Of a DNA stretch of 64,000 bases, positions 1-64,000 are shown piece by piece. This DNA is from a virus. Its lineage: Duplodnaviria; Caudoviricetes. Below the pieces are notes generated by a model that saw only the letters and a program-made list of their open reading frames with translations, had not been told where the DNA came from and searched no databases. Positions within the stretch are counted from its first letter, which is position 1; each line of letters starts with the position of its first letter. The DNA is taken from IMG/VR virus record IMGVR_UViG_2974795854_000001, positions 1 to 64,000 of that record; one strand, 5' to 3'. The position numbers were made by a program, and so were the translations under genes.

Positions 1-2235
1 TAATTTCTTAGTGGCTTGTTCTGTAAGTGGCTTAACTTCTACGTCCTCTAACTCTGTTGTACTCTCTTTAGATTCTTCAACTACTTCCTCTACAACTTCT
101 TCTACAACCTTCTCTACAACTTTTTCCTTCTTAGGTTTTGGCTTGTCTAAAATCTCTTGCTTCTTAGCTGCTAGAACTTCTACTTCGGCTTTTAAGTCCG
201 TAAGTAATTCTTGTCTAAGCTCAGGTAAGATGTTAGAATTTTCTATAGCCTTAACTCTAGCCGTAACTCCGTTTGCTTTTTTATCAAGCTCGATTAACTC
301 CGCTATATCTGTTTTACTTCTACCCTCGATATCATCGAAAGTATCTTTTATGTCTTTACTTATTTCTTTGTTTACTTGCTTAGCTTTAGTCTCTAAAGTT
401 TTTAATACTTCCTTTTGTCCTTCAACTTCCGAAGTGTTCTCCGAGGTCTCTAACTCTGCAATCTCATCTTTCTTGTTTTCAATCTCACCTAATATGTTAG
501 ATAATTTCTCTGTATTGGCTATAATACCTTTTCTTTTAGCTTTAGGCATGAATGCTTTAGCCCCGAACCCTACTGCTGTAGGCGAGACGCTCATTCCGAA
601 GCCCATAGCTGCGCCAGACGCAAGTGCGTCGATAGTATTGTCGAATACGTGAGTATTTGGATCGTCTAAGTACATGATATCCAAGGTGTTACCTGCGAAC
701 GCATTTACGAACTCTGCCGAACCTTCTTTACCTGCTGCTGCCGTTCCCCTCAATAAGGACGAACCTAAGTTAGCAATCTTACCAGATTTTCTAGCCGCTG
801 TGTAAGCTCTCTTACCTTTAGATAAAATACCTAAAGAAACTCTTTCAGTAAGTATTTCAAATGCTCCGAAACCTACCCCTGCGAAATACATCTCTTGGTC
901 TGATACTTTACTAGACCTATCCAACTTGGCAATTTTATCAGAGATGTCTTTGAACTCCTCGTCACTTAAAGTACCTGTTTCTACTAAGTCCGCTAGAGAA
1001 GAAATTTCCTCTTTAGCCGCTGTTCTTTCGTCCTCTAATTCACCAATCTTTTGACCACCGGATGCAGCACCTAAAACTCCAAGTCCTGCAGAACCACCAC
1101 TAATGGCAAGTGTAGCAAGTACTGGTAATTGACTAGCAACTTGTTCACCTAACCAAGAGGAGAAAGTATTTAAGTCATTTATTTCAGATACAGATAACTG
1201 AGGTCTAAGACTCTCTCTTTGGTTACCTACCTCTTGTCTGAATTTAGTAAGCGTTTCTTTAGCCTCATCTCTATACTCTTGTGGGTTTGAAGACCCCGAA
1301 GTAACTGGCTTGAATCCAATACTCTTATCTAATATCTCGTCTGTAGCCAATGCGAAAGTGGCTGCACCTTCTCCAAGTGCTGCGAATTGTAATCTTGTAA
1401 TATCTTTGTAGTAATCTAATCCACCGTAGTTCCTTTTCAATAGGTTTACCTCTTCATAGAAATCTCCAATGTCTTCCGTGCCCTCTTCGATAAGGTCTAC
1501 GTTCTTATTGTAACTTAGCTTGATGCCCTCTAACTCAGAATATGCCGCCTTATATTGGTCTATCAAAACTTGTTGTTGGCTTGGGTCAACTTCCTCAATC
1601 TTTTCAACACCAGATTTAAGGTACTTGATTTTATTTACCAACTCCTTACTTTTCTCCTCCATCATCTTATTTTCAAATAAAATGTTTAGGTTGCTATTTT
1701 CTAACTCAGCTATTTTTTCTCCTGAGTAAGAACGCAAGTCCGCTAGTTGATCCTCAGTTAAGTCTTGTAAGAAGTTGATTTTATTCTTCTCCTTCTTAGC
1801 CTTAATAAGGTCATCTTTAGTATCAAATTTAAACACGGGCGCCATGTCGGCCTTAAATAAAAATCCCTCTGTATAAGCAGTAGCTACTTCCCAATTACTT
1901 CTCTTACCATCTTTCTGGTCTTGTATAACTTGTTCTATCTGCTTAAGTTCAGGAGATTTTATTTTACCGGCCTCTTTATAGGCGTTATATAATTGAGCGA
2001 TTGGCTCATCTACTATATCGTCAGGAGCCTCGATTTGAGGAATCTCCGTACCATCATAACCTGAACCATCCGAGCTTAATAGAGCCTGACCATAGATAGA
2101 ACTCGATCCCGAAGGCTCTCCTTTTTCTTTTTTTTTTAATGGTATTCCAAACTCATCTAACTCTGGGTCTGTTGGCCCACTAGATGTTTGTGCTTTTTTA
2201 ACCGGTATTCCGAACTCGTCTAATTCCTCTTCCAT
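1..2235 (-). CDS. N-terminal part (>=745 aa, runs off left edge) of a large internal virion/cargo protein
   Basis: ATG at 2235 (MEEELDEFGIP...). The frame reads open wherever I translated it, down to base 1 (...KPLTEQATKKL). It is absent from the ORF track because there is no stop in the window. It lies after the tail stabilisation and small cargo genes, where crAss-like phages place large ejected proteins. Confidence 0.8.
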   Translation of the reverse strand, partial: MEEELDEFGIPVKKAQTSSGPTDPELDEFGIPLKKKEKGEPSGSSSIYGQALLSSDGSGYDGTEIPQIEAPDDIVDEPIAQLYNAYKEAGKIKSPELKQIEQVIQDQKDGKRSNWEVATAYTEGFLFKADMAPVFKFDTKDDLIKAKKEKNKINFLQDLTEDQLADLRSYSGEKIAELENSNLNILFENKMMEEKSKELVNKIKYLKSGVEKIEEVDPSQQQVLIDQYKAAYSELEGIKLSYNKNVDLIEEGTEDIGDFYEEVNLLKRNYGGLDYYKDITRLQFAALGEGAATFALATDEILDKSIGFKPVTSGSSNPQEYRDEAKETLTKFRQEVGNQRESLRPQLSVSEINDLNTFSSWLGEQVASQLPVLATLAISGGSAGLGVLGAASGGQKIGELEDERTAAKEEISSLADLVETGTLSDEEFKDISDKIAKLDRSSKVSDQEMYFAGVGFGAFEILTERVSLGILSKGKRAYTAARKSGKIANLGSSLLRGTAAAGKEGSAEFVNAFAGNTLDIMYLDDPNTHVFDNTIDALASGAAMGFGMSVSPTAVGFGAKAFMPKAKRKGIIANTEKLSNILGEIENKKDEIAELETSENTSEVEGQKEVLKTLETKAKQVNKEISKDIKDTFDDIEGRSKTDIAELIELDKKANGVTARVKAIENSNILPELRQELLTDLKAEVEVLAAKKQEILDKPKPKKEKVVEKVVEEVVEEVVEESKESTTELEDVEVKPLTEQATKKL

Positions 2236-2249
2236 TACTATATATTAAA

Positions 2250-3899
2250 TTATTTTACGTCTACTCCTTTTCCTTTGAGTAATTTTATATACTCTTTTAC
2301 TGTATAACCTGAGCCTTTAACTCTCTCCTTAATCTCTGACATTGAGATGGTATTTCTAGCAGGCTTGGCTGCCTTACTTTCATCTTTGCCTTTTGAAGTA
2401 TTTCTACCTTCTTTGTAAGCTTTTTCCTTGTTCTCTAAGTACTCTTTAAGCTCACCTGCATCTTTAAGCTTTCTACCTTTATCCTCTGAGTAAATTTGTC
2501 TGGCTATCTCGTTGGCATCTTTAGGGTTTATACCCCCACCTACTTCTTTAGTTACAACCTCTTCGGATAACTTACCTTCTCTTACGTCAAAGGCGCTTAT
2601 ACTTTTGCCGGATGTCTTACCAACGTACTTAGCTCCTTCATAAACAATTTTACCTGCATCTGTAAGGTGTAATACTTTTACGTCTGTTTCGTCTCCTTTA
2701 GTACCTAATACAACTGAGGTTTTCTTACCTTTCTCATCTAGTTTAGGCATAGTAAATGATGTAGAAGCTCCTCCTAAATCTCCGCTAACTCCTGTTATAC
2801 CGTCTTTAATTATATCTCCATCTTCTGTAGTCCTAACTTCAACACCGCCAGATCCTCCTGTGCTACCATTTGCAGCTCTATCTTTATCTGCTGTATCGGC
2901 AGTTCTCATACTATTTGCTGCGCTAGTTCTAGCAGAAACATTTACCTCTCTCTCGTCCTTAACGTCGTAGAAAGTTTTAATAGTGCTAAGATAAGTGTCT
3001 TCTATCTCTTGCATGTCTGCTTCTGTTAACTCAGTCTTGTCTTTACCTAAAGTATCTGACCAAATTGACTTAGCTATAGGCGTAGGATTTTTAGCCGTAC
3101 CTATGTAACCTTTAACAAGTCCTCTGGCATCTCCTTCTATATCCTCCCAAGCTTGTTTAGAATAATGTGAGAAACTGCCATCTGGCTTTTTCTCTTCTCT
3201 CTTACCTAAATCTTTACCAATCTTTTGGGCCTCCTCAGAAATTTTGTATTCAGAGATTTGCTCTTCTAAACCTCTACCATCTAAAATCTCAGATAAGTTT
3301 ATTTCTTCTATTATCTTTTCGCCGTCTTCATCAAGTACTGGCTCACCCTCAGAATCTACTTTGTAAGTAAGTGCTATTGCATTACCTCTAGAATCTACTT
3401 TTATGTCTAAATTAGTTTGTCTGAATACGCTATCTAATTGGTTAAGAGTTCCTTCCATCCAAGATGATAAAGTACCGTCTTGAACACCTGCTGCTACTGA
3501 GGCACCGTACTCGGTATACATCTTAGAAGCCTCTGCTAAGTTCTTAGAAAACCTTTTCAAGTTCTGAACTTTCAGTTGAACGTCTACGTTGTTTGCCATA
3601 GTAGGGTTAGACTGCATATCTTTGTATAGACTCCCCATCTCATCCCTTGCCGAGTTAATACCTCTGGCAAAAGCTTGGTCAATAGATTTAGTATTAGTTA
3701 TTACGTCGGTTAATGTAGCGTAATCAGTTTTAAATGAATCCGTTAATTCTCCCCTTCTCTTCTGTCTAGCTGCTCTAGCCTCTGCATCTGCTGTAGTCTG
3801 AGCTGCTTTATTTGCGTTACCTGCTTCTGCTAACTCCCCAAAGTCTTCCTTTATAGGAGTAAGCTCTTTGTAAGCTGCGTATGTTCCTTTACCTGCCAT
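2250..3899 (-). CDS. putative internal virion (ejection/cargo) protein, 549 aa
   Basis: Long ORF in the tail-to-cargo operon, predicted largely helical; function from synteny only. Confidence 0.55.
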   Translation of the reverse strand: MAGKGTYAAYKELTPIKEDFGELAEAGNANKAAQTTADAEARAARQKRRGELTDSFKTDYATLTDVITNTKSIDQAFARGINSARDEMGSLYKDMQSNPTMANNVDVQLKVQNLKRFSKNLAEASKMYTEYGASVAAGVQDGTLSSWMEGTLNQLDSVFRQTNLDIKVDSRGNAIALTYKVDSEGEPVLDEDGEKIIEEINLSEILDGRGLEEQISEYKISEEAQKIGKDLGKREEKKPDGSFSHYSKQAWEDIEGDARGLVKGYIGTAKNPTPIAKSIWSDTLGKDKTELTEADMQEIEDTYLSTIKTFYDVKDEREVNVSARTSAANSMRTADTADKDRAANGSTGGSGGVEVRTTEDGDIIKDGITGVSGDLGGASTSFTMPKLDEKGKKTSVVLGTKGDETDVKVLHLTDAGKIVYEGAKYVGKTSGKSISAFDVREGKLSEEVVTKEVGGGINPKDANEIARQIYSEDKGRKLKDAGELKEYLENKEKAYKEGRNTSKGKDESKAAKPARNTISMSEIKERVKGSGYTVKEYIKLLKGKGVDVK

Positions 3900-4501
3900 T
3901 ATTTAAAAGGGTTTTGGTTATTGTCTAAAAATGTTTTTGTGGATGCAAACGGATTACTGAAAGAAGAACCTCCTCCTACCGCTGCTGTTGCGCCTTTAGC
4001 GCCTCCGCCCATTCCTCCCATAGAGCCTACTGCTTGAATAGCGTCTCCGAATCCTGAGGCTGCGTCTTGACGACCAACTTCTAAGGCATTTCCTAAACCT
4101 GCTAAATCTTGCTGTTCTCTAGTCTCTGTCATGTTTCTAATAACTGAATTATCTGAGGCTCTCAATTGGTCTATGTTCTTTTGTTGCGAATCTAAATCTG
4201 CTCCGATTGCTCTAGAAGAGGCTACGTTGTTAGCTTGTACCGCTCCAACACCTCCTATAATTCCTCTTACTCCTCCCGAAGCTAATGCTCCTACGCTAGT
4301 TGCCGTAGCTCTGGCAAGTTCTTCTCTTTGAAGATCTGCACCTAAAGTACTGACTTCCATATCTTTATATGAATTTTCTAACGTTTGTCTCTCGTAATTA
4401 TCTATAGCTTTCTGAGCTTTCTTCGCTCTCTTAGCTCCGTTTATACCTTTAACTATACCGCCTACGGCTGAAAGGCCTGCTGCTGCTGCTCCTACTCCCA
4501 T
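3899..4501 (-). CDS. small Gly/Ala-rich internal virion (pilot/ejection-type) protein
   Basis: N-terminal GVGAAAAGLSAVGGIVKG and Gly/Ala-rich segments typical of podovirus ejection proteins; 1-nt overlap with the next gene. Confidence 0.6.
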   Translation of the reverse strand: MGVGAAAAGLSAVGGIVKGINGAKRAKKAQKAIDNYERQTLENSYKDMEVSTLGADLQREELARATATSVGALASGGVRGIIGGVGAVQANNVASSRAIGADLDSQQKNIDQLRASDNSVIRNMTETREQQDLAGLGNALEVGRQDAASGFGDAIQAVGSMGGMGGGAKGATAAVGGGSSFSNPFASTKTFLDNNQNPFK

Positions 4502-4524
4502 GTTTTATGTGTTTTTATTTAATG

Positions 4525-4532
4525 TAAAAGTA
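4525..4532 (-). promoter_or_regulatory. Bacteroidetes-type -7 promoter element variant (TACTTTTA)
   Basis: TAnnTTT(G/A) followed by CA, about 24 nt upstream of the 4501 start. Confidence 0.4.
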
Positions 4533-4549
4533 CGGAAAAAACAAATGTA

Positions 4550-4948
4550 CTAAAAGAGTACTTTGTAATATTGGTCTACTTTAGTGTCCGCTACTTGGAA
4601 TCCACTATCAACTAATCCCTCTACAACCCTCTCTGTATCAGAGGTAGTCCAGATTATTTTAAAGCCCATTTCTTTAAGCTGTCTAGATACTTCGGAGAAC
4701 AAAAATCCGAGAGCTCCTTTTCTATGTATGTAAGGTATATCAGGGTTACTAACAGGAAACCCCAGAACGCAGAATGTAGATGGCGTCCTCCATATGAAAG
4801 TGCTATAAAGAGGGGTATCGCCACGATAAGACACGAAGGCGATATCCAACTCTTCAACATTTCTTGCAGGGAAATTATGGCCCTTGCACCATTTTTTGTA
4901 TACTTCGTAAAAGTCTTTCGCATCGTGTTGTATTACTTTAAATTCCAT
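4550..4948 (-). CDS. GNAT-fold (acetyltransferase-like) protein
   Basis: Pattern RKGALGFLFSEV...GFKIIWTTS...LVDSGF resembles GNAT motifs A/B; such genes commonly follow podovirus tail genes. Confidence 0.5.
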   Translation of the reverse strand: MEFKVIQHDAKDFYEVYKKWCKGHNFPARNVEELDIAFVSYRGDTPLYSTFIWRTPSTFCVLGFPVSNPDIPYIHRKGALGFLFSEVSRQLKEMGFKIIWTTSDTERVVEGLVDSGFQVADTKVDQYYKVLF

Positions 4949-4969
4949 ACTACAAGATACAAAAAATAT

Positions 4970-7900
4970 TTAAGACGGCCAACTTTTGAAAACTACACCA
5001 TTAAGTGCAAATAACTCAGTTCTAGTATTAGTAGAATCTATCAAATCTATCTCAAAATTGTAACCTCTTATTTCACTACCCTCTACTCTTCCGTCCTTTT
5101 TACCGAACAAAAATGTTGAGGTCGGTACTGATACCGAAGACGTAAGTGTAACTGTATTGGCCAAAGTGCTGTAAGTTTGAATCTCTCCTAAACGAACCCC
5201 AGAGGAGTTGTAAAGGTCGTCTCCTACTCTAAGCGCTGTACCTGCTATACTTCCTTTTATAGTTATAGTCGAACCTGAGGATGATTGAACTTCTCCAATT
5301 CCGTAAACATCCTTGGCGGTGTAATCTCCCTCTAATTCGTTTCTTCTAAGGTACGCATAGAACTTCCCTTCTTTATTCAAAAATTCTTCTACAGACAAGC
5401 TAGTTTGTGTGATAGATACATTCTCGTCATTCAGGTAAGATTTAATAACTGAACTCCAAGGTTTATTCCCCTCAATGTTTATAGCCTTTAGTACTTTTAT
5501 ATCCGAAGGAGCCTCGTTCATTATCAACTTAATAGTAGACTCGTACTGAGTACCGTAGAAGTTATTTCTAATAGGGTTACTCTCGTCATAGTGCCTATGT
5601 AGCTGCCCTCCTTTGAAACTGTAAAATTTATTATTCAAAGAACCCATCCATTCAGGACTAAAAGAATAGAATGAAGGGTAGCCCGTCACTAAATTACTGT
5701 AGGCTGTTGTAAACACACCTTTCTCGTGTATTACATACTCCTTGTCTCTAAGGTCAAACGACCCGAACCTCTTGTTGTCCGGCCTAAGTCTAAAACTATC
5801 ACTTAAGAAATCTTCCATACCAGAAGTTATTTCCGTGATTCCTTCTAGGCCTCTTCTAAGTAAAACACCTCTCCTAGCATCCGTAAAGAATCTAGAGTTT
5901 CCGTATGACGCATGGCTCTCAGGATTTTTTGAAATACCGTATTCTCCCGACCATGGTACAGGAGTGCCACCCAAGACATTAGTACTTTCCTTAATATTAC
6001 CCTCTCCATCGGCATCTAATAAGACATCTTTAGAGTAAAGTACATTATGTATCTTATCCTCTTGGTATACCTCTAAGTTTGTTTCCGCAGAGAATAACTT
6101 TTGAATACTTCCATATCTGTCATCCATTTGCATGAAGTTGGCTGTAGACAAGTTAAATTCGTTTATTCCATTGTAATTGGTAGACTTTTCAAATGGCTTA
6201 CTGTATGTAAGGTCTGCAATCCTATTATTTTGTCTATAGTCTTGTATAACCCCAGAAGGCCTGCTATCTATTTTCATAGACTTTTCATTGAATAAATCCT
6301 TTATCTTATAGCTCTCGAATGCGTTACCCCAAGCGAATGCGTTGTATACTGGTAGAGTCAACTCGGCCGGTGCGTTTGATGTTTGGTTAACATCCCCTGC
6401 GTGAGTACTTCTATGTAGTCCGTTAGAAATTTCATAAGTCCTACCTACCTCAAAGAACAATTGAGAATCATCGTTAACTGGTATAGTCTCGAAGATTATA
6501 TTGTTGTTAAGCTCTAATATAGTCAAAGACGGCTCTGAGAATTTGTTAACTCTAACTCTTTCCCCACCGCTAAATCCTTTCTTAGACATAAAGCACATAT
6601 TCATCCTAGACCCCGTGGCAGATATAGAAACTATTTGAGACCCCTCAGAATTACCTGACTCTTCTTCACCTCTTCTAAAGATAACTCTATCCGCTTGGTC
6701 AGAAGTTGGGTATTGTAAAGTGTCTATAATATTATCACCGTAGAACCATTCTTCTAAGTTTGCGTAGTCTCTAGTGGCGTTGAACGATTGAGTGTATTTA
6801 ATACTGTTATCGTCGTCAGCTCCGTCACTAGCTGTATCGTCATATACTATTGTGATATTGGCCCCACCTTTAATAGTCTCACCTCCAACGGCTGTTTTTT
6901 GCTTACCTGCGTAATGCATAATAGCAGACCTCTTGGTTGTACCTGCCGATCCAGAGGCTTCACTACGTCTAACGTTTATAGTAACTTGCCCTGACTTTGC
7001 AGATAAAATCCAGTTATCATCTAAAGAGTGACCTGAAACATTATCAAATTTTACAGTTATTCCTTTCTCCATAACCTGATTACCGCCAGTTATGGCAATG
7101 TCAGCGCTATAAGTAAGTCCTCCGTCACTACTCCATCTAAATGAATCTGTAGCTCCTACTGCGTTTATATCTACTATGTATCTTATATCCGTGTCTCCTG
7201 TGTATGTTCCGGCAGAGGATAAATCATCTATACCAGTAGTACCGTAATAAACTGGCTCCTCTACATAGTAAAGCTCGTCGTTATTGAAGTTGTTTGAACT
7301 ATTTGTAGACCTAAAACCGTATGTAACATTCTCATAGATTTGGAAGTCTTCTTCCCTGATTCTAAAGTCTACTGGCTTAATTTTAAAGTAAGTACCTCTA
7401 ATTTGGTTTACCGTAGTTATAGAATCGTCCTCAGGATCTTCTAAGAAATTTTCTTCTTGGTTAACTAGCTCTAATACTCTAGTTTGAACCGCCTTATCTA
7501 AAACTTGCGTAGAGTCTGACTTAACATAGATAAAATCACCAACATCAAATTTATTTTGTTCGTCGGCTTCAATTTTAATCCACACGTATACGCCATCTTG
7601 GTAAAAGATAGATGGTACAATTGTTTCATAGTCAGTTCTAGTTTGCTTTAAGAAGAATCTGTATTTAGTTGCCCAACTAGGCGCCTCATTCTCAATAGTA
7701 ACTCTTAGCTTATTTTGGTCTACACAATTACCGTTACTAACGTGAGTTGTGTTTGTAGGGCTAGTAAGAACGGTCGTCATCCTTCCGTAATCATCTAAGT
7801 AAACTATACCAACTTCGTAACCTCTATTACTTTTTAAAGTAGCTCTAGGTTGTCCGCTAGGTACTGAGGTAGATAACACCTCTACTGAAAAATCTATCTT

Positions 7901-8944
7901 GATTCTGTTACCGGATGCATCCTCTATGTTGTATCCCTCTACGTAGTTACCTAATACAATTCTATTACCGATAAGCTCTAAGGCCTTGGCTGAAAGTGGT
8001 ACTGCGTCGTAAAGTCTACTAAGTTGGTCTGACGGTAGAACCGTAGATATCTTATTATTTGAAAATGTAAATGTCTTTGTTTCTCCGTTCCCCCAGTTTT
8101 CTTCTTCTTTATTAAAGCTTTGTACCAATGATACATTGCTGCTACTAGACTCCTTCATAAGTATATCGATACCTACAACTTCACCTACTCCTGTATTGAA
8201 GGAGATGTCTACTGTATTGTATTGATTCTCCATAGACTCGTTAGAAGATATAGAGTAATCGTAGTTAAAGTTTTTTGGTGAGAATGCAGTCTCAGTAAAT
8301 GGAGAGAATGCGCTGACCTCACCATCGGCATACTTGTACCTGTAAGAAAACCTAAGGAATCTATTAAGTAAGTTATTTTCTTGCTCTGTGTCCGTTGTAC
8401 CTAATACCATAGTCGGTGAATACAATGGAGGAGCTTTTGCTAAAGATATTTGAGAGTCGTTGAAACCATTCGCAGAATATCCTTTTGCTGTGTTTATATT
8501 TATAGACCTTATAGGATTAATCCCGTCAGTCCAAACAAGTATTCTTTTATTACTGTCTGTATCCACGATAACCCCAACACCAGTAATAAGGTAGTCAGGG
8601 TTAAAGTTTAATACGTTTGCTGTAGTGTCTGTCAAGATTATAGTAGACGAATCTAAAATAGTGTCGTACTCTATTACATAGTCTCCTGTATTTGAATTAA
8701 CAAACCAGTAAACCATATCTGCCGAGCTATCAAAAAAGGCCCCCAAAGTATTAACTGTACTCCCAAGAGGAAGTGTTGTTAATTGCTCTGTAGATAGGCA
8801 GTTCTCTATTGCCCCTATATCTGAACCTTGTGAAGTGCTTAGCTTTATATTCAAGGCATCTCTATACTCTCCGTCAGGCATAAGTCTAGAGTCAGCACCC
8901 TTGTTCATTTTTCCAGATGTAAATAAGTTTTTAATTTCTATCAT
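4970..8944 (-). CDS. tail stabilisation / muzzle protein (P22 gp10-like, crAss-type), 1324 aa
   Basis: N-terminus KNLFTSGKMNKGADSRLMPDGEYRDALNI, RFSYRYKY, C-terminal YSFSPEWM...YSFKGG..H and KVLKAINIEG; follows two ring proteins. Confidence 0.85.
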   Translation of the reverse strand: MIEIKNLFTSGKMNKGADSRLMPDGEYRDALNIKLSTSQGSDIGAIENCLSTEQLTTLPLGSTVNTLGAFFDSSADMVYWFVNSNTGDYVIEYDTILDSSTIILTDTTANVLNFNPDYLITGVGVIVDTDSNKRILVWTDGINPIRSININTAKGYSANGFNDSQISLAKAPPLYSPTMVLGTTDTEQENNLLNRFLRFSYRYKYADGEVSAFSPFTETAFSPKNFNYDYSISSNESMENQYNTVDISFNTGVGEVVGIDILMKESSSSNVSLVQSFNKEEENWGNGETKTFTFSNNKISTVLPSDQLSRLYDAVPLSAKALELIGNRIVLGNYVEGYNIEDASGNRIKIDFSVEVLSTSVPSGQPRATLKSNRGYEVGIVYLDDYGRMTTVLTSPTNTTHVSNGNCVDQNKLRVTIENEAPSWATKYRFFLKQTRTDYETIVPSIFYQDGVYVWIKIEADEQNKFDVGDFIYVKSDSTQVLDKAVQTRVLELVNQEENFLEDPEDDSITTVNQIRGTYFKIKPVDFRIREEDFQIYENVTYGFRSTNSSNNFNNDELYYVEEPVYYGTTGIDDLSSAGTYTGDTDIRYIVDINAVGATDSFRWSSDGGLTYSADIAITGGNQVMEKGITVKFDNVSGHSLDDNWILSAKSGQVTINVRRSEASGSAGTTKRSAIMHYAGKQKTAVGGETIKGGANITIVYDDTASDGADDDNSIKYTQSFNATRDYANLEEWFYGDNIIDTLQYPTSDQADRVIFRRGEEESGNSEGSQIVSISATGSRMNMCFMSKKGFSGGERVRVNKFSEPSLTILELNNNIIFETIPVNDDSQLFFEVGRTYEISNGLHRSTHAGDVNQTSNAPAELTLPVYNAFAWGNAFESYKIKDLFNEKSMKIDSRPSGVIQDYRQNNRIADLTYSKPFEKSTNYNGINEFNLSTANFMQMDDRYGSIQKLFSAETNLEVYQEDKIHNVLYSKDVLLDADGEGNIKESTNVLGGTPVPWSGEYGISKNPESHASYGNSRFFTDARRGVLLRRGLEGITEITSGMEDFLSDSFRLRPDNKRFGSFDLRDKEYVIHEKGVFTTAYSNLVTGYPSFYSFSPEWMGSLNNKFYSFKGGQLHRHYDESNPIRNNFYGTQYESTIKLIMNEAPSDIKVLKAINIEGNKPWSSVIKSYLNDENVSITQTSLSVEEFLNKEGKFYAYLRRNELEGDYTAKDVYGIGEVQSSSGSTITIKGSIAGTALRVGDDLYNSSGVRLGEIQTYSTLANTVTLTSSVSVPTSTFLFGKKDGRVEGSEIRGYNFEIDLIDSTNTRTELFALNGVVFKSWPS

Positions 8945-8949
8945 TGTTT

Positions 8950-9801
8950 TTAATCTTTAATCCATCTTGACCCACCTTTAAGAACTTGCTTAATGTTGTC
9001 GTAATTAACAGGGTTTATTCTTCTTTTGGCTATCCTTCTAAGATTCCACCACTCTTTTTCGGCTCTATATTTCTCATTGGCCGGTACGCTCCTATTTCTC
9101 TTTACTAAATTGTAGTAAATAAATGAATCTAAGGCGTCCTCAGCGAACTTATGTATTTTTATATCACTATCATCCCTTTGGAACAGTCCGTCGCTTATGT
9201 AGTCTAAAACTACTGTTCTCCCGTCTACTGCCGATGAAAATTGTATCTCTCCTTTAGTCTTGTCTATTCTATAGCTACCATTCTTATACATCTTAGACCT
9301 ATCTAAGTTGAAAGTTGGAGAGCTTCCGCTAGGTGCCTGCGAGTCTATTCTCTTACTGTTCTCCGGTAAGTTTTGTATGTGGCTACCTTTTAAGATATCT
9401 CCGTTTACGTCGTATAAAAATTCGTAGTCGTTTGCTTGTAAGAACGCTTGAGATAAGTTATTACTCTTGTCTACTGCAAGAGGGTGCAATTTACCTGTGT
9501 CGTCTACCCATGAAATTCTAGTGAATGCTATGTAGTCATGTGGAAGGGGTATTGTTAATGTCGGACTTAAATCTAGTTCTATAGATATAACCTCGTTAAC
9601 TACGTCGAAGTATAATTCCCTAACTCCTTTCTTTCCGAATAGTGCTACTCTGTTTCTATCTGAGTTTATAGTGTAATCATCGTCGGACATCCCGAACATG
9701 TAGTTACTTATTATCTCTTCTAATGTCGTGTATTGATACTCACCGAACTGGCTAGAGTCGCTGTAGTATTCATCTAAATTTGTAAAGTTATGTAATGCCA
9801 T
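8950..9801 (-). CDS. tail ring / adaptor protein
   Basis: LTIPLPHDYIAFTRISW and VVLDYISDG, typical of crAss-like ring proteins; between capsid and stabilisation genes. Confidence 0.7.
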   Translation of the reverse strand: MALHNFTNLDEYYSDSSQFGEYQYTTLEEIISNYMFGMSDDDYTINSDRNRVALFGKKGVRELYFDVVNEVISIELDLSPTLTIPLPHDYIAFTRISWVDDTGKLHPLAVDKSNNLSQAFLQANDYEFLYDVNGDILKGSHIQNLPENSKRIDSQAPSGSSPTFNLDRSKMYKNGSYRIDKTKGEIQFSSAVDGRTVVLDYISDGLFQRDDSDIKIHKFAEDALDSFIYYNLVKRNRSVPANEKYRAEKEWWNLRRIAKRRINPVNYDNIKQVLKGGSRWIKD

Positions 9802-9812
9802 TGTACTCTATT

Positions 9813-10511
9813 TTATTGTTCGTCTCTTATTTCTGTTTTCTCTTTAAGTTTCTCAGCGTATTGAGTAACTTCTACTTCTCTTATGTGAATACCTAAGTAA
9901 GATAGCATTCTAACTACTATGTTAGAAAACTCTGACTCGTGTAGCTCAAAATCTTGGAAGTCGTCCGCAGAAGGGTTGAAGAACTCTCTGTCAAAGGCTG
10001 TTGAGTAAGTCCATTTAGGGTCTTTCGGAATCCTTACATACCTGCAAGTAACTCCTGATACTATTGTGGTTGGTGATACTGATATTTTATTCCCGTATCT
10101 CTCGTATGTTGGGAATGTTTCGCTAGGCTTCATTAGAGACGTATTAGCGAAAGAAAATCTTTGGCCCTCCATCTCAGAAATTACTTTACCATTGTAGTCT
10201 AGTCCATTGTCTTTTATTTGGTATAAGTTGTCCGGTAAAAGAAAGTCTGAACCAGTTGATACAACTAAGGTAGCTTTATCTGAGAATTGGTCTATCTTCT
10301 GTCTTTGGTTGAATGCCAAGTTAGAGTATCCGCTACTGGTGGCTCCTCTGTTCTGTTTAATCTTATCTCTATTCTCATCCTCAAAATAGGCTCTGAATAT
10401 TTCTGATTGTACTTGCTTGGCTATTAAGTTAAGTTCGTCAGGAGAAGGTACGTTCCCTCTGACCTCTTTATTTACGATCGTCTTTAAAAGGTCGAATGCT
10501 TTGTTTATCAT
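9813..10511 (-). CDS. tail tubular / ring protein
   Basis: LKTIVNKEVRG..SPDELNL, FLLPDNLY, YVRIPKDPKW, FELHESE..NIVVRML; synteny. Confidence 0.75.
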   Translation of the reverse strand: MINKAFDLLKTIVNKEVRGNVPSPDELNLIAKQVQSEIFRAYFEDENRDKIKQNRGATSSGYSNLAFNQRQKIDQFSDKATLVVSTGSDFLLPDNLYQIKDNGLDYNGKVISEMEGQRFSFANTSLMKPSETFPTYERYGNKISVSPTTIVSGVTCRYVRIPKDPKWTYSTAFDREFFNPSADDFQDFELHESEFSNIVVRMLSYLGIHIREVEVTQYAEKLKEKTEIRDEQ

Positions 10512-10532
10512 CTTATCTATTTTTATGTATTA

Positions 10533-10540
10533 CAAATATA
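10533..10540 (-). promoter_or_regulatory. Bacteroidetes -7 promoter element TATATTTG
   Basis: Consensus TAnnTTTG about 22 nt upstream of the 10511 start. Confidence 0.55.
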
Positions 10541-10596
10541 CGGAAAAAAGAAAAGCCCCAAAGGGGGCTCGTCTTAAAATAGTAAGTGATTGTTTT

Positions 10597-11397
10597 TTAT
10601 CGTTTAGAAATTTCCTTTGCTACTTGGATACCTTCTTCTGTACCTAAGTACTTAGCGAAGAAATCTAAGTGGTTTTGACCCGAAGGAATTACGCAAATTG
10701 CTGTCTTGTTATCCGTCCACATTACCTTGTTTCCGTCTGCACTAACTTGGATTACTCCTGAGTCAAATGAGTGTTGGGCAAGTGCCATTCTTTGTATATC
10801 TACGTCGTCAAACACGGTAACCTCGCCAGTCTCGCTATCTACGAACCTGTTTAAGTTAGTCTCAACCAAGCTGTAAAGCTCGTTCTTAACTTCTGCAGGC
10901 TCCATTTTAGATGCGCTTAAAGAGTCATTGTTTAATACTGATACGATTAAACGTAGTTCAGTCATTCCAGTTTCTTCTTTAGCTTTTAATCTAATAGCTT
11001 GCTTAACGTCTAATTTGATTTCCTCGATGTCAGCGAACACTTGTGCGTCTGCTGCTGCGTCGATTAGTTCAAATAAGATACCTCTCTTTGGGTGGTTTTC
11101 TAAAAAGTCTTGTGTTGTTTTTTCTGATGCTTTTGTGCTTAAAAGTCCATTAAGGAACACGATTGCTCTAACTACCGCCTTGTCAGATTGCTCGTCTACG
11201 AAGATTGATTTTTCGTTAGGGCAATGTTTGATGGCTCTTGTAGATTGTGATTCCTCATCCCACACAAGTAAGTTGTTGTCTCTACCTGTCTTAATAGTGT
11301 AAGTAAGTGGTTGGAAATTTAGTAGTCTGTATTCTTTTTCTTGTAATACTGTTTTTGATGCTGCTGCTTTTGTAGCTGCTTTTTTTGGTGCTGCCAT
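10597..11397 (-). CDS. conserved hypothetical protein downstream of the major capsid gene
   Basis: 266 aa ORF; AIVFLNGLL..QDFLENHP motif; synteny with crAss-like head modules. Confidence 0.6.
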   Translation of the reverse strand: MAAPKKAATKAAASKTVLQEKEYRLLNFQPLTYTIKTGRDNNLLVWDEESQSTRAIKHCPNEKSIFVDEQSDKAVVRAIVFLNGLLSTKASEKTTQDFLENHPKRGILFELIDAAADAQVFADIEEIKLDVKQAIRLKAKEETGMTELRLIVSVLNNDSLSASKMEPAEVKNELYSLVETNLNRFVDSETGEVTVFDDVDIQRMALAQHSFDSGVIQVSADGNKVMWTDNKTAICVIPSGQNHLDFFAKYLGTEEGIQVAKEISKR

Positions 11398-11433
11398 TTT
11401 GTTCTGTTGAATTAAAGTTAAATTATTGAAATT

Positions 11434-11458
11434 AAAAAAGGGGGCGATTAGACCCCCT
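11434..11458 (-). terminator. intrinsic terminator after the major capsid gene
   Basis: Minus strand AGGGGG-TCTAATCG-CCCCCT followed by a T run. Confidence 0.7.
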
Positions 11459-11466
11459 TAGTTTTA

Positions 11467-12807
11467 TTACTCCCCTTCGAAGATCATGTAGTTGTTTGCA
11501 CCGATGGTACTAACACCTCTGTCCGCTAAGTGGTGAACTCTCATGTGATCGTTACCATCCGTAGGAGCGTTAGTTCCAACAGATCCGGTGATCCATGTTT
11601 TGTGTCTTCTGTTCTCAGAACCTTTAACTCTGTACTTGATAGACAAGTAAGGTTTAGTGATTCTGTCTGCTTGTGGGCTTGAACCGTCGTATACTTCTGT
11701 ATCCCCGTGAGGTACAAGTAAACCACGTACTTTTCCGTTTGCAGGGTCAACTGCTCCTAAAAGTGTTGGGTCATTTAAGATTTTCCAATCAGACTTGTAG
11801 AAGTTATAAGAACCTCTCTTGAATCCTCTGAATCCAAGGTTGATAGCCATTTGCTCGTCGTTATCGAACATACCGTAAGAGATACCTCCTGAGTAACCTG
11901 CGTTTAACTCACCTAGTAAGTCATCGATAGCTAAAGACTGGTCTCTATCTACGTAGAACATGTACTCTCTAATCTTACCTTGTGCATCGAAACGCTTCAA
12001 GATAGTATCGAAATCAGCAATTGTAGTTGCTAATCCTTCGAACATGTTTCCTCTAGTTCTTACAGATTGGAATAGTCCTTCTGAACCATCGTAACCTGCT
12101 GCTCCGGCCTCTGAACCTGCTTCTGCAGACTCACCTTGTAATAGACCCATTTCGATCCTGTCTTCGAACCTACGTCTACCATCTAGCTCTGATTGTAGAT
12201 ACCAAACGAAACCTCCGTTATCTGTCTCAATCCAAGAATCTTGTGTAACTTCCGATCCATTCGCCAAGTAGTTATCTCTTGCGATGATAGTCTTGTTGTT
12301 AAGAACCGTGAAGTCAGTCTCAAGGCTTCCGTCCATAGGGCCAGATCCTTTTAAGAACTCTGTGTGAGAGATAAACGCTTTGATTCCAGTTGCACCTACA
12401 GACCATCCTGCCGCTTTGTACGGTAATGCTGTAAATGTATTAGGTGTGATAGCTGAAATACGTCCAAGTTGGAAAGATCCGTTACCTGAACAAGCTACTA
12501 CTTCACCTATTCTGAATACGTGACCTGCTTGTGTGAAGACGTTACCTGTACGAGCTACTGACTCGTAAGATGTATGTAAACGTCCTTTCTCCGTCCAGAT
12601 GTATTGATCCGAAGAAATTGCTTCCTCGCTACCAAGGTTGAAAATCATACCTGTAAGAGACTGGTCTCCATAGATAGATACCAACTCCTCGTATGCGTCT
12701 GGGGCGAATTGATTAGTGTAATCAAATACGTCGATGTAGTTAGTTTGGCTAGGTGCCTTAACTGAACTAGGCGAAATTTGATAGCTTGGTACTGTTGTTA
12801 ATGCCAT
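11467..12807 (-). CDS. major capsid protein (crAss-like HK97 fold), 446 aa
   Basis: SDQYIWTEKGRLH, RFEDRIEMGLL, GSEGLFQSV..RGN, NLGFRGFKRGSYNFYK; downstream of portal and scaffold, followed by a terminator. Confidence 0.9.
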   Translation of the reverse strand: MALTTVPSYQISPSSVKAPSQTNYIDVFDYTNQFAPDAYEELVSIYGDQSLTGMIFNLGSEEAISSDQYIWTEKGRLHTSYESVARTGNVFTQAGHVFRIGEVVACSGNGSFQLGRISAITPNTFTALPYKAAGWSVGATGIKAFISHTEFLKGSGPMDGSLETDFTVLNNKTIIARDNYLANGSEVTQDSWIETDNGGFVWYLQSELDGRRRFEDRIEMGLLQGESAEAGSEAGAAGYDGSEGLFQSVRTRGNMFEGLATTIADFDTILKRFDAQGKIREYMFYVDRDQSLAIDDLLGELNAGYSGGISYGMFDNDEQMAINLGFRGFKRGSYNFYKSDWKILNDPTLLGAVDPANGKVRGLLVPHGDTEVYDGSSPQADRITKPYLSIKYRVKGSENRRHKTWITGSVGTNAPTDGNDHMRVHHLADRGVSTIGANNYMIFEGE

Positions 12808-12836
12808 TTTTGTTATTTGTTATTTGGTTGTGTTTC

Positions 12837-14051
12837 TTACTTTTTTCGTTTGAAACGTAATTTAGAGCCTTGTCTACCTCCTGTTATGTTGTTTACAACA
12901 CTTTCTATATTACCTTTCTTTGTTGTCGGCTTTACCGGAGTAGGGGTTCCATCTATTGTGATGTTAGCTCCTACTTTAATTTGTCCTTCTTTTCCTGATT
13001 CAACTCCTTGATTATAAGCAGCTTGTATCATAGCGTCGAAATTTGTTACTTTTGCAACATCTTTAACTACATTAGCGTGATTGTAAGAACCATCTTCATT
13101 ATACCAATGGGGCATCTCTGCGACCATTTTAGGTAAATTTCTTTTAGTCTCCTCGGGGATGTTGTATTTTAACGTCATTCCCTCTTTCAAATTCAGCTCT
13201 ATAGCTTCAAGAGATTGAGATTGTTTTGAAATGTTCAAGTTATAATCCTCAGTAGCTTTTGCACTAGCCGCTTGGGTATCCTTAAACTGATTAGCAAAAT
13301 TGATAGCCTCTTGTTGCTCTTTTGTCAGACTAGCTTGTTTATTACCCTTAGGTAAATTAACTTTACTAGACTCTAACTTTTCTCGTCCTTCTTTGGCGAA
13401 CTTCTTAAGATTTATGTTTTTACGCATTTTATCTCCGTCGTCGTCATAGTTCTCATCGTAAATATAGTCTTTTAATGAATACTCTATTTCTTCGTCTGTG
13501 AAGTTTGGAAACTCTTGGGATAGAATCTCTCTAGCCACGTCCAAGTCCTTCATACTTGAAAAATCTTTATTGTATTCAGACCACTCTGATAAGTTTAAAC
13601 CTGTGTCTTCTTTCCACTTTAAAAGTGCTTCTACCTCCGGATCAACTTCCTTCTGTTTAAGATCGTCTACACTACTAATACTTCTACCTAGCCTCTCGCT
13701 CAATAATGATAATAGTGTTTCTTCTGTAACTTCTGGTGTAACCTCAGGAGTTTCTACTGGTTTAGGAACTTCTGGTTTTACTTCCACCGGCGGAACTGGG
13801 TCTGCAATTCCCGTTTCTACTGGTGGTATATTATTTGTAGGCTCTACTACTGTAGGCTCTACTATTTTTTCTACTGGTGGTGTAGGCTCTACTACTGTAG
13901 GCTCTACTGTTGGTGTAGGCTCTACCGTTGGTGCAGGCTCTACTGTTGGCTCTACTGGTGGTGTTGGTTCACCAGAAGGAGCTTTAGAAATACCTGATAT
14001 AATAGATGCTGCTCTACTTAGGTTATCTCCTTGTTTTTTGAAAAATGCCAT
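12837..14051 (-). CDS. putative capsid scaffolding protein with VEPT repeats
   Basis: Acidic, helical protein directly upstream of the MCP, with N-terminal PTVEP low-complexity repeats. Confidence 0.65.
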   Translation of the reverse strand: MAFFKKQGDNLSRAASIISGISKAPSGEPTPPVEPTVEPAPTVEPTPTVEPTVVEPTPPVEKIVEPTVVEPTNNIPPVETGIADPVPPVEVKPEVPKPVETPEVTPEVTEETLLSLLSERLGRSISSVDDLKQKEVDPEVEALLKWKEDTGLNLSEWSEYNKDFSSMKDLDVAREILSQEFPNFTDEEIEYSLKDYIYDENYDDDGDKMRKNINLKKFAKEGREKLESSKVNLPKGNKQASLTKEQQEAINFANQFKDTQAASAKATEDYNLNISKQSQSLEAIELNLKEGMTLKYNIPEETKRNLPKMVAEMPHWYNEDGSYNHANVVKDVAKVTNFDAMIQAAYNQGVESGKEGQIKVGANITIDGTPTPVKPTTKKGNIESVVNNITGGRQGSKLRFKRKK

Positions 14052-14082
14052 ATTGAATTGAATTTAGTTTGAAACTACCTTA

Positions 14083-14090
14083 CAAAGATA
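14083..14090 (-). promoter_or_regulatory. -7 promoter element TATCTTTG for scaffold/MCP
   Basis: Consensus TAnnTTTG about 32 nt upstream of the 14051 start. Confidence 0.55.
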
Positions 14091-14113
14091 GTAATTATTA
14101 TATATGCTTTTTT

Positions 14114-16600
14114 TTATGCTGTAAAGTCGTCCATTCCTAAGTCACCTGTGATACTAGTGTTACCGGATCTGAAATCGATGGCCTCTCCTCCACCTTCTTT
14201 ACTTTGCTCTGACTTAATCTTAGACTGCTGTGTTGCTTGTATCTTAGTTCTTTCGTCCTTTCTGTCTTCCTTGTATTTCTCCAAGTTTTTAGTGTTCTTA
14301 TCAAGTTCTACTTGAATACCTGTTTGGTAGAAATATTCGTCTGACATAAGTAACCTCTTAGCCTCTAGCTCTCCGTTAGTTTTAAGCTCCGCACTCTCTC
14401 TCTCTAATAATAGTATTTGCTTCTTAAAGTCGAACTCCATTGACATTTCACTTTGCTTAGCTTCCGCTGCTGCTTGAGCACCCTTAGCAGATGCTTCTCC
14501 GTTAGCTTCAATTTTTTCAAGCTCTCTCTTGTGATTTTCCTCTATGTTCTTCTTCTTTCTTATTTTAAGCATTTCATTAGCTAGGGTAATATTCCCTATT
14601 CTTCTAATGTCAATACCATCTACTGTAGAAAGTCCACCTGCAGCAATCTCGGCCTGTATGTTATTCTCTAACATGGCTCTATCTTGTGCGTCTGGTTTAA
14701 GCTTAATAGTAATACCAAAATCGTGTAAGTGAAGGTTTTGTATAGACTTCAATACATCCACATTAACTTTACCTATAGAATTTATGTAAGCTTTCTTAAG
14801 ATTAGAATACTTGAAAATATCCTTTAGTCTCAATGAAAGTCCATTGGCTAAGTACTGTGTTATTTTAAGTTGAGAATCTAGGATGTACCTAGTCGCAACG
14901 TTGGATTTATTTTGTTGTGCTTCTAAAGCTCCGTTAGAAGTTCTAGGGTCTGGTAAAGTACCGTCGGCACCTTGGCCTATACCAATAGCTTCTCTGAATA
15001 AGTTCAAATGGAAGTTGTAAGAGTTCATTAATTGCTCTAAACCTGCCATACCACCGTTACTAAGCTCTTTAATAGGCATAGCTCCGTTATTATAGTTACC
15101 ATCCGCTAACTTAGAAGTACCTAAAAGGTTACCCGTTTCATCGTAGTACCTGATTAAGTCTAAAGGCCCGAAGGTGTTACCCTCTCCCATATCTAATTCT
15201 TGTAGTCCGTCAACATCTATCCATATTCCGTTAGGTTTAGCCTTGGCAATGAATTGTTGTATCTTAACTTGAATTTGTTGTAATTGGTCTATGTATTGAG
15301 TAACTCTCCCAACTAAAGATTGGATACGTCCTTGGTATAATTCCGGTGCGTATACAACGTAGTTAGACATAACTTTATTGTTTATGTATCCCTCTGGTCT
15401 AAGCATGTTAGTACACTCTCCATAGTTGAATAATAAATCTGTACCTATTACTAAAGAACCTTCGTACCATACTTCATCCACATTCTCTAGGATGTCGTAC
15501 TCTTTAAATCCTTGTTTTTCTTCTTTGTCTAGAATACTTTGAGGTTTGATATAATCAGAAGGTTTTTCTATTATTGAGAATCCTCCGTTTTTCTTATACT
15601 TCTTTTTGTATTTAGTTACCTTAGTCGTCTTGAATGTGAAGTCTAATACATCTACTTGGTAGTTTGTTAAATCCTCACCTCTGTACCAGAACTCATTAGA
15701 TATTTTATTATATGCACCCCATTCTTTTGAAACGTTTGCATATTTTTTAAGCTCGTCTTGAGAGAACTTCTTACCTGATAATCTTTGTACTTCGTTAAGT
15801 GTCAACCTTCTAGCTGATCCGTAGTAGTATACATTTTCAAAATTACTCCTTGTTGGGTAAGACCAAACCATATCCGCAGGGTCTCTATACTCAGCAACTA
15901 TTCCTTTTGTAGGGTCAGTTCTGTGGTGCATAGCGGCCACGCCGATCTCTGTCAAATCTTTCAACATCATTTTTTGAGTCTCATCGTACTCGTTTAACTC
16001 TAAGGTGTATTTTAAAGCTTGTTCTATAGCTACCTCAATGGCAGGCTTATAGTTAAGATTCATATGAAGGTCTAGCTCTTCATTACTGTCAGGTATTTCT
16101 CCTATTCCCTCTGGGGATAAGTCTATACCTAGTAAATTTTTAGCGTCTTCTAACATAGGTTTTGCAACCATGTTCTTTTGAAGTATGTCTTTATACTCGT
16201 CTCTTAAGCCTTGTGAAATTCCGTCAACAGCTTGGGCATCTATTTCATATAGACGCTCTAGCATTTGGTTTACTACTAACTTAATAAATTTAGGAAGTAT
16301 TTGAATAGGTCTCCAATCGTAATTGGTATAAGACTCTCCATCTACTCCATCTGAAATAAGTTTCTTAGTTAATCCGGTATCGTGTTCACCTCTAGCGTAC
16401 TTTCTAAGCTCGTGGAACTTAGCTTGCTTATCATAAAACTGGCTATCCGTGCCTCCTGATTTAATAAAGAACCATTCGTGTTCTATTAACTTACCGAACT
16501 TCAAACCATACTCTTCACTTCCTTTTTCTTCGGAAGATGCGAAAGGGTCTGGCTGAGTTCTGTGAGCTGCCATTTTAAGGCTTTTACTTTTATTATTCAT
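14114..16600 (-). CDS. portal protein (crAss-like), 828 aa
   Basis: LRKYARGE, DWRPIQILPKFIKLVVN, QIQVKIQQFIAKAKPNGIWIDVDGL, YYDETG; between TerL and scaffold. Confidence 0.9.
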   Translation of the reverse strand: MNNKSKSLKMAAHRTQPDPFASSEEKGSEEYGLKFGKLIEHEWFFIKSGGTDSQFYDKQAKFHELRKYARGEHDTGLTKKLISDGVDGESYTNYDWRPIQILPKFIKLVVNQMLERLYEIDAQAVDGISQGLRDEYKDILQKNMVAKPMLEDAKNLLGIDLSPEGIGEIPDSNEELDLHMNLNYKPAIEVAIEQALKYTLELNEYDETQKMMLKDLTEIGVAAMHHRTDPTKGIVAEYRDPADMVWSYPTRSNFENVYYYGSARRLTLNEVQRLSGKKFSQDELKKYANVSKEWGAYNKISNEFWYRGEDLTNYQVDVLDFTFKTTKVTKYKKKYKKNGGFSIIEKPSDYIKPQSILDKEEKQGFKEYDILENVDEVWYEGSLVIGTDLLFNYGECTNMLRPEGYINNKVMSNYVVYAPELYQGRIQSLVGRVTQYIDQLQQIQVKIQQFIAKAKPNGIWIDVDGLQELDMGEGNTFGPLDLIRYYDETGNLLGTSKLADGNYNNGAMPIKELSNGGMAGLEQLMNSYNFHLNLFREAIGIGQGADGTLPDPRTSNGALEAQQNKSNVATRYILDSQLKITQYLANGLSLRLKDIFKYSNLKKAYINSIGKVNVDVLKSIQNLHLHDFGITIKLKPDAQDRAMLENNIQAEIAAGGLSTVDGIDIRRIGNITLANEMLKIRKKKNIEENHKRELEKIEANGEASAKGAQAAAEAKQSEMSMEFDFKKQILLLERESAELKTNGELEAKRLLMSDEYFYQTGIQVELDKNTKNLEKYKEDRKDERTKIQATQQSKIKSEQSKEGGGEAIDFRSGNTSITGDLGMDDFTA

Positions 16601-16604
16601 CTAT

Positions 16605-19244
16605 CTATTTTATAAGTGTACTGGTGTGACCCGTGTTTCTATATTTTCTTATCAAAGATACGTTTTTTTCCTTATCATTCTTTTTCTCGATAGGGTTGTA
16701 TCTCTCTCGTTGACATCCCATTATGGCTAATCCACTAGAGATGGTTGCATCATGGGCAGTTCTAGCACTTGGATTGAATATCATCCAGTCTGAAATAGTG
16801 TCGTTAAAGACCATGTTACCCATGTCTCCCTCCGGTCTGTATTTTATACCTTCTGGCGCTGTACTAACTCCTACGTGACATTGTATAAAAGTTCTAATAC
16901 AGTTTTCGTGAGTATCTAAAATATCCTTACTCTGCATTGGCTGTCCTCCTAATACTAAATCATCTCCGTCTAGTTTCTTCTTATCTACTCTATTCATTGA
17001 GAATGGTCTAGATCTGTTAGAGTAAATGTATCTAACAAAATCTCTCCTGTTGTTCTCTGCTAATATAGGTAGTCCGTAGAACCATGCCGCCATAAATATA
17101 TCTTCGTTAAATATGTCCTGTGTTGCAGGCCTATCTAAGTATTCAAAGAAGAAGAAGTTTGTCGGAACTCCATGTGCGTTAGGTTTAGAGTACCCGTGGG
17201 CAGCTCCTTTAGACGCTTTATTTTTACCTTGTACGTATGAACCAAAACAATCGACTCCTATACAACCGTAGTCGTTCATTGGAGTGTATAAGTTTCTTAC
17301 AGACTTTACATTATTTCTAAGGTGGTCTGTGTTATCTCCTTTGTTCGGCATCCAAGCTATCTTGAACCTACCTCTATCATCCGGTATAAACTCTACCTTA
17401 GAGAATCTTACGTCATTTTCCCATTTGAAATTACCTCTAACGTATTGACTCTTAACAATAGACACCTCTTCGTTGTTATCCCATTGGTCAGTAAGTTTAG
17501 TAAGGTTGAATACACACTCATCTGCCTCATCCCTCATAGCGTGAGATTCGGTCATAGGGAATGCTCTGTATGCTGCGTTAAGAGCTACATCATCTGTATT
17601 CTTTGCATCATTGTACATCTCTTTAATAGCCTGTATAGAACCTTTAAGTATTGGCTCTCCGAACACGTTAAGGGTTCCTTTTGGAGGAGTTTCTTCCCAA
17701 CACTTACCATATTTATCAATACAGTTTTCGTAGTTGGTGTGCGCTCCCATAAAGTAAGAGTACAATTTAGTTGAGGTAAACCCTGACTCTTGCCTCTCTG
17801 AGACCTTAGAGTTTCTATAAAGTATTTTAAAATCTTCACCACCGGCATTTAATTTACCCATAGTAGACCCTAAGAATACTTTACCCACTACTCTACCACC
17901 ACGGAAGGTTGTAGGTAATAGTGTACCTAAGTGTTCTATGTAACTTGCTCTATCCCATTTAGCTGATTCATCCCCAATATACAACTTCATGTGTCTACCA
18001 TCATAGGCCTTAACCTTGGTAGCCTCGAAGTCGGTCATACTGTTCACATAACCATCTGTAGTTGTATCTTTTTTCTTTTTCTCGTCCTTACTAGAGTTTG
18101 ATGGCTTACCAAAAGCTAAGTTAGTAGGAGAATCGACTTTACCTTTATAAATAGGTTGGAAGAAGAACGGCCATTCTTGAAACGTATAAGACATCTTACC
18201 AAAGGCTACTCTGGCATCATCATCCGTCATCGAAGTCAATCCTGTTCTGGCTCCTATAACCCTAGTTACTAATTCTAAAGAATCTGACATCATCCCATAA
18301 GTATACCCCGTTTGACGAGACTTAAGGAATATTTGACCCATAGACCTAGAATCTACGTAGCAGGCCTCTTTATGGTAGTAAAGTAAAAGTTGAGCATGTC
18401 TATAAGTAGGGTATATCTGGTCATCAAACATCTTTCCCCATTGTAATTGCATCCAATGTCTAGGAGACAACCAAGTAGGTTTTCCGTTGTTGTAGAACCA
18501 AAGACCTTCTCTTCTTATCCTAAACTGCTCTAATATGTATTCTGTAAAAGGCTCGGCATTGTCAGGGGTAAGGCCTTTAGGCAACTCTTCCCTTCTCCAA
18601 TACTGATCTTCTTTCTTTTTATCGTGAAATCTTATTTTCTTTCTGTCTCTAGGTGGTAGTGGTAGTTGAACCCGTAGTCCATCTAACTCTATAATCTCAC
18701 CTCTAGAACCTTTTGGGTCAATAACTACTGCGTCGTCCTCTTCATTATACCACTTTTTATAGTAGTTTTCTAGAGGGAAAAACTCTCCGTATGCAAACTT
18801 TTCTGCAAACCCTCTGGTAAATTCTGCCTCTTTTAAGATTACTTTACCTGTTTCAAACTGGTGCCTAAGTTCTATTAATGAAGAATCTAACTCGGTTATA
18901 GAGTTAAGTATCAGTAACTTAGTCTGGGCAGCTAGCTTATGCTTGTGGGCATCTAACAAGTCGTAATCGATCTTTGCTACTAATGCCTTCCTTAAAGTCT
19001 TAAGTGAGGACTCTCCTGAATTTATTAACTTCTCTACGTAGTTTGTAAACTTTTTATCCGATGGAGAATTTGGACTATTTACCCATTTAGAAAGTAACTC
19101 CTTAGCTGTTTTGAATGATGTTAATTTTGACTCCATGGCAGCCTTAACCTTATCAGGCTCTATGGCATCTACTACCATCTGATAATCTAGACCCTCTATA
19201 ACTATGTCTAGTGCTAATTCTATGTCATGGCTTAATCCTATCAT
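16605..19244 (-). CDS. terL: terminase large subunit with long N-terminal extension, 879 aa
   Basis: Walker A-like LKSRQTGYT, Walker B LYIGDESAKW, nuclease GVDC, HDATISSGLA. Confidence 0.9.
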   Translation of the reverse strand: MIGLSHDIELALDIVIEGLDYQMVVDAIEPDKVKAAMESKLTSFKTAKELLSKWVNSPNSPSDKKFTNYVEKLINSGESSLKTLRKALVAKIDYDLLDAHKHKLAAQTKLLILNSITELDSSLIELRHQFETGKVILKEAEFTRGFAEKFAYGEFFPLENYYKKWYNEEDDAVVIDPKGSRGEIIELDGLRVQLPLPPRDRKKIRFHDKKKEDQYWRREELPKGLTPDNAEPFTEYILEQFRIRREGLWFYNNGKPTWLSPRHWMQLQWGKMFDDQIYPTYRHAQLLLYYHKEACYVDSRSMGQIFLKSRQTGYTYGMMSDSLELVTRVIGARTGLTSMTDDDARVAFGKMSYTFQEWPFFFQPIYKGKVDSPTNLAFGKPSNSSKDEKKKKDTTTDGYVNSMTDFEATKVKAYDGRHMKLYIGDESAKWDRASYIEHLGTLLPTTFRGGRVVGKVFLGSTMGKLNAGGEDFKILYRNSKVSERQESGFTSTKLYSYFMGAHTNYENCIDKYGKCWEETPPKGTLNVFGEPILKGSIQAIKEMYNDAKNTDDVALNAAYRAFPMTESHAMRDEADECVFNLTKLTDQWDNNEEVSIVKSQYVRGNFKWENDVRFSKVEFIPDDRGRFKIAWMPNKGDNTDHLRNNVKSVRNLYTPMNDYGCIGVDCFGSYVQGKNKASKGAAHGYSKPNAHGVPTNFFFFEYLDRPATQDIFNEDIFMAAWFYGLPILAENNRRDFVRYIYSNRSRPFSMNRVDKKKLDGDDLVLGGQPMQSKDILDTHENCIRTFIQCHVGVSTAPEGIKYRPEGDMGNMVFNDTISDWMIFNPSARTAHDATISSGLAIMGCQRERYNPIEKKNDKEKNVSLIRKYRNTGHTSTLIK

Positions 19245-19825
19245 ATAACTGCTAAAATGTCGTTAGTTCTCATTTTATAATGTAGTACACCCTTAATCAT
19301 GTACTCGTGTTCTGAATCTTGTTGAAAAGCTACTTTATCCCCTGCCTTAACTCCTTTATCTAAGAGCTCTCTGTTTGGATAGGCCATTATTCCCACTAGA
19401 GGAACCATGCCTTTGTACTCTTCTTCTATCACCCTTAGTCCGTTATCTAGAACCTTAGGCTCGGATTCTATAGGCCTTACAAATACGAAAGGGTCTATAG
19501 CTTTCCAATCACTATCACCCTCACTCATGTACATAAATATCTCTTCTGTCGGAACGTAGTATTCATTCTCGGTGATCGAGTACTCGCTAGGCTTCCTTTT
19601 TCCTTTGAGGCCCCAAGACTTTCTGCAGATGTTGTGGTGAAATAAAACTAAGTCTCCCTCTTTGACTAGAGCGCCTTTAGGGGAACTTACTACTTTTCCT
19701 ACTCTGTTAATGTGCTCTACACTCTCTATTGAGTTGTTTACGGCCATTGTTTGAGAGTCGTTTAGTTCCACGTGGTTGTTATAAGAATTTTCCACGTGTA
19801 CTATAAAATATATGGTTGCTTTCAT
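19241..19825 (-). CDS. co-chaperonin GroES-like protein with two tandem Cpn10 domains
   Basis: GKVVSSPKGALVKEGDLVLFHH and GVKAGDKVAF...YKMRTNDILAVI. Confidence 0.75.
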   Translation of the reverse strand: MKATIYFIVHVENSYNNHVELNDSQTMAVNNSIESVEHINRVGKVVSSPKGALVKEGDLVLFHHNICRKSWGLKGKRKPSEYSITENEYYVPTEEIFMYMSEGDSDWKAIDPFVFVRPIESEPKVLDNGLRVIEEEYKGMVPLVGIMAYPNRELLDKGVKAGDKVAFQQDSEHEYMIKGVLHYKMRTNDILAVI

Positions 19826-19826
19826 A

Positions 19827-20069
19827 TTACTTAAAGTTTACATCGTATTCAAATTCTATCACTTTACTATATGGTATTGTCTTCCATATAACTGTGGTTT
19901 TACCATTGTCTGCAGTGACGTAAATATCTATGTATCCTTTATTTTCTTCTTCCTCTATAATGTCAGTAATTTCTACTGAACGTCCTAAGTATTTTATAGT
20001 TTTTACGTAAGCTATACAGTTAGAGAAATTATCTCCTACTGTTATTTTTCTAAATTGTTTCGTTGCCAT
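19827..20069 (-). CDS. hypothetical protein
   Basis: 80 aa ORF tightly packed before the GroES-like gene. Confidence 0.6.
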   Translation of the reverse strand: MATKQFRKITVGDNFSNCIAYVKTIKYLGRSVEITDIIEEEENKGYIDIYVTADNGKTTVIWKTIPYSKVIEFEYDVNFK

Positions 20070-20098
20070 TGTTAGATTTTATTAAATTAATACTTATA

Positions 20099-20106
20099 CA
20101 AATATA
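20099..20106 (-). promoter_or_regulatory. -7 promoter element TATATTTG for the terminase/portal operon
   Basis: Consensus element about 30 nt upstream of the 20069 start. Confidence 0.55.
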
Positions 20107-20148
20107 AAGAAAATCGCCTTACACTAATATTATGTGCTCGGCGACTCG

Positions 20149-21480
20149 TTAATCTAATATTATAGCCCCAGTCATGTATAACTGAGTATTGTTTGGTAGG
20201 TCTGTTGCTAGTACCGCTAGTGAAGTGCTTCCTCCTATCTCTCTAAAAATAAAAGTGCCATCTCCGTTTATTGTACCGTGATACTGCTGATCCTTGAAGA
20301 GGCAGGTGAACACCTGATTATACTCTAGAAGTTCTCCATCTAAAAAGTCAAAACCAGATATAGAAAGTAGCCCTGCAGTTCCTCCGGTGTCAGAAGTGGT
20401 TAGAGTCTGTATATTAATTGTAAAATTAATAACTTTTCCCATTTTTACATAAGAGCCTAAGGAAGTACGTTGGGTATATGAATACCTTCCGCCAGAGTCT
20501 CCTAGAGTTGCAGTAAAGGTTCCAGTCTCCTGAGGAGATATATCATCAAGGTATGCTATTGTACCACTTCTATCTTGAAACGAGTGAATCCTGTTTGCTG
20601 AAAGCCCATCGAAATTTAGTGTTCCAGAGAACTTAATTCCACCGGGTTTGAAGGTAAACCCCTCTAACCCAGAACCAGTACCTACTGCTGAAAAGTAGCT
20701 GTGTGTAGTGGTGGTACTATTCGTTTGCAAGGATGTCGATGGATAAATAGTAATAAGTCCATCTGATCCTAACTTACCTACTCTAAGACCGCCGGTTATG
20801 TATACAGAACTATTTGCGGTTATAAGGTCGTCTGCTATTATATTCTTTGTCCTAACTACCCCATTGAAAGTTTTTGCAGCGTTTACTGTTTGAACTGTGT
20901 CTAATGTTACGTAGTTATCTTGTTGGAAATCTATTCCATCCTCGTCGTCGTTTACCTTTAATATCCAACCTTTTCTAAATGAGTAATCATCGGGAGTATC
21001 AGTCAGGCTTAAAAACGTAGAGGTAGACTCTCCGAATGTCAATCCAGTTCCTTGGGCATTTACCAATACTGACTTTCCGGCCTGTGCCACATAAGAAGAT
21101 GGAGTATCTGATAAACTTAAAAACTTAGATATTGCCTCTCCAAATACTACCCCATCCTCGTCGTCGTTTACTATTATCGACTTACCTGACTGACCTGTAA
21201 AAGTACTGGGAGTGTCTAATAAACTTAAAAATGAGGATGCTGATTCACCGAATATTAGGCCATCTTCGTCGTCATTTACTATTAAAGTTTTTCCAGACTG
21301 GCCTTCAAAACTATTAGGTGTATCTGGCAAACCTAAGAAACTATTCCTTAAGGCTATTATATCTCCAATCAGGTAGCTTCTAGTCCTTAGGTTATCTTGG
21401 CTATCTGTTCCTATTAAATAATCTTCCGGTGAAGGAGATGCATCATAGTCGTATATCTGTGTATTTTTTATTCTTGCCAT
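20149..21480 (-). CDS. tail fibre protein with about 36-aa repeats
   Basis: 4-5 repeats FLSL.DTP.(S/T)(F/Y).GQSGK...VNDDEDG..FGE; N-terminus shared with the 21951-24686 product. Confidence 0.75.
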   Translation of the reverse strand: MARIKNTQIYDYDASPSPEDYLIGTDSQDNLRTRSYLIGDIIALRNSFLGLPDTPNSFEGQSGKTLIVNDDEDGLIFGESASSFLSLLDTPSTFTGQSGKSIIVNDDEDGVVFGEAISKFLSLSDTPSSYVAQAGKSVLVNAQGTGLTFGESTSTFLSLTDTPDDYSFRKGWILKVNDDEDGIDFQQDNYVTLDTVQTVNAAKTFNGVVRTKNIIADDLITANSSVYITGGLRVGKLGSDGLITIYPSTSLQTNSTTTTHSYFSAVGTGSGLEGFTFKPGGIKFSGTLNFDGLSANRIHSFQDRSGTIAYLDDISPQETGTFTATLGDSGGRYSYTQRTSLGSYVKMGKVINFTINIQTLTTSDTGGTAGLLSISGFDFLDGELLEYNQVFTCLFKDQQYHGTINGDGTFIFREIGGSTSLAVLATDLPNNTQLYMTGAIILD

Positions 21481-21498
21481 TAGTTTATCTATTATTAA

Positions 21499-21951
21499 TT
21501 ATGAACATAGGGCTATGCTACTAACCACTTGCCCTTGCGCACTTACTCTTATTAAATATGAACCTGTTCCTGTTGTGTACTCGAACTTAAAATAATCATT
21601 AAGTCCGTTCATTGGGAAGTTTAGGTTTGAATCGCTGTATATTATATCTCCAATCCTAGGATAACTTGCAGTGCTTCTGAAATACCTGAAAACACTTGTT
21701 GTTAAGACGCTACATGCGTTAGATAATGTACTTGTTCCTGTATTTGACATTACAATCCTAGTTGTGGTTTCCGTTGTTACATTGCTATAGTTTCTAAAGT
21801 TCAATAGGCCGTTCTTACTGCCTGCATAGCTAGAGTCAAACCCATTTGCAGACGACACCGAAAAGCACTCCTGTAAACTAGAGTTAGACGATAAGCCTAA
21901 CTCTGTTGTTACATCTTTAAGGTCAAATGTTGTTGTGTTTGGTACTGACAT
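21499..21951 (-). CDS. small tail-associated protein
   Basis: Ser/Thr-rich 150 aa ORF between two fibres; LLNFRNY and YPRIGDIIYSD motifs. Confidence 0.5.
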   Translation of the reverse strand: MSVPNTTTFDLKDVTTELGLSSNSSLQECFSVSSANGFDSSYAGSKNGLLNFRNYSNVTTETTTRIVMSNTGTSTLSNACSVLTTSVFRYFRSTASYPRIGDIIYSDSNLNFPMNGLNDYFKFEYTTGTGSYLIRVSAQGQVVSSIALCS

Positions 21952-24686
21952 TATAATAAATTATCTACTATTAAGTTTAGTTTTTCTTCTAACATTTCAA
22001 CCCTCTCTTCCAATTGAGCATTCTTAGCACAAAGTAAATCTATATACTTTACTGTCAATGACTCGGGGTCGCTTTGGTCTACGAACTCTGGGTTTGTTTC
22101 CAATAACTCTTGAGCTACAACACCCACTCTAAATACACCCTTCTCTGTGTTTAGTTCAAAAGATTTCCATTTTACATCTAGATTACTAGAGTCATAGTCT
22201 TCTATATTATTCTTTCTTCTTTTATCAGAGTTTAGTATAAAGTTAGACGCATAAGCAACACCAAGTTGGTATGTTCTACCACCAGTTGAATCTAAGAAAA
22301 TTCTTGCATTACCGTCAGATGCTATATAACATCCCCAACCTGATGGAGTTGTACCTAAATCGGTTGAGTTAAGAAAACTGGCTGCACTTTCTGAAAACCC
22401 TATTCCGTACATCGGACCTAAATCAAATTCATTAGGTGTATAAGAAGATCCTATACAGTAAATTGGATTTGTCCTATTAGCATTCGCCCCTACATTGTTA
22501 TAAGACCCTTCTAAATGACCTGAATTATGCGATAACCTCCCATACGCCCCTGTTGTTGTATAAAAATTATAATCCTGAAAAGCGGTAATACCGTTACTAG
22601 ACGCTCCTAGTATTGGATTAAAATTGTGTATTCCACTATTACCAAGTCTAATTTCACCGTTATCGAAACCATTGGTGAAGTACATAGTACCTCTGTTACC
22701 CATAATACCGTACCCGTCTACTTTTACTTGATTCGAGGCTGTTACTAAGTTTCCACTTGTACTACTCACATATAACCTAGTTCCATTAAGGTTTCCGGAT
22801 GCAAACACTTCACCATTATATGATAAATTCCCACCATCTTCTAAGATTAAGTTTTTAGCAGTTTTGTCGTTCCTGATAACTAAGCTACTATTAGTTTGAG
22901 AACCAAATCCAACATACCCTTTTCTATTGCTATCAGCATCGTAATAAGTCAAGTATATATCGGCAGCATCCCCTACTCTCGTTGGATTTTTTAACCTAAG
23001 TCCGTTTGCAGATCCATTTGTTAATATGTAATCTTGTGAAGTTATTGTAGAAGTTGCAGTAACCCTCCCTGTTACATCCAACCCTGATAATGAAAAAACA
23101 CTCTGTCCTGAAGTGGACTGATCTCCAACTGGTCTTATTACAACATTCCCATTGCTTCCGTAGTTAGAACTAAGTACAGTTGTATCACTCCCATTGTCTC
23201 TAATCTTTGTACTCTGTAAAGTAAATAACCCTGACATATTGAAGTCTCCTCCAAGTGTCAAATTACCTGTAATACCCAAAGTACCATTCATAGTATCACT
23301 AGTATCACTTCTTAAGAATTGAGCAGAGTTAAGACCCCCTAGTAAATTTGAGTCATAAGCTGTTCCTAAAGTTCCTAATTTACCGTCTAATGCCGATTGT
23401 AAATCCGTTTGATTAGATAATGTACCTGTGATTGACCCCCAGTTAATAGCCTCTGTTCCGCCTACTGGTATGTAATTAGACCCTCCCCATCTATAAAGGT
23501 TATTCTCATAAAGGTCAATGTATATTTTACCAACTTCACCTGTTACTGGGAAACTGGCGTAGTCATTGAACTCTAAAACATCATCTACGAAAGATGGTAA
23601 GTATCCTGAATCTATAAGTCCAGATGCGTTAAGGGGTGCGTATCCGTTAGATGCTCCCTTATTTGATAATAACTCGTAAGACGGGAAATTGTCTATGTCT
23701 GCTATAGTTATTTTTTTATTCTCCCAGATTGTTCCATTATGTCTTAAAACCTCTCCTGACGATACTGCTCCTAGAGTTACGTCAGAAAGTCCTGATAATG
23801 AGGTAGCTATGCTTGCCCAGTTACCATCTCCCCTAAGAAAATTATCTGAGGTAGGCGTACCTAGTGCGTTTATATCTCCAATATTTACAGACTCTAAGTA
23901 GTCTCCTAAATCTGTGATATCTGATTCTAAGTGAGTGTGTCCTAATAAAGAGTAGAATCCTGAGTAGTCTCCCTCCTCTGCTGTAACTTCTCCATCTCTA
24001 CCGAATACTCCGGTAACTAGATTGTATGAAGCTATAGAGTCGTCTACATATTTTTTAGTTGATACGTTGTAGTCTCCTGTTGGAGTATACTCTGTAGTGT
24101 TATTTTTTCCAGATAGTTCTGAGTTAAAGTCGGTTATTTCAGAAGAGTCATGCGTATGCCCTAGCAAAGAGTAGAATCCTGAGTAGTCTCCTTCTTCTGC
24201 TGTAACTTCTCCACCTCTTCCAAATACGCTATCTACATTAGAGGCATCTGCCCACACTCCGTCTCCCCTAAGGAACGTGTTTGAGTTTGCGCTCCCTGTG
24301 GTGTTTATATCAGATATGTTTACAGACTCTAAATAGTCTCCTAGATCGATTATATCACTCTCTGTGTGTGTATGTCCTAGCAAAGAGTAGAAGTCCTTGT
24401 AATCGGCTTCTTTTGCCTCTATAGCACCTGTTTGACCGAACACCGAGAACACACTACCTACACCAGATGCAGGTACTAATGCCCAAGACCCGTTTTGTCT
24501 TAGGTAAGGTTGACCATCTTTAGGTGCGTCTTTGAAATATCCATATGAAGGAAGTATCCCAAATATGGTATCTATTCTGTATGACTTAGTTATCCTACCG
24601 TCTCCTTGGTCTGACCCAACTAAAAACGACGATGATTCAGGTACGTTGTCAAATACATATACGTCGGTATTCTTTATTCTAGCCAT
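21951..24686 (-). CDS. tail fibre with C-terminal peptidase S74 intramolecular chaperone, 911 aa
   Basis: SDKRRKNNIEDY...VGVVAQEL...VKYIDLLCAKNAQLEERVEMLE; internal repeats VFGR.GEVTAEEGDY. Confidence 0.85.
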   Translation of the reverse strand: MARIKNTDVYVFDNVPESSSFLVGSDQGDGRITKSYRIDTIFGILPSYGYFKDAPKDGQPYLRQNGSWALVPASGVGSVFSVFGQTGAIEAKEADYKDFYSLLGHTHTESDIIDLGDYLESVNISDINTTGSANSNTFLRGDGVWADASNVDSVFGRGGEVTAEEGDYSGFYSLLGHTHDSSEITDFNSELSGKNNTTEYTPTGDYNVSTKKYVDDSIASYNLVTGVFGRDGEVTAEEGDYSGFYSLLGHTHLESDITDLGDYLESVNIGDINALGTPTSDNFLRGDGNWASIATSLSGLSDVTLGAVSSGEVLRHNGTIWENKKITIADIDNFPSYELLSNKGASNGYAPLNASGLIDSGYLPSFVDDVLEFNDYASFPVTGEVGKIYIDLYENNLYRWGGSNYIPVGGTEAINWGSITGTLSNQTDLQSALDGKLGTLGTAYDSNLLGGLNSAQFLRSDTSDTMNGTLGITGNLTLGGDFNMSGLFTLQSTKIRDNGSDTTVLSSNYGSNGNVVIRPVGDQSTSGQSVFSLSGLDVTGRVTATSTITSQDYILTNGSANGLRLKNPTRVGDAADIYLTYYDADSNRKGYVGFGSQTNSSLVIRNDKTAKNLILEDGGNLSYNGEVFASGNLNGTRLYVSSTSGNLVTASNQVKVDGYGIMGNRGTMYFTNGFDNGEIRLGNSGIHNFNPILGASSNGITAFQDYNFYTTTGAYGRLSHNSGHLEGSYNNVGANANRTNPIYCIGSSYTPNEFDLGPMYGIGFSESAASFLNSTDLGTTPSGWGCYIASDGNARIFLDSTGGRTYQLGVAYASNFILNSDKRRKNNIEDYDSSNLDVKWKSFELNTEKGVFRVGVVAQELLETNPEFVDQSDPESLTVKYIDLLCAKNAQLEERVEMLEEKLNLIVDNLL

Positions 24687-25286
24687 CTATAATTTCCATG
24701 TTTTTCCAATCCAAGCTCTTCCTTCTGTATCGTAAGATATTGAGATTGTGTTTCCTTTCTTATTTGTGTAAAGTAGATTACCTTTTACTACCGGAGTAGT
24801 TGTCAATGGCTCTATTGTAGATACTCCTACTTCTGTACCTATTGAAAAGTACCTCTTAGCTTCTATAGGTATCTTTACTTCGGTCTCTACGTAATATGGG
24901 TTAGTCTTATATTTTACAGACTGCCCTAGTATCTCTCCCCTCGTCTTAGTGTACACTTCAATAGTTTGTAATGAGTCTATGAACTTTTCTGAGTATTCAT
25001 TTATCTCTATGGCCTCTTTGAACAGCTCTAACTTACTTACGCTATCTTTTAAAGATATATACTTCTCGTAGTAGGTAGAATCTATCTCAACTACCGTAGT
25101 GTTTATTTTAACGGGCTTCACCTCCTCGAAGGAGCCCTCTACGGACGGTACTAAGACCTTTACTTCTTTTTCTATATATTCTATATCACTTTTTCTATTG
25201 CACTCCGTAAATAGCAGCATAGAGCTTATTATAGCAATTGCCCATGGTATTAAATTTACGGTTATTTCCGTGTTACCTATTTTCAT
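24687..25286 (-). CDS. membrane-anchored lysis-cassette protein (spanin-like)
   Basis: N-terminal hydrophobic segment ending in Cys (AIISSMLLFTEC), immediately downstream of the endolysin. Confidence 0.45.
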   Translation of the reverse strand: MKIGNTEITVNLIPWAIAIISSMLLFTECNRKSDIEYIEKEVKVLVPSVEGSFEEVKPVKINTTVVEIDSTYYEKYISLKDSVSKLELFKEAIEINEYSEKFIDSLQTIEVYTKTRGEILGQSVKYKTNPYYVETEVKIPIEAKRYFSIGTEVGVSTIEPLTTTPVVKGNLLYTNKKGNTISISYDTEGRAWIGKTWKL

Positions 25287-25899
25287 TTATATAGTTTAAA
25301 ATTCCTGTGTAAATCCTAGACCCTAAATCCGCTTGGAATCTTGGGTCTTTCAAGTTCTTGAAGTCTTTCTCGTTATCGAAGAAACCACACTCCACTAAAA
25401 CCGCAGGGCAGTTAGTTTCTCTTATTACTTTGAAGTTGGCCTCCTTGTCTTTATCTTTATCCGATAAGTCGTACCTAAGTTTCATACTCACGTCTTTAAT
25501 AGACACCTCTGCCGAGTCTGCTATCAATTCTGCTAGTCTATCACTTTTAGTAGTTCCCTTGGTTGTGTATATCTCAAACCCTTCTCCTTTGTGTGATGCA
25601 GATGCGTTACAATGAATGGATATGAATACAGTCTCCTTAGAGTTGTACTTATTTGTAATCCTAACTCTCTCGCTTAATGATACGTCTTTAGGATCCTCTG
25701 GTGATACTGTAAATATTACATTTATGCCGCTTTCACCCTCTAGGCATCTAGCGACCTCTTTAGCTATAGCCCTATTAAGAACTCCTTCATAGGCCACCTC
25801 TCCGTTAGGGAATTTATACATCTTAGCCGGAGCTGTTGTGTACTTCCCACTTCTGTCTATCCCTCCATGTCCGGGGTCTAATACTACGTTCTTTATCAT
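25273..25899 (-). CDS. endolysin, N-acetylmuramoyl-L-alanine amidase (Amidase_3)
   Basis: VVLDPGHGG, E..LN, FISIHCNA, GFEIYT, PAVLVECGFFDN. Confidence 0.93.
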   Translation of the reverse strand: MIKNVVLDPGHGGIDRSGKYTTAPAKMYKFPNGEVAYEGVLNRAIAKEVARCLEGESGINVIFTVSPEDPKDVSLSERVRITNKYNSKETVFISIHCNASASHKGEGFEIYTTKGTTKSDRLAELIADSAEVSIKDVSMKLRYDLSDKDKDKEANFKVIRETNCPAVLVECGFFDNEKDFKNLKDPRFQADLGSRIYTGILNYINENR

Positions 25900-25908
25900 C
25901 TTTCTTTT

Positions 25909-26304
25909 TTATATGTGGTCGTTTATCTTTCCAAACTTCTTTTCATAAAAGTGCAATCTCTTACTTTGCTTTTCTATAAATCCTTTTTGCTCTAGTACCA
26001 AGTTATTAAGTTCTTCTATCTTACCTTCTAATCTAGAAAGAGATTCTGCGAAGCTGTCTTGTAAATCTATTATGGTAGCCTTGTGACGGGTAACCATATC
26101 ATCTAGTAGGCCCCTATAAATATTGATCTCGTGCTCTACATTTTTTAGTTGCATGCTTTCTAAATCTTCTTTACTGGCGTCTATGGATACAGTATTACTC
26201 TTCCTACTGAAAGAGCTTTGTATCATGTCTTTGTTAAGGGCTATTATCGTAGAGACTAATCCCAGTACTCCAATACCTATTTTTTCTATTACTTCAAATT
26301 CCAT
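25909..26304 (-). CDS. holin-like protein (single TM plus coiled coil)
   Basis: N-terminal TM IGIGVLGLVSTIIAL; directly upstream of the amidase. Confidence 0.5.
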   Translation of the reverse strand: MEFEVIEKIGIGVLGLVSTIIALNKDMIQSSFSRKSNTVSIDASKEDLESMQLKNVEHEINIYRGLLDDMVTRHKATIIDLQDSFAESLSRLEGKIEELNNLVLEQKGFIEKQSKRLHFYEKKFGKINDHI

Positions 26305-26669
26305 TACTTTATTTGGGGTTTATGTAGGTGAGCGTAAAAAACGCAATCTTCTTCGGCGTACAGTATGTGACATTGTCCTATAGGTATTATCAGCCTCCCA
26401 AAATTCTTTAATTCTAGGCCTGTGACCAATTCTCTTAACACTCCGCTGTAAACTACTAACTCCTCTATGCAATCATGGTGGTGAGACTCGACTATTTTAC
26501 CTGCCTTTAACTCACCTCTAAAGAATAATGTGTCATCCATGCTTGGCAACCTTTCTGTAAAAAGTCCGCTTACCAATTCTATCCTCTTTCCGGTTGTATG
26601 GGTACTAGCTACATCGTATGTAATTAAACTGTCTTCTTTTTGTTTAAGTTTAGCTATCAATGTATTCAT
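26304..26669 (-). CDS. cupin-fold protein
   Basis: HHHDCIEELVVYSG...IPIGQCH cupin motifs. Confidence 0.65.
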   Translation of the reverse strand: MNTLIAKLKQKEDSLITYDVASTHTTGKRIELVSGLFTERLPSMDDTLFFRGELKAGKIVESHHHDCIEELVVYSGVLRELVTGLELKNFGRLIIPIGQCHILYAEEDCVFYAHLHKPQIK

Positions 26670-26672
26670 TAA

Positions 26673-26948
26673 TTATTTTTTCTTACGTCCGCCTTCTCCT
26701 TTTCTACCTCTATTCGTAGAAGAAGGAACAAACTTCCCTACCGCATGATCGTAGTCTTTTCCAGAAATATTCTTGCCGGACTTTTTAGCAGCATATCTCT
26801 TCGACCCTGATTCAGATCTTTTCTTTTTCTGTTCTGGTCTTGCGTTTATTTTTTTATCTGTAGATGCTTTTTTCTTTCTAGCTGTAGGATTCTCCCTATA
26901 AAATTTAGCTGATTTACTTAAAGCGCCCTTCTTTTTTGGTGGTGCCAT
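26673..26948 (-). CDS. small basic protein with degenerate HNH-like motif
   Basis: Likely start MAPPKKKG at 26948; KDYDHAVGKFV.SSTNRG. Confidence 0.5.
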   Translation of the reverse strand: MAPPKKKGALSKSAKFYRENPTARKKKASTDKKINARPEQKKKRSESGSKRYAAKKSGKNISGKDYDHAVGKFVPSSTNRGRKGEGGRKKK

Positions 26949-27045
26949 ATTTATATAAATTTTAATGTAAAGGTACAAAAAAAGGGAGGAACATAAATGA
27001 ACCCCCCTTGTCTCTAGTTAACCTCCTTTCTAAAATAGGTTTATC

Positions 27046-27525
27046 TTACTCAAAACTTCTAACTATTGTTAGGAACAAACTGTCTTTAACTCTCTGAGCT
27101 AGAGGAAGTTCCCCGTATGCAACTAAACAGTTGTGTTCTTTTTTCTCGATATCTTTAGTCTCTCCGTATACCCAACCATCTTCTATCTTAAACGCAAGCC
27201 AGTTGTCGTGCATAGATTTTGACGTTGCTTTTGGATTAGCTAGTGCGAACTTAACGCCGTCTATAGCAGAGTTTTTAATATTGTCTGGCACTTCCTCCCA
27301 AGGGGCTTGTGACATATCATTATGACCCTCGCAATACGCTCGGTTCACCTCGTGACACGTTTTTGCGATATTACTTAGTCTGTCACTTTCTAACTTCTCC
27401 GGAGTGTTGTCTACCTCCTTTAGTTTAGCTTTGTGGCTAGCCTCTGCCTTAGCTTTTGCCTTCGTTGCTGCTGTTTCCTTTGTCGCTGCTGTTGTTTTTG
27501 CTTTACTACTTTTTCCTGTTGCCAT
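27046..27525 (-). CDS. RyR-domain protein
   Basis: HDNWLAFKIEDGWVYGETKDIEKKEHNCLVAYGELP...KD matches the RyR repeat pattern. Confidence 0.8.
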   Translation of the reverse strand: MATGKSSKAKTTAATKETAATKAKAKAEASHKAKLKEVDNTPEKLESDRLSNIAKTCHEVNRAYCEGHNDMSQAPWEEVPDNIKNSAIDGVKFALANPKATSKSMHDNWLAFKIEDGWVYGETKDIEKKEHNCLVAYGELPLAQRVKDSLFLTIVRSFE

Positions 27526-27526
27526 A

Positions 27527-28108
27527 CTACTTGTTTTTTACTTTGTCGTTAAATAATTTGAAAAGTCCTATTAACCCTTCGTCTGCTTTTTTGTTACTCC
27601 TCACTATCACATTTCTCCTAGCGCTCATTGGAATCTCCTCCTCCAACATGAACATCTTGTGGCACCTCTTCATTAGCTCGTTTCCCTTGTGGCTCAATAC
27701 GAAGTACTTTATTCTCTCAGATTTGGCCCACTCTATTATCCAACCATCTTTACGTAATTTTCCGAACTGAGTATAATCACTTATTCCCATCTCTTTAATA
27801 GCGTCTTTAAATTGTTGGACTGTAAATATCTGTAGTGGATATATGTAGAAGAGTATACCTATCTGCCTATCTGTCAGGTTGTGGTTTCTTTTGGCCCACT
27901 CCCTTACCATATAAGAGTATTGTAAGAAGTTGTAATCTAAATTAGCAACCCTTACCTTCTTCTTATAATCCTTCTGCTTCTTTAATGCCATCCTTTTAAA
28001 TAAGATATCTTCTGTTATCCTCTCATGGACGAAGCCTTCGTGCTCCCTTCTTTTAATTAGTTTGTCATCCATTGTAGTAAAGGTAAGTAATTTACCTGAC
28101 ATATACAA
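27527..28108 (-). CDS. winged-helix (MarR-like) protein
   Basis: LTDRQIGILFYI...LRKDGWI...FVLSHKG. Confidence 0.5.
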   Translation of the reverse strand: MYMSGKLLTFTTMDDKLIKRREHEGFVHERITEDILFKRMALKKQKDYKKKVRVANLDYNFLQYSYMVREWAKRNHNLTDRQIGILFYIYPLQIFTVQQFKDAIKEMGISDYTQFGKLRKDGWIIEWAKSERIKYFVLSHKGNELMKRCHKMFMLEEEIPMSARRNVIVRSNKKADEGLIGLFKLFNDKVKNK

Positions 28109-28166
28109 ATGAAAAAAGAGCTAAAGCTTTTGGCCTTAACTCTTTGGTTGGTTGGTGTTTATGTTA

Positions 28167-28709
28167 TTACGATCCTTCTGTAGACACTACTGTATATACA
28201 TCGTCTAGCTTAGTGATAGTCCAAACAAATGCGTCGAAAGGTGTGAACCCTCTTAGAGTCAACTCTGTTAAAGTGCCATCTCCTGCGTTAACGTCGGCTG
28301 TCTGTGCTACCTTGTCTTCCATCTTCTCGATGAAGTTTACAAGCGCTAATACTGACCTTGTGTTAAAGTCGAAAGTACCTCCGGTAGCCCTAACTAAACT
28401 TACAGGACGTCTTGTAGTCAATGCAGATCTACCGCTAGCTCCTGATTGAATTGTTTCTTCTTCTACGAAAGTACATGTAAATGTAGTTCCTGAGTCTGCT
28501 ACCACTACAGTCCACTTAGATGCACTGTAAGGAGAGTTACCTTTTGATATTAAGTCAGAGTATGTTCCGTCTGCGGTACCGTTTGCTTGTAGTTTTGAAA
28601 CTAATAATGCTGCTCCTTTAAGAGCGTCAGTTGAACAAGCTGCGTTTTCTGCAGGGAATAAAATATCTACTTTAGGTAAGTACGATAATGCTGCTATTCC
28701 TTTTCCCAT
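28167..28709 (-). CDS. hypothetical protein (possibly structural)
   Basis: 180 aa ORF with its own -7 element (28740-28747) and a downstream hairpin (28114-28145). Confidence 0.6.
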   Translation of the reverse strand: MGKGIAALSYLPKVDILFPAENAACSTDALKGAALLVSKLQANGTADGTYSDLISKGNSPYSASKWTVVVADSGTTFTCTFVEEETIQSGASGRSALTTRRPVSLVRATGGTFDFNTRSVLALVNFIEKMEDKVAQTADVNAGDGTLTELTLRGFTPFDAFVWTITKLDDVYTVVSTEGS

Positions 28710-28758
28710 TGTTTGTGTTGTTTATAATTTGTTACACTACAAAGATAACCCTTTTATT

Positions 28759-28941
28759 TTACTGTTCTTGACCCCCCCTTTTCACCAACATTTTTATTTT
28801 TGTACAATGCCTAGCGAAGCTCTTTACTTCACAAGCGCTCACGAAATCTAAGTTATCTAAATACTCTTTCTTAAGGATGTTCAACTCCCTAGGACTCTTG
28901 TCGATTAAATTCTCTATATTAACTCTCATATTAATTTTCAT
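28759..28941 (-). CDS. small hypothetical protein, UVR-domain-like
   Basis: ELNILKKEYLDNLDFVSACEVK resembles the UvrB/C coiled-coil motif; overlaps the recombinase stop. Confidence 0.35.
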   Translation of the reverse strand: MKINMRVNIENLIDKSPRELNILKKEYLDNLDFVSACEVKSFARHCTKIKMLVKRGGQEQ

Positions 28942-29644
28942 ATAATTTGATTAAGTTGCTTACTTGTATTGGGTAAAATTTATTTCCTCTAGATGTTTCA
29001 AATCCGTTTTTATTAAGGTAATCTGCTATTTGCTTTAAAGTACTCTTGTTAGACTTCATTCTAGATGCCATAGCGTACGCTCTACGGTTGTTCTCGTTAG
29101 CAATGGCCTTTGCCTTTCTAATTACTTTAGAGCGCTCTCTGGCCATATCAGAGAGATTCTGAGGGTTGCCTAAAGAAGTGATTCGATCACCGGCTTTAGT
29201 AATATGGTACCCGTCAGATTCTATATTGGCCTTTATCTGACCTAAGGCGTCTTTTACCCTTCTCTGAGTTTTATCTTTTTCTTCCTTAGCAATTAAGAAC
29301 TTGATGTTTTTAGAAAACTCGCTATCGTGAGGTGAATCGGCTTCTATAAAAGGTACACCCTTCTCCTCTAGCTTTGCTATGGTCATAAACCCTGCTCTAG
29401 ATAATCTATCTATGCGGTGAACCAATAATACCGCAGAGTGTTTCTTACAAAGCTCTAATGCCTTATCAAATCCTTCTCGAACTTGGGCCCCACCCGAGAT
29501 TATCTCGCTAACCTCTTCTACTATAGTTCCGCCGTAAGACTTAACAAACGCCTCTACAGAACTCTTTTGAACTTCTAACCCTATTCCATCTCTTTGGCTT
29601 TCTGTCGACGCCCTGTAGTATGCTACGTATTTCTTATTATCCAT
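28931..29644 (-). CDS. serine recombinase (resolvase catalytic domain plus short recombinase C-terminal domain)
   Basis: YVAYYRASTESQ (catalytic Ser), LLVHRIDRLSR, C-terminal TLKQIADYLNKNGFETSRG; likely start MDNKK at 29644. Confidence 0.9.
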   Translation of the reverse strand: MDNKKYVAYYRASTESQRDGIGLEVQKSSVEAFVKSYGGTIVEEVSEIISGGAQVREGFDKALELCKKHSAVLLVHRIDRLSRAGFMTIAKLEEKGVPFIEADSPHDSEFSKNIKFLIAKEEKDKTQRRVKDALGQIKANIESDGYHITKAGDRITSLGNPQNLSDMARERSKVIRKAKAIANENNRRAYAMASRMKSNKSTLKQIADYLNKNGFETSRGNKFYPIQVSNLIKLYEN

Positions 29645-29672
29645 CTCTATTAATTTTTGATTGTTGTTTTGA

Positions 29673-29903
29673 TTACTTAGTGGCACTCTCTACAGAAACT
29701 ACTTGTGAGTAGTATCTAGTTACTTTTATTTCTTTTCCTTGTCTATCAGGATATCCTATGGTGGCCATCTTATTACCTAGTTTTAATATAGTACCTTCTT
29801 TAAGGAGGCTGTACCTCGGTACAACAAATACTACTCTATCTCCAACCTCTAATTCTACACTTATAAAATCTTTCATAATACAAATTGTTTTCGTTTTGCT
29901 CAT
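29673..29903 (-). CDS. hypothetical SH3-like small protein
   Basis: LEVGDRVVF...EGTILKLG; -7 element TATCTTTG at 29906-29913 abuts the start. Confidence 0.55.
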   Translation of the reverse strand: MSKTKTICIMKDFISVELEVGDRVVFVVPRYSLLKEGTILKLGNKMATIGYPDRQGKEIKVTRYYSQVVSVESATK

Positions 29904-30040
29904 TACAAAGATAGTACATAAAGTCTGTTAAACCTAATTTATTTTCAATTATTTTTAATTTATTTTATAAGTCATTGATTATTAACGTTTTACATAATTA
30001 AGTTATTTGGAGGGGTAAAAAAGTATAAAATATTTATTTG

Positions 30041-30076
30041 TATATTTGCATACACGCTTTATTTTTATTATATTTA
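30041..30076 (+). promoter_or_regulatory. tandem -7 promoter elements (TATATTTG 30041, TATATTTA 30069)
   Basis: Bacteroidetes TAnnTTTG consensus facing a 600-nt plus-strand region that ends at the 30657 terminator. Confidence 0.55.
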
Positions 30077-30079
30077 CAA

Positions 30080-30410
30080 CATATTACATACGAAGAGTTT
30101 CTAAGGGTTTGACTTACTCAAACTAAGTACCGAAGATAAAGAACCTAGCGAATAGGGAAGTAGTTAGTCGGGCTACATATCGTTCTGGCCAAGGATAGGC
30201 GTGCTAAGATAGTTATTCGAGCGAAGGAACACTGAGGAGTGTTTGGAGTAAGAGAGGCAATTCCTCCGCCATTTATGGCTCCCATTATAACAGGAGGTTT
30301 ATACTAAAGAGCGAAAGCTTTTAAACCAAATTAAGTTATATGTTTTCGTCTAAATTGTATCACTCTAACGGGTTTTACTCTTTAGCGAAGCTATATCCAG
30401 AGAGGATTAC
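30080..30410 (+). ncRNA. candidate structured non-coding RNA (unclassified)
   Basis: No ORF in the track; hairpins at 30107-30123, 30228-30243, 30306-30322 (GC-GAAA-GC) and 30383-30393; upstream promoter. Confidence 0.35.
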
Positions 30411-30479
30411 CTAAAGTATATTATAAGAGAATAAATATAGATATAATAGAATATAGATAACCTAGCCCCGAGATAAGAT

Positions 30480-30632
30480 ATGAGATATAAAGACTATAAA
30501 ATAGAAAGTAAGAAGAAGAGTAAGTTGGATTCTAAAAAAGAAGATTCGACTGCTCGAGTTTATAAACGAAAAAATAGCAAGGTGAAGGATGCCCTATCTT
30601 TTAAAATTAGGGGCAAATCCAAATTAGCCTAG
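30480..30632 (+). CDS. small basic peptide, 50 aa
   Basis: MRYKDYKIESKKKSK...KSKLA*; below the ORF-track cutoff; ends just before the bidirectional terminator. Confidence 0.35.
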   Translation: MRYKDYKIESKKKSKLDSKKEDSTARVYKRKNSKVKDALSFKIRGKSKLA

Positions 30633-30656
30633 CACCAACCACCAGTTGAAAACAAG

Positions 30657-30685
30657 AAAGCCACCTTTAATTAGATGGCTTTTTT
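30657..30685. terminator. bidirectional intrinsic terminator at the 3' end of the tRNA array
   Basis: AAAGCCA-CCTTTAATTAGA-TGGCTTTTTT. Confidence 0.7.
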
Positions 30686-30693
30686 CATTTAAG

Positions 30694-30765
30694 AACTTCT
30701 AGAGGGATTCGAACCCCCAATCTACCCGTTCGTAGCGGAGCGCTTTTCCGTTAAGCTATAGAAGT
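30694..30765 (-). tRNA. tRNA-Arg(ACG)
   Basis: Cloverleaf; loop CTACGAA; T-arm GGGGG-TTCGAAT-CCCTC. Confidence 0.9.
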
Positions 30766-30772
30766 GTGAAAG

Positions 30773-30855
30773 TGCATCCAGAGGGATTCGAACCCCCAAT
30801 CCTTTCGGCGACAGGTTTTAAGCCTGTAGTGTATAGCCATTTCCACCATGAATGC
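30773..30855 (-). tRNA. tRNA-Leu(TAA)
   Basis: ACAGG-CTTAAAA-CCTGT; extended variable region. Confidence 0.9.
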
Positions 30856-30864
30856 ATTAGTAAG

Positions 30865-30947
30865 TACCGGAAGAGGGATTCGAACCCTCAAAAGTCTAGG
30901 TTTCTAAAACCCAATGATCTACCATTCTCTTTTTTACTCACTCCGGT
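30865..30947 (-). tRNA. atypical tRNA-Leu(TAG)
   Basis: TGGGT-TTTAGAA-ACCTA and a good T-arm; expanded irregular D region, no long variable arm. Confidence 0.6.
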
Positions 30948-30982
30948 ATAAAAGGGGCGTGACATTATGACACCCCCTGTGT

Positions 30983-31059
30983 TGGACAACCGTATGGGAA
31001 TCGAACCCATGTAATCAGGTTCACAGCTTGACCGCCTTTCCAATTTGGCGCAACGGAGG
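30983..31059 (-). tRNA. atypical tRNA-His(GTG)
   Basis: Loop CTGTGAA and encoded CCA; acceptor stem has two mismatches and no G-1. Confidence 0.65.
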
Positions 31060-31070
31060 ACTCTTATAAG

Positions 31071-31142
31071 ATGGAGTACAGGGGCTCGAACCCCGACGAA
31101 CTGGCTCAAAACCAATCATGCTAACCATTACATCATACTCCA
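31071..31142 (-). tRNA. tRNA-Gln(TTG)
   Basis: ATTGG-TTTTGAG-CCAGT; TGGAGTA/TACTCCA acceptor. Confidence 0.9.
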
Positions 31143-31188
31143 ATGTCTAGTTTCTACTTTTTTGGGAGATACTAGTAAACAACCTTCG

Positions 31189-31263
31189 TACTATCGACGA
31201 GACTCGAACTCGCATTGCGCACCTTGAAAGGGTGGGTTCCTACTCCATTTAGAAGACGATAGC
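31189..31263 (-). tRNA. tRNA-Glu(TTC)
   Basis: Loop CTTTCAA; GCGAG-TTCGAGT-CTCGT. Confidence 0.85.
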
Positions 31264-31272
31264 AAATCAAAG

Positions 31273-31344
31273 TCGAGTAGGCAGGGATCGAACCTGCATT
31301 CTCCGACGTCCAAGGTCGGCACGTGCCAATTTTGTCACTACTCG
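31273..31344 (-). tRNA. tRNA-Pro(TGG)
   Basis: CCGAC-CTTGGAC-GTCGG; C1:G72. Confidence 0.9.
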
Positions 31345-31348
31345 AAAT

Positions 31349-31385
31349 AAAAAAAGCCCCAATGGTTTGTACCAAAGGGGCTCTT
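31349..31385 (-). terminator. intrinsic terminator/attenuator hairpin directly upstream of tRNA-Pro
   Basis: AGCCCC-TTTGGTACAAACCATT-GGGGCT-TTTTTT. Confidence 0.75.
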
Positions 31386-31408
31386 AATAGGATATTGTGC
31401 GTTGAAAA

Positions 31409-31498
31409 CTATGATAGTTCATCAATCCCATGATAAGACACCCTCGATGGTAATCGAAGTTGTTCTAAGGGCTCTTGATGTAATAGTCTTGCGTTCAT
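31409..31498 (-). CDS. putative leader peptide 1 (29 aa, MNARLLHQEPLEQLRLPSRVSYHGIDELS)
   Basis: ATG 4 nt after TATATTTA of promoter repeat 1; followed by a terminator and then tRNAs. Confidence 0.55.
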   Translation of the reverse strand: MNARLLHQEPLEQLRLPSRVSYHGIDELS

Positions 31499-31500
31499 AT

Positions 31501-31538
31501 TGTAAATATACAACTTTTTTTTGATATAAAAAAACTTA
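31501..31538 (-). repeat. 38-bp promoter repeat, copy 1
   Basis: TAAGTTTTTTTATATCAAAAAAAAGTTGTATATTTACA; identical to 32741-32778 and near-identical to 34336-34372. Confidence 0.85.
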
Positions 31539-31550
31539 TACTATTTTATT

Positions 31551-31844
31551 TTATGTTCTTGTTGGATTCTTCTTAACTCTCTTCTTTGCAGCAGCTAATT
31601 TCTTAGTATATGCACTCATACCTCCGGCCTTCTCTACGTCCTTCTTAAAGGCTGCAGATCTATTGGCGTCGTTACGACCTCTAGTTCCTCTAGCTTCTTC
31701 TTCTTTCTTAAGCTTGCCACTTGTCTTAACAGTGTACTTTTTAGCTTTAGTGTTTGCAACACCACTCTTATCAGATTTGATCGTTACGTTTTTCTTAGGT
31801 GCAGTTTTCTTAGTTGGCACCGTCTTTCTTGTAGTTCTTCTCAT
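31551..31844 (-). CDS. highly basic histone-like small protein
   Basis: Likely start MRRTTRKTVPTKKTAPKK at 31844; Lys/Arg/Ala/Thr-rich. Confidence 0.6.
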   Translation of the reverse strand: MRRTTRKTVPTKKTAPKKNVTIKSDKSGVANTKAKKYTVKTSGKLKKEEEARGTRGRNDANRSAAFKKDVEKAGGMSAYTKKLAAAKKRVKKNPTRT

Positions 31845-31895
31845 TGTTGTTTGTTTAACGTTAAGTAGTAAAGATACGAAAAATACAAACATAAG

Positions 31896-31967
31896 AATCG
31901 GAGACCGGAATTGAACCGGTATAGCACAGTTTTGCAGACAGGCCCCTTCTCCGTCAGGTTCTCCGAT
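31896..31967 (-). tRNA. tRNA-Cys(GCA), weak anticodon stem
   Basis: Loop CTGCAAA; perfect acceptor and T stems; anticodon stem mismatches. Confidence 0.7.
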
Positions 31968-31972
31968 ATAAG

Positions 31973-32045
31973 TGCGATAGGTAGGTTTCGATCCTACTCC
32001 TCTGGGGTTTCAAGCCAGTGCTTCTACCAAGTTAGCTTCTACCGC
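31973..32045 (-). tRNA. tRNA-Phe(GAA)
   Basis: Loop TTGAAAC with a C31:C39 mismatch; T-loop ATCGAAA. Confidence 0.75.
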
Positions 32046-32125
32046 ATTAAAAAACAACAGCCAAGACCTTCTCTCGGATTTTATGGCGGCTCCTTTACAT
32101 TATAGGATGCTCTGTTGTTTTATCG

Positions 32126-32194
32126 CGCGCACCCAAAGAATCGAACTCTGTCCTACGGGGTTGGAATCCGTTTGGCCACCATGGCCTGATGCGC
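32126..32194 (-). tRNA. tRNA-Trp(CCA)
   Basis: Loop TTCCAAC; GCGCATC/GGTGCGC acceptor; short D loop. Confidence 0.8.
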
Positions 32195-32201
32195 ATTAAA
32201 G

Positions 32202-32273
32202 AGGCTAGGGAGAATTACGATATCTCGACCTGACGCTTAACAGGCGCCTGCTCTTCCTCTGAGCTACCTAGCC
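32202..32273 (-). tRNA. tRNA-Asn(GTT), atypical T-loop
   Basis: GGCGC-CTGTTAA-GCGTC; canonical D arm; T-loop ATCGTAA. Confidence 0.75.
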
Positions 32274-32282
32274 GTGTGTTTG

Positions 32283-32367
32283 TAGAGAAGAAGGGATTCG
32301 AACCCTCGGAGGCGTTAACCCCACTACTTTAGCAAAGTAGCACCTTAAGCCACTCAGACACCTCTCT
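32283..32367 (-). tRNA. tRNA-Ser(GCT)
   Basis: CTACT-TTGCTAA-AGTAG; long variable arm. Confidence 0.9.
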
Positions 32368-32372
32368 AAATG

Positions 32373-32462
32373 TGGAAGAAGTGGGGCTCGAACCCACACG
32401 GGCTTTTAAACCCCAACTGTTTTCAAGACAGCGACCCGTAGACCTACTTGGCTTACCCTTCC
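32373..32462 (-). tRNA. tRNA-Ser(TGA)
   Basis: GCTGT-CTTGAAA-ACAGT; long variable arm. Confidence 0.88.
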
Positions 32463-32469
32463 ATTATTG

Positions 32470-32551
32470 TTGCACCGTGCGGAATCGAACCACTCCCCTC
32501 TCAAGAACTGTTTTACAGACAGCCTGCTAGAACCACTAGCTTTACGTTGCA
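32470..32551 (-). tRNA. tRNA-Tyr(GTA)
   Basis: GCTGT-CTGTAAA-ACAGT; one acceptor mismatch. Confidence 0.82.
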
Positions 32552-32564
32552 AGTTATAAAAAAC

Positions 32565-32599
32565 AAAAAACCCTCTTAGCTACGAAAGACCAAGAGGGT
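32565..32599 (-). terminator. intrinsic terminator/attenuator hairpin upstream of tRNA-Tyr
   Basis: ACCCTCTT-GGTCTTTCGTAGCT-AAGAGGGT-TTTTT. Confidence 0.75.
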
Positions 32600-32648
32600 A
32601 AAAATCAAAATTAATAATCAAAAATTAATAAAAGAAATGAATATATTT

Positions 32649-32738
32649 TTAAGACAAGTACAACCTCTCGACATTATAGCTACTAAAGCTACAATTCGAA
32701 TACCAAGAGAAATTATTGTATGTCATGTTTGTTTTCAT
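32649..32738 (-). CDS. putative leader peptide 2 (29 aa, MKTNMTYNNFSWYSNCSFSSYNVERLYLS)
   Basis: Same geometry as leader 1; rich in Tyr/Ser/Asn/Phe with Trp and Cys. Confidence 0.55.
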   Translation of the reverse strand: MKTNMTYNNFSWYSNCSFSSYNVERLYLS

Positions 32739-32740
32739 AT

Positions 32741-32778
32741 TGTAAATATACAACTTTTTTTTGATATAAAAAAACTTA
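32741..32778 (-). repeat. 38-bp promoter repeat, copy 2
   Basis: Identical to 31501-31538. Confidence 0.85.
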
Positions 32779-32800
32779 CATCATTTTATTTTAAAAATAG

Positions 32801-32870
32801 TTGGAATAGAGGGAATCGAACCCATCTCCACACGCATATAAGACGTGCTAACCTACCTAGGCTTACTCCA
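32801..32870 (-). tRNA. tRNA-Ile(TAT), atypical
   Basis: CACGT-CTTATAT-GCGTG; short D arm and imperfect T stem. Confidence 0.65.
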
Positions 32871-32992
32871 ATAAAGATCTTGTGGTCACTATATCCACAT
32901 CACACGCTGTTTTAAGGTTTATCTCTGTTACCAAAGAATGCAGGCATACGTGTTACCTAAAAGCCTATAAGTGTTTTTCACTAAGATCCAAG

Positions 32993-33063
32993 AACCTCTA
33001 CAGGGATTCGAACCCCGATCATAGCGGTAGAAGCGCCGTATTTTTCCATTAAACTATAGAGGC
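32993..33063 (-). tRNA. tRNA-Arg(TCT)
   Basis: Loop CTTCTAC; CGGGG-TTCGAAT-CCCTG. Confidence 0.85.
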
Positions 33064-33124
33064 AAAAAAGACCTACCCTTGGACACTTTGAGACGTTCTC
33101 CTAGAAGTGTGGTAGGTACTGTTG

Positions 33125-33198
33125 TACCAAATGACAGATTCGAACTATCGACCTTCTCCTTGTAAAAGAGCTGCTCTAAACCACTGAGCTAATCTGGT
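33125..33198 (-). tRNA. tRNA-Val(TAC)
   Basis: Loop TTTACAA; canonical D arm GCTC-AGTGGTTTA-GAGC. Confidence 0.85.
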
Positions 33199-33300
33199 AT
33201 ATGGTAGGCATGTTACTACACCTACTTTTTTGTTTTTAACGTGGAGAAGCTTATTTCCATAACTCAAAACTCCATTACAATACTTTTAACCTAATAAATA

Positions 33301-33348
33301 AAAAGGGGCTCTTGTTCACGATATCTAGTATTCGCTAAGCCCCCTTTT
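33301..33348. terminator. large-loop terminator-like hairpin inside the tRNA array
   Basis: AAAAGGGGCT...AGCCCCCTTTT. Confidence 0.5.
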
Positions 33349-33408
33349 CAAAAAAACACTTAATCTAATGCGCTTCAAAACTTCTCGAGAGGCGGATTAA
33401 GTCTGTTG

Positions 33409-33482
33409 AGCACTAATCAGGGATCGAACCCGAATTATCTTCGTTACAAATGAAGTACCATTTCCTATTCAGTCATTAGTGC
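33409..33482 (-). tRNA. tRNA-Thr(TGT)
   Basis: CTTCA-TTTGTAA-CGAAG; GCACTAA/TTAGTGC acceptor. Confidence 0.8.
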
Positions 33483-33492
33483 ATAATTAAAG

Positions 33493-33569
33493 CGGTCTAA
33501 GAGGGATTCGAACCCTCGTTTTAGAGCAGTGACAGTGCAATTCGTGTTACCAAACACGCTTATTAGACC
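33493..33569 (-). tRNA. tRNA-Asp(GTC), weak anticodon stem
   Basis: Loop CTGTCAC; perfect acceptor and T stems. Confidence 0.75.
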
Positions 33570-33644
33570 AGTTGGCAGATGTCGATTAACTGCCGAGTGT
33601 CGTACGAACACCCTTTATCCCGAAGAGTGTAGAAACGACTTTTG

Positions 33645-33713
33645 TGGCGGGTATGGGAGTCGAACCCATCTATAAGGACTTATGAGGCCCTCCGGTCACC
33701 ACGACCACCCACA
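33645..33713 (-). tRNA. tRNA with CAT anticodon (Met or Ile2)
   Basis: AGGGC-CTCATAA-GTCCT; U1:C72 mismatch; short D arm; lacks the three G:C pairs of initiator tRNA. Confidence 0.75.
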
Positions 33714-33723
33714 ATTTTAAAAG

Positions 33724-33796
33724 AGCGTAAGACGAGGTTCGAACTCGCTATCTCCTACTTGGAAGGCAGGCGCCATTCCACTATGGCCTCTTACGC
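33724..33796 (-). tRNA. tRNA-Gly(TCC)
   Basis: CCTGC-CTTCCAA-GTAGG. Confidence 0.9.
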
Positions 33797-33884
33797 AAAT
33801 TCCTCTTTTTATAGAGTTGAGGTAAAAACATTCTCTTAGTCCAACTTTTTTCCTTTTTCTTTCTTTCGGTAGTCTTCCGCCTCG

Positions 33885-33957
33885 TTGGAATAGAAGGTTT
33901 CGAACCTACGACCTCTCCCGTATCAGGGGAGTGCTCTAACCGCTGAGCTATACTCCA
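33885..33957 (-). tRNA. tRNA-Ile(GAT)
   Basis: CTCCC-CTGATAC-GGGAG; canonical D arm. Confidence 0.9.
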
Positions 33958-34006
33958 ATATTACCTTATTCGCTTATAATCCATTATATAAGCTAATTTA
34001 CTTATG

Positions 34007-34079
34007 TGCCCCTGCTAGGAATCGAACCTAGCCCCACTGTTTAAAAGACAGTTGCCTACAACCTGTTTGCTACAAGGGC
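34007..34079 (-). tRNA. tRNA-Lys(TTT)
   Basis: ACTGT-CTTTTAA-ACAGT. Confidence 0.88.
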
Positions 34080-34107
34080 AATTTGGTGTCAGTAAGGGAT
34101 CTTATTG

Positions 34108-34182
34108 TGGAACTCATGGGTATCGAACCCATCTCACTCTGATTGCAAATCAAAGTCGCCTTGCCTTGGTTCATGCAGCCCC
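34108..34182 (-). tRNA. tRNA-Ala(TGC)
   Basis: Loop TTTGCAA; G3:U70 identity pair; irregular D arm. Confidence 0.78.
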
Positions 34183-34183
34183 A

Positions 34184-34214
34184 ATAAAAAACCCTCCTTT
34201 TTAGGGGAGGGCTG
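34184..34214 (-). terminator. intrinsic terminator/attenuator hairpin immediately upstream of tRNA-Ala
   Basis: CCCTCC-CCTAAAAA-GGAGGG-TTTTT. Confidence 0.75.
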
Positions 34215-34240
34215 TAATAAATATCTTATATCTAAAGAAA

Positions 34241-34318
34241 TTATAGTACACGGCTCCTCCCCAAGAGTTTCACTCCCTTGGTTCTAATATCTGTCGCTAT
34301 GTTCATAATTGTTTTCAT
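34241..34318 (-). CDS. putative leader peptide 3 (25 aa, MKTIMNIATDIRTKGVKLLGRSRVL)
   Basis: Between promoter repeat copy 3 and the terminator; MKT.M start shared with leader 2. Confidence 0.5.
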   Translation of the reverse strand: MKTIMNIATDIRTKGVKLLGRSRVL

Positions 34319-34335
34319 CGATCTTATTGCTTTGA

Positions 34336-34372
34336 TACAAATATACAACTTTTTTTGATATAAAAAAACTTA
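34336..34372 (-). repeat. promoter repeat, copy 3 (with consensus TATATTTG)
   Basis: Near-identical to copies 1 and 2, with one T fewer and TTTG instead of TTTA. Confidence 0.85.
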
Positions 34373-34390
34373 CTTGTAAATAATTCTGTT

Positions 34391-34537
34391 TTAGATGTCT
34401 TTTCCGGTTTTTTCTTCAATCTTTCGCTCCAACTCGTCTGCAGCACTATTGAAATATGCCTGTAATTTAGGGTTGTTCTTCAAGATTAATGCGAAACCTG
34501 CCGCTCCGGCCAATACTCCTACTAAAAATGTAATCAT
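34391..34537 (-). CDS. small membrane protein, 48 aa (YtxH-like N-terminus)
   Basis: MITFLVGVLAGAAGFALILK...; -7 element TATATTTG at 34565-34572. Confidence 0.6.
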   Translation of the reverse strand: MITFLVGVLAGAAGFALILKNNPKLQAYFNSAADELERKIEEKTGKDI

Positions 34538-34590
34538 AGTTTATAATGTTTATAATGTTAGATGCAAATATAGTAAAAGTATGCGAACTA

Positions 34591-34722
34591 TTATTCAATC
34601 CTTTCTTTATATTGTTCGACGGCCTGTCCTGTTTTCTTATTTATGTACTCTCTTAAGTACTTCCTTTGATCTTCTGATAGCTCAGACCAAAATTCCCCGA
34701 ATGATCTCCATGTACGTGCCAT
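34591..34722 (-). CDS. hypothetical protein, 43 aa
   Basis: MARTWRSFGEFWSELSEDQRKYL...; below the track cutoff. Confidence 0.45.
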   Translation of the reverse strand: MARTWRSFGEFWSELSEDQRKYLREYINKKTGQAVEQYKERIE

Positions 34723-34742
34723 ATTTTATAAAATTATCGTTA

Positions 34743-35036
34743 TTAATACACCTCTATTGAGTTTGTATAAGTTATTTCAAAGTCTTCTGGGGCGTTTAAT
34801 GCAAATAACAGGCCATTTGCAAAAGCTTCTGCTGCTACATCACCTTTCTCGTGGTAGTAGTCACCGTAAGAAGATGCTAAGACGTCGTTTACATAAACTC
34901 GAGCTCCTACATAGTCTCCTCCGAGGATACTTTCTCTCACTTCTTCATCTCCTAAATCTTGGCCCTCATAATCGTAGAACACTGTATCTATTCTAATAGT
35001 TTTTAATTCGATCACTCCTAGTAATTTATCTGACAT
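34743..35036 (-). CDS. hypothetical acidic protein
   Basis: 97 aa ORF, first gene of the leftward strand block. Confidence 0.6.
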   Translation of the reverse strand: MSDKLLGVIELKTIRIDTVFYDYEGQDLGDEEVRESILGGDYVGARVYVNDVLASSYGDYYHEKGDVAAEAFANGLLFALNAPEDFEITYTNSIEVY

Positions 35037-35467
35037 AATAATCCTTGTTTAAATGAGCTATAAAGGTAGTAAAATCTTTCGAGGGGTGCAAGTAAATAAT
35101 CCGGTAAAAAGTTTGTCACGTACTTTAGGGGCCATTTTATGCATGTTTTTGCACCAACTTTCGAAGTTCTCTTGCACTTTCTGTTTTAAGACATACTATA
35201 CCCACGGGCCTCGCGCCGCTATGGTAAACCCGATTTTTTTAATGGGGTGGGGTTCGTATTTTTTCAAATTTGCGTGTAACTTTTAGCTTTTCTAGGCTGT
35301 TAATTACTTGGTTTGCAGTTACTTACATTAAACTCTCTGACTTTCTCCGCTTCATTTTATACTGGTTAATCTGCTATAAATAAAGTCTGTTTAATACCTG
35401 TTTAACATAGTTTATTAGTACAGGATATTTATTTCCCCCTTACTATTCTTTAAATAATTATTATTTT

Positions 35468-35532
35468 ACTGCCACCCTGTCATATAATACCTTCCACATA
35501 CTGCCACCCTGTCATACCCTACCTTCCACATA
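35468..35532. repeat. 32-bp-period tandem repeat (ACTGCCACCCTGTCATA...TACCTTCCACATA) in the strand-switch region
   Basis: ACTGCCACCCTGTCATA at 35468 and 35500; TACCTTCCACATA at 35488 and 35520; partial third copy near 35562. Confidence 0.8.
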
Positions 35533-35762
35533 ACAACACCTGACAATCTGACACCATAACATGCCATGCTGTCATATGCTTACCAGTTAACCAACCTCAA
35601 CACAATATCACTATCACAATAGCAGCCTATCACATAATAGACCTTACCAACCTACCCCCCAAACCACCAACAAAACCCCCACAAAACCCCTTTATTTTTT
35701 ATAATGTATCCCGTACGCGCGCGCAAATACCTATAGTAGCCCACAAAAATCTCTACTTTACC

Positions 35763-36087
35763 GTTTAACGATTTTTTAGGTAGTTCATCGGATTTTTAGT
35801 TTAATATCTCTAAGTCCGCCGTATATTTGTAGGGCAGTTAACAAGTAACACACTGCAAACGTTCTTTTAACATATTGATAAGCAATTAACGAAAATACCT
35901 ATTATAGGGTGTATATGTGTATAGCTGCCAATAAAAGTAAGTAAGTAGTATCTTAATGTATAAATCTACTAAAAGCTTGGTTTAGGGTCTACAAAATACA
36001 GTTTAACCGATTTTTAGGTAGTTCGTCGAATAAATTGCTTCAAATCAATATTGTTTCTATACATTTGTAGCGTAGTTAGTAAGTAAC
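35763..36087 (+). promoter_or_regulatory. two imperfect about 85-bp direct repeats, each carrying a -7 element (35822 TATATTTG, 36060 TACATTTG): tandem early promoters
   Basis: GTTTAAC(C)GATTTTT(T)AGGTAGTTC.TCG ... TA.ATTTGTAG ... AAGTAAC at 35763-35849 and 36001-36087. Confidence 0.6.
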
Positions 36088-36722
36088 TAATTATAACATA
36101 AGTTCTTTAATTTAGTGTAGTTTATAACCCCTTGGAAGTGTGGCAGCCTTAAAACTGTCAAAATCTAGCAAATTAGCTAGGAAGAACCAAGATACTTGAT
36201 TTTTTAATAACGGTGAAATACCGTGTAAGTTTAAAACAGGACGCAAGGGTAATTTGTATAAAGTGGGCAAAGCCCTAAAATTCAAACAATAAGCACTATA
36301 TTAATTATAAAACCGAAAAGGCAGTTCTTCGGTATATAAGAAACTGTCAGGAGGGTAACTTAGAATGTTACCAGTGGAAGCCACCGAAAAATACTTGGCA
36401 CTCCTATACCGGCACGATTAGAGTGCTTATAAAGTAATAAAAACACTTTGAAATTGATAATTTTAGCAATTTCGTGTTGCACTACGATAAAACCGTGATA
36501 AGTTTTATATGGTGTTTTACTAGCCAATAGCAAGGGCAATAATGTAAACATCATTTTGCAATATTAAAACGATTTAAACCAAGTAAAATTTGACAAAATA
36601 GAAGTATAAACAATAAATTAAAATTACAACTTGCTGCACAGACGTGGAGAACATTCTGTGCAGTACCTAAGCGTAGACACGCAAAATAATCAAATAAAAT
36701 AATAATCTTAAAATTAAAAGTT

Positions 36723-37208
36723 ATGGCAAATGTATCTAGTTACCAAAAAAATGTAAATGATGTAAACAAAGCACTTAAAGCAGAAGGTAAAACTTTGGGA
36801 GGGTGTGTAAAAATGTTACTGATATTTAAGAATGAAATAAAGTTAAGCGAGCCCGCAATCGAATTATTGACCTTCATTAGAGACGATTCCGATGCATTCA
36901 AAAAATTTAAGAAAACCGTTCGTACTTCAAAGTACAAAGGTAAGGACTTAGGCACTTATTCAGCTTACTACGTATTGCAGACCCTTCACAAAACTTTGAA
37001 GGTGGCAAAGGATATGACTACAGAGCCAATAGAGGCTAAAAAAGAGGTGGCGAAGCCTGCAACAGAAGTAAGAACTCCTGAACAAATAAAAGCGGCGAAA
37101 GACAGAGCTAAAAAAGCGGCTGCAACAAGGGCAGCTAATAAGGCTAAAAAAGAAGCGGCTAAAAAAGCAGAAGCTAAAAAAGAAGTATTAGAGCCTGTAA
37201 TGGCATAA
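36723..37208 (+). CDS. first early gene; hypothetical protein with Lys/Ala-rich tail
   Basis: 161 aa ORF with an A/T-rich initiation region, followed by a terminator. Confidence 0.7.
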   Translation: MANVSSYQKNVNDVNKALKAEGKTLGGCVKMLLIFKNEIKLSEPAIELLTFIRDDSDAFKKFKKTVRTSKYKGKDLGTYSAYYVLQTLHKTLKVAKDMTTEPIEAKKEVAKPATEVRTPEQIKAAKDRAKKAAATRAANKAKKEAAKKAEAKKEVLEPVMA

Positions 37209-37250
37209 TTAAGGTATGCTGTTTACGATTAAGCAGTATTTTTTCATTTT

Positions 37251-37287
37251 GCCCGTGGTAATCCTTGACAGTTGCCACGGGTTTTTT
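37251..37287 (+). terminator. intrinsic terminator
   Basis: CCCGTGG...CCACGGG-TTTTTT. Confidence 0.7.
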
Positions 37288-37374
37288 ATATGGTAATTTT
37301 TGGTAACACCTTGAGTCGGCTCTTGGTGGGTGGTTCGATTCCACTAATTGCCCCTAATTTTAAAACAGTAAGAT

Positions 37375-37488
37375 ATGGAACTTGCAAAAAAAGTATTCGT
37401 AAATGTATTAGTGGTTATTATAGTAATAACTGCATTAAGTTTATTGGTCGCTATCTTATCAGGAGCAGTAAACACATCAAATCTTTAA
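37375..37488 (+). CDS. small TM peptide, 37 aa
   Basis: MELAKKVFVNVLVVIIVITALSLLVAILSG... Confidence 0.45.
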   Translation: MELAKKVFVNVLVVIIVITALSLLVAILSGAVNTSNL

Positions 37489-37512
37489 TAAACCCCCCAA
37501 AATAAATAAGTT

Positions 37513-37767
37513 ATGAAAAGAATTAGCTACGAGAAATTAATGTCTCTAAACCCTACACTATTATCAGAAGTTATAAATAGAGAAGGACAAACTATATCTT
37601 TGTATGAACACCCTCTTTACGGTGGAGACCATACCATTATAGCAGCGTATCACCCTGAAAAGATAGCCGTAAATACCAACTTTTGGGATACAGAGGACTT
37701 AGAAGGAGATGACTATTGCTTAGTTTATGCATTCGGTGAGTTGCATGAGGCATGGGAAATGGTATAA
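37513..37767 (+). CDS. hypothetical protein
   Basis: 84 aa; LYEHPLYG motif. Confidence 0.65.
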   Translation: MKRISYEKLMSLNPTLLSEVINREGQTISLYEHPLYGGDHTIIAAYHPEKIAVNTNFWDTEDLEGDDYCLVYAFGELHEAWEMV

Positions 37768-37801
37768 AAAAACAGGTATCCACTATCAAAAACAGGACGA
37801 A

Positions 37802-38221
37802 ATGAACCAACAAGAATTAAGAGAGAGAAAACTACAGATACTAGACGAAACTGTAAAGTATTACTCCGAGGACTTAAGTAGAAGGGCGCTCGACGAAAAC
37901 TTCATGTGTATGTACAAGACTCCCGAGGGTAAGATGTGCGCTGTAGGTAGATGTATGAGAGATGACGCACCATTTAAAGACCTTAATACACAAGGTGAAT
38001 TACTCTCTTTAGAGATAATCCGTGATGTAGAATTTAAAAAGCAAGATAAGAAGTTAGACACCCTCTTAAAGGATAAGTACAAGGGTGTAAACATAGAGTT
38101 TTGGATGACCCTGCAAAGTTTGCATGACCAAAGCCTTAATTGGGAAAGTGGAGGACTTTCGGAAATGGGAGAGGTAGAGTTAAATAGAATTAAATCAGAT
38201 ATAGAAAAAGGAGAGTTATGA
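37802..38221 (+). CDS. hypothetical protein, paralog family A copy 1
   Basis: YYSEDLSRR...C.YK...KMCAVGRCM; likely start MNQQ at 37802. Confidence 0.75.
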   Translation: MNQQELRERKLQILDETVKYYSEDLSRRALDENFMCMYKTPEGKMCAVGRCMRDDAPFKDLNTQGELLSLEIIRDVEFKKQDKKLDTLLKDKYKGVNIEFWMTLQSLHDQSLNWESGGLSEMGEVELNRIKSDIEKGEL

Positions 38222-38511
38222 GAAGAGTTAAAAGGTTATCGTTAATATTAGTACTGACGTTAGTATTTGTGACAATAGTTGCATCTGCACAAGAAAGTAC
38301 AGAGCCTACCTATGTGGTACAAGGTGACAAAATAGTAAAAGTAGGAGGTGGTAAATCTGCATCCGAAGGAACAAAGACCAAATACACCATGGATGTAAAA
38401 GGTGTTGAGTACCCTGTGTATAAAAGTACTAGGGGTAGCTACTATATTCTTAGGACTAGTAAGAAGTCTGGAAAAGAGTATAAGCAATATATAAAAATAA
38501 CTGGCCTATAA
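38218..38511 (+). CDS. small exported protein
   Basis: Signal peptide ending ASA|QES; VYKSTRGSYY. Confidence 0.65.
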   Translation: MRRVKRLSLILVLTLVFVTIVASAQESTEPTYVVQGDKIVKVGGGKSASEGTKTKYTMDVKGVEYPVYKSTRGSYYILRTSKKSGKEYKQYIKITGL

Positions 38512-38548
38512 AAGAAGACCTATTCACTATCCAAAACCTAGGGAAATT

Positions 38549-38953
38549 ATGATTAAGAGACAACTGATAGAAATGGCAATATACTCTATATCTTCCGTAG
38601 CCTTTGCTATAGAAGAGCTGGAATCAAAATTGCAGGACTGGAAGAGACGTAATATTGCAGAAGGAAACGATGAACCTAGGCTGTACCCAAGGCGTTGCGA
38701 CGTAACAGGAGAGGGTATGGATAAGGGTTACCTATTCCATGACACAATGTACATAAAGTATCTATCTGACGCCAAAAAAATGGCTAAAGAGAATGGGTAC
38801 GACTCTCTTCAAGATAGCTATGACAGCGGTTTCCATTATTGGACAGAGTGGGAGCAAGAGGCCTACGACGGTGGGAGTGCATATGACATTATGGGTAAGT
38901 TGTACCTCTTCAAAGTTAAACGTAGAGGTGAAGGTGATTGGGTAAAACAATAA
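38549..38953 (+). CDS. hypothetical protein
   Basis: 134 aa; RRCDVTGEGMDKGY. Confidence 0.65.
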   Translation: MIKRQLIEMAIYSISSVAFAIEELESKLQDWKRRNIAEGNDEPRLYPRRCDVTGEGMDKGYLFHDTMYIKYLSDAKKMAKENGYDSLQDSYDSGFHYWTEWEQEAYDGGSAYDIMGKLYLFKVKRRGEGDWVKQ

Positions 38954-38960
38954 GTACAAA

Positions 38961-39032
38961 GCTCTTTTCGTCTAGCGGTAAGGACATTCGGTTTTCATCC
39001 GAAAAACATAGGTTCGAATCCTATAGAGAGTA
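38961..39032 (+). tRNA. tRNA-Glu(TTC), copy A
   Basis: TTCGG-TTTTCAT-CCGAA; ATAGG-TTCGAAT-CCTAT. Confidence 0.88.
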
Positions 39033-39052
39033 CTAATATTAAAATTTAAGAG

Positions 39053-39541
39053 ATGTTAAAAGTAAAAGCAGAAATCGGAAGGTCTAAAGAAGACATGATA
39101 AAATTGTTGAACGAGACTGCCCAATACTACTCCGAGGATTTGAGTAGAAGGGGTACTAAATCAGGCCCTATAAGTGGGTGCGTGTACAAGTCCGATAAAG
39201 GAAGTATGTGCGCTGTAGGTAGATGTATGGTAGATGAAGCACCTTTTGAAGAGTTTAACTTACAAGGGAGCATCGGATCACTAGCTATCCTCAACGGCGT
39301 TAACCCCCGAACTAAAGAAGGTGCTGAAAGGGTAGACGCTTTTCTTAAAGATGAGTATAAGGGTTACCCTGTATCATTTTGGGAATGCCTGCAAGAGTTC
39401 CACGACGGAGAACAATATTGGGTAGTAGGTGCAGACGGCGATGAAAATGGAAGTATGGAGAACGTATTAGAAAGAAGGTTGCTTAAAATAAGAGCTATAA
39501 AGAATAATATACTCTTTGGTAAATATAAAATACAAAGTTAA
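39053..39541 (+). CDS. hypothetical protein, paralog family A copy 2
   Basis: YYSEDLSRRG...MCAVGRCM. Confidence 0.75.
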   Translation: MLKVKAEIGRSKEDMIKLLNETAQYYSEDLSRRGTKSGPISGCVYKSDKGSMCAVGRCMVDEAPFEEFNLQGSIGSLAILNGVNPRTKEGAERVDAFLKDEYKGYPVSFWECLQEFHDGEQYWVVGADGDENGSMENVLERRLLKIRAIKNNILFGKYKIQS

Positions 39542-39557
39542 AAACACTATCAAAACT

Positions 39558-39983
39558 ATGACACGAACGAAAGAAGAGGCCCTAGCCTTATTAAACGAGA
39601 CTATTGAATACTACTCCGAGGATTTGAGTAGAAGAGGTATAGAAAGTAGAGGGTCTGATTTATGCAAATACCGTGTAAAAGGCGGCGGAATGTGCGCTGT
39701 AGGTAGATGTATGAAAGATGGATTGGACTATGAGGATCTAAACAAGAGAGGCGGCCTTTACTCATTGGCAGGCGTACTTATATCAAAGGTAGATAAGTCT
39801 AAACCTCTACCCGAATTAGATAAATACCTTAAAGACGAGCATAAAGGATACCCAGTAATTGTTTGGGAGGTACTTCAAACAATACATGACGATTCAGGGA
39901 ATTGGAAGGGTACAGAGGCCTCTAAAGTAGTATTAGAGAAGGAGCATAAAGCAGCTATTAAAAAAATAAACAAAGTATATTAA
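39558..39983 (+). CDS. hypothetical protein, paralog family A copy 3
   Basis: YYSEDLSRRG...MCAVGRCM; start MTRT 4 nt after AACACTATCAA. Confidence 0.75.
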   Translation: MTRTKEEALALLNETIEYYSEDLSRRGIESRGSDLCKYRVKGGGMCAVGRCMKDGLDYEDLNKRGGLYSLAGVLISKVDKSKPLPELDKYLKDEHKGYPVIVWEVLQTIHDDSGNWKGTEASKVVLEKEHKAAIKKINKVY

Positions 39984-40127
39984 ACAATACAATGGGGGTA
40001 TTAGGGGAGACACGGGTAGATAATAGTTCAAAGAACCATATGACCAAATAGAACACCTTTAATATTTTACATACAAACAAAAATCAATTAATAATCAAAG
40101 CTGTAGAGCATCGTACTAAAATTAATT

Positions 40128-40418
40128 ATGGCAAACAAGACACAATCAGAAAAGTACATCGATTTAATTTCTCAATCTTCTAAAGATGTAGAGAAAGAAC
40201 AATTACAATTTAGAGCGCAAGAAGCATCTCTTCAAGCAGACTCTTCAATCTTAGAGACTAAGAAAGCAATTGCAACGGCAAAGAGAGAGCTTACTGAATT
40301 AAAGAGAGCAATTCCTTACAGCTTCGACAAAGAAATCTCGAAGACAATAGAGGTAAAGAACCTTGAAGAAGGTCTTGCTATAGCTGAGAGTATTCAAAAG
40401 AGTAGATTCGGCTCGTAA
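40128..40418 (+). CDS. coiled-coil hypothetical protein, family B copy 1
   Basis: 96 aa; similar to 41083-41355. Confidence 0.7.
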   Translation: MANKTQSEKYIDLISQSSKDVEKEQLQFRAQEASLQADSSILETKKAIATAKRELTELKRAIPYSFDKEISKTIEVKNLEEGLAIAESIQKSRFGS

Positions 40419-40448
40419 ACACTATCAAAAACCCTAAAAACTTTATTT

Positions 40449-41264
40449 ATGAAGACAGTAAAACGTGGACAAAGAATAACCCTCAAAAATAGTCAAGGGG
40501 TTGAGTTGGAAATAACTGTTTTTGATAATCACCTCTCTAGTGTAAAGGGGGGTAATGAACAGGTATTCAAAATGTTTGATATGTACACTGACGAGGAAAG
40601 GATAGACTTTTGTACAAAGGCCTACGGTTATCCGGCAGAATTTGGAATGTGTCCGGAGTGTAGAATAGGCGACTACGAAGCATTGACAAGGTTGGTGGAA
40701 AGCTTCAAGGATTTAGAGAGTAAGATAATCATAAAATCTAAAGAAGGTGTAGTTATAAAAGGGTACTTAAAGAGAGATACTATAGAGTTTGAATCAGGCG
40801 AAGAAGTTTTTAAGTACAGTGTTTCAAGCACCCATTTATCATCTGCAGGGGGTTCAAACGAAGCAATATTCTCTGCATTAAAAGAGAGAGGACTTTTACC
40901 GGAAGGTAAGATGGAGTTTTGTAGAGAGGCCTACGGCTATTACCCAGAGAGAGGGTCGTTTCCATGTTATAGGGAAAACGATATGTTGGCAGCCTCTAGT
41001 GTTATCAAAAAAATACAAACAAGATTAGAAAAAGTTAGAGAAACAATGCCCAACGAAGGGCAAATTAAATCAGATAAAAAAGATGAATTACAAGAGCAGA
41101 TTACAGAAGACGGAAGGACAGACAGGGGCAGACCAATTGGCGCACGACGTGGAACAGGCAGAGTTGCAAGCCAAGGCAGACTTACTGGCAACAAAATTGC
41201 AGTTAAGCAAAGAAAGGCAAAAGTTGGAGAACTTAAGGTCAAGCAGGAGCCTATCTCTATCTAA
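40449..41264 (+). CDS. hypothetical protein with two internal repeats
   Basis: GGNEQVF...FCTKAYGY and GGSNEAIF...FCREAYGY; the C-terminal 60 aa overlap the next gene in another frame. Confidence 0.65.
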   Translation: MKTVKRGQRITLKNSQGVELEITVFDNHLSSVKGGNEQVFKMFDMYTDEERIDFCTKAYGYPAEFGMCPECRIGDYEALTRLVESFKDLESKIIIKSKEGVVIKGYLKRDTIEFESGEEVFKYSVSSTHLSSAGGSNEAIFSALKERGLLPEGKMEFCREAYGYYPERGSFPCYRENDMLAASSVIKKIQTRLEKVRETMPNEGQIKSDKKDELQEQITEDGRTDRGRPIGARRGTGRVASQGRLTGNKIAVKQRKAKVGELKVKQEPISI

Positions 41265-41355
41265 AATCGTAGAGCAAACCATGGTAGTATCAGACTATGA
41301 AAGAGGCTACGAAATAGCCGAGAAAGAAGTTAAAGAATTATTCGGAGATTCGTAG
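41083..41355 (+). CDS. coiled-coil hypothetical protein, family B copy 2
   Basis: QAELQAKADLLATK..LSKERQKLENL resembles QEASLQADSSILETKKAIATAKRELTEL of 40128; ends LFGDS versus RFGS. Confidence 0.65.
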   Translation: MNYKSRLQKTEGQTGADQLAHDVEQAELQAKADLLATKLQLSKERQKLENLRSSRSLSLSKIVEQTMVVSDYERGYEIAEKEVKELFGDS

Positions 41356-41413
41356 TAAACACTATCAAATACATATACAATAAAAGCTAGTAGCGACGTT
41401 TACTAGCTTTTCT

Positions 41414-41485
41414 GCTCTTTTCGTCTAGCGGTAAGGACATTCGGTTTTCATCCGAAAAACATAGGTTCGAATCCTATAGAGAGTA
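41414..41485 (+). tRNA. tRNA-Glu(TTC), copy B, identical to copy A
   Basis: 72/72 nt identical to 38961-39032. Confidence 0.88.
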
Positions 41486-41505
41486 CTAATTAATACAAAC
41501 TAGTC

Positions 41506-42234
41506 ATGGGAATAATAAGACTAAACACTTTATATACCCCTAGAGTAATAGGGAGTTCTGTTCCGATTGGTTCAGTAGTAGATATAAAAAAGGGCGTTAA
41601 GGAGAACGACAATATTACTGAGGAGATGTTCAATCAAGTCCTTAAAGAAGTAGAGGAGTGGACTAAAAAAGAATCCGAAAAAGTAAAGTTTAGCGAAGAC
41701 AAAGGAACAAGGTTTAGCGAAGCCGAAGAAACACTTAGACACGAAGCCTTGTCGATCGTATCTAGCCACATAGATTTAAACAAAGTGCTTAATTTAAGTA
41801 GTGTGGTGAAGGCTATAGAAAAGTTTTTAAACGGAGGTACAAGACAAAATTATGTACAAATAGAGATTGACGGTAGTTCATGTAGAGACATAGTAATGTT
41901 AAAAGGGAGTTCATGTATCGATTTAATATACAATGATTTGATGGAATTTGATGCAGAGACTATTGGATTGATTGACGAAGAAGACATACTTACTGCGGCT
42001 CACCTTAACGGAGACCTTACATACGAATGGTTTTCAGAGATGTTCGATAACGGAGAAAGCCATTTTGAAATAGGATTAAATCTATTAAACACAAACGGTC
42101 TAGTAAGAGACCTTGCAAAGGCAATAATAATGAATCACGGTCAAAAGTCTGCGATAGAGAGTATATCATTCGCTTCGGAGGATGTAGAACACAACATAAT
42201 TGGCACAGAAGATATTTTCTCTTGCCTACAATAA
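41506..42234 (+). CDS. hypothetical protein
   Basis: 242 aa acidic ORF. Confidence 0.65.
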   Translation: MGIIRLNTLYTPRVIGSSVPIGSVVDIKKGVKENDNITEEMFNQVLKEVEEWTKKESEKVKFSEDKGTRFSEAEETLRHEALSIVSSHIDLNKVLNLSSVVKAIEKFLNGGTRQNYVQIEIDGSSCRDIVMLKGSSCIDLIYNDLMEFDAETIGLIDEEDILTAAHLNGDLTYEWFSEMFDNGESHFEIGLNLLNTNGLVRDLAKAIIMNHGQKSAIESISFASEDVEHNIIGTEDIFSCLQ

Positions 42235-42260
42235 TTAATATAATAAATACAAATAAAGTT

Positions 42261-42404
42261 ATGGCAATGGATTTAGATTACGTATTCGCAATGGAAGCTA
42301 TAGAAAAACTAGAGCAAAAGTTAGGCAACATTCCACACGGAGAGAGGGAACAAATAGCGGACGACATTAATAAGATGACCGACGCAATACTATCAAAATA
42401 TTAG
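42261..42404 (+). CDS. hypothetical protein
   Basis: Likely start MAMDLDY inside the 42222 ORF. Confidence 0.5.
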   Translation: MAMDLDYVFAMEAIEKLEQKLGNIPHGEREQIADDINKMTDAILSKY

Positions 42405-42407
42405 GCT

Positions 42408-42656
42408 ATGAAAAATAGAAAGGTTATTAAATGGATTGTAGACTTCTTAATAGTCTGTGCTGTAGTATCTCCGCTAGCTATGTACCTCTTCTTGGATGAA
42501 GACTACTTAAATAGCAGCCCTGCATTATCTGTTATAGGGGGATTGGGGATGTTAACCTCTATTGTAGCGTCGGTATTCCTCTTATTTGTAGGAGCTTCAA
42601 TACTGATTGCACTTGTAGTAGGATTGTATAGACTCTTATTTGAAGAGAGAGATTAA
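42408..42656 (+). CDS. small two-TM membrane protein
   Basis: Two long hydrophobic segments. Confidence 0.65.
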   Translation: MKNRKVIKWIVDFLIVCAVVSPLAMYLFLDEDYLNSSPALSVIGGLGMLTSIVASVFLLFVGASILIALVVGLYRLLFEERD

Positions 42657-42668
42657 AACACTATCAAA

Positions 42669-42833
42669 ATGCGTAAAATTATATCTAAAATATGCTTCGT
42701 TTCAGCGGCATTAATGTACCTATCAGACTCAGATAACCTTGAGTATTCTGTAGCTGCATTTTTAATAGGATTAATAAACATAACCGTAAACAGGTTAATA
42801 GAAAAGAGGGAGGACTTATATGAGCGAAGATAA
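42669..42833 (+). CDS. small membrane protein, 54 aa
   Basis: MRKIISKICFVSAALMYL...; ATG 1 nt after AACACTATCAA. Confidence 0.5.
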   Translation: MRKIISKICFVSAALMYLSDSDNLEYSVAAFLIGLINITVNRLIEKREDLYERR

Positions 42834-42945
42834 AAAGAAGAGCGAGAAAATGCCATTTGAAGTATGGATGGCAGCGATAGAGGCACAAGCCTTTACGAAA
42901 TATTTAAAAAAGGAATTGGATACGTTAGGTATCTCAATGAATTAA
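42820..42945 (+). CDS. hypothetical protein, 41 aa
   Basis: MSEDKKKSEKMPFEVWMAAIEAQAF...; ends 5 nt before the tmRNA. Confidence 0.45.
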   Translation: MSEDKKKSEKMPFEVWMAAIEAQAFTKYLKKELDTLGISMN

Positions 42946-42949
42946 AAAA

Positions 42950-43308
42950 GGGGGCGACTGGTTTTGACAGGGTATAACAGTCGTTAATGTTCAGCGCAGA
43001 GAGATAACTGCACAAACTAAGGTGAAATTCTTTAAACGGAAACAACACGAATGCGGTAAACGCACAGATCGAAGCTAATATGGAAGCGGTAAACGCTATC
43101 CTTAACCTTGAAGTAGCAGTAGGGGTATAAGCTGACCGTTTTATCTGTTTTCTCAAAACAGTTTGGTGGAGCTTCAATCATAACTATGGTTGGCCCCTCT
43201 AGCATAAAGAGTCTAAAGAAATGCCGTGTGTAACGATACTACACAAAAGCTGTATAAAACATTGACGATTAAGTGCTCTGGACGAGGGTTCGATTCCCTC
43301 CGCCTCCA
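42950..43308 (+). ncRNA. ssrA: tmRNA (SsrA)
   Basis: 5' GGGGGCG-ACTGGTTTTGACAG pairs with 3' CGCCTCC-A including G3:U70; T-arm GAGGG-TTCGATT-CCCTC; tag ORF 43038-43130 after TTAAAC. Confidence 0.92.
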
Positions 43309-43331
43309 CTAATAATCATAAAACAATAAAG

Positions 43332-43817
43332 ATGTCAAAAACTATTTACGAAAAAGATAGCAGGTTATACCATTTAGGTTATCCATTAGGGGCTGTACTT
43401 AGTGAATCTCTAAACACTCTTAAATCGATGGCTAAAATAGTAAATGCCGAGTTTAGTAAGAGCAAGTTAAATAGGATGAACATATTCTGTATGGGATCTT
43501 CTGGGGCTATAACAGCCGCCATAATATTGAATGAAATATCTAAAGAAAATAATGATATCTATATCATACACGTAAAGAAAGACGGAGAAAAGTCTCACAG
43601 TAGTAGAGTAGACTGTAAAAACAATGCATTCAATATAATAGTAGATGATTTTGTAGAGTCCGGAAAGACTATAGAGAAAGTCTACAAGAATGCAATCAGA
43701 AGGTCTAATGTATCTAAGATAGATTTAGTAATCTTTAGCGGAGATGTTACACAAGACTTTGCAGATTGGATAGATTGGGATAAACCATTAATTAGTAAAG
43801 TAATAAGCAAGTATTAA
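43332..43817 (+). CDS. type I phosphoribosyltransferase-like protein
   Basis: PRPP-binding loop IIVDDFVESGKT; CMGSSGAITA. Confidence 0.8.
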   Translation: MSKTIYEKDSRLYHLGYPLGAVLSESLNTLKSMAKIVNAEFSKSKLNRMNIFCMGSSGAITAAIILNEISKENNDIYIIHVKKDGEKSHSSRVDCKNNAFNIIVDDFVESGKTIEKVYKNAIRRSNVSKIDLVIFSGDVTQDFADWIDWDKPLISKVISKY

Positions 43818-43924
43818 TGAAGGCAAGCAAAGAAGACCGAAAGGTAGTGGCAGTAGTAACAATAATTAATATACTAGTGGTAGCAGTAATGTTCTACATA
43901 GTATCAAACCTTTAAAACAAAGAT

Positions 43925-44551
43925 ATGGAGATATCAGAAATAATTACAGCAGATTTAGAGTATCAAGATAATACGGTTCGGATGACCTGCTTACTAAATG
44001 CCGACGGAGGTACAATAGTATACAATCCGTTATCTAAATCTATTTATAAAAGGACTCAAACCTTAATTAGAAATAAGGATAAGGAGTATTTAGCAAGTTT
44101 GAATGAAATACACGAAGCTCTTAACTTTATTAATAAGTATAAGGAAGGTGACTATATAACAGTTAGATATGAGAAGGGGGATAAGGAGGACTACTGGATG
44201 AACAGTACAGAGGAGAGGACTTTCCAAATAACCGGCCCAATAAGTGTATACAGAACCGGCTATATGTACAAGACCGCCTTTGGTGGAATTGATATAGACA
44301 AAAATGTCAGGCTTGCAACAATAGCGGAAAAAGAATCTGTTAATTCTTTGCCCAAGGTAAACGGATACAAAGGTACTATCTCTCTTGATAGAAAAACTGT
44401 TGACTACGGGTGCGCTAAGATAAGTATAGACTTTTTTAAGAACCGTTTAAACAGGTACATCAAAGAGATGACATTGAGCAGCGGAGTGTTTATAAACAAG
44501 TATAATATGGACGCTATAAGAAATGCCTTAGAGAGAAAAGGGATTATATAA
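43925..44551 (+). CDS. hypothetical protein
   Basis: 208 aa ORF. Confidence 0.65.
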   Translation: MEISEIITADLEYQDNTVRMTCLLNADGGTIVYNPLSKSIYKRTQTLIRNKDKEYLASLNEIHEALNFINKYKEGDYITVRYEKGDKEDYWMNSTEERTFQITGPISVYRTGYMYKTAFGGIDIDKNVRLATIAEKESVNSLPKVNGYKGTISLDRKTVDYGCAKISIDFFKNRLNRYIKEMTLSSGVFINKYNMDAIRNALERKGII

Positions 44552-44614
44552 ACACTATCAAAATATTAACGTGTAAGGCAATATTGCAATCACGTAACTA
44601 TAAACACAATTAAA

Positions 44615-45685
44615 TTGAGTAAAGAAAGATTAGAAGAGGTAATGGCTATTCAGTCAGAGTCCTACGAAACACAAAACATGATAGACTTTATCTCAAACGA
44701 GTTTGAAGCTATCTCAGCAGACGATCCTGACAATTACTGTATTGTAATTGAGGACGAGAACATTTACATAACTAAAGGTTATGCAGACACTTATCCATGC
44801 GTTGTAGCCCACACGGATACAGTACACGAAATACAGTCTGATATGACAGTATTCGACGACGGTATAACAATGTTCGCAATGAACATGAGAAAGGGCTTGC
44901 AAATGGGTATAGGAGGAGATGACAAGGTTGGTATTTATATAGCCTTAGAAGCCTTAAGAAACAATGACTACATGAAGGTAGCCTTCTTTAGAGATGAAGA
45001 AATGGGGTGTCTAGGTTCAATGGATGCGGACATGAAGTTCTTTAAAGATGTAGAGTTTGTTCTACAATGTGATAGGCAGGGATATAAAGACTTCGTAACA
45101 GAGATATACGGAGTAGTTCTATTAGACGAGGCATTCTCCAACGCAGTTTCAGGCATACTTGAAAAGTACGGAAAAATAGAGACTACAAAAGGAGGTATGA
45201 CAGATGTATACCAACTATGCCTAAACGGTTTAGAGGTTTGCTCTGCAAATATATCATGTGGGTACTATAGGCCACATTGTGATGATGAGGTTATTATAAT
45301 AGAGGATGTATTTAGGACTAGAGATTTAGTAGACGAAATAATAAAGTCTCTCTCTGGAACAGTTTGGAGAAACTCTCTAAAGAGTAAATCTAGATACCCT
45401 AAATCTTACAGAGAAGAAGAGTTACCGGAGAAGTTTGATAATGGGTACTTTAATAAGAAAGGTAATTGGGTAGAGTTTAGCAGTAGTAAATCTTCTGAAA
45501 AAGAGTATCCCAGTAGTAGCCAAGAAGAGAATCCATTTAACTCAAACGGAGAGCCTATAGGTCTAATGTGCCTTTGCGAACAATGCGACGGAATTGACCT
45601 AATGTACGATGCAAACGAAGACGCTGATTGGTGCTTCTCATGCGGAGAGTATACAAATAAGTATAACAATTTCCAAGAAAGATAA
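44615..45685 (+). CDS. M20/M28-family zinc peptidase with C-terminal Zn ribbon
   Basis: VAHTDTVH, GGDDKVG, FFRDEEMGCLGS, QCDRQG, SCGYYRPH; CEQC...CFSC. Confidence 0.85.
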   Translation: MSKERLEEVMAIQSESYETQNMIDFISNEFEAISADDPDNYCIVIEDENIYITKGYADTYPCVVAHTDTVHEIQSDMTVFDDGITMFAMNMRKGLQMGIGGDDKVGIYIALEALRNNDYMKVAFFRDEEMGCLGSMDADMKFFKDVEFVLQCDRQGYKDFVTEIYGVVLLDEAFSNAVSGILEKYGKIETTKGGMTDVYQLCLNGLEVCSANISCGYYRPHCDDEVIIIEDVFRTRDLVDEIIKSLSGTVWRNSLKSKSRYPKSYREEELPEKFDNGYFNKKGNWVEFSSSKSSEKEYPSSSQEENPFNSNGEPIGLMCLCEQCDGIDLMYDANEDADWCFSCGEYTNKYNNFQER

Positions 45686-45717
45686 AAAACACTATCAAAT
45701 CAAAAAAAAGAAGTATA

Positions 45718-47043
45718 ATGAGTATAGATAAAAAATACATAGCTAGAGATTTTATGATTGAGCTTATGTCTCACCACGGAAATCCAAAAGTAGGTAAGTT
45801 AGTAGAGCACTTGGTTGACATATACCACCAAGAAGCACCGGACGATGTTGACGGGATAAAGTGTATAGATATAGATGCAATGGGAGTTATGAGATTCCTA
45901 CCCAAAGGCAAAGAAGTTAAGTTAATTGCAGGAGGGGCGGCCTACTCAAACGAGGATAGGCAAGAAGGTAGGTATGGTAAAATCTTATCTAAGATAATGA
46001 AAGAGAGAGGTAAGGAAGGCCTTTTAGTACTTAGCGAGTTAGAGGCTCTAGTAAACTTAATTAAGGCTAAGTATAAATTAGAAGGTTCTTTTAAAGTCTT
46101 ATCAGGAGAGGATATAAGATGGGCATACTTAGAAGATAACTACGACGAGTCTGGATTTAATACAGGTACTCTAGAAAGCTCTTGTATGAGGTATGAATAT
46201 TGCCAAGATGCCTGTAGTATATACGTAGACAACTCAGATCATTGTAGTATATTAGTCCTATTGAGTGACGATAATAAGGTGAGAGGTAGAGCCTTGGTTT
46301 GGGAATGTTCAGAGGGTCGTACTTGGCTAGATAGAATCTATGCAAATGACCATATAACAGAGGCCTTTAAGATATACGCTAAAGGCAAAGGTTGGAGTCA
46401 CAAAGAGTACCAAAACCGTGGAACAAATAACTCTTGGGTGAATCCTGACGGTTCTGTTACACAAGATGAGGTTACTATACCATTAAGTGAAGTATCTTAC
46501 TCAGTGTACCCTTACATGGACACGTTCTCTTATGTATATACAGACGGGGCTAAGAACTTCTCTTCCATTTTTGCAAGCTCAATATTTTTCGCACAAGAAG
46601 AGCCGGATCAACAAATGGGACAAGTTTGGGATGACATCGACGAGTGCAATATAAGCGAGGAAGATGCAATATACTTAGATTACAGAGAAATATACACCCA
46701 TGTTTATAATTGTTCAGAGGTAGGTGGTGAATACTACTTAAGCGAGGATGTTGTGTCAATAACTAGGACAGGGACAATGTACGCAAAAAACTATTATAAA
46801 GATGACGACGAGATAGCCTTCTGCGAACATAGGTTAGAGTACGTCCACTTAGATGACTACTCTGTTTGTGAGTGGAGCGAAACACTTAAACCTAACGACG
46901 AAATAGAGTACTTAGAAGACTTAGACGTTAACGTACATACAAAATACATAGACGAAGTTTACGAAGATAGGGGTTGGTTTAAAAACTCCGACGGAGATTG
47001 GGTAGAAGAGTTAGAGGAAGACGAAGTAGAAGAAGAAGCATAA
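45718..47043 (+). CDS. conserved phage protein (SCM...RALVW...DRIY motif) with acidic Cys/His-repeat tail
   Basis: LESSCMRY, RGRALVW, WLDRIY, YPYMDTF. Confidence 0.6.
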   Translation: MSIDKKYIARDFMIELMSHHGNPKVGKLVEHLVDIYHQEAPDDVDGIKCIDIDAMGVMRFLPKGKEVKLIAGGAAYSNEDRQEGRYGKILSKIMKERGKEGLLVLSELEALVNLIKAKYKLEGSFKVLSGEDIRWAYLEDNYDESGFNTGTLESSCMRYEYCQDACSIYVDNSDHCSILVLLSDDNKVRGRALVWECSEGRTWLDRIYANDHITEAFKIYAKGKGWSHKEYQNRGTNNSWVNPDGSVTQDEVTIPLSEVSYSVYPYMDTFSYVYTDGAKNFSSIFASSIFFAQEEPDQQMGQVWDDIDECNISEEDAIYLDYREIYTHVYNCSEVGGEYYLSEDVVSITRTGTMYAKNYYKDDDEIAFCEHRLEYVHLDDYSVCEWSETLKPNDEIEYLEDLDVNVHTKYIDEVYEDRGWFKNSDGDWVEELEEDEVEEEA

Positions 47044-47067
47044 TAAAATAATAACTAAAACAAATAT

Positions 47068-47340
47068 ATGTATACAGAAAAGTTCGAGGATGTCATTTTA
47101 AAAGACATACACAAGTTAGACAGTACAGGAAACCATTTCGTAAATGGCAAATTAGTTAACCCTTTATTCCACAAAGGTGGAGACATTGGTAGTACCTTTG
47201 ACGATACCGGATTAATACCCTTCCATATCTCAAAAGAGGTGGTGGTTACGGGTAGGATAACGAAGTTTGAATACTTCGATCACGACGCTAGAGAGATGGT
47301 CTACGTAGACCTAAAAAACACTATCAATGGTAGCAACTAG
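47068..47340 (+). CDS. hypothetical protein
   Basis: 90 aa ORF. Confidence 0.6.
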   Translation: MYTEKFEDVILKDIHKLDSTGNHFVNGKLVNPLFHKGGDIGSTFDDTGLIPFHISKEVVVTGRITKFEYFDHDAREMVYVDLKNTINGSN

Positions 47341-47497
47341 TGTAGAGGAGAAAGTAGCTGTCATACAGATTTATATACACCACAAAGTTGATAAAGAGGT
47401 GAATATAAAGCCAGTGCTTCCTAAAGAGGCCCCCTTATTAGAGGTGGCCTACAGGATAGCTAAACAATGGGTAAGGGAAAATATAATAATTAAATAA
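47327..47497 (+). CDS. hypothetical protein, 56 aa
   Basis: MVATSVEEKVAVIQIYIH...; ATG overlaps the last base of AACACTATCAA. Confidence 0.45.
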   Translation: MVATSVEEKVAVIQIYIHHKVDKEVNIKPVLPKEAPLLEVAYRIAKQWVRENIIIK

Positions 47498-47502
47498 AAG
47501 TT

Positions 47503-47889
47503 ATGAAATTAGAGCTATACATGTTCTCAGTAATATACTCAAAATACGACACAGAATTTAAGGATTTTAGTCCGGAGTATCAGTATACTATTGTACATAA
47601 GGTGTACGACTTGTTCAAAAGTAGTGAATACTTTCCTAAGGGCACAGAACACACCTCTATTAGCTCTAATATTGTATCTTGGATAGATTCCCTAGATTGG
47701 AGACAAACTATAGAGTGTGAGTGCGGAAATTGGGAAGAGTTTTCAGTAGATGAGTCTAGATGCAATTCTAAAAGTTTTAAATGGATAAAAGATTGCGCTA
47801 TAGACCCAACTGCTTACTATTCATGCCATTGCTGTAGTCAATCTGTTAAAAGTACGGTAAGACCTAATGAAGTAGAGTACAATGGATAA
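47503..47889 (+). CDS. hypothetical Zn-finger protein
   Basis: ECECG...CHCC. Confidence 0.6.
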   Translation: MKLELYMFSVIYSKYDTEFKDFSPEYQYTIVHKVYDLFKSSEYFPKGTEHTSISSNIVSWIDSLDWRQTIECECGNWEEFSVDESRCNSKSFKWIKDCAIDPTAYYSCHCCSQSVKSTVRPNEVEYNG

Positions 47890-48418
47890 CGAACTTAAGA
47901 TAGAGCTAAACTCCATAAAGGACTACGTTAAAAAGGCGACTGGTCAAGATATATCAACAAGGAGTAGAACTAGAAAAGTGGCTTTTTTAGAGGCACTAAC
48001 TATGTACTACATATTATCTTGCAACTACACCAAAGCTTCTCACGCAGAGATGGGAATGATTGCGGACGGTAGAGATAGAGTATCTGTTTCAAAGATGCTA
48101 CAAAGAAGGGAAGAGAAGGTGCTATATAAGTACGATAGGGTTATAAAATCCTTCAATCCATTCTCTATGAAAATAAGTAAATCTAACTCCTTTTTAAGCG
48201 AGTCTATGAGGTCTTTATACGAAGCTAGGGATAAGCTAGACAAAGAGATTAACGGATTAGAAGACACCGTGAGATTAGAGACAGACTACATATTAAGGCA
48301 GGTTAGAAACGAAAAAGTATTCAATATTCTAATGCAGTTAAAAGGACTGAACTCGGAGCAATTAAGCATCATAGAAGACAGGCTTAAACCAATCATTAGG
48401 ATGTTGCCTAAAAAATAA
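47882..48418 (+). CDS. DnaA domain IV-like HTH protein
   Basis: ISTRSRTRKVAF...MYY...SHAEMG...GRDRVSV resembles the DnaA C-terminal domain. Confidence 0.55.
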   Translation: MDNELKIELNSIKDYVKKATGQDISTRSRTRKVAFLEALTMYYILSCNYTKASHAEMGMIADGRDRVSVSKMLQRREEKVLYKYDRVIKSFNPFSMKISKSNSFLSESMRSLYEARDKLDKEINGLEDTVRLETDYILRQVRNEKVFNILMQLKGLNSEQLSIIEDRLKPIIRMLPKK

Positions 48419-48430
48419 AAGTAATAAATT

Positions 48431-48862
48431 ATGCGATTATTCATATTATTATCCGTAGTTTTGTTCAGCGTTGAGTCTCAGGCAGCGGATTTAGACAAGA
48501 TAATAGAGGCTTTAAAGTATATCGAATCCAACAATAACCCAGATGCAATAGGCGACAATGGGAAATCATTCGGGATACTACAAATACAAAAGGCTTGTGT
48601 TAAAGACGTAAACAGGAGGTTCGGAACATCATACAGGCATAAGGATATGTTTAACGTAGAGTGTGCCGAAGAAGTGTTCAAGTTATATGCCACCATTGGT
48701 ATAGAGAGATACCTAAAGAGGTACGGTAAAAGTCCTACGGCAGAGGTTATAGTAAGAAACCATAACGGAGGTGTGTACCAAGGCTATAAAATAGAGGCCA
48801 CTAAAGGGTATTACAGGAAATACAAAAAAGTAAGAGAAAAACTAGACAGTAGAATCAATTAA
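48431..48862 (+). CDS. exported lysozyme-fold muralytic enzyme (SLT/i-type-like)
   Basis: Signal peptide; ALKYIESNNNPDAIGDNG.SFGILQI; RNHNGG. Confidence 0.8.
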   Translation: MRLFILLSVVLFSVESQAADLDKIIEALKYIESNNNPDAIGDNGKSFGILQIQKACVKDVNRRFGTSYRHKDMFNVECAEEVFKLYATIGIERYLKRYGKSPTAEVIVRNHNGGVYQGYKIEATKGYYRKYKKVREKLDSRIN

Positions 48863-48876
48863 TTAAATTTAAAATT

Positions 48877-49284
48877 ATGGCAAAAATTAAAGTAGACAAG
48901 ACGAAAACACCAACTATCTTAGAACACCTAGGATACACGGACGAGGAGGCAGTTGAGGTATTAACTAGATCTCAGAAGTTCATAGCAAGTAAGATAGACA
49001 TCTTGCTTCAAGACACAAGCAACTTAGATACGACAGATATCTTCAACGACTTCCACTTAGACTTCGATGAAAAAGAGAGAGATTTAGTCTTGTGCCAGTT
49101 ATTAGCATCTATGACAGAGCAGGGTTTGATGGCCGCTGCAAGAGAGAAAGAGATTATGGGAGCTATGCAGCTACTAGTTGGAGACGAGGTTGTAGACATA
49201 GACGCCAATGGAGGGGTAAGCTTCGTATCGCCTTCAAAAAAAGGTTGTGATAAAGGAGATTGTGACGACTGCGGTTGTGACTAA
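48877..49284 (+). CDS. hypothetical protein with Cys-rich tail
   Basis: C-terminus GCDKGDCDDCGCD. Confidence 0.6.
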   Translation: MAKIKVDKTKTPTILEHLGYTDEEAVEVLTRSQKFIASKIDILLQDTSNLDTTDIFNDFHLDFDEKERDLVLCQLLASMTEQGLMAAAREKEIMGAMQLLVGDEVVDIDANGGVSFVSPSKKGCDKGDCDDCGCD

Positions 49285-49294
49285 TTAAAAAGAC

Positions 49295-49436
49295 TTCCTT
49301 AGAAGACAGATGGTTATAGTCTATGATTAAGGCCGAAGTACAAGGCTTTATAGAAATGTAAACTGAGCCTGCTTATAACGAGATATATAGTTATGAGTAG
49401 GCTTTTACACGGAGGTTCGAATCCTCCCTAAGGAAC
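49295..49436 (+). ncRNA. tRNA-like RNA with the anticodon arm replaced by two helices
   Basis: Acceptor TTCCTTAG/CTAAGGAA, D arm GAC-AGATGGTTATA-GTC, T arm GGAGG-TTCGAAT-CCTCC; 14-bp helix 49366-49403. Confidence 0.7.
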
Positions 49437-49462
49437 AATATAAATCAATTAAATCAATAAGA

Positions 49463-50866
49463 ATGGTAACAGGAAACACTCTGATTAAATTAGGGTACAA
49501 GCCAAGTAAATGGTTTGGAGAAGCTATTGACGAGCTTAATGCCCAAGAGAAACAATTTCTAAAAATATTAGGCAGAAAGTTAACGGATGACGAAATAATA
49601 TTTTCGTGTAATAAGTACTTACCTCCCCCAACTATAGGACTACATAAAGATCCTGTGAGTTACACTATCAACATTTTACCAACCAACGAAAAGGAGCGAA
49701 ACAATGTAGATTTAGTAAAGATGTCCATGGACAGCTTGATGAAGACTCCTACAATTGTAGACGGAACTATAATGCCGGATGCATGCCCCACGGGGAAGTT
49801 AGGGCAGATACCAGTAGGTTCTGTAGTAGTAACTAAGAACGCAATCCACCCCGGTTTTCATTCAGCAGATATTTGCTGCTCTGTGTACGCCACGGAGTTT
49901 GCCGAAGGAGTTAAACCAAAGGATGTCATGGATATTGCATTTGAGACGACTCAATTTGGCCCCGGAGGTAGGAGAGGATTAGGAGGTTGGTCATCTATAT
50001 TAGATGGAGAGTCTCTACTTACAAGTAGAATAGAAGAAAACTACTTCACTAAAGATTACATAGAGAAGGCTAGGATGCACATGGGAACACAAGGAGATGG
50101 TAACCATTTCTTATTCGTAGGAGTGTCAGAAGCTACCGGAAGAACGATGATGGTAACGCACCATGGGTCTAGAGGATTCGGTTCTAGTGTCTATAAAAAA
50201 GGGATGCATACTGCAGAGAGATTTAGAAAGCAATTAAGCCCTAAAACAGCCCCGATGAATGCTTGGATACCTTTTGAAGAAAAGGAGGGAGAATTGTACT
50301 GGGAGGCCTTGCAGATACTAAGAGACTGGACTAAATTAAACCACTCTTCTATACACAATAGGGTAGCAAACAAATTGAAGACTACTCCAATAAGATCTTT
50401 TTGGAATGAGCACAATTTTGTATTCAAGGACGGAGATAAGTTCTACCATGCCAAAGGCGCAACTCCTTTAGATGACAAGTTTGTACCGGATTCTACGGAG
50501 GGCCTAAGGCTAATACCTTTAAACATGGCAGAGCCTATACTAGTAGTAAAAGGAAAAACTACAAGAACTAACTTAGGATTTGCTCCACACGGTGCAGGTA
50601 GAAATGTAAGTAGGGCAGCACATAAGAGAAGTTTATCAGCCAAGAGCAACCCTCAGATATTCAAAGACGAGACTGCAGGCCTAGACATAAGATTCTTCTC
50701 AGGAGAGATAGATATCTCTGAGTTGCCATCCGCTTATAAGAACGCAGATACAGTACAAGACCAAATGGAGAGTTTTGGACTAGGAGACGTATTAGATAAG
50801 ATAATGCCTTACGGAAGTATAATGGCAGGTGATTACGACAGATTTAAACCTTGGAAAAAGAAATAA
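49463..50866 (+). CDS. rtcB: RtcB family RNA ligase
   Basis: MPDACP, SADICC, HMGTQGDGNHF, VTHHGSRG, WNEHN, YHAKGATP, APHGAGR, ELPSAYK. Confidence 0.93.
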   Translation: MVTGNTLIKLGYKPSKWFGEAIDELNAQEKQFLKILGRKLTDDEIIFSCNKYLPPPTIGLHKDPVSYTINILPTNEKERNNVDLVKMSMDSLMKTPTIVDGTIMPDACPTGKLGQIPVGSVVVTKNAIHPGFHSADICCSVYATEFAEGVKPKDVMDIAFETTQFGPGGRRGLGGWSSILDGESLLTSRIEENYFTKDYIEKARMHMGTQGDGNHFLFVGVSEATGRTMMVTHHGSRGFGSSVYKKGMHTAERFRKQLSPKTAPMNAWIPFEEKEGELYWEALQILRDWTKLNHSSIHNRVANKLKTTPIRSFWNEHNFVFKDGDKFYHAKGATPLDDKFVPDSTEGLRLIPLNMAEPILVVKGKTTRTNLGFAPHGAGRNVSRAAHKRSLSAKSNPQIFKDETAGLDIRFFSGEIDISELPSAYKNADTVQDQMESFGLGDVLDKIMPYGSIMAGDYDRFKPWKKK

Positions 50867-50881
50867 TAAAACACTATCAAC

Positions 50882-51619
50882 ATGAAACAAATAATAAAAA
50901 AAGCGAGTAGATTAGCATCATTTTTAGCAAGAGGTAGGTCAGGAGGACTAACATCGGAGGACAGTAAGAAGTTTATGGAGTCTCTTTTAAGGGATTACTC
51001 AGATGCATTAGACAAAGACCCTGATAAATTGACAGAAGCTATAGGTAAATTAATGGCGTTCTCTATCACCATGGCATGCTCTAAAAACTTAGACGATAGA
51101 ATAATGGTTTTAATAGAAGAGTCTCAAGATTCTTTAGAGAGTATGATGCACAGAGGTTCAATCTTAAGGTCAGAAGACAACGGGCTATTGAGAGGCGTAG
51201 ATTATATGCCTTTAAATATGCTTAAGGTAAACAACAGGATTAGTGGGTCGGAAGTAGATACGTATATAAAAAAGGTGTTTGGGGATGCAAAAGTAGTAAA
51301 CTGCATGCTTAACTCTATACCTGTCACCCTAAACGACGATAATGTAGTAAAAGGATCGTCAGGATATTGGTCTCAATCGAAGATAGGTGTTTTAAGAGCT
51401 AAGTTAATGACTAAAGAAGGCACTATGGCCGAGGTTATCGAGTTCAAAGATAATAAAGACCCTTATATTTCAATCTTACTAGATAGGGAATTAATCTCTA
51501 GGAGTGAGTCTCAAAGATACCTTGAAGGAGACCTAGAGACTATAAACTCTTTAAAGGGTATCAGAAGAGCAGTAAAAGAAGAAATATACAAAGCGGCATA
51601 TAGCTACTATAATCTTTAA
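50882..51619 (+). CDS. hypothetical protein
   Basis: 245 aa; ATG 1 nt after AACACTATCAA. Confidence 0.65.
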   Translation: MKQIIKKASRLASFLARGRSGGLTSEDSKKFMESLLRDYSDALDKDPDKLTEAIGKLMAFSITMACSKNLDDRIMVLIEESQDSLESMMHRGSILRSEDNGLLRGVDYMPLNMLKVNNRISGSEVDTYIKKVFGDAKVVNCMLNSIPVTLNDDNVVKGSSGYWSQSKIGVLRAKLMTKEGTMAEVIEFKDNKDPYISILLDRELISRSESQRYLEGDLETINSLKGIRRAVKEEIYKAAYSYYNL

Positions 51620-51624
51620 ATTAA

Positions 51625-51789
51625 ATGAACGGAAGTAAATATATAAGCAGCTATAGATGGTTTGCATGGCACCCAGTTAGGTGCATTGAAGGTAAGTGGC
51701 ACTGGCTAAAGATGATTACTAAAGAGGTCGATGAACGGCCTGTAGTCTATCTTGGCCTTTTGCCAGATATTAAATACATAGATTTTTAA
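51625..51789 (+). CDS. small Trp-rich protein, 54 aa
   Basis: RWFAWHPVRCIEGKWHWLK, a motif type common in small phage proteins. Confidence 0.55.
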   Translation: MNGSKYISSYRWFAWHPVRCIEGKWHWLKMITKEVDERPVVYLGLLPDIKYIDF

Positions 51790-51806
51790 AAATTAAACCT
51801 GATAAC

Positions 51807-52430
51807 ATGGAGTATAGAAAGGGAAAAGTAGTAATGCTACCGACAGAAGGAAAGTCACAAATTGTAGCACATATGAACAGTAAGAATTTATACTACTATG
51901 ATAATGTTAGAGAAGCAAATGAAAAGAGGCAGTATACAAATCAAGACCTCTACATAACTGTAGATGAGGAGATTAAAGAAGGCTCTAGTGTACTCTATAA
52001 TAAGACAGAGGTACTTCAAGTACAAATGGTAACTAAAGAGTCCTACCATTTTACAAATGGAGAATACGAAATGAAAACTAATATATTTTCATTAGATAAA
52101 ATAATATCGTCAACAAATAAATCATTAGGTTTACCCTCGACACCACAGTCATTCGTCAAGGATTATTGTAAGATTGGCGGTATTGATGAGGTGTTGGTAG
52201 AGTACGAAAACTTCTGTACTAGCGAAGTAAATCAACACCCTAATCCTAAACTTAGGCAAAGGGTTGTGTGCCACAATTGCAGTGAGGATTGCAATTTAAT
52301 ACTTAACATAGATCCGGTACACAACACTATCACAATATTAGAAGTAAAACAATCCTACTCTATTCAAGAAGTCCTTGACTTAATTGAACTGCACGGAGAG
52401 GGAAAAATAAGACAGTTATATGGAAGATAA
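51807..52430 (+). CDS. hypothetical protein
   Basis: 207 aa; QDLYITVDEEIKEG, KIISSTNKSLGLP. Confidence 0.65.
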   Translation: MEYRKGKVVMLPTEGKSQIVAHMNSKNLYYYDNVREANEKRQYTNQDLYITVDEEIKEGSSVLYNKTEVLQVQMVTKESYHFTNGEYEMKTNIFSLDKIISSTNKSLGLPSTPQSFVKDYCKIGGIDEVLVEYENFCTSEVNQHPNPKLRQRVVCHNCSEDCNLILNIDPVHNTITILEVKQSYSIQEVLDLIELHGEGKIRQLYGR

Positions 52431-52827
52431 TTTAGATTCAGAGTTAGCAAAATTAGTAAAGAAAGGTATAGAGGTGGCGGAGTCTACAGGTGACTTTGTA
52501 ATAGAGCAGGCACCAATCCTGTTGCAAGAGTTTTATAGGTGGCATATAGCCTCGGAATCTTTAGGGATAGCTTTTTCATTCTTATACCTTTTCATAGCAT
52601 ACAAGATATTTATTTTATTAGGAAGGAAGGAGAAGTCTAGTCGATACAACAGCCTAATTGTGGGAAGGTATTATGAAAAGGAAGGCCCTATGTTTACCCT
52701 CCTTTGTATTTTTACAACAATTGTAGCGACTACATCACTTTACAGTTTAGTTGACGGATTGTACAACCTTTTAAAGGTTATAATTGCACCAAGACTCTAT
52801 CTAATAGAGTACTTTATTAACCAATAA
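52420..52827 (+). CDS. membrane protein
   Basis: Two hydrophobic segments; IIAPRLYLIEY. Confidence 0.65.
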   Translation: MEDNLDSELAKLVKKGIEVAESTGDFVIEQAPILLQEFYRWHIASESLGIAFSFLYLFIAYKIFILLGRKEKSSRYNSLIVGRYYEKEGPMFTLLCIFTTIVATTSLYSLVDGLYNLLKVIIAPRLYLIEYFINQ

Positions 52828-52838
52828 AACAACGAGGT

Positions 52839-53987
52839 ATGAAAAAAGGAATAGATGTAAAAGTAAGGGATGTATTAGAAAACAGCTCGGTCGCTTATAG
52901 CGTATTAGAGTTCTGTGTAAAAGACACTTGTAGAGGTCTAGATATGTCTAATTTACTAGATAGGCCATTATCCTCAGTAATATTCTCTAAAATAAATTGG
53001 GGGAAGTGTTTAGACCATGGTATAGGTTGGGCTTCGATATACCCTCTCACCACGGATTCAGAAACAGACGTACTGACTATGATAAGTAGTATACTAGATC
53101 AGTACAAGCTTGGTAAAGAGGAGACAGGGAAGGATATTGTACAAGGGGTAAAAGAGCCCGAAACTACAATCACTCTTGAAGATTTAATTAAGGTAGCTAA
53201 AGAAAGGTACCCAGAAGGTACTCCCTACATTCCGCTATCATTCGGGAATAATGCATCTCCACGTGTATCTAAAGGAGATATATCCGGAGGTTTTTCAAAC
53301 AATGTATGGGAGGTCAATGTATCTGGATACATATATAGAAATGGCAAGTGGGCTGAAATATTAGACAAAAAAGAAACTAAAGAAGAGACCTTAAAAAAGA
53401 ACTTAGAAAAAGCCAAGAAATTCTACAAAAAAGGAGTAGTATACAGGTCTGTTAGAGGTTTCAGTGGTATGGAAGGAGTTACAGTTACGTCTAACGGAGA
53501 GATAAAGTCTAACAATAAAGGGGATATTTGGACGTATAACCAGAAAGGATTCCTCTACAGCAATGGAAAATGGGCTGATATAGTAAATAATCCGGAAAAA
53601 GAGACGAAAACCTCGACCAAAGACGTTAATTTAGAAATAGCCACGGAGTTCTACAAAAAAGGGGTGGTATACAAACCTATTAGAAGTGTCGTTAGTATGG
53701 AAGGGTCGGTAATTAAGTCTAACGGAGAGATAAGGACTAATAATAGAGGAGATATTTGGACGTGTAGCCAGAAAGGGTACATCTACCACAATGGAAGATG
53801 GGCTGATGTAATAACCGATAAAGAGGTGCCGGTATATGGAAACCCTTTTGAAGAGATTTTTAAAAGTTCAGGTAAATCATTTATAGAAAGTCCTAACACA
53901 CCGACTCCTACCACCGTAGGCCACAAAGACATGGAGATGTCTGACGTCAAACTTAAAAAAATTAGAAAATCAAAATTGAAATATTAA
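52839..53987 (+). CDS. hypothetical protein with three about 80-aa repeats
   Basis: AK..YP.G/FYKKGVVY ... SNGEI..NN.GDIWT..QKG.(L/I)Y.NG.WAD. Confidence 0.7.
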   Translation: MKKGIDVKVRDVLENSSVAYSVLEFCVKDTCRGLDMSNLLDRPLSSVIFSKINWGKCLDHGIGWASIYPLTTDSETDVLTMISSILDQYKLGKEETGKDIVQGVKEPETTITLEDLIKVAKERYPEGTPYIPLSFGNNASPRVSKGDISGGFSNNVWEVNVSGYIYRNGKWAEILDKKETKEETLKKNLEKAKKFYKKGVVYRSVRGFSGMEGVTVTSNGEIKSNNKGDIWTYNQKGFLYSNGKWADIVNNPEKETKTSTKDVNLEIATEFYKKGVVYKPIRSVVSMEGSVIKSNGEIRTNNRGDIWTCSQKGYIYHNGRWADVITDKEVPVYGNPFEEIFKSSGKSFIESPNTPTPTTVGHKDMEMSDVKLKKIRKSKLKY

Positions 53988-54006
53988 CTAAGTAAATTAT
54001 ATAATT

Positions 54007-54357
54007 ATGAGTAAAACAAAAACAACAGCAGAGTCCTTCTTAGAAAGTTTTAAAGCGTTTTTAAAAGGAGACGACGATTCAGTACTAGCGGGAAAAGCTT
54101 ACAGACAAGCACAAAGCTCTTTAAAATCTCATATCTCCTCTTACGAAGGTGATACAATAGACTTTGAAGACATGGTAACAAAGAGTAAAGAGCATTTAGA
54201 AGGCTCTAAAGTAAACTTTGGAAACCCTATCTCAGATAGAAAGGATTACATTACAGCGTTACTAACAGCTAAGAACAACTTAACGGAAGCAGAGCAAAAT
54301 CTACAAGATCATTTAGATAAGATAAGCTTCTTGAGAGATGTTTTAGACAACCAGTAA
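54007..54357 (+). CDS. coiled-coil hypothetical protein
   Basis: 116 aa helical ORF. Confidence 0.65.
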   Translation: MSKTKTTAESFLESFKAFLKGDDDSVLAGKAYRQAQSSLKSHISSYEGDTIDFEDMVTKSKEHLEGSKVNFGNPISDRKDYITALLTAKNNLTEAEQNLQDHLDKISFLRDVLDNQ

Positions 54358-54369
54358 TCAATCTGGTAA

Positions 54370-63873: not shown

Positions 63874-64000
63874 ATGAAGAAAAAAGCTAAACCTAAAACA
63901 GCTAGAGGCTATAATAGGCAAACAAACGCTAAGAAAATAGTGTACGATGGCATAACTTTCCGGTCTAGGTTGGAGATGATGATGTATAGATTGTTACAAA
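63874..64000 (+). CDS. partial PD-(D/E)XK endonuclease-like protein (truncated by the right edge)
   Basis: KKIVYDGITFRSRLEMMMY; TATATTTA element at 63860. Confidence 0.55.
   Translation, partial: MKKKAKPKTARGYNRQTNAKKIVYDGITFRSRLEMMMYRLLQ

Follow-up and report, generated by a model that had tools for sequence, protein, structure and literature searches.

The window analysed here, a 64,000-nucleotide stretch of a 72,979-base (73 kb) genome, belongs to a Callevirus podophage with 96% identity to Cellulophaga phages phi38:1 and phi40:1. Three cassettes on its minus strand share one order, in which a promoter is followed by an ORF of 25-29 codons, a U-tailed hairpin and a block of tRNA genes. 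Block 1 (30693..31344) encodes tRNAs for Pro, Glu, Gln, His, Leu(UAG)-like, Leu(UAA), and Arg(ACG); block 2 (31895..32551) those for Tyr, Ser(UGA), Ser(GCU), Asn, Trp, Phe, and Cys; and block 3 (32800..34182) those for Ala(UGC), Lys, Ile(GAU), Gly, Met, Asp, Thr, Val, Arg(UCU), and Ile(UAU). An earlier reading made from the sequence alone had listed these blocks and paired each with its ORF; the pairing stood for all three, but several of the tRNAs are non-canonical. The Tyr, Ile(UAU), and 84-nt Leu(UAG)-like genes are called by ARAGORN only at a relaxed threshold, Phe and Cys are called by relaxed ARAGORN and Rfam, and the evidence for Ala is confined to its fold and its homology to genes called as tRNA-Ala in relatives. 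A gene for a Lys-rich protein without a Pfam family (31551..31844, minus strand) lies between block 2 and cassette 1 and is homologous to gp069 of phi40:1, a virion structural protein by MS. A terminator-like hairpin (30657..30682, minus strand) marks the end of the array.

The promoter repeat reported by the sequence-only reading is present in three copies at 31501..31553, 32741..32793, and 34336..34373 (minus strand). Copies 1 and 2 have 65 nt in common at 92% identity (31489-31553 and 32729-32793), and a core of 18 nt and 24 nt is common to all three, the third copy lying at 34339-34373. This core occurs three times in the entire 72,979-base genome, always at a cassette, and is absent from shuffled sequences. 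Judged as Bacteroidota sigma-A promoters (a -7 box preceded at about 19-20 nt by a T-rich -33 region, with transcription starting about 5 nt past the box), the copies qualify, with -7 boxes (31510..31503, 32750..32743, and 34345..34338) that agree with the phylum consensus at 7-8 of 8 positions. The -33 element is degenerate, and the start sites are predicted, none being mapped. Contigs of other flavobacterial phages have the same spacer and -7 motif in front of ordinary genes. Phage phi38:1 encodes no RNA polymerase (PMC5335546), and the RNA-seq paper on this phage does not treat the tRNA cassette region. The -7 box of Flavobacterium occupies positions -12 to -5 (PMC9723704). The ATG follows the box by exactly the 4 nt previously noted in copies 1 and 2, so that their mRNAs are predicted to be leaderless; the distance in copy 3 is 19 nt. 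Leaderless mRNAs make up only about 5% of flavobacterial mRNAs (PMC9723704), a low share that counts against the attenuator model set out below.

The ORFs between the promoters and the first tRNAs (leaders 1, 2, and 3) have the previously read lengths of 29, 29, and 25 codons plus stop, and all start with ATG (31498..31409, 32738..32649, and 34318..34241, minus strand); their translation is inferred. In leader 1, codons 5-17 (31486..31448) are all read by block-1 tRNAs, 13 in a row; codons 7-22 of leader 2 (32720..32673) are 16 consecutive Tyr, Asn, Phe, Ser, Trp, or Cys codons, and codons 7-17 of leader 3 (34300..34268) specify block-3 amino acids without a break. Across the 64-kb window read in six frames, block-1 amino acids have their longest run in leader 1 (14 residues) and block-2 amino acids in leader 2 (16 residues). 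The proposed match between leader composition and downstream block is real and far beyond chance, except that codon 4 of leader 1 (AGA) has no reader tRNA in its own block. Since this codon is also substituted in phi38:1, the functional run of leader 1 is taken as codons 5-17.

Leaders 1, 2, and 3 contain 18, 19, and 19 codons of their own blocks, against 2-8 codons of the other blocks, and each of the 24 tRNAs (7, 7, and 10 per block) finds a strictly cognate codon, by Watson-Crick or wobble pairing, in its own leader. Stop-free control windows meeting both criteria numbered 19 of 31525, 0 of 31525, and 2 of 35743 for leaders 1, 2, and 3, respectively. The enrichment, with cognate runs of 13-16 and 11 codons and empirical nulls from <3e-5 to 6e-4, exceeds these controls by orders of magnitude. 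Extended U34 wobble is required by 4 of the 40 run codons, which counts against the model. The match persists at the codon level in the split Arg box. CGN accounts for 9% of the Arg codons in the long ORFs of the phage, and a CGN codon lies within the run of all six block-1-type leaders, whose block encodes tRNA-Arg(ACG); the Arg codon in the runs of block-3-type leaders is AGA, and their block encodes tRNA-Arg(UCU).

Conservation in related phages, which had been suggested as a check, reaches phages that are distant or unrelated, and the composition of the leader follows that of the block. Leader and block are kept together in Maribacter phage Panino, in phi4:1 (an unrelated myophage, other genus), and in four metagenomic contig lineages (L017/L018, L020, L068, and L119), and leader-ORF homologues are found in seven other lineages. 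The block of L018 reads Pro-Tyr-Gln-His-Arg-(unidentified)-Ser, its Leu tRNA not being securely identified, and as in this block, the leader run has gained Ser and Tyr codons and lacks a Glu codon. Between phi38:1 and phi40:1 and the phage studied here, leader 1 keeps its run unchanged and differs in four of the codons flanking it, by five changes that are all non-synonymous, a pattern that points to selection on codon content and not on the peptide. No such leaders were found in T5 or in a T4-like Klebsiella phage, so they are no general rule for phage tRNAs.

The hairpin of each cassette forms a putative terminator on the minus strand. Terminator 1 (31345..31381) consists of the stem-loop 31381..31356 (-15.7 kcal/mol) and a U tract, terminator 2 (32558..32598) of the stem-loop 32598..32571 (-14.4 kcal/mol) and a U tract, and terminator 3 (34183..34212) of the stem-loop 34212..34191 (-9.9 kcal/mol) and a U tract. 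Each hairpin is followed by at least six U and so fits an intrinsic terminator by sequence; termination itself is inferred. The earlier observation of a strong U-tailed hairpin just ahead of the tRNAs was confirmed at all three cassettes, where the first tRNA begins 3-6 nt after the T run (4, 6, and 3 nt in cassettes 1, 2, and 3, or 11, 19, and 9 nt past the stem).

Antiterminators overlapping the ORF ends, another of the suggested checks, were found in each leader as segments complementary to the terminator 5' arm. The switch region of leader 1 (31439..31459, minus strand) holds a 7-bp hairpin (31459..31442) whose 3' half lies within the antiterminator strand 31452..31439. The region of leader 2 (32663..32694, minus strand) holds an ORF-internal hairpin (32694..32674) and an antiterminator strand (32672..32663) that pairs with the terminator 5' arm. 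The region of leader 3 (34253..34281, minus strand) holds a local hairpin (34281..34261) overlapping the end of the run and a G-rich antiterminator strand (34264..34253) complementary to the terminator 5' arm. The partner of this arm lies at codons 15-26, directly past the run, in all 13 leaders compared. Against 2000 shuffles, the antiterminator energies gave Fisher combined p values of 1.7e-5 for the leader-1 family and 6e-4 for the leader-2 family, and the same test fell short of significance for the leader-3 family (p 0.14). In the families of leaders 1 and 2, the 3'-end segment of the ORF covaries with the terminator 5' arm, and in two leaders whose terminators have diverged, the best pairing is with the leader's own ORF. 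Alternative pairing is supported overall by partner placement, own-versus-other preference, and ribosome masking, with the exception of the leader-3 energy.

The masking model treats the ribosome footprint as blocked from pairing. It predicts that the terminator arm stays sequestered with the A site in approximately the first 13-16 codons, the antiterminator remaining intact with the ribosome inside the codon run, and that the arm is freed further along. The stop codon of leader 1 lies well 3' of the antiterminator strand, and in this simple model a ribosome parked there leaves the strand unmasked; the model thus needs a moving ribosome, or a local hairpin that re-forms behind it. With no ribosome present, leaders 1 and 3 are predicted to antiterminate and leader 2 to terminate, and the leaders therefore differ in their untranslated state.

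The anatomy, the codon match, the conservation, and the covariation of the alternative pairing are observed features of these cassettes. In the absence of expression data, we consider it likely that each cassette controls one tRNA operon as a ribosome-mediated (leader-peptide) transcription attenuator. This translation-sensing reading, first made from the sequence alone, is supported by computation, every computational check proposed for it being favourable, and has not been shown by experiment. Host RNA polymerase would start at the strong sigma-A type promoter; in cassettes 1 and 2 the predicted start is the A of the start codon, and the mRNA would be leaderless. The short leader would then be translated through its core, an unbroken inventory of codons for the tRNAs encoded just downstream. 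When a charged tRNA is scarce, any codon of the run may be decoded slowly and hold the ribosome there; the G-rich segment just 3' would remain free to pair with the terminator 5' arm, no terminator would form, and the polymerase would enter the tRNA block. Fast decoding would instead bring the ribosome over the G-rich segment and let the U-tailed hairpin form, presumably halting transcription a few nucleotides ahead of the first tRNA. The tRNA block is probably made mainly while ribosomes read the matching codons slowly. The direction of the switch and the response of read-through to tRNA supply are inferred, as is the feedback, whereby new phage tRNAs would speed up decoding of the leader and shut down their own operon, the net result being supply-and-demand control of each block.

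The same ribosome-dependent switch might instead report general translation capacity or the coupling of transcription and translation, as affected by global ribosome slowdown, host shut-off, or the stage of infection, and not the supply of particular tRNAs; its direction could also run opposite to the classical one. The varying modelled untranslated state and the ambiguous stop-codon geometry of leader 1 leave room for this possibility, and the leaders sample many codons without repeating one, as do stress-sensing uORFs such as that of whiB7 (PMC10274678). However, a sensor of general capacity does not require the 20 amino acids to be divided among three leaders exactly as they are among the three blocks, nor the rare CGN codon for Arg to be confined to leaders whose block encodes Arg-ACG, and it does not explain why a leader changes with block content. 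We regard it as unlikely, and as the strongest competitor of the attenuator tuned to specific tRNAs.

U-tailed hairpins also occur within the tRNA blocks, with no leader ORF ahead of them, and the attenuator model has no explanation for them. They raise the possibility that the hairpins are elements for processing or stability, or constitutive ends of a leader RNA, with the ORFs untranslated and the tRNAs made by unconditional read-through or from other starts. RNase P would release the leader as a small RNA in any case, and no expression evidence is at hand. Nevertheless, such hairpins do not account for in-frame runs, bounded by start and stop, that match the downstream anticodons and keep their composition across distant phages, nor for the covarying complementarity to the terminator arm, and we find this explanation quite improbable. 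Still less weight can be given to the idea that the cassettes are independent, moron-like genes for small proteins, each with its own promoter and terminator, whose peptides act in trans and whose position is incidental. Leaders 1 and 3 are annotated as hypothetical proteins in phi38:1 and phi40:1, and several leaders are alike at their N termini. Yet the set of residues is conserved among leaders and their order is not, the only differences between close relatives are non-synonymous changes beyond the run, and in every lineage the residues present are those of the downstream tRNA set, as no peptide function would predict. Least credible of all is a leader RNA that, like a multi-specifier T-box, senses tRNAs directly through codon-anticodon pairing and needs no translation, since the leader triplets are indeed complementary to the downstream anticodons but are contiguous, in a single frame, and bounded by start and stop, their alignments hold no conserved T-box-like architecture, and no T-box or other Rfam cis-regulatory family was matched (28000-45000, E up to 0.1) apart from a sub-threshold plastid 5'-UTR match (36 vs 65.7 bits) over tRNA-Arg (30693-30765). 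The Rfam His, Leu, Thr, and Trp leader families were likewise unmatched in this range at E up to 0.1; as they are sequence families of Proteobacteria, the missing match is uninformative on mechanism.

Enterobacterial leader-peptide attenuators are multivalent (thr, ilvGMEDA, and ilvBN) or single-valent (trp, his, leu, and phe). The phage cassettes resemble them in a short leader rich in regulatory codons, which is translated in the enterobacterial systems, and, as predicted or proposed here, in an intrinsic terminator ahead of the regulated genes, a mutually exclusive antiterminator set by ribosome position, and charged-tRNA availability as the signal. They differ in that enterobacterial attenuators regulate biosynthetic enzymes through leaders repeating one to three amino acids, whereas the phage cassettes would regulate tRNAs themselves through leaders that inventory 6 to 9 amino acids (7 to 10 anticodons). 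Two of the three phage mRNAs are predicted to be leaderless, in a host without Shine-Dalgarno use, and the cassettes are viral and mobile as a module between unrelated phages. The pheST operon of E. coli, with its pheM leader, is well known for attenuation of a gene of the translation apparatus by sensing the charging of its own cognate tRNA, but it controls an aminoacyl-tRNA synthetase, concerns one amino acid, and is cellular. T-box riboswitches, as generally understood, also sense tRNA status and use an antiterminator to control terminator read-through; unlike the phage leaders, in which the conserved T-box structure is absent (Rfam), they bind tRNA directly without translation and control synthetase and amino-acid genes. 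Stalling on the mycobacterial whiB7 uORF is believed to give antitermination; this attenuator is activated by knock-down of tRNAs and synthetases, and the type of starvation sensed depends on the uORF coding sequence (PMC10274678). This resembles the phage proposal, but whiB7 encodes a transcription factor unrelated to tRNA genes, and its uORF is enriched in Ala and unmatched to the downstream genes (PMC10274678). Leader-peptide attenuation has also been predicted for amino-acid operons of Flavobacterium (PMC9723704). We found no paper describing such leader attenuators of tRNA genes; if the reading is true, a control known for amino-acid genes is here applied to tRNA genes. The phage also encodes RtcB and tmRNA, and their presence ties the array to cleavage of host tRNAs only as context.

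The window covers 64 kb of the 72,979 bases of the virus record, and the 4-kb region under study is 96% identical to the Cellulophaga phages phi38:1 and phi40:1 (Pervagoviridae, Callevirus). Being on the minus strand, the tRNA array is read from high to low coordinates. ARAGORN at default settings called 18 tRNAs in the array, Rfam added those for Phe and Cys, and ARAGORN at relaxed settings added Tyr, Ile(UAU) and an 84-nt gene at 30864-30947. This gene has a cloverleaf fold with a Leu(UAG) anticodon loop; the relaxed-threshold search labels it as Gln, in a different register. The gene at 34182..34107, with a G3:U70 acceptor, a T arm and a UGC anticodon, is the positional homologue of called tRNA-Ala genes in relatives. 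The array thus holds 24 tRNAs in three blocks covering all 20 amino acids. Its non-canonical members, Ala (34107-34182), Ile-UAU (32800-32870), Tyr (32469-32551) and the Leu-UAG-like gene (30864-30947), all on the minus strand, were missed by default ARAGORN and some of them also by Rfam.

Each block is preceded by a cassette. The promoter-like repeat is present in three copies, all at the cassettes and none elsewhere in the genome, and a sequence matching the Bacteroidota sigma-A -7 box is found in each copy; phi38:1 itself encodes no RNA polymerase (PMC5335546). Downstream of each promoter come an ORF (of 29, 29 and 25 codons in cassettes 1, 2 and 3), a hairpin with its U tract (31355..31349, 32570..32558 and 34191..34186) and, 3-6 nt past the T run, the first tRNA. 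This confirms at the sequence level the three repeats, short ORFs and hairpins before tRNAs noticed in the sequence-only reading. The 4-nt distance between the -7 element and the ATG that it reported for two copies is exact in cassettes 1 and 2, and the gap from box to ATG in cassette 3 is 19 nt. Because the -7 box occupies -12 to -5 in Flavobacterium (PMC9723704), this 4-nt distance predicts that transcription of cassettes 1 and 2 starts at the A of the ATG and yields a leaderless mRNA. The same spacing is found before homologous leaders of Maribacter phage Panino, the myophage phi4:1 and one metagenomic contig (L068). In contigs of other flavobacterial phages, the spacer-plus-box motif precedes ordinary protein genes too, so the repeat is a credible, putatively strong promoter of a general flavobacterial-phage type. 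The idea of a tRNA-specific element was rejected, since the pattern matches in viral contigs fell in five unrelated contigs without tRNAs. In three IMG/VR contigs (L005, L006 and L007), the motif leads into around 300 nt that lack an obvious ORF and hold several hairpins and a U-tailed terminator; this stretch is a candidate small RNA of other flavobacterial phages.

The match between the codons of each leader and its own downstream tRNAs exceeds chance. This match had been proposed from sequence alone, and it holds by run length, cross-match, coverage and the choice of Arg codons. Across all six frames of the 64 kb, the longest unbroken codon run restricted to block-1 amino acids (14 codons) lies in leader 1 and the longest restricted to block-2 amino acids (16 codons) lies in leader 2. 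Both runs include every one of the six amino acids in their sets, and the next-longest runs (12 codons) are low-complexity stretches. Own-block codons make up 18/28, 19/28 and 19/24 of leaders 1, 2 and 3, and codons of another block number 2-8 per leader. Furthermore, all 7, 7 and 10 tRNAs of the respective blocks find at least one cognate codon in their own leader under Watson-Crick and standard wobble pairing. Against stop-free control windows of the same length, taken in six frames outside the array, this coverage and count were jointly reached by only 19/31525, 0/31525 and 2/35743 windows. The Arg codons are split in the same manner. CGN accounts for only 9% of Arg codons in the long ORFs of the phage, and a CGN codon stands inside the run of every block-1-type leader, across six lineages, before a block encoding tRNA-Arg(ACG); block-3-type runs use AGA, before a block encoding tRNA-Arg(UCU). 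A sensor of general translation capacity, instead of a tRNA-specific switch, would leave unexplained both this Arg split and the three-way partition of amino acids by which leaders equal blocks.

The leaders also carry the elements expected of a terminator/antiterminator switch. Candidates for the antiterminators overlapping the ORF ends that the sequence-only reading had suggested looking for were found: in 13/13 leaders examined, the best partner of the terminator 5' arm lies within the leader ORF at codons 15-26, between the run, which it directly follows, and the stop codon. Compared with 2000 shuffles of the upstream RNA, the arm pairing is stronger than expected in the leader-1 family (Fisher combined p 1.7e-5) and in the leader-2 family (Fisher combined p 6e-4), and the pairing energy of the leader-3 family is not significant against 2000 shuffles (p 0.14). 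Terminator sequences of the leader-1 family vary by lineage, and the partner segment varies along with them. For the most divergent terminators, those of leader 1 in contig L018 and leader 2 in phi4:1, the own ORF is the best partner among nine ORFs. In alignments of the leaders, indels misalign the antiterminator strand. In leaders 1 and 3, the end of the run is overlapped by the 5' half of a local hairpin, and the 3' half of this hairpin is part of the antiterminator strand; in the predicted folds this gives the classical four-segment layout. To model a ribosome, a 28-nt footprint was blocked in nascent RNA reaching as far as the terminator loop. The terminator arm is sequestered with the A site in approximately the first 13-16 codons and freed once the ribosome is further along. 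Because of this early sequestration and later release, the modeling supports the classical direction, in which a stall in the run would lead to read-through. A caveat on this direction is that a ribosome at the stop codon of leader 1 does not mask the partner; the predicted ribosome-free state is also not uniform between leaders.

Conservation in related phages bears on what is being maintained. Leaders 2 and 3 are identical between the window and phi38:1 and phi40:1. Leader 1 of these phages differs by five substitutions in four codons, and since all are non-synonymous and none falls within the 13-codon run, the changes fit selection on codon content and not on the peptide, as far as sequence comparison can tell. 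The modules are kept further afield. Panino, a distant relative, shares the Pro-to-Arg block and also has one led by Ala, each after a homologous leader and terminator; in phi4:1, an unrelated 146-kb myophage from a different genus, the three modules are all present in another order, and metagenomic contigs L020, L068 and L119 carry further variants. Across the leaders compared, the residue set is constant and the residue order is variable. Contigs L017 and L018 provide a change of content: their block comprises Pro, Tyr, Gln, His, Arg, an unidentified class-II-like element and Ser, and their leader run has Ser and Tyr codons and no Glu codon. In the other leaders of the block-1 type, the run lacks Ser and Tyr, and two Glu codons are present. 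Six Leu codons in this leader are matched only if the class-II-like element is a Leu tRNA, and its identity is not established.

These observations weigh on the remaining rivals. If the hairpins served only in processing, or the leaders were untranslated, the framed, bounded and conserved codon inventories would be unaccounted for. Leader peptides acting in trans would not account for a composition that is conserved and an order that is not. T-box-like RNA sensing is supported neither by the framed codon arrangement nor by Rfam. Searched up to E 0.1, Rfam matched neither a T-box nor a known leader family; besides tRNAs and the tmRNA it gave only a match to a plastid 5'-UTR family over tRNA-Arg and one to a permuted-tmRNA model beside the tmRNA, both below threshold and at chance level. 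We therefore consider the ribosome-mediated attenuator the best-supported explanation and a probable one, in the absence of expression data.

Protein queries with gp069-like and gp063-like sequences recovered only relatives at the level of phi38:1, and matches of a metagenome pattern scan were mostly chance; a tRNA block lay downstream in only 2/139 loci retrieved by the metagenome and viral scans combined. A scan for the terminator/antiterminator pattern gave 13 loci, of which L020 was the only true relative, besides a locus that is phi38:1 itself. Short ORFs in the tRNA region of T5, considered as a possible instance, were rejected as ordinary-looking small proteins with no codon match, and no such leader was found in a T4-like Klebsiella phage with 7 tRNAs. 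The element is thus not universal among phages with tRNAs.

The carriage and expression of tRNAs by phages have been debated for decades, mainly in terms of codon compensation and escape from tRNA-targeting defences, and leader-peptide attenuation is a textbook class of mechanism. Such attenuation has been predicted for Flavobacterium amino-acid operons (PMC9723704). We found no description of such attenuation acting on tRNA operons, with a leader listing the anticodons encoded downstream: full-text searches of openly licensed PMC and bioRxiv articles gave no account of attenuator control of tRNA genes, and an older or paywalled description is not excluded. The closest general analogue found there is the whiB7 uORF attenuator. 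A leader listing the codons of the following tRNAs makes a testable claim, that phage tRNA synthesis is demand-driven and set per block by decoding speed. If true, classical attenuation would extend to the genes of the sensed molecule itself, and to viruses and a phylum without Shine-Dalgarno initiation, here with apparently leaderless leaders. The host of phi38:1 and phi40:1, Cellulophaga baltica, and both phages are cultured, and infection transcriptomes exist; the split of all 20 amino acids among three cassettes provides built-in specificity controls, and Panino, phi4:1 and the metagenomic contigs are natural swaps of leader and block content. The leaders may also be compact parts for codon-specific or tRNA-specific sensors.

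The window further encodes an RtcB RNA ligase (49463-50866, plus strand; Pfam PF01139, E 1.8e-33) and a phage tmRNA (42950-43309, plus strand; ARAGORN and Rfam, 86.6 bits). Both fit a phage investing in sustained translation and do not themselves reveal the signal to which the putative attenuators respond. A broader counter-defence role, of a sense-and-replace type, is possible and remains tentative. The phage would gauge host decoding speed codon by codon and turn on the block whose host tRNAs are depleted, as anticodon nucleases or host shut-off induced by the phage could bring about; with supply restored, the block would be turned off again. Attenuators, ligase and tmRNA would then form an integrated translation-rescue programme, and unrelated flavobacterial phages would exchange the regulated leader-plus-tRNA block as a mobile module. 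The predicted tag of the tmRNA is unusual, and Panino has a permuted tmRNA within its tRNA array. A long ORF between the tRNA blocks of L018 may be RtcB-like, a resemblance judged by eye only.

The GenBank records of phi38:1 and phi40:1 omit tRNA-Pro, Glu, Ala, Met, Trp, Cys and Tyr, as well as Ser(UGA), the Leu(UAG)-like gene and Ile(UAU), and the hypothetical CDSs gp071 and gp068 overlie some tRNA genes. Leaders 1 and 3 are annotated there as proteins gp070 and gp066, and gp067 is an opposite-strand ORF across leader 2. U-tailed hairpins with no leader ORF before them also occur inside the blocks on the minus strand, in the His/Leu-like gap (30950-30990), the Trp/Phe gap (32050-32125) and, as a pair, the Thr/Val gap (33295-33400); each may be a partial terminator, a small RNA, or an element for processing or stability. 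A gene for a Lys-rich 97-aa protein (31551-31844, minus strand) lies inside the array between block 2 and cassette 1, and mass spectrometry underlies the annotation of the phi40:1 homologue as a virion structural protein. Two tRNA-Glu(UUC) genes with identical scores (38961-39033 and 41414-41486, plus strand), each directly 3' of a protein gene and without a leader cassette, are additional copies beyond the putatively attenuator-gated array.

Follow-up and report, generated by a model that had tools for sequence, protein, structure and literature searches.

A conserved, unannotated tRNA-shaped RNA gene directly upstream of rtcB in a relative of Cellulophaga phage phi38:1

We analyzed a 64,000-nt stretch of viral DNA (IMGVR_UViG_2974795854_000001:1-64000, hereafter the window), together with the complete genome record of the same phage, which is 72,979 nt long (~73 kb). 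This marine phage is a close relative of Cellulophaga phage phi38:1, a Callevirus and 72.5-kb podovirus of C. baltica. The locus under study comprises a 142-nt element, which contains no ORF of at least 40 aa on either strand, a short spacer and the gene rtcB:

49295-49436, plus strand: whole tRNA-like RNA gene, with U(-1) at 49295, the body at 49296-49435 and C74 at 49436
49296-49302, plus strand: 5' strand of the acceptor stem, UCCUUAG, pairing with 49428-49434 (pair probability 0.96-1.0) and invariant in both alleles
49304-49322, plus strand: D arm, stem AGAC/GUCU or GAC/GUC, with G18 G19 in the loop
49323-49356, plus strand: anticodon-arm substitute, made up of the linker AUGAU, hairpin H1 and the linker UAGAAA
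49357-49409, plus strand: helix H2 at the variable-arm position, with base UGUAAA/UUUACA, ~20 bp, bulged, loop GAGAUAUAUA, and a top-helix probability of 0.99-1.0
49411-49427, plus strand: T arm GGAGG-UUCGAAU-CCUCC, separated from H2 by the single base C49410 and stacking directly on the acceptor stem
49437-49462, plus strand: A/U-rich 26-nt spacer, invariant between alleles
49463-50866, plus strand: rtcB, encoding a 3'-phosphate/5'-hydroxyl RNA ligase of 467 aa (Pfam and PHROG)

The ATG of rtcB at 49463 lies 26 nt after position 49436, at the distance originally predicted. Its product matched the Pfam RtcB family (1.8e-33) and the PHROG tRNA splicing ligase (5.7e-108). The RtcB motifs DICC, GNHF, HHGSRG and PHGAGR could be aligned to P. 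horikoshii RtcB, and the catalytic motifs are intact. Directly upstream of the element, the ORF at 48877-49284 (plus strand) is a homologue of phi38:1 gp031 with a Cys-rich C-terminus; it differs from the phi38:1 protein at 25/135 residues, with changes at all codon positions, and the neighboring genes are far less diverged. The ORF following rtcB (50882-51619) had no relatives outside these phages and yielded no Atlas lead, and its AlphaFold model was unusable (pLDDT 37). For the other neighboring ORFs, Pfam and PHROGs gave no match. A sigma-70 and terminator scan, complemented by inspection for Bacteroidota promoter motifs by eye, detected no promoter or terminator of the element's own on either side of it.

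The original prediction described an RNA with a perfect acceptor, a D arm with GG and a perfect T arm in which a hairpin and a long helix take the place of the anticodon arm, and both the sequence and the minimum free energy (MFE) fold confirmed every one of these features at its coordinates. The acceptor is formed by TTCCTTAG (49295-49302) and CTAAGGAA (49428-49435). Instead of the 8-bp acceptor originally described, we read a regular stem of 7 bp, with C3-G70 as its third pair, plus U(-1) facing the discriminator A73 (49435). The D arm (49304-49322) is present and carries GG at 49312-13. H1 is a 7-bp hairpin (49328-49350) with the 9-nt loop GAAGUACAA, the exact centre of which is GUA (chance 1 in 64). 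H2 (49357-49409) consists of 5-6 bp, a 3-nt bulge, 14-15 bp and a 10-nt loop. It ends one base before the T stem, which is the place of the variable arm in class-II tRNAs, whose long variable arms sit directly before the T stem. The T arm (GGAGG-TTCGAAT-CCTCC) is perfect.

The predicted fold was far more stable than expected for its composition, with an MFE of -51.2 kcal/mol versus -28.0 +/- 3.7 for 200 shuffles (z = -6.3, 0/200 as good). The phi38:1 allele had the same layout (z = -4.4 versus shuffles). Ensemble pairing was near certain for the acceptor stem, the core of H1, the top of H2 and the T arm. The D stem reached a probability of only ~0.41, its competitor being a UCUAU/AUAGA extension of H1 (~0.44). 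The real tRNAs of the phage encode N73-C-(A/U), without CCA, and the 3' trailer of the element, A-C-A-A (A73-C74...), matches theirs, so its ends look like those of an RNA matured by the tRNA pathway. A 12-codon ORF (MIKAEVQGFIEM, 49323-49361, plus strand) spans H1 and has its UAA stop in the H2 base; it is probably due to chance, though the phage may use leader peptides elsewhere.

We compared the element to known RNA families. The Rfam tRNA model (RF00005) aligned to it end to end, with model positions 1-71 distributed over 49296-49435 and a 79-nt insert at the anticodon arm, at 22.7 bits versus a gathering cut-off of 29 (local E = 0.016). The element shares with canonical tRNAs the 7-bp acceptor with discriminator, G18 G19 in the D loop and the UUCGAAU-type T loop; an anticodon arm of 5 bp with a loop of 7 nt is missing between its D arm and variable region. 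ARAGORN did not call it at the default threshold, with or without intron mode; a tRNA-Ile(AAU) intron model with a 57-nt intron appeared only at the 80% threshold and was judged unconvincing. The isotype could not be read from the D arm, which was not discriminating, and no other tRNA of this phage was a close enough match to suggest an origin by duplication. An in-house scan for acceptor, T and D arms (candidates of 96-300 nt) returned the element as the only site in the 73-kb genome, and three sites in 890 kb of other phage loci.

Several other identities were rejected. The tmRNA model (RF00023) scored 14.2 bits, with a cut-off of 47 bits, and covered H2 and the T arm only. The element has C3-G70, not G3-U70, and a full D arm, and contains neither a tag reading frame nor pseudoknots; the true tmRNA of the phage is a separate gene. 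A group I intron was dismissed on size, as its core needs ~200 nt or more and the putative inserts of the element measure 28 and 40 nt, and there was no Rfam intron match. Apart from the sub-threshold tRNA match, other Rfam families gave chance matches only. Complementarity of the phage genome to the H1 and H2 loops, taken as a sign of antisense targets, was at chance level.

An analogy to YrlA and Ro60 had also been drawn in the original prediction. In the Salmonella rsr-yrlBA-rtcBA operon, the tRNA-like YrlA lies directly upstream of rtcB (PMC4201824), and the element likewise precedes rtcB, so it could be imagined as a bacterial-type, YrlA-like Y RNA working with Ro60 and RtcB. This is very improbable: the YrlA covariance model (RF02553) gave no match on the element even at E <= 10, TROVE/Ro60 (PF05731) is absent from the complete 73-kb genome while control genomes gave matches, and the element ends in an acceptor stem and has no Ro-binding stem. 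The analogy did not hold.

The distribution of the element was narrow. A blastn search of 50,697 phage records with a 451-nt query around the element matched phi38:1 and phi40:1 only (94.4% identity). In phi38:1 (NC_021796), its site (20677-20818, minus strand) is an unannotated gap with gp031 and gp030 ("tRNA splicing ligase") on either side; six non-coding RNAs of phi38:1 are listed in a supplement of PMC5335546. Two exact-pattern scans of IMG/VR recovered phi38:1 only, and the 90% RtcB cluster led to one extra contig (TARA), identical to phi38:1. Just two alleles (n = 2) were therefore available, that of this phage and that of phi38:1, the latter corresponding to the phi40:1 match and the TARA contig.

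RtcB-anchored searches covered 80 viral and 80 metagenome loci (~155 other rtcB loci), with RtcB proteins 42-63% identical. No homologue turned up in any of them (0 of ~155), whether with a covariance model built on the element or with our own arm scan, and partnership with RtcB as a general rule, which had been suggested for this RNA, was not supported. One locus (L004) has a 133-nt gap before rtcB that is unrelated to the element.

Selection on the element was estimated from the two alleles, which differ at 9/142 positions. Four-fold sites of three better-conserved flanking genes served as the neutral reference, with 36/271 differing (13.3%). Divergence of the element was about half the four-fold-site rate (binomial p = 0.006), indicating constraint. 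No substitution fell in 49323-49365, comprising H1, both linkers and the H2 base (0/43, p = 0.002), and the H2 top changed at approximately the neutral rate (5/38). The H2 changes include one U-A to C-G double change and two wobble-compatible changes, with one end-pair broken; the T stem has a single G-C to G-U change in phi38:1. When nine substitutions were placed at random, at most one broken pair together with at least six substitutions in stems occurred in 1.4% of trials, and the simulated p-value for the pair-keeping of the H2 changes was ~0.01-0.04. The other differences lie at positions 8, 14, and 15 (D-arm region). They are not disqualifying, since A8 is present in several real tRNAs of the phage and its real tRNAs are 93-100% identical between the two phages. 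Covariation support is thin because only two alleles exist.

The element thus has a tRNA-like fold, is conserved, and evolves under purifying and pair-preserving selection. It is a real, selected, unannotated tRNA-derived RNA gene. The tRNA-shaped RNA that had been predicted was borne out, as a conserved RNA that no tRNA finder calls and that is unannotated in phi38:1.

Degenerate tRNA-like pieces and real tRNA-type genes of the phage lie 20-27 nt before start codons on the same strand:

37292-37352, plus strand: mini tRNA-like piece of 61 nt, with a 7-bp acceptor and the T arm GGTGG-TTCGATT-CCACT, 22 nt before the ATG at 37375
38961-39033 and 41414-41486, plus strand: two identical copies of tRNA-Glu(UUC), ending 20-21 nt before the ORFs at 39053 and 41506
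42950-43311, plus strand: tmRNA, ending 20-21 nt before the ORF start at 43332
54371-54441, plus strand: CAU-type tRNA relic with anticodon loop CUCAUAA, ~20 nt before a calcineurin-like phosphoesterase gene (54462-55193)

The piece at 37292-37352 is 87% identical in phi38:1, where its T loop is changed. The one at 54371-54441, called by neither ARAGORN nor Rfam, has the anticodon CAC in phi38:1 and differs at three further positions, and therefore looks like a decaying tRNA. By the same token, the element could be a decaying tRNA gene with hairpin insertions, kept only as a cis-acting signal for RNase P and 3' processing. It would then punctuate the polycistronic RNA and set the 5' end of the rtcB message, and the RNA itself, once released, would be functionless. 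The missing flanking promoter and terminator fit this explanation, and t-elements offer a precedent for tRNA-like signals at mRNA ends (PMC1920247). The spacing may reflect punctuation of rightward transcripts or simply the dense packing of the genes: intergenic gaps of 11-24 nt are usual in this genome, and a distance of 20-27 nt does not stand out. A processing signal needs only the minihelix of acceptor and T arm, yet the 43 nt around H1 are invariant, H2 pairs were kept through a double change, and the whole element diverges at half the four-fold-site rate. We consider a mere processing relic improbable.

The tRNA set of the phage bears on the main alternative. Its tRNAs cover 18 amino acids, a count that combines ARAGORN calls with Phe and Cys tRNAs from Rfam and sub-threshold Ile-UAU and Leu-UAG candidates. 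Tyr and Ala alone are missing, and ARAGORN and Rfam detected no tRNA-Tyr or tRNA-Ala elsewhere in the genome. Tyr makes up 4.5% of the phage codons, with TAC preferred. The tRNA region occupies 30600-34400 of the window (minus strand). Phe(GAA) at 31973-32045 and Cys(GCA) at 31896-31967 (minus strand) were missed by ARAGORN and score above the Rfam cut-off; the sub-threshold candidates, also on the minus strand, are Ile(UAU)-like at 32801-32870 (23 bits) and Leu(UAG)-like at 30866-30947 (21 bits). tRNA-Trp(CCA) at 32125-32194 (minus strand) had no blastn counterpart in the stretch of phi38:1 compared, where a small CDS, gp068, is annotated. The block of Ser-Ser-Asn-Trp-Phe-Cys tRNAs is preceded by a tRNA-operon leader peptide, MKTNMTYNNFSWYSNCSFSSYNVERLYLS (32649-32738, minus strand), which contains four Tyr codons.

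It is possible, though on balance unlikely, that the element is the missing tRNA-Tyr(GUA) gene of the phage, interrupted by hairpin inserts. The anticodon arm would be concealed in the following half-arm:

49351-49362, plus strand: candidate hidden anticodon half-arm UAGAA-AUGUAAA, able to pair with UUUUA at 49403-49407 once 49363-49402 is gone

The 40-nt hairpin 49363-49402, which coincides with the canonical 37/38 site or adjoins it, would be cut out by a putative protein endonuclease. The H1 block of 28 nt (49323-49350) would either share this fate or persist at the 26/27 junction as an extra arm. RtcB from the neighboring gene would then seal the exons into a 72-nt (or 100-nt) tRNA with the anticodon loop A-U-GUA-A-A. 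After deletion of 49323-49350 and 49363-49402, the resulting 72-nt cloverleaf was called by ARAGORN as tRNA-Tyr(gta) at 98% of the default threshold, not at the default itself. Among 5000 dinucleotide shuffles of the middle region, any hidden arm was found in 29%, an arm for a missing amino acid in 7% and one with GUA in 1.5%; the corresponding p-values (0.015-0.07) are suggestive, though post hoc. Both inserts are built alike, as a short 5' tail followed by a perfect hairpin. RtcB is the tRNA-splicing ligase of archaea and animals, and a sealing ligase of this type, with its catalytic motifs intact, is at hand 26 nt downstream. The highly conserved, unexplained tRNA-Tyr(GTA) introns of Lak megaphages provide a precedent (PMC6784885), and two of the other rtcB loci have tRNAs bearing 36-46-nt inserts.

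These observations are offset by others. Such splicing would call for excision at two places, or else for an extra arm that has no precedent. A bulge-helix-bulge motif is absent, the 5' junction being the only one located at a 3-nt bulge. Archease and an EndA-type endonuclease (PF01974) are absent from the phage. The product would have a 3-nt variable loop and an anticodon stem without a G-C pair, besides remaining below the default threshold of ARAGORN. The proposed anticodon stem has a probability of about zero in the precursor because UGUAAA pairs with the 3' exon. No uninterrupted allele that would define the borders of the inserts was found with the IMG/VR patterns or in the RtcB cluster, and the invariance of H1 would be unexpected for a passive intron. 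That the element is a functional tRNA-Tyr(GUA) gene whose hairpin inserts are excised by proteins and whose exons are rejoined by the RtcB encoded 26 nt downstream is rather unlikely in our estimation.

Of the two insert-bearing tRNAs at other rtcB loci, one lies in a marine metagenome contig (ORXR01016519; L142:1952-2070). This 119-nt tRNA, scoring 50.6 bits with Rfam, has ~46 extra nt and sits 200 nt after the rtcB homologue. ARAGORN in intron mode assigned it the anticodon UCA, and its insert is partly flanked by the 7-nt direct repeat CCAGGTC. In IMGVR_UViG_3300010218_000007 (L051:1131-1245), a tRNA-Leu(UAG) has a 36-nt insert in the anticodon (ARAGORN default, 30 bits with Rfam). The tRNA array to which it belongs also contains a permuted tmRNA (387-592, 111 bits) and lies 1.8 kb upstream of rtcB.

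The reading we prefer, with a probability of roughly 0.4, is that the element encodes a phage tRNA look-alike without decoding function. Its outer tRNA frame is intact, the anticodon arm is replaced by the over-long H1, and the ~20-bp H2 fills the variable-arm position. H1 cannot decode because it places 7 bp and a 9-nt loop where the anticodon arm would be. The unspliced RNA is laid out like a class-II tRNA, and all of its helices are well formed. From the arrangement of the locus, we infer the processing, stability and target of such a mimic as follows. The element, having no promoter or terminator beside it, would be transcribed within a rightward polycistronic RNA and excised by RNase P and 3' tRNA-processing enzymes, as for the real tRNAs of the phage. 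The same cut would free the rtcB message, of which 49437-49462 would form the 26-nt leader. CCA would then be added to the excised RNA. Once free, the RNA would act as a tRNA mimic, most likely a tRNA-Tyr-like one, and might serve as bait for, or partner of, a tRNA-recognizing factor such as a host tRNA-cutting defence, alongside RtcB. Our guess would be that, as a tRNA(Tyr)-like bait or partner, it takes part in a tRNA-cleavage conflict to which RtcB responds.

Some results weigh on the non-decoding mimic as well. Covariation from two alleles is thin, and none of the other phages examined shows the element linked to rtcB. The hidden canonical Tyr loop AUGUAAA with its matching 5-bp stem is better explained by a split tRNA. 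Homology to the T5 and T4 RNAs discussed below is limited to the T loop.

To our knowledge, self-splicing group I introns are the only tRNA introns established in viruses of bacteria, and the short non-ribozyme inserts of phage tRNA genes have lacked an explanation since 2019. Phage tRNA-like stable RNAs such as T4 species 1 and T5 RNA1 have been known since the 1970s, without a function. The element occurs immediately ahead of an intact RNA ligase gene in a cultured, transcriptome-profiled model phage (phi38:1 on Cellulophaga baltica; strand-specific RNA-seq in PMC5335546), and both of these open questions can therefore be tested by ordinary experiments. If it were a split tRNA-Tyr, it would represent protein-dependent tRNA splicing in a bacterial virus and make phi38:1 on C. 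baltica a cultivable test system for the "enigmatic" phage tRNA introns. Should it be a mimic instead, it would offer a handle on the binding targets of phage tRNA-like stable RNAs.

Several known systems resemble the element in part. Like YrlA, which precedes rtcB in Salmonella, it has a tRNA-mimicking D arm, T arm and acceptor-like stem; the ends of YrlA RNA form a Ro-binding stem, and its tRNA-like module is distal (Chen et al. 2014, PMC4201824). With tmRNA it shares the acceptor stem and T arm, and a long helix leaving on the variable-arm side. The t-elements of plant mitochondria are tRNA-like processing signals of mRNA ends (PMC1920247). Similarly, the element lies between genes of a presumed polycistronic transcript, as a tRNA-shaped structure at which RNase P and RNase Z could cut. 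The analogy concerns function alone, and the conserved extra helices of the element would be unneeded in that role.

Lak megaphages of Prevotella (Bacteroidota) carry "enigmatic", highly conserved introns in tRNA-Tyr(GTA) and other tRNAs (Devoto et al. 2019, PMC6784885, Table S6); we found no mention of RtcB in that paper. There, too, a phage of a Bacteroidota host has an oversized tRNA-Tyr-like gene with an insert far below group I intron size that is conserved between strains; the likeness of the element to this intron type would hold if its hairpin 49363-49402 is an intron. In the Lak tRNA-Tyr, a single 93-nt insert directly follows the anticodon, and its removal yields a sequence that scores as a tRNA (PMC6784885). 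The element, by comparison, would need two excisions unless an extra arm is retained; its cloverleaf is weaker, and no uninterrupted allele of it was found.

Two phage RNAs resemble the element in size and form. T5 RNA1 (AY543070, 30501-30644) is 144 nt long and annotated as a "tRNA-like stable RNA with unknown functions". T4 species 1 RNA (rnaC, NC_000866, 70908-71046) is 139 nt long, and its T arm is preceded by long extra helices. All three are ~140-nt phage RNAs with tRNA ends and extra helices that replace or accompany the anticodon arm, and T5 RNA1 gave the same kind of sub-threshold, insert-bearing Rfam tRNA match as the element (24.0 versus 22.7 bits). Only the T loop aligned in sequence comparisons of the element with T5 RNA1 and T4 rnaC. 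T5 RNA1 has its enlarged domain at the anticodon position and a short variable arm, whereas in the element it is the variable-arm position that holds the largest helix. Both the T4 and the T5 RNA belong to tRNA clusters; the element lies 15 kb from the tRNA array, directly before rtcB. As those RNAs have no known function, the analogy gives no mechanism. The element is a variant of known but unexplained kinds, either the tRNA-like stable RNAs of phages or their enigmatic tRNA introns.
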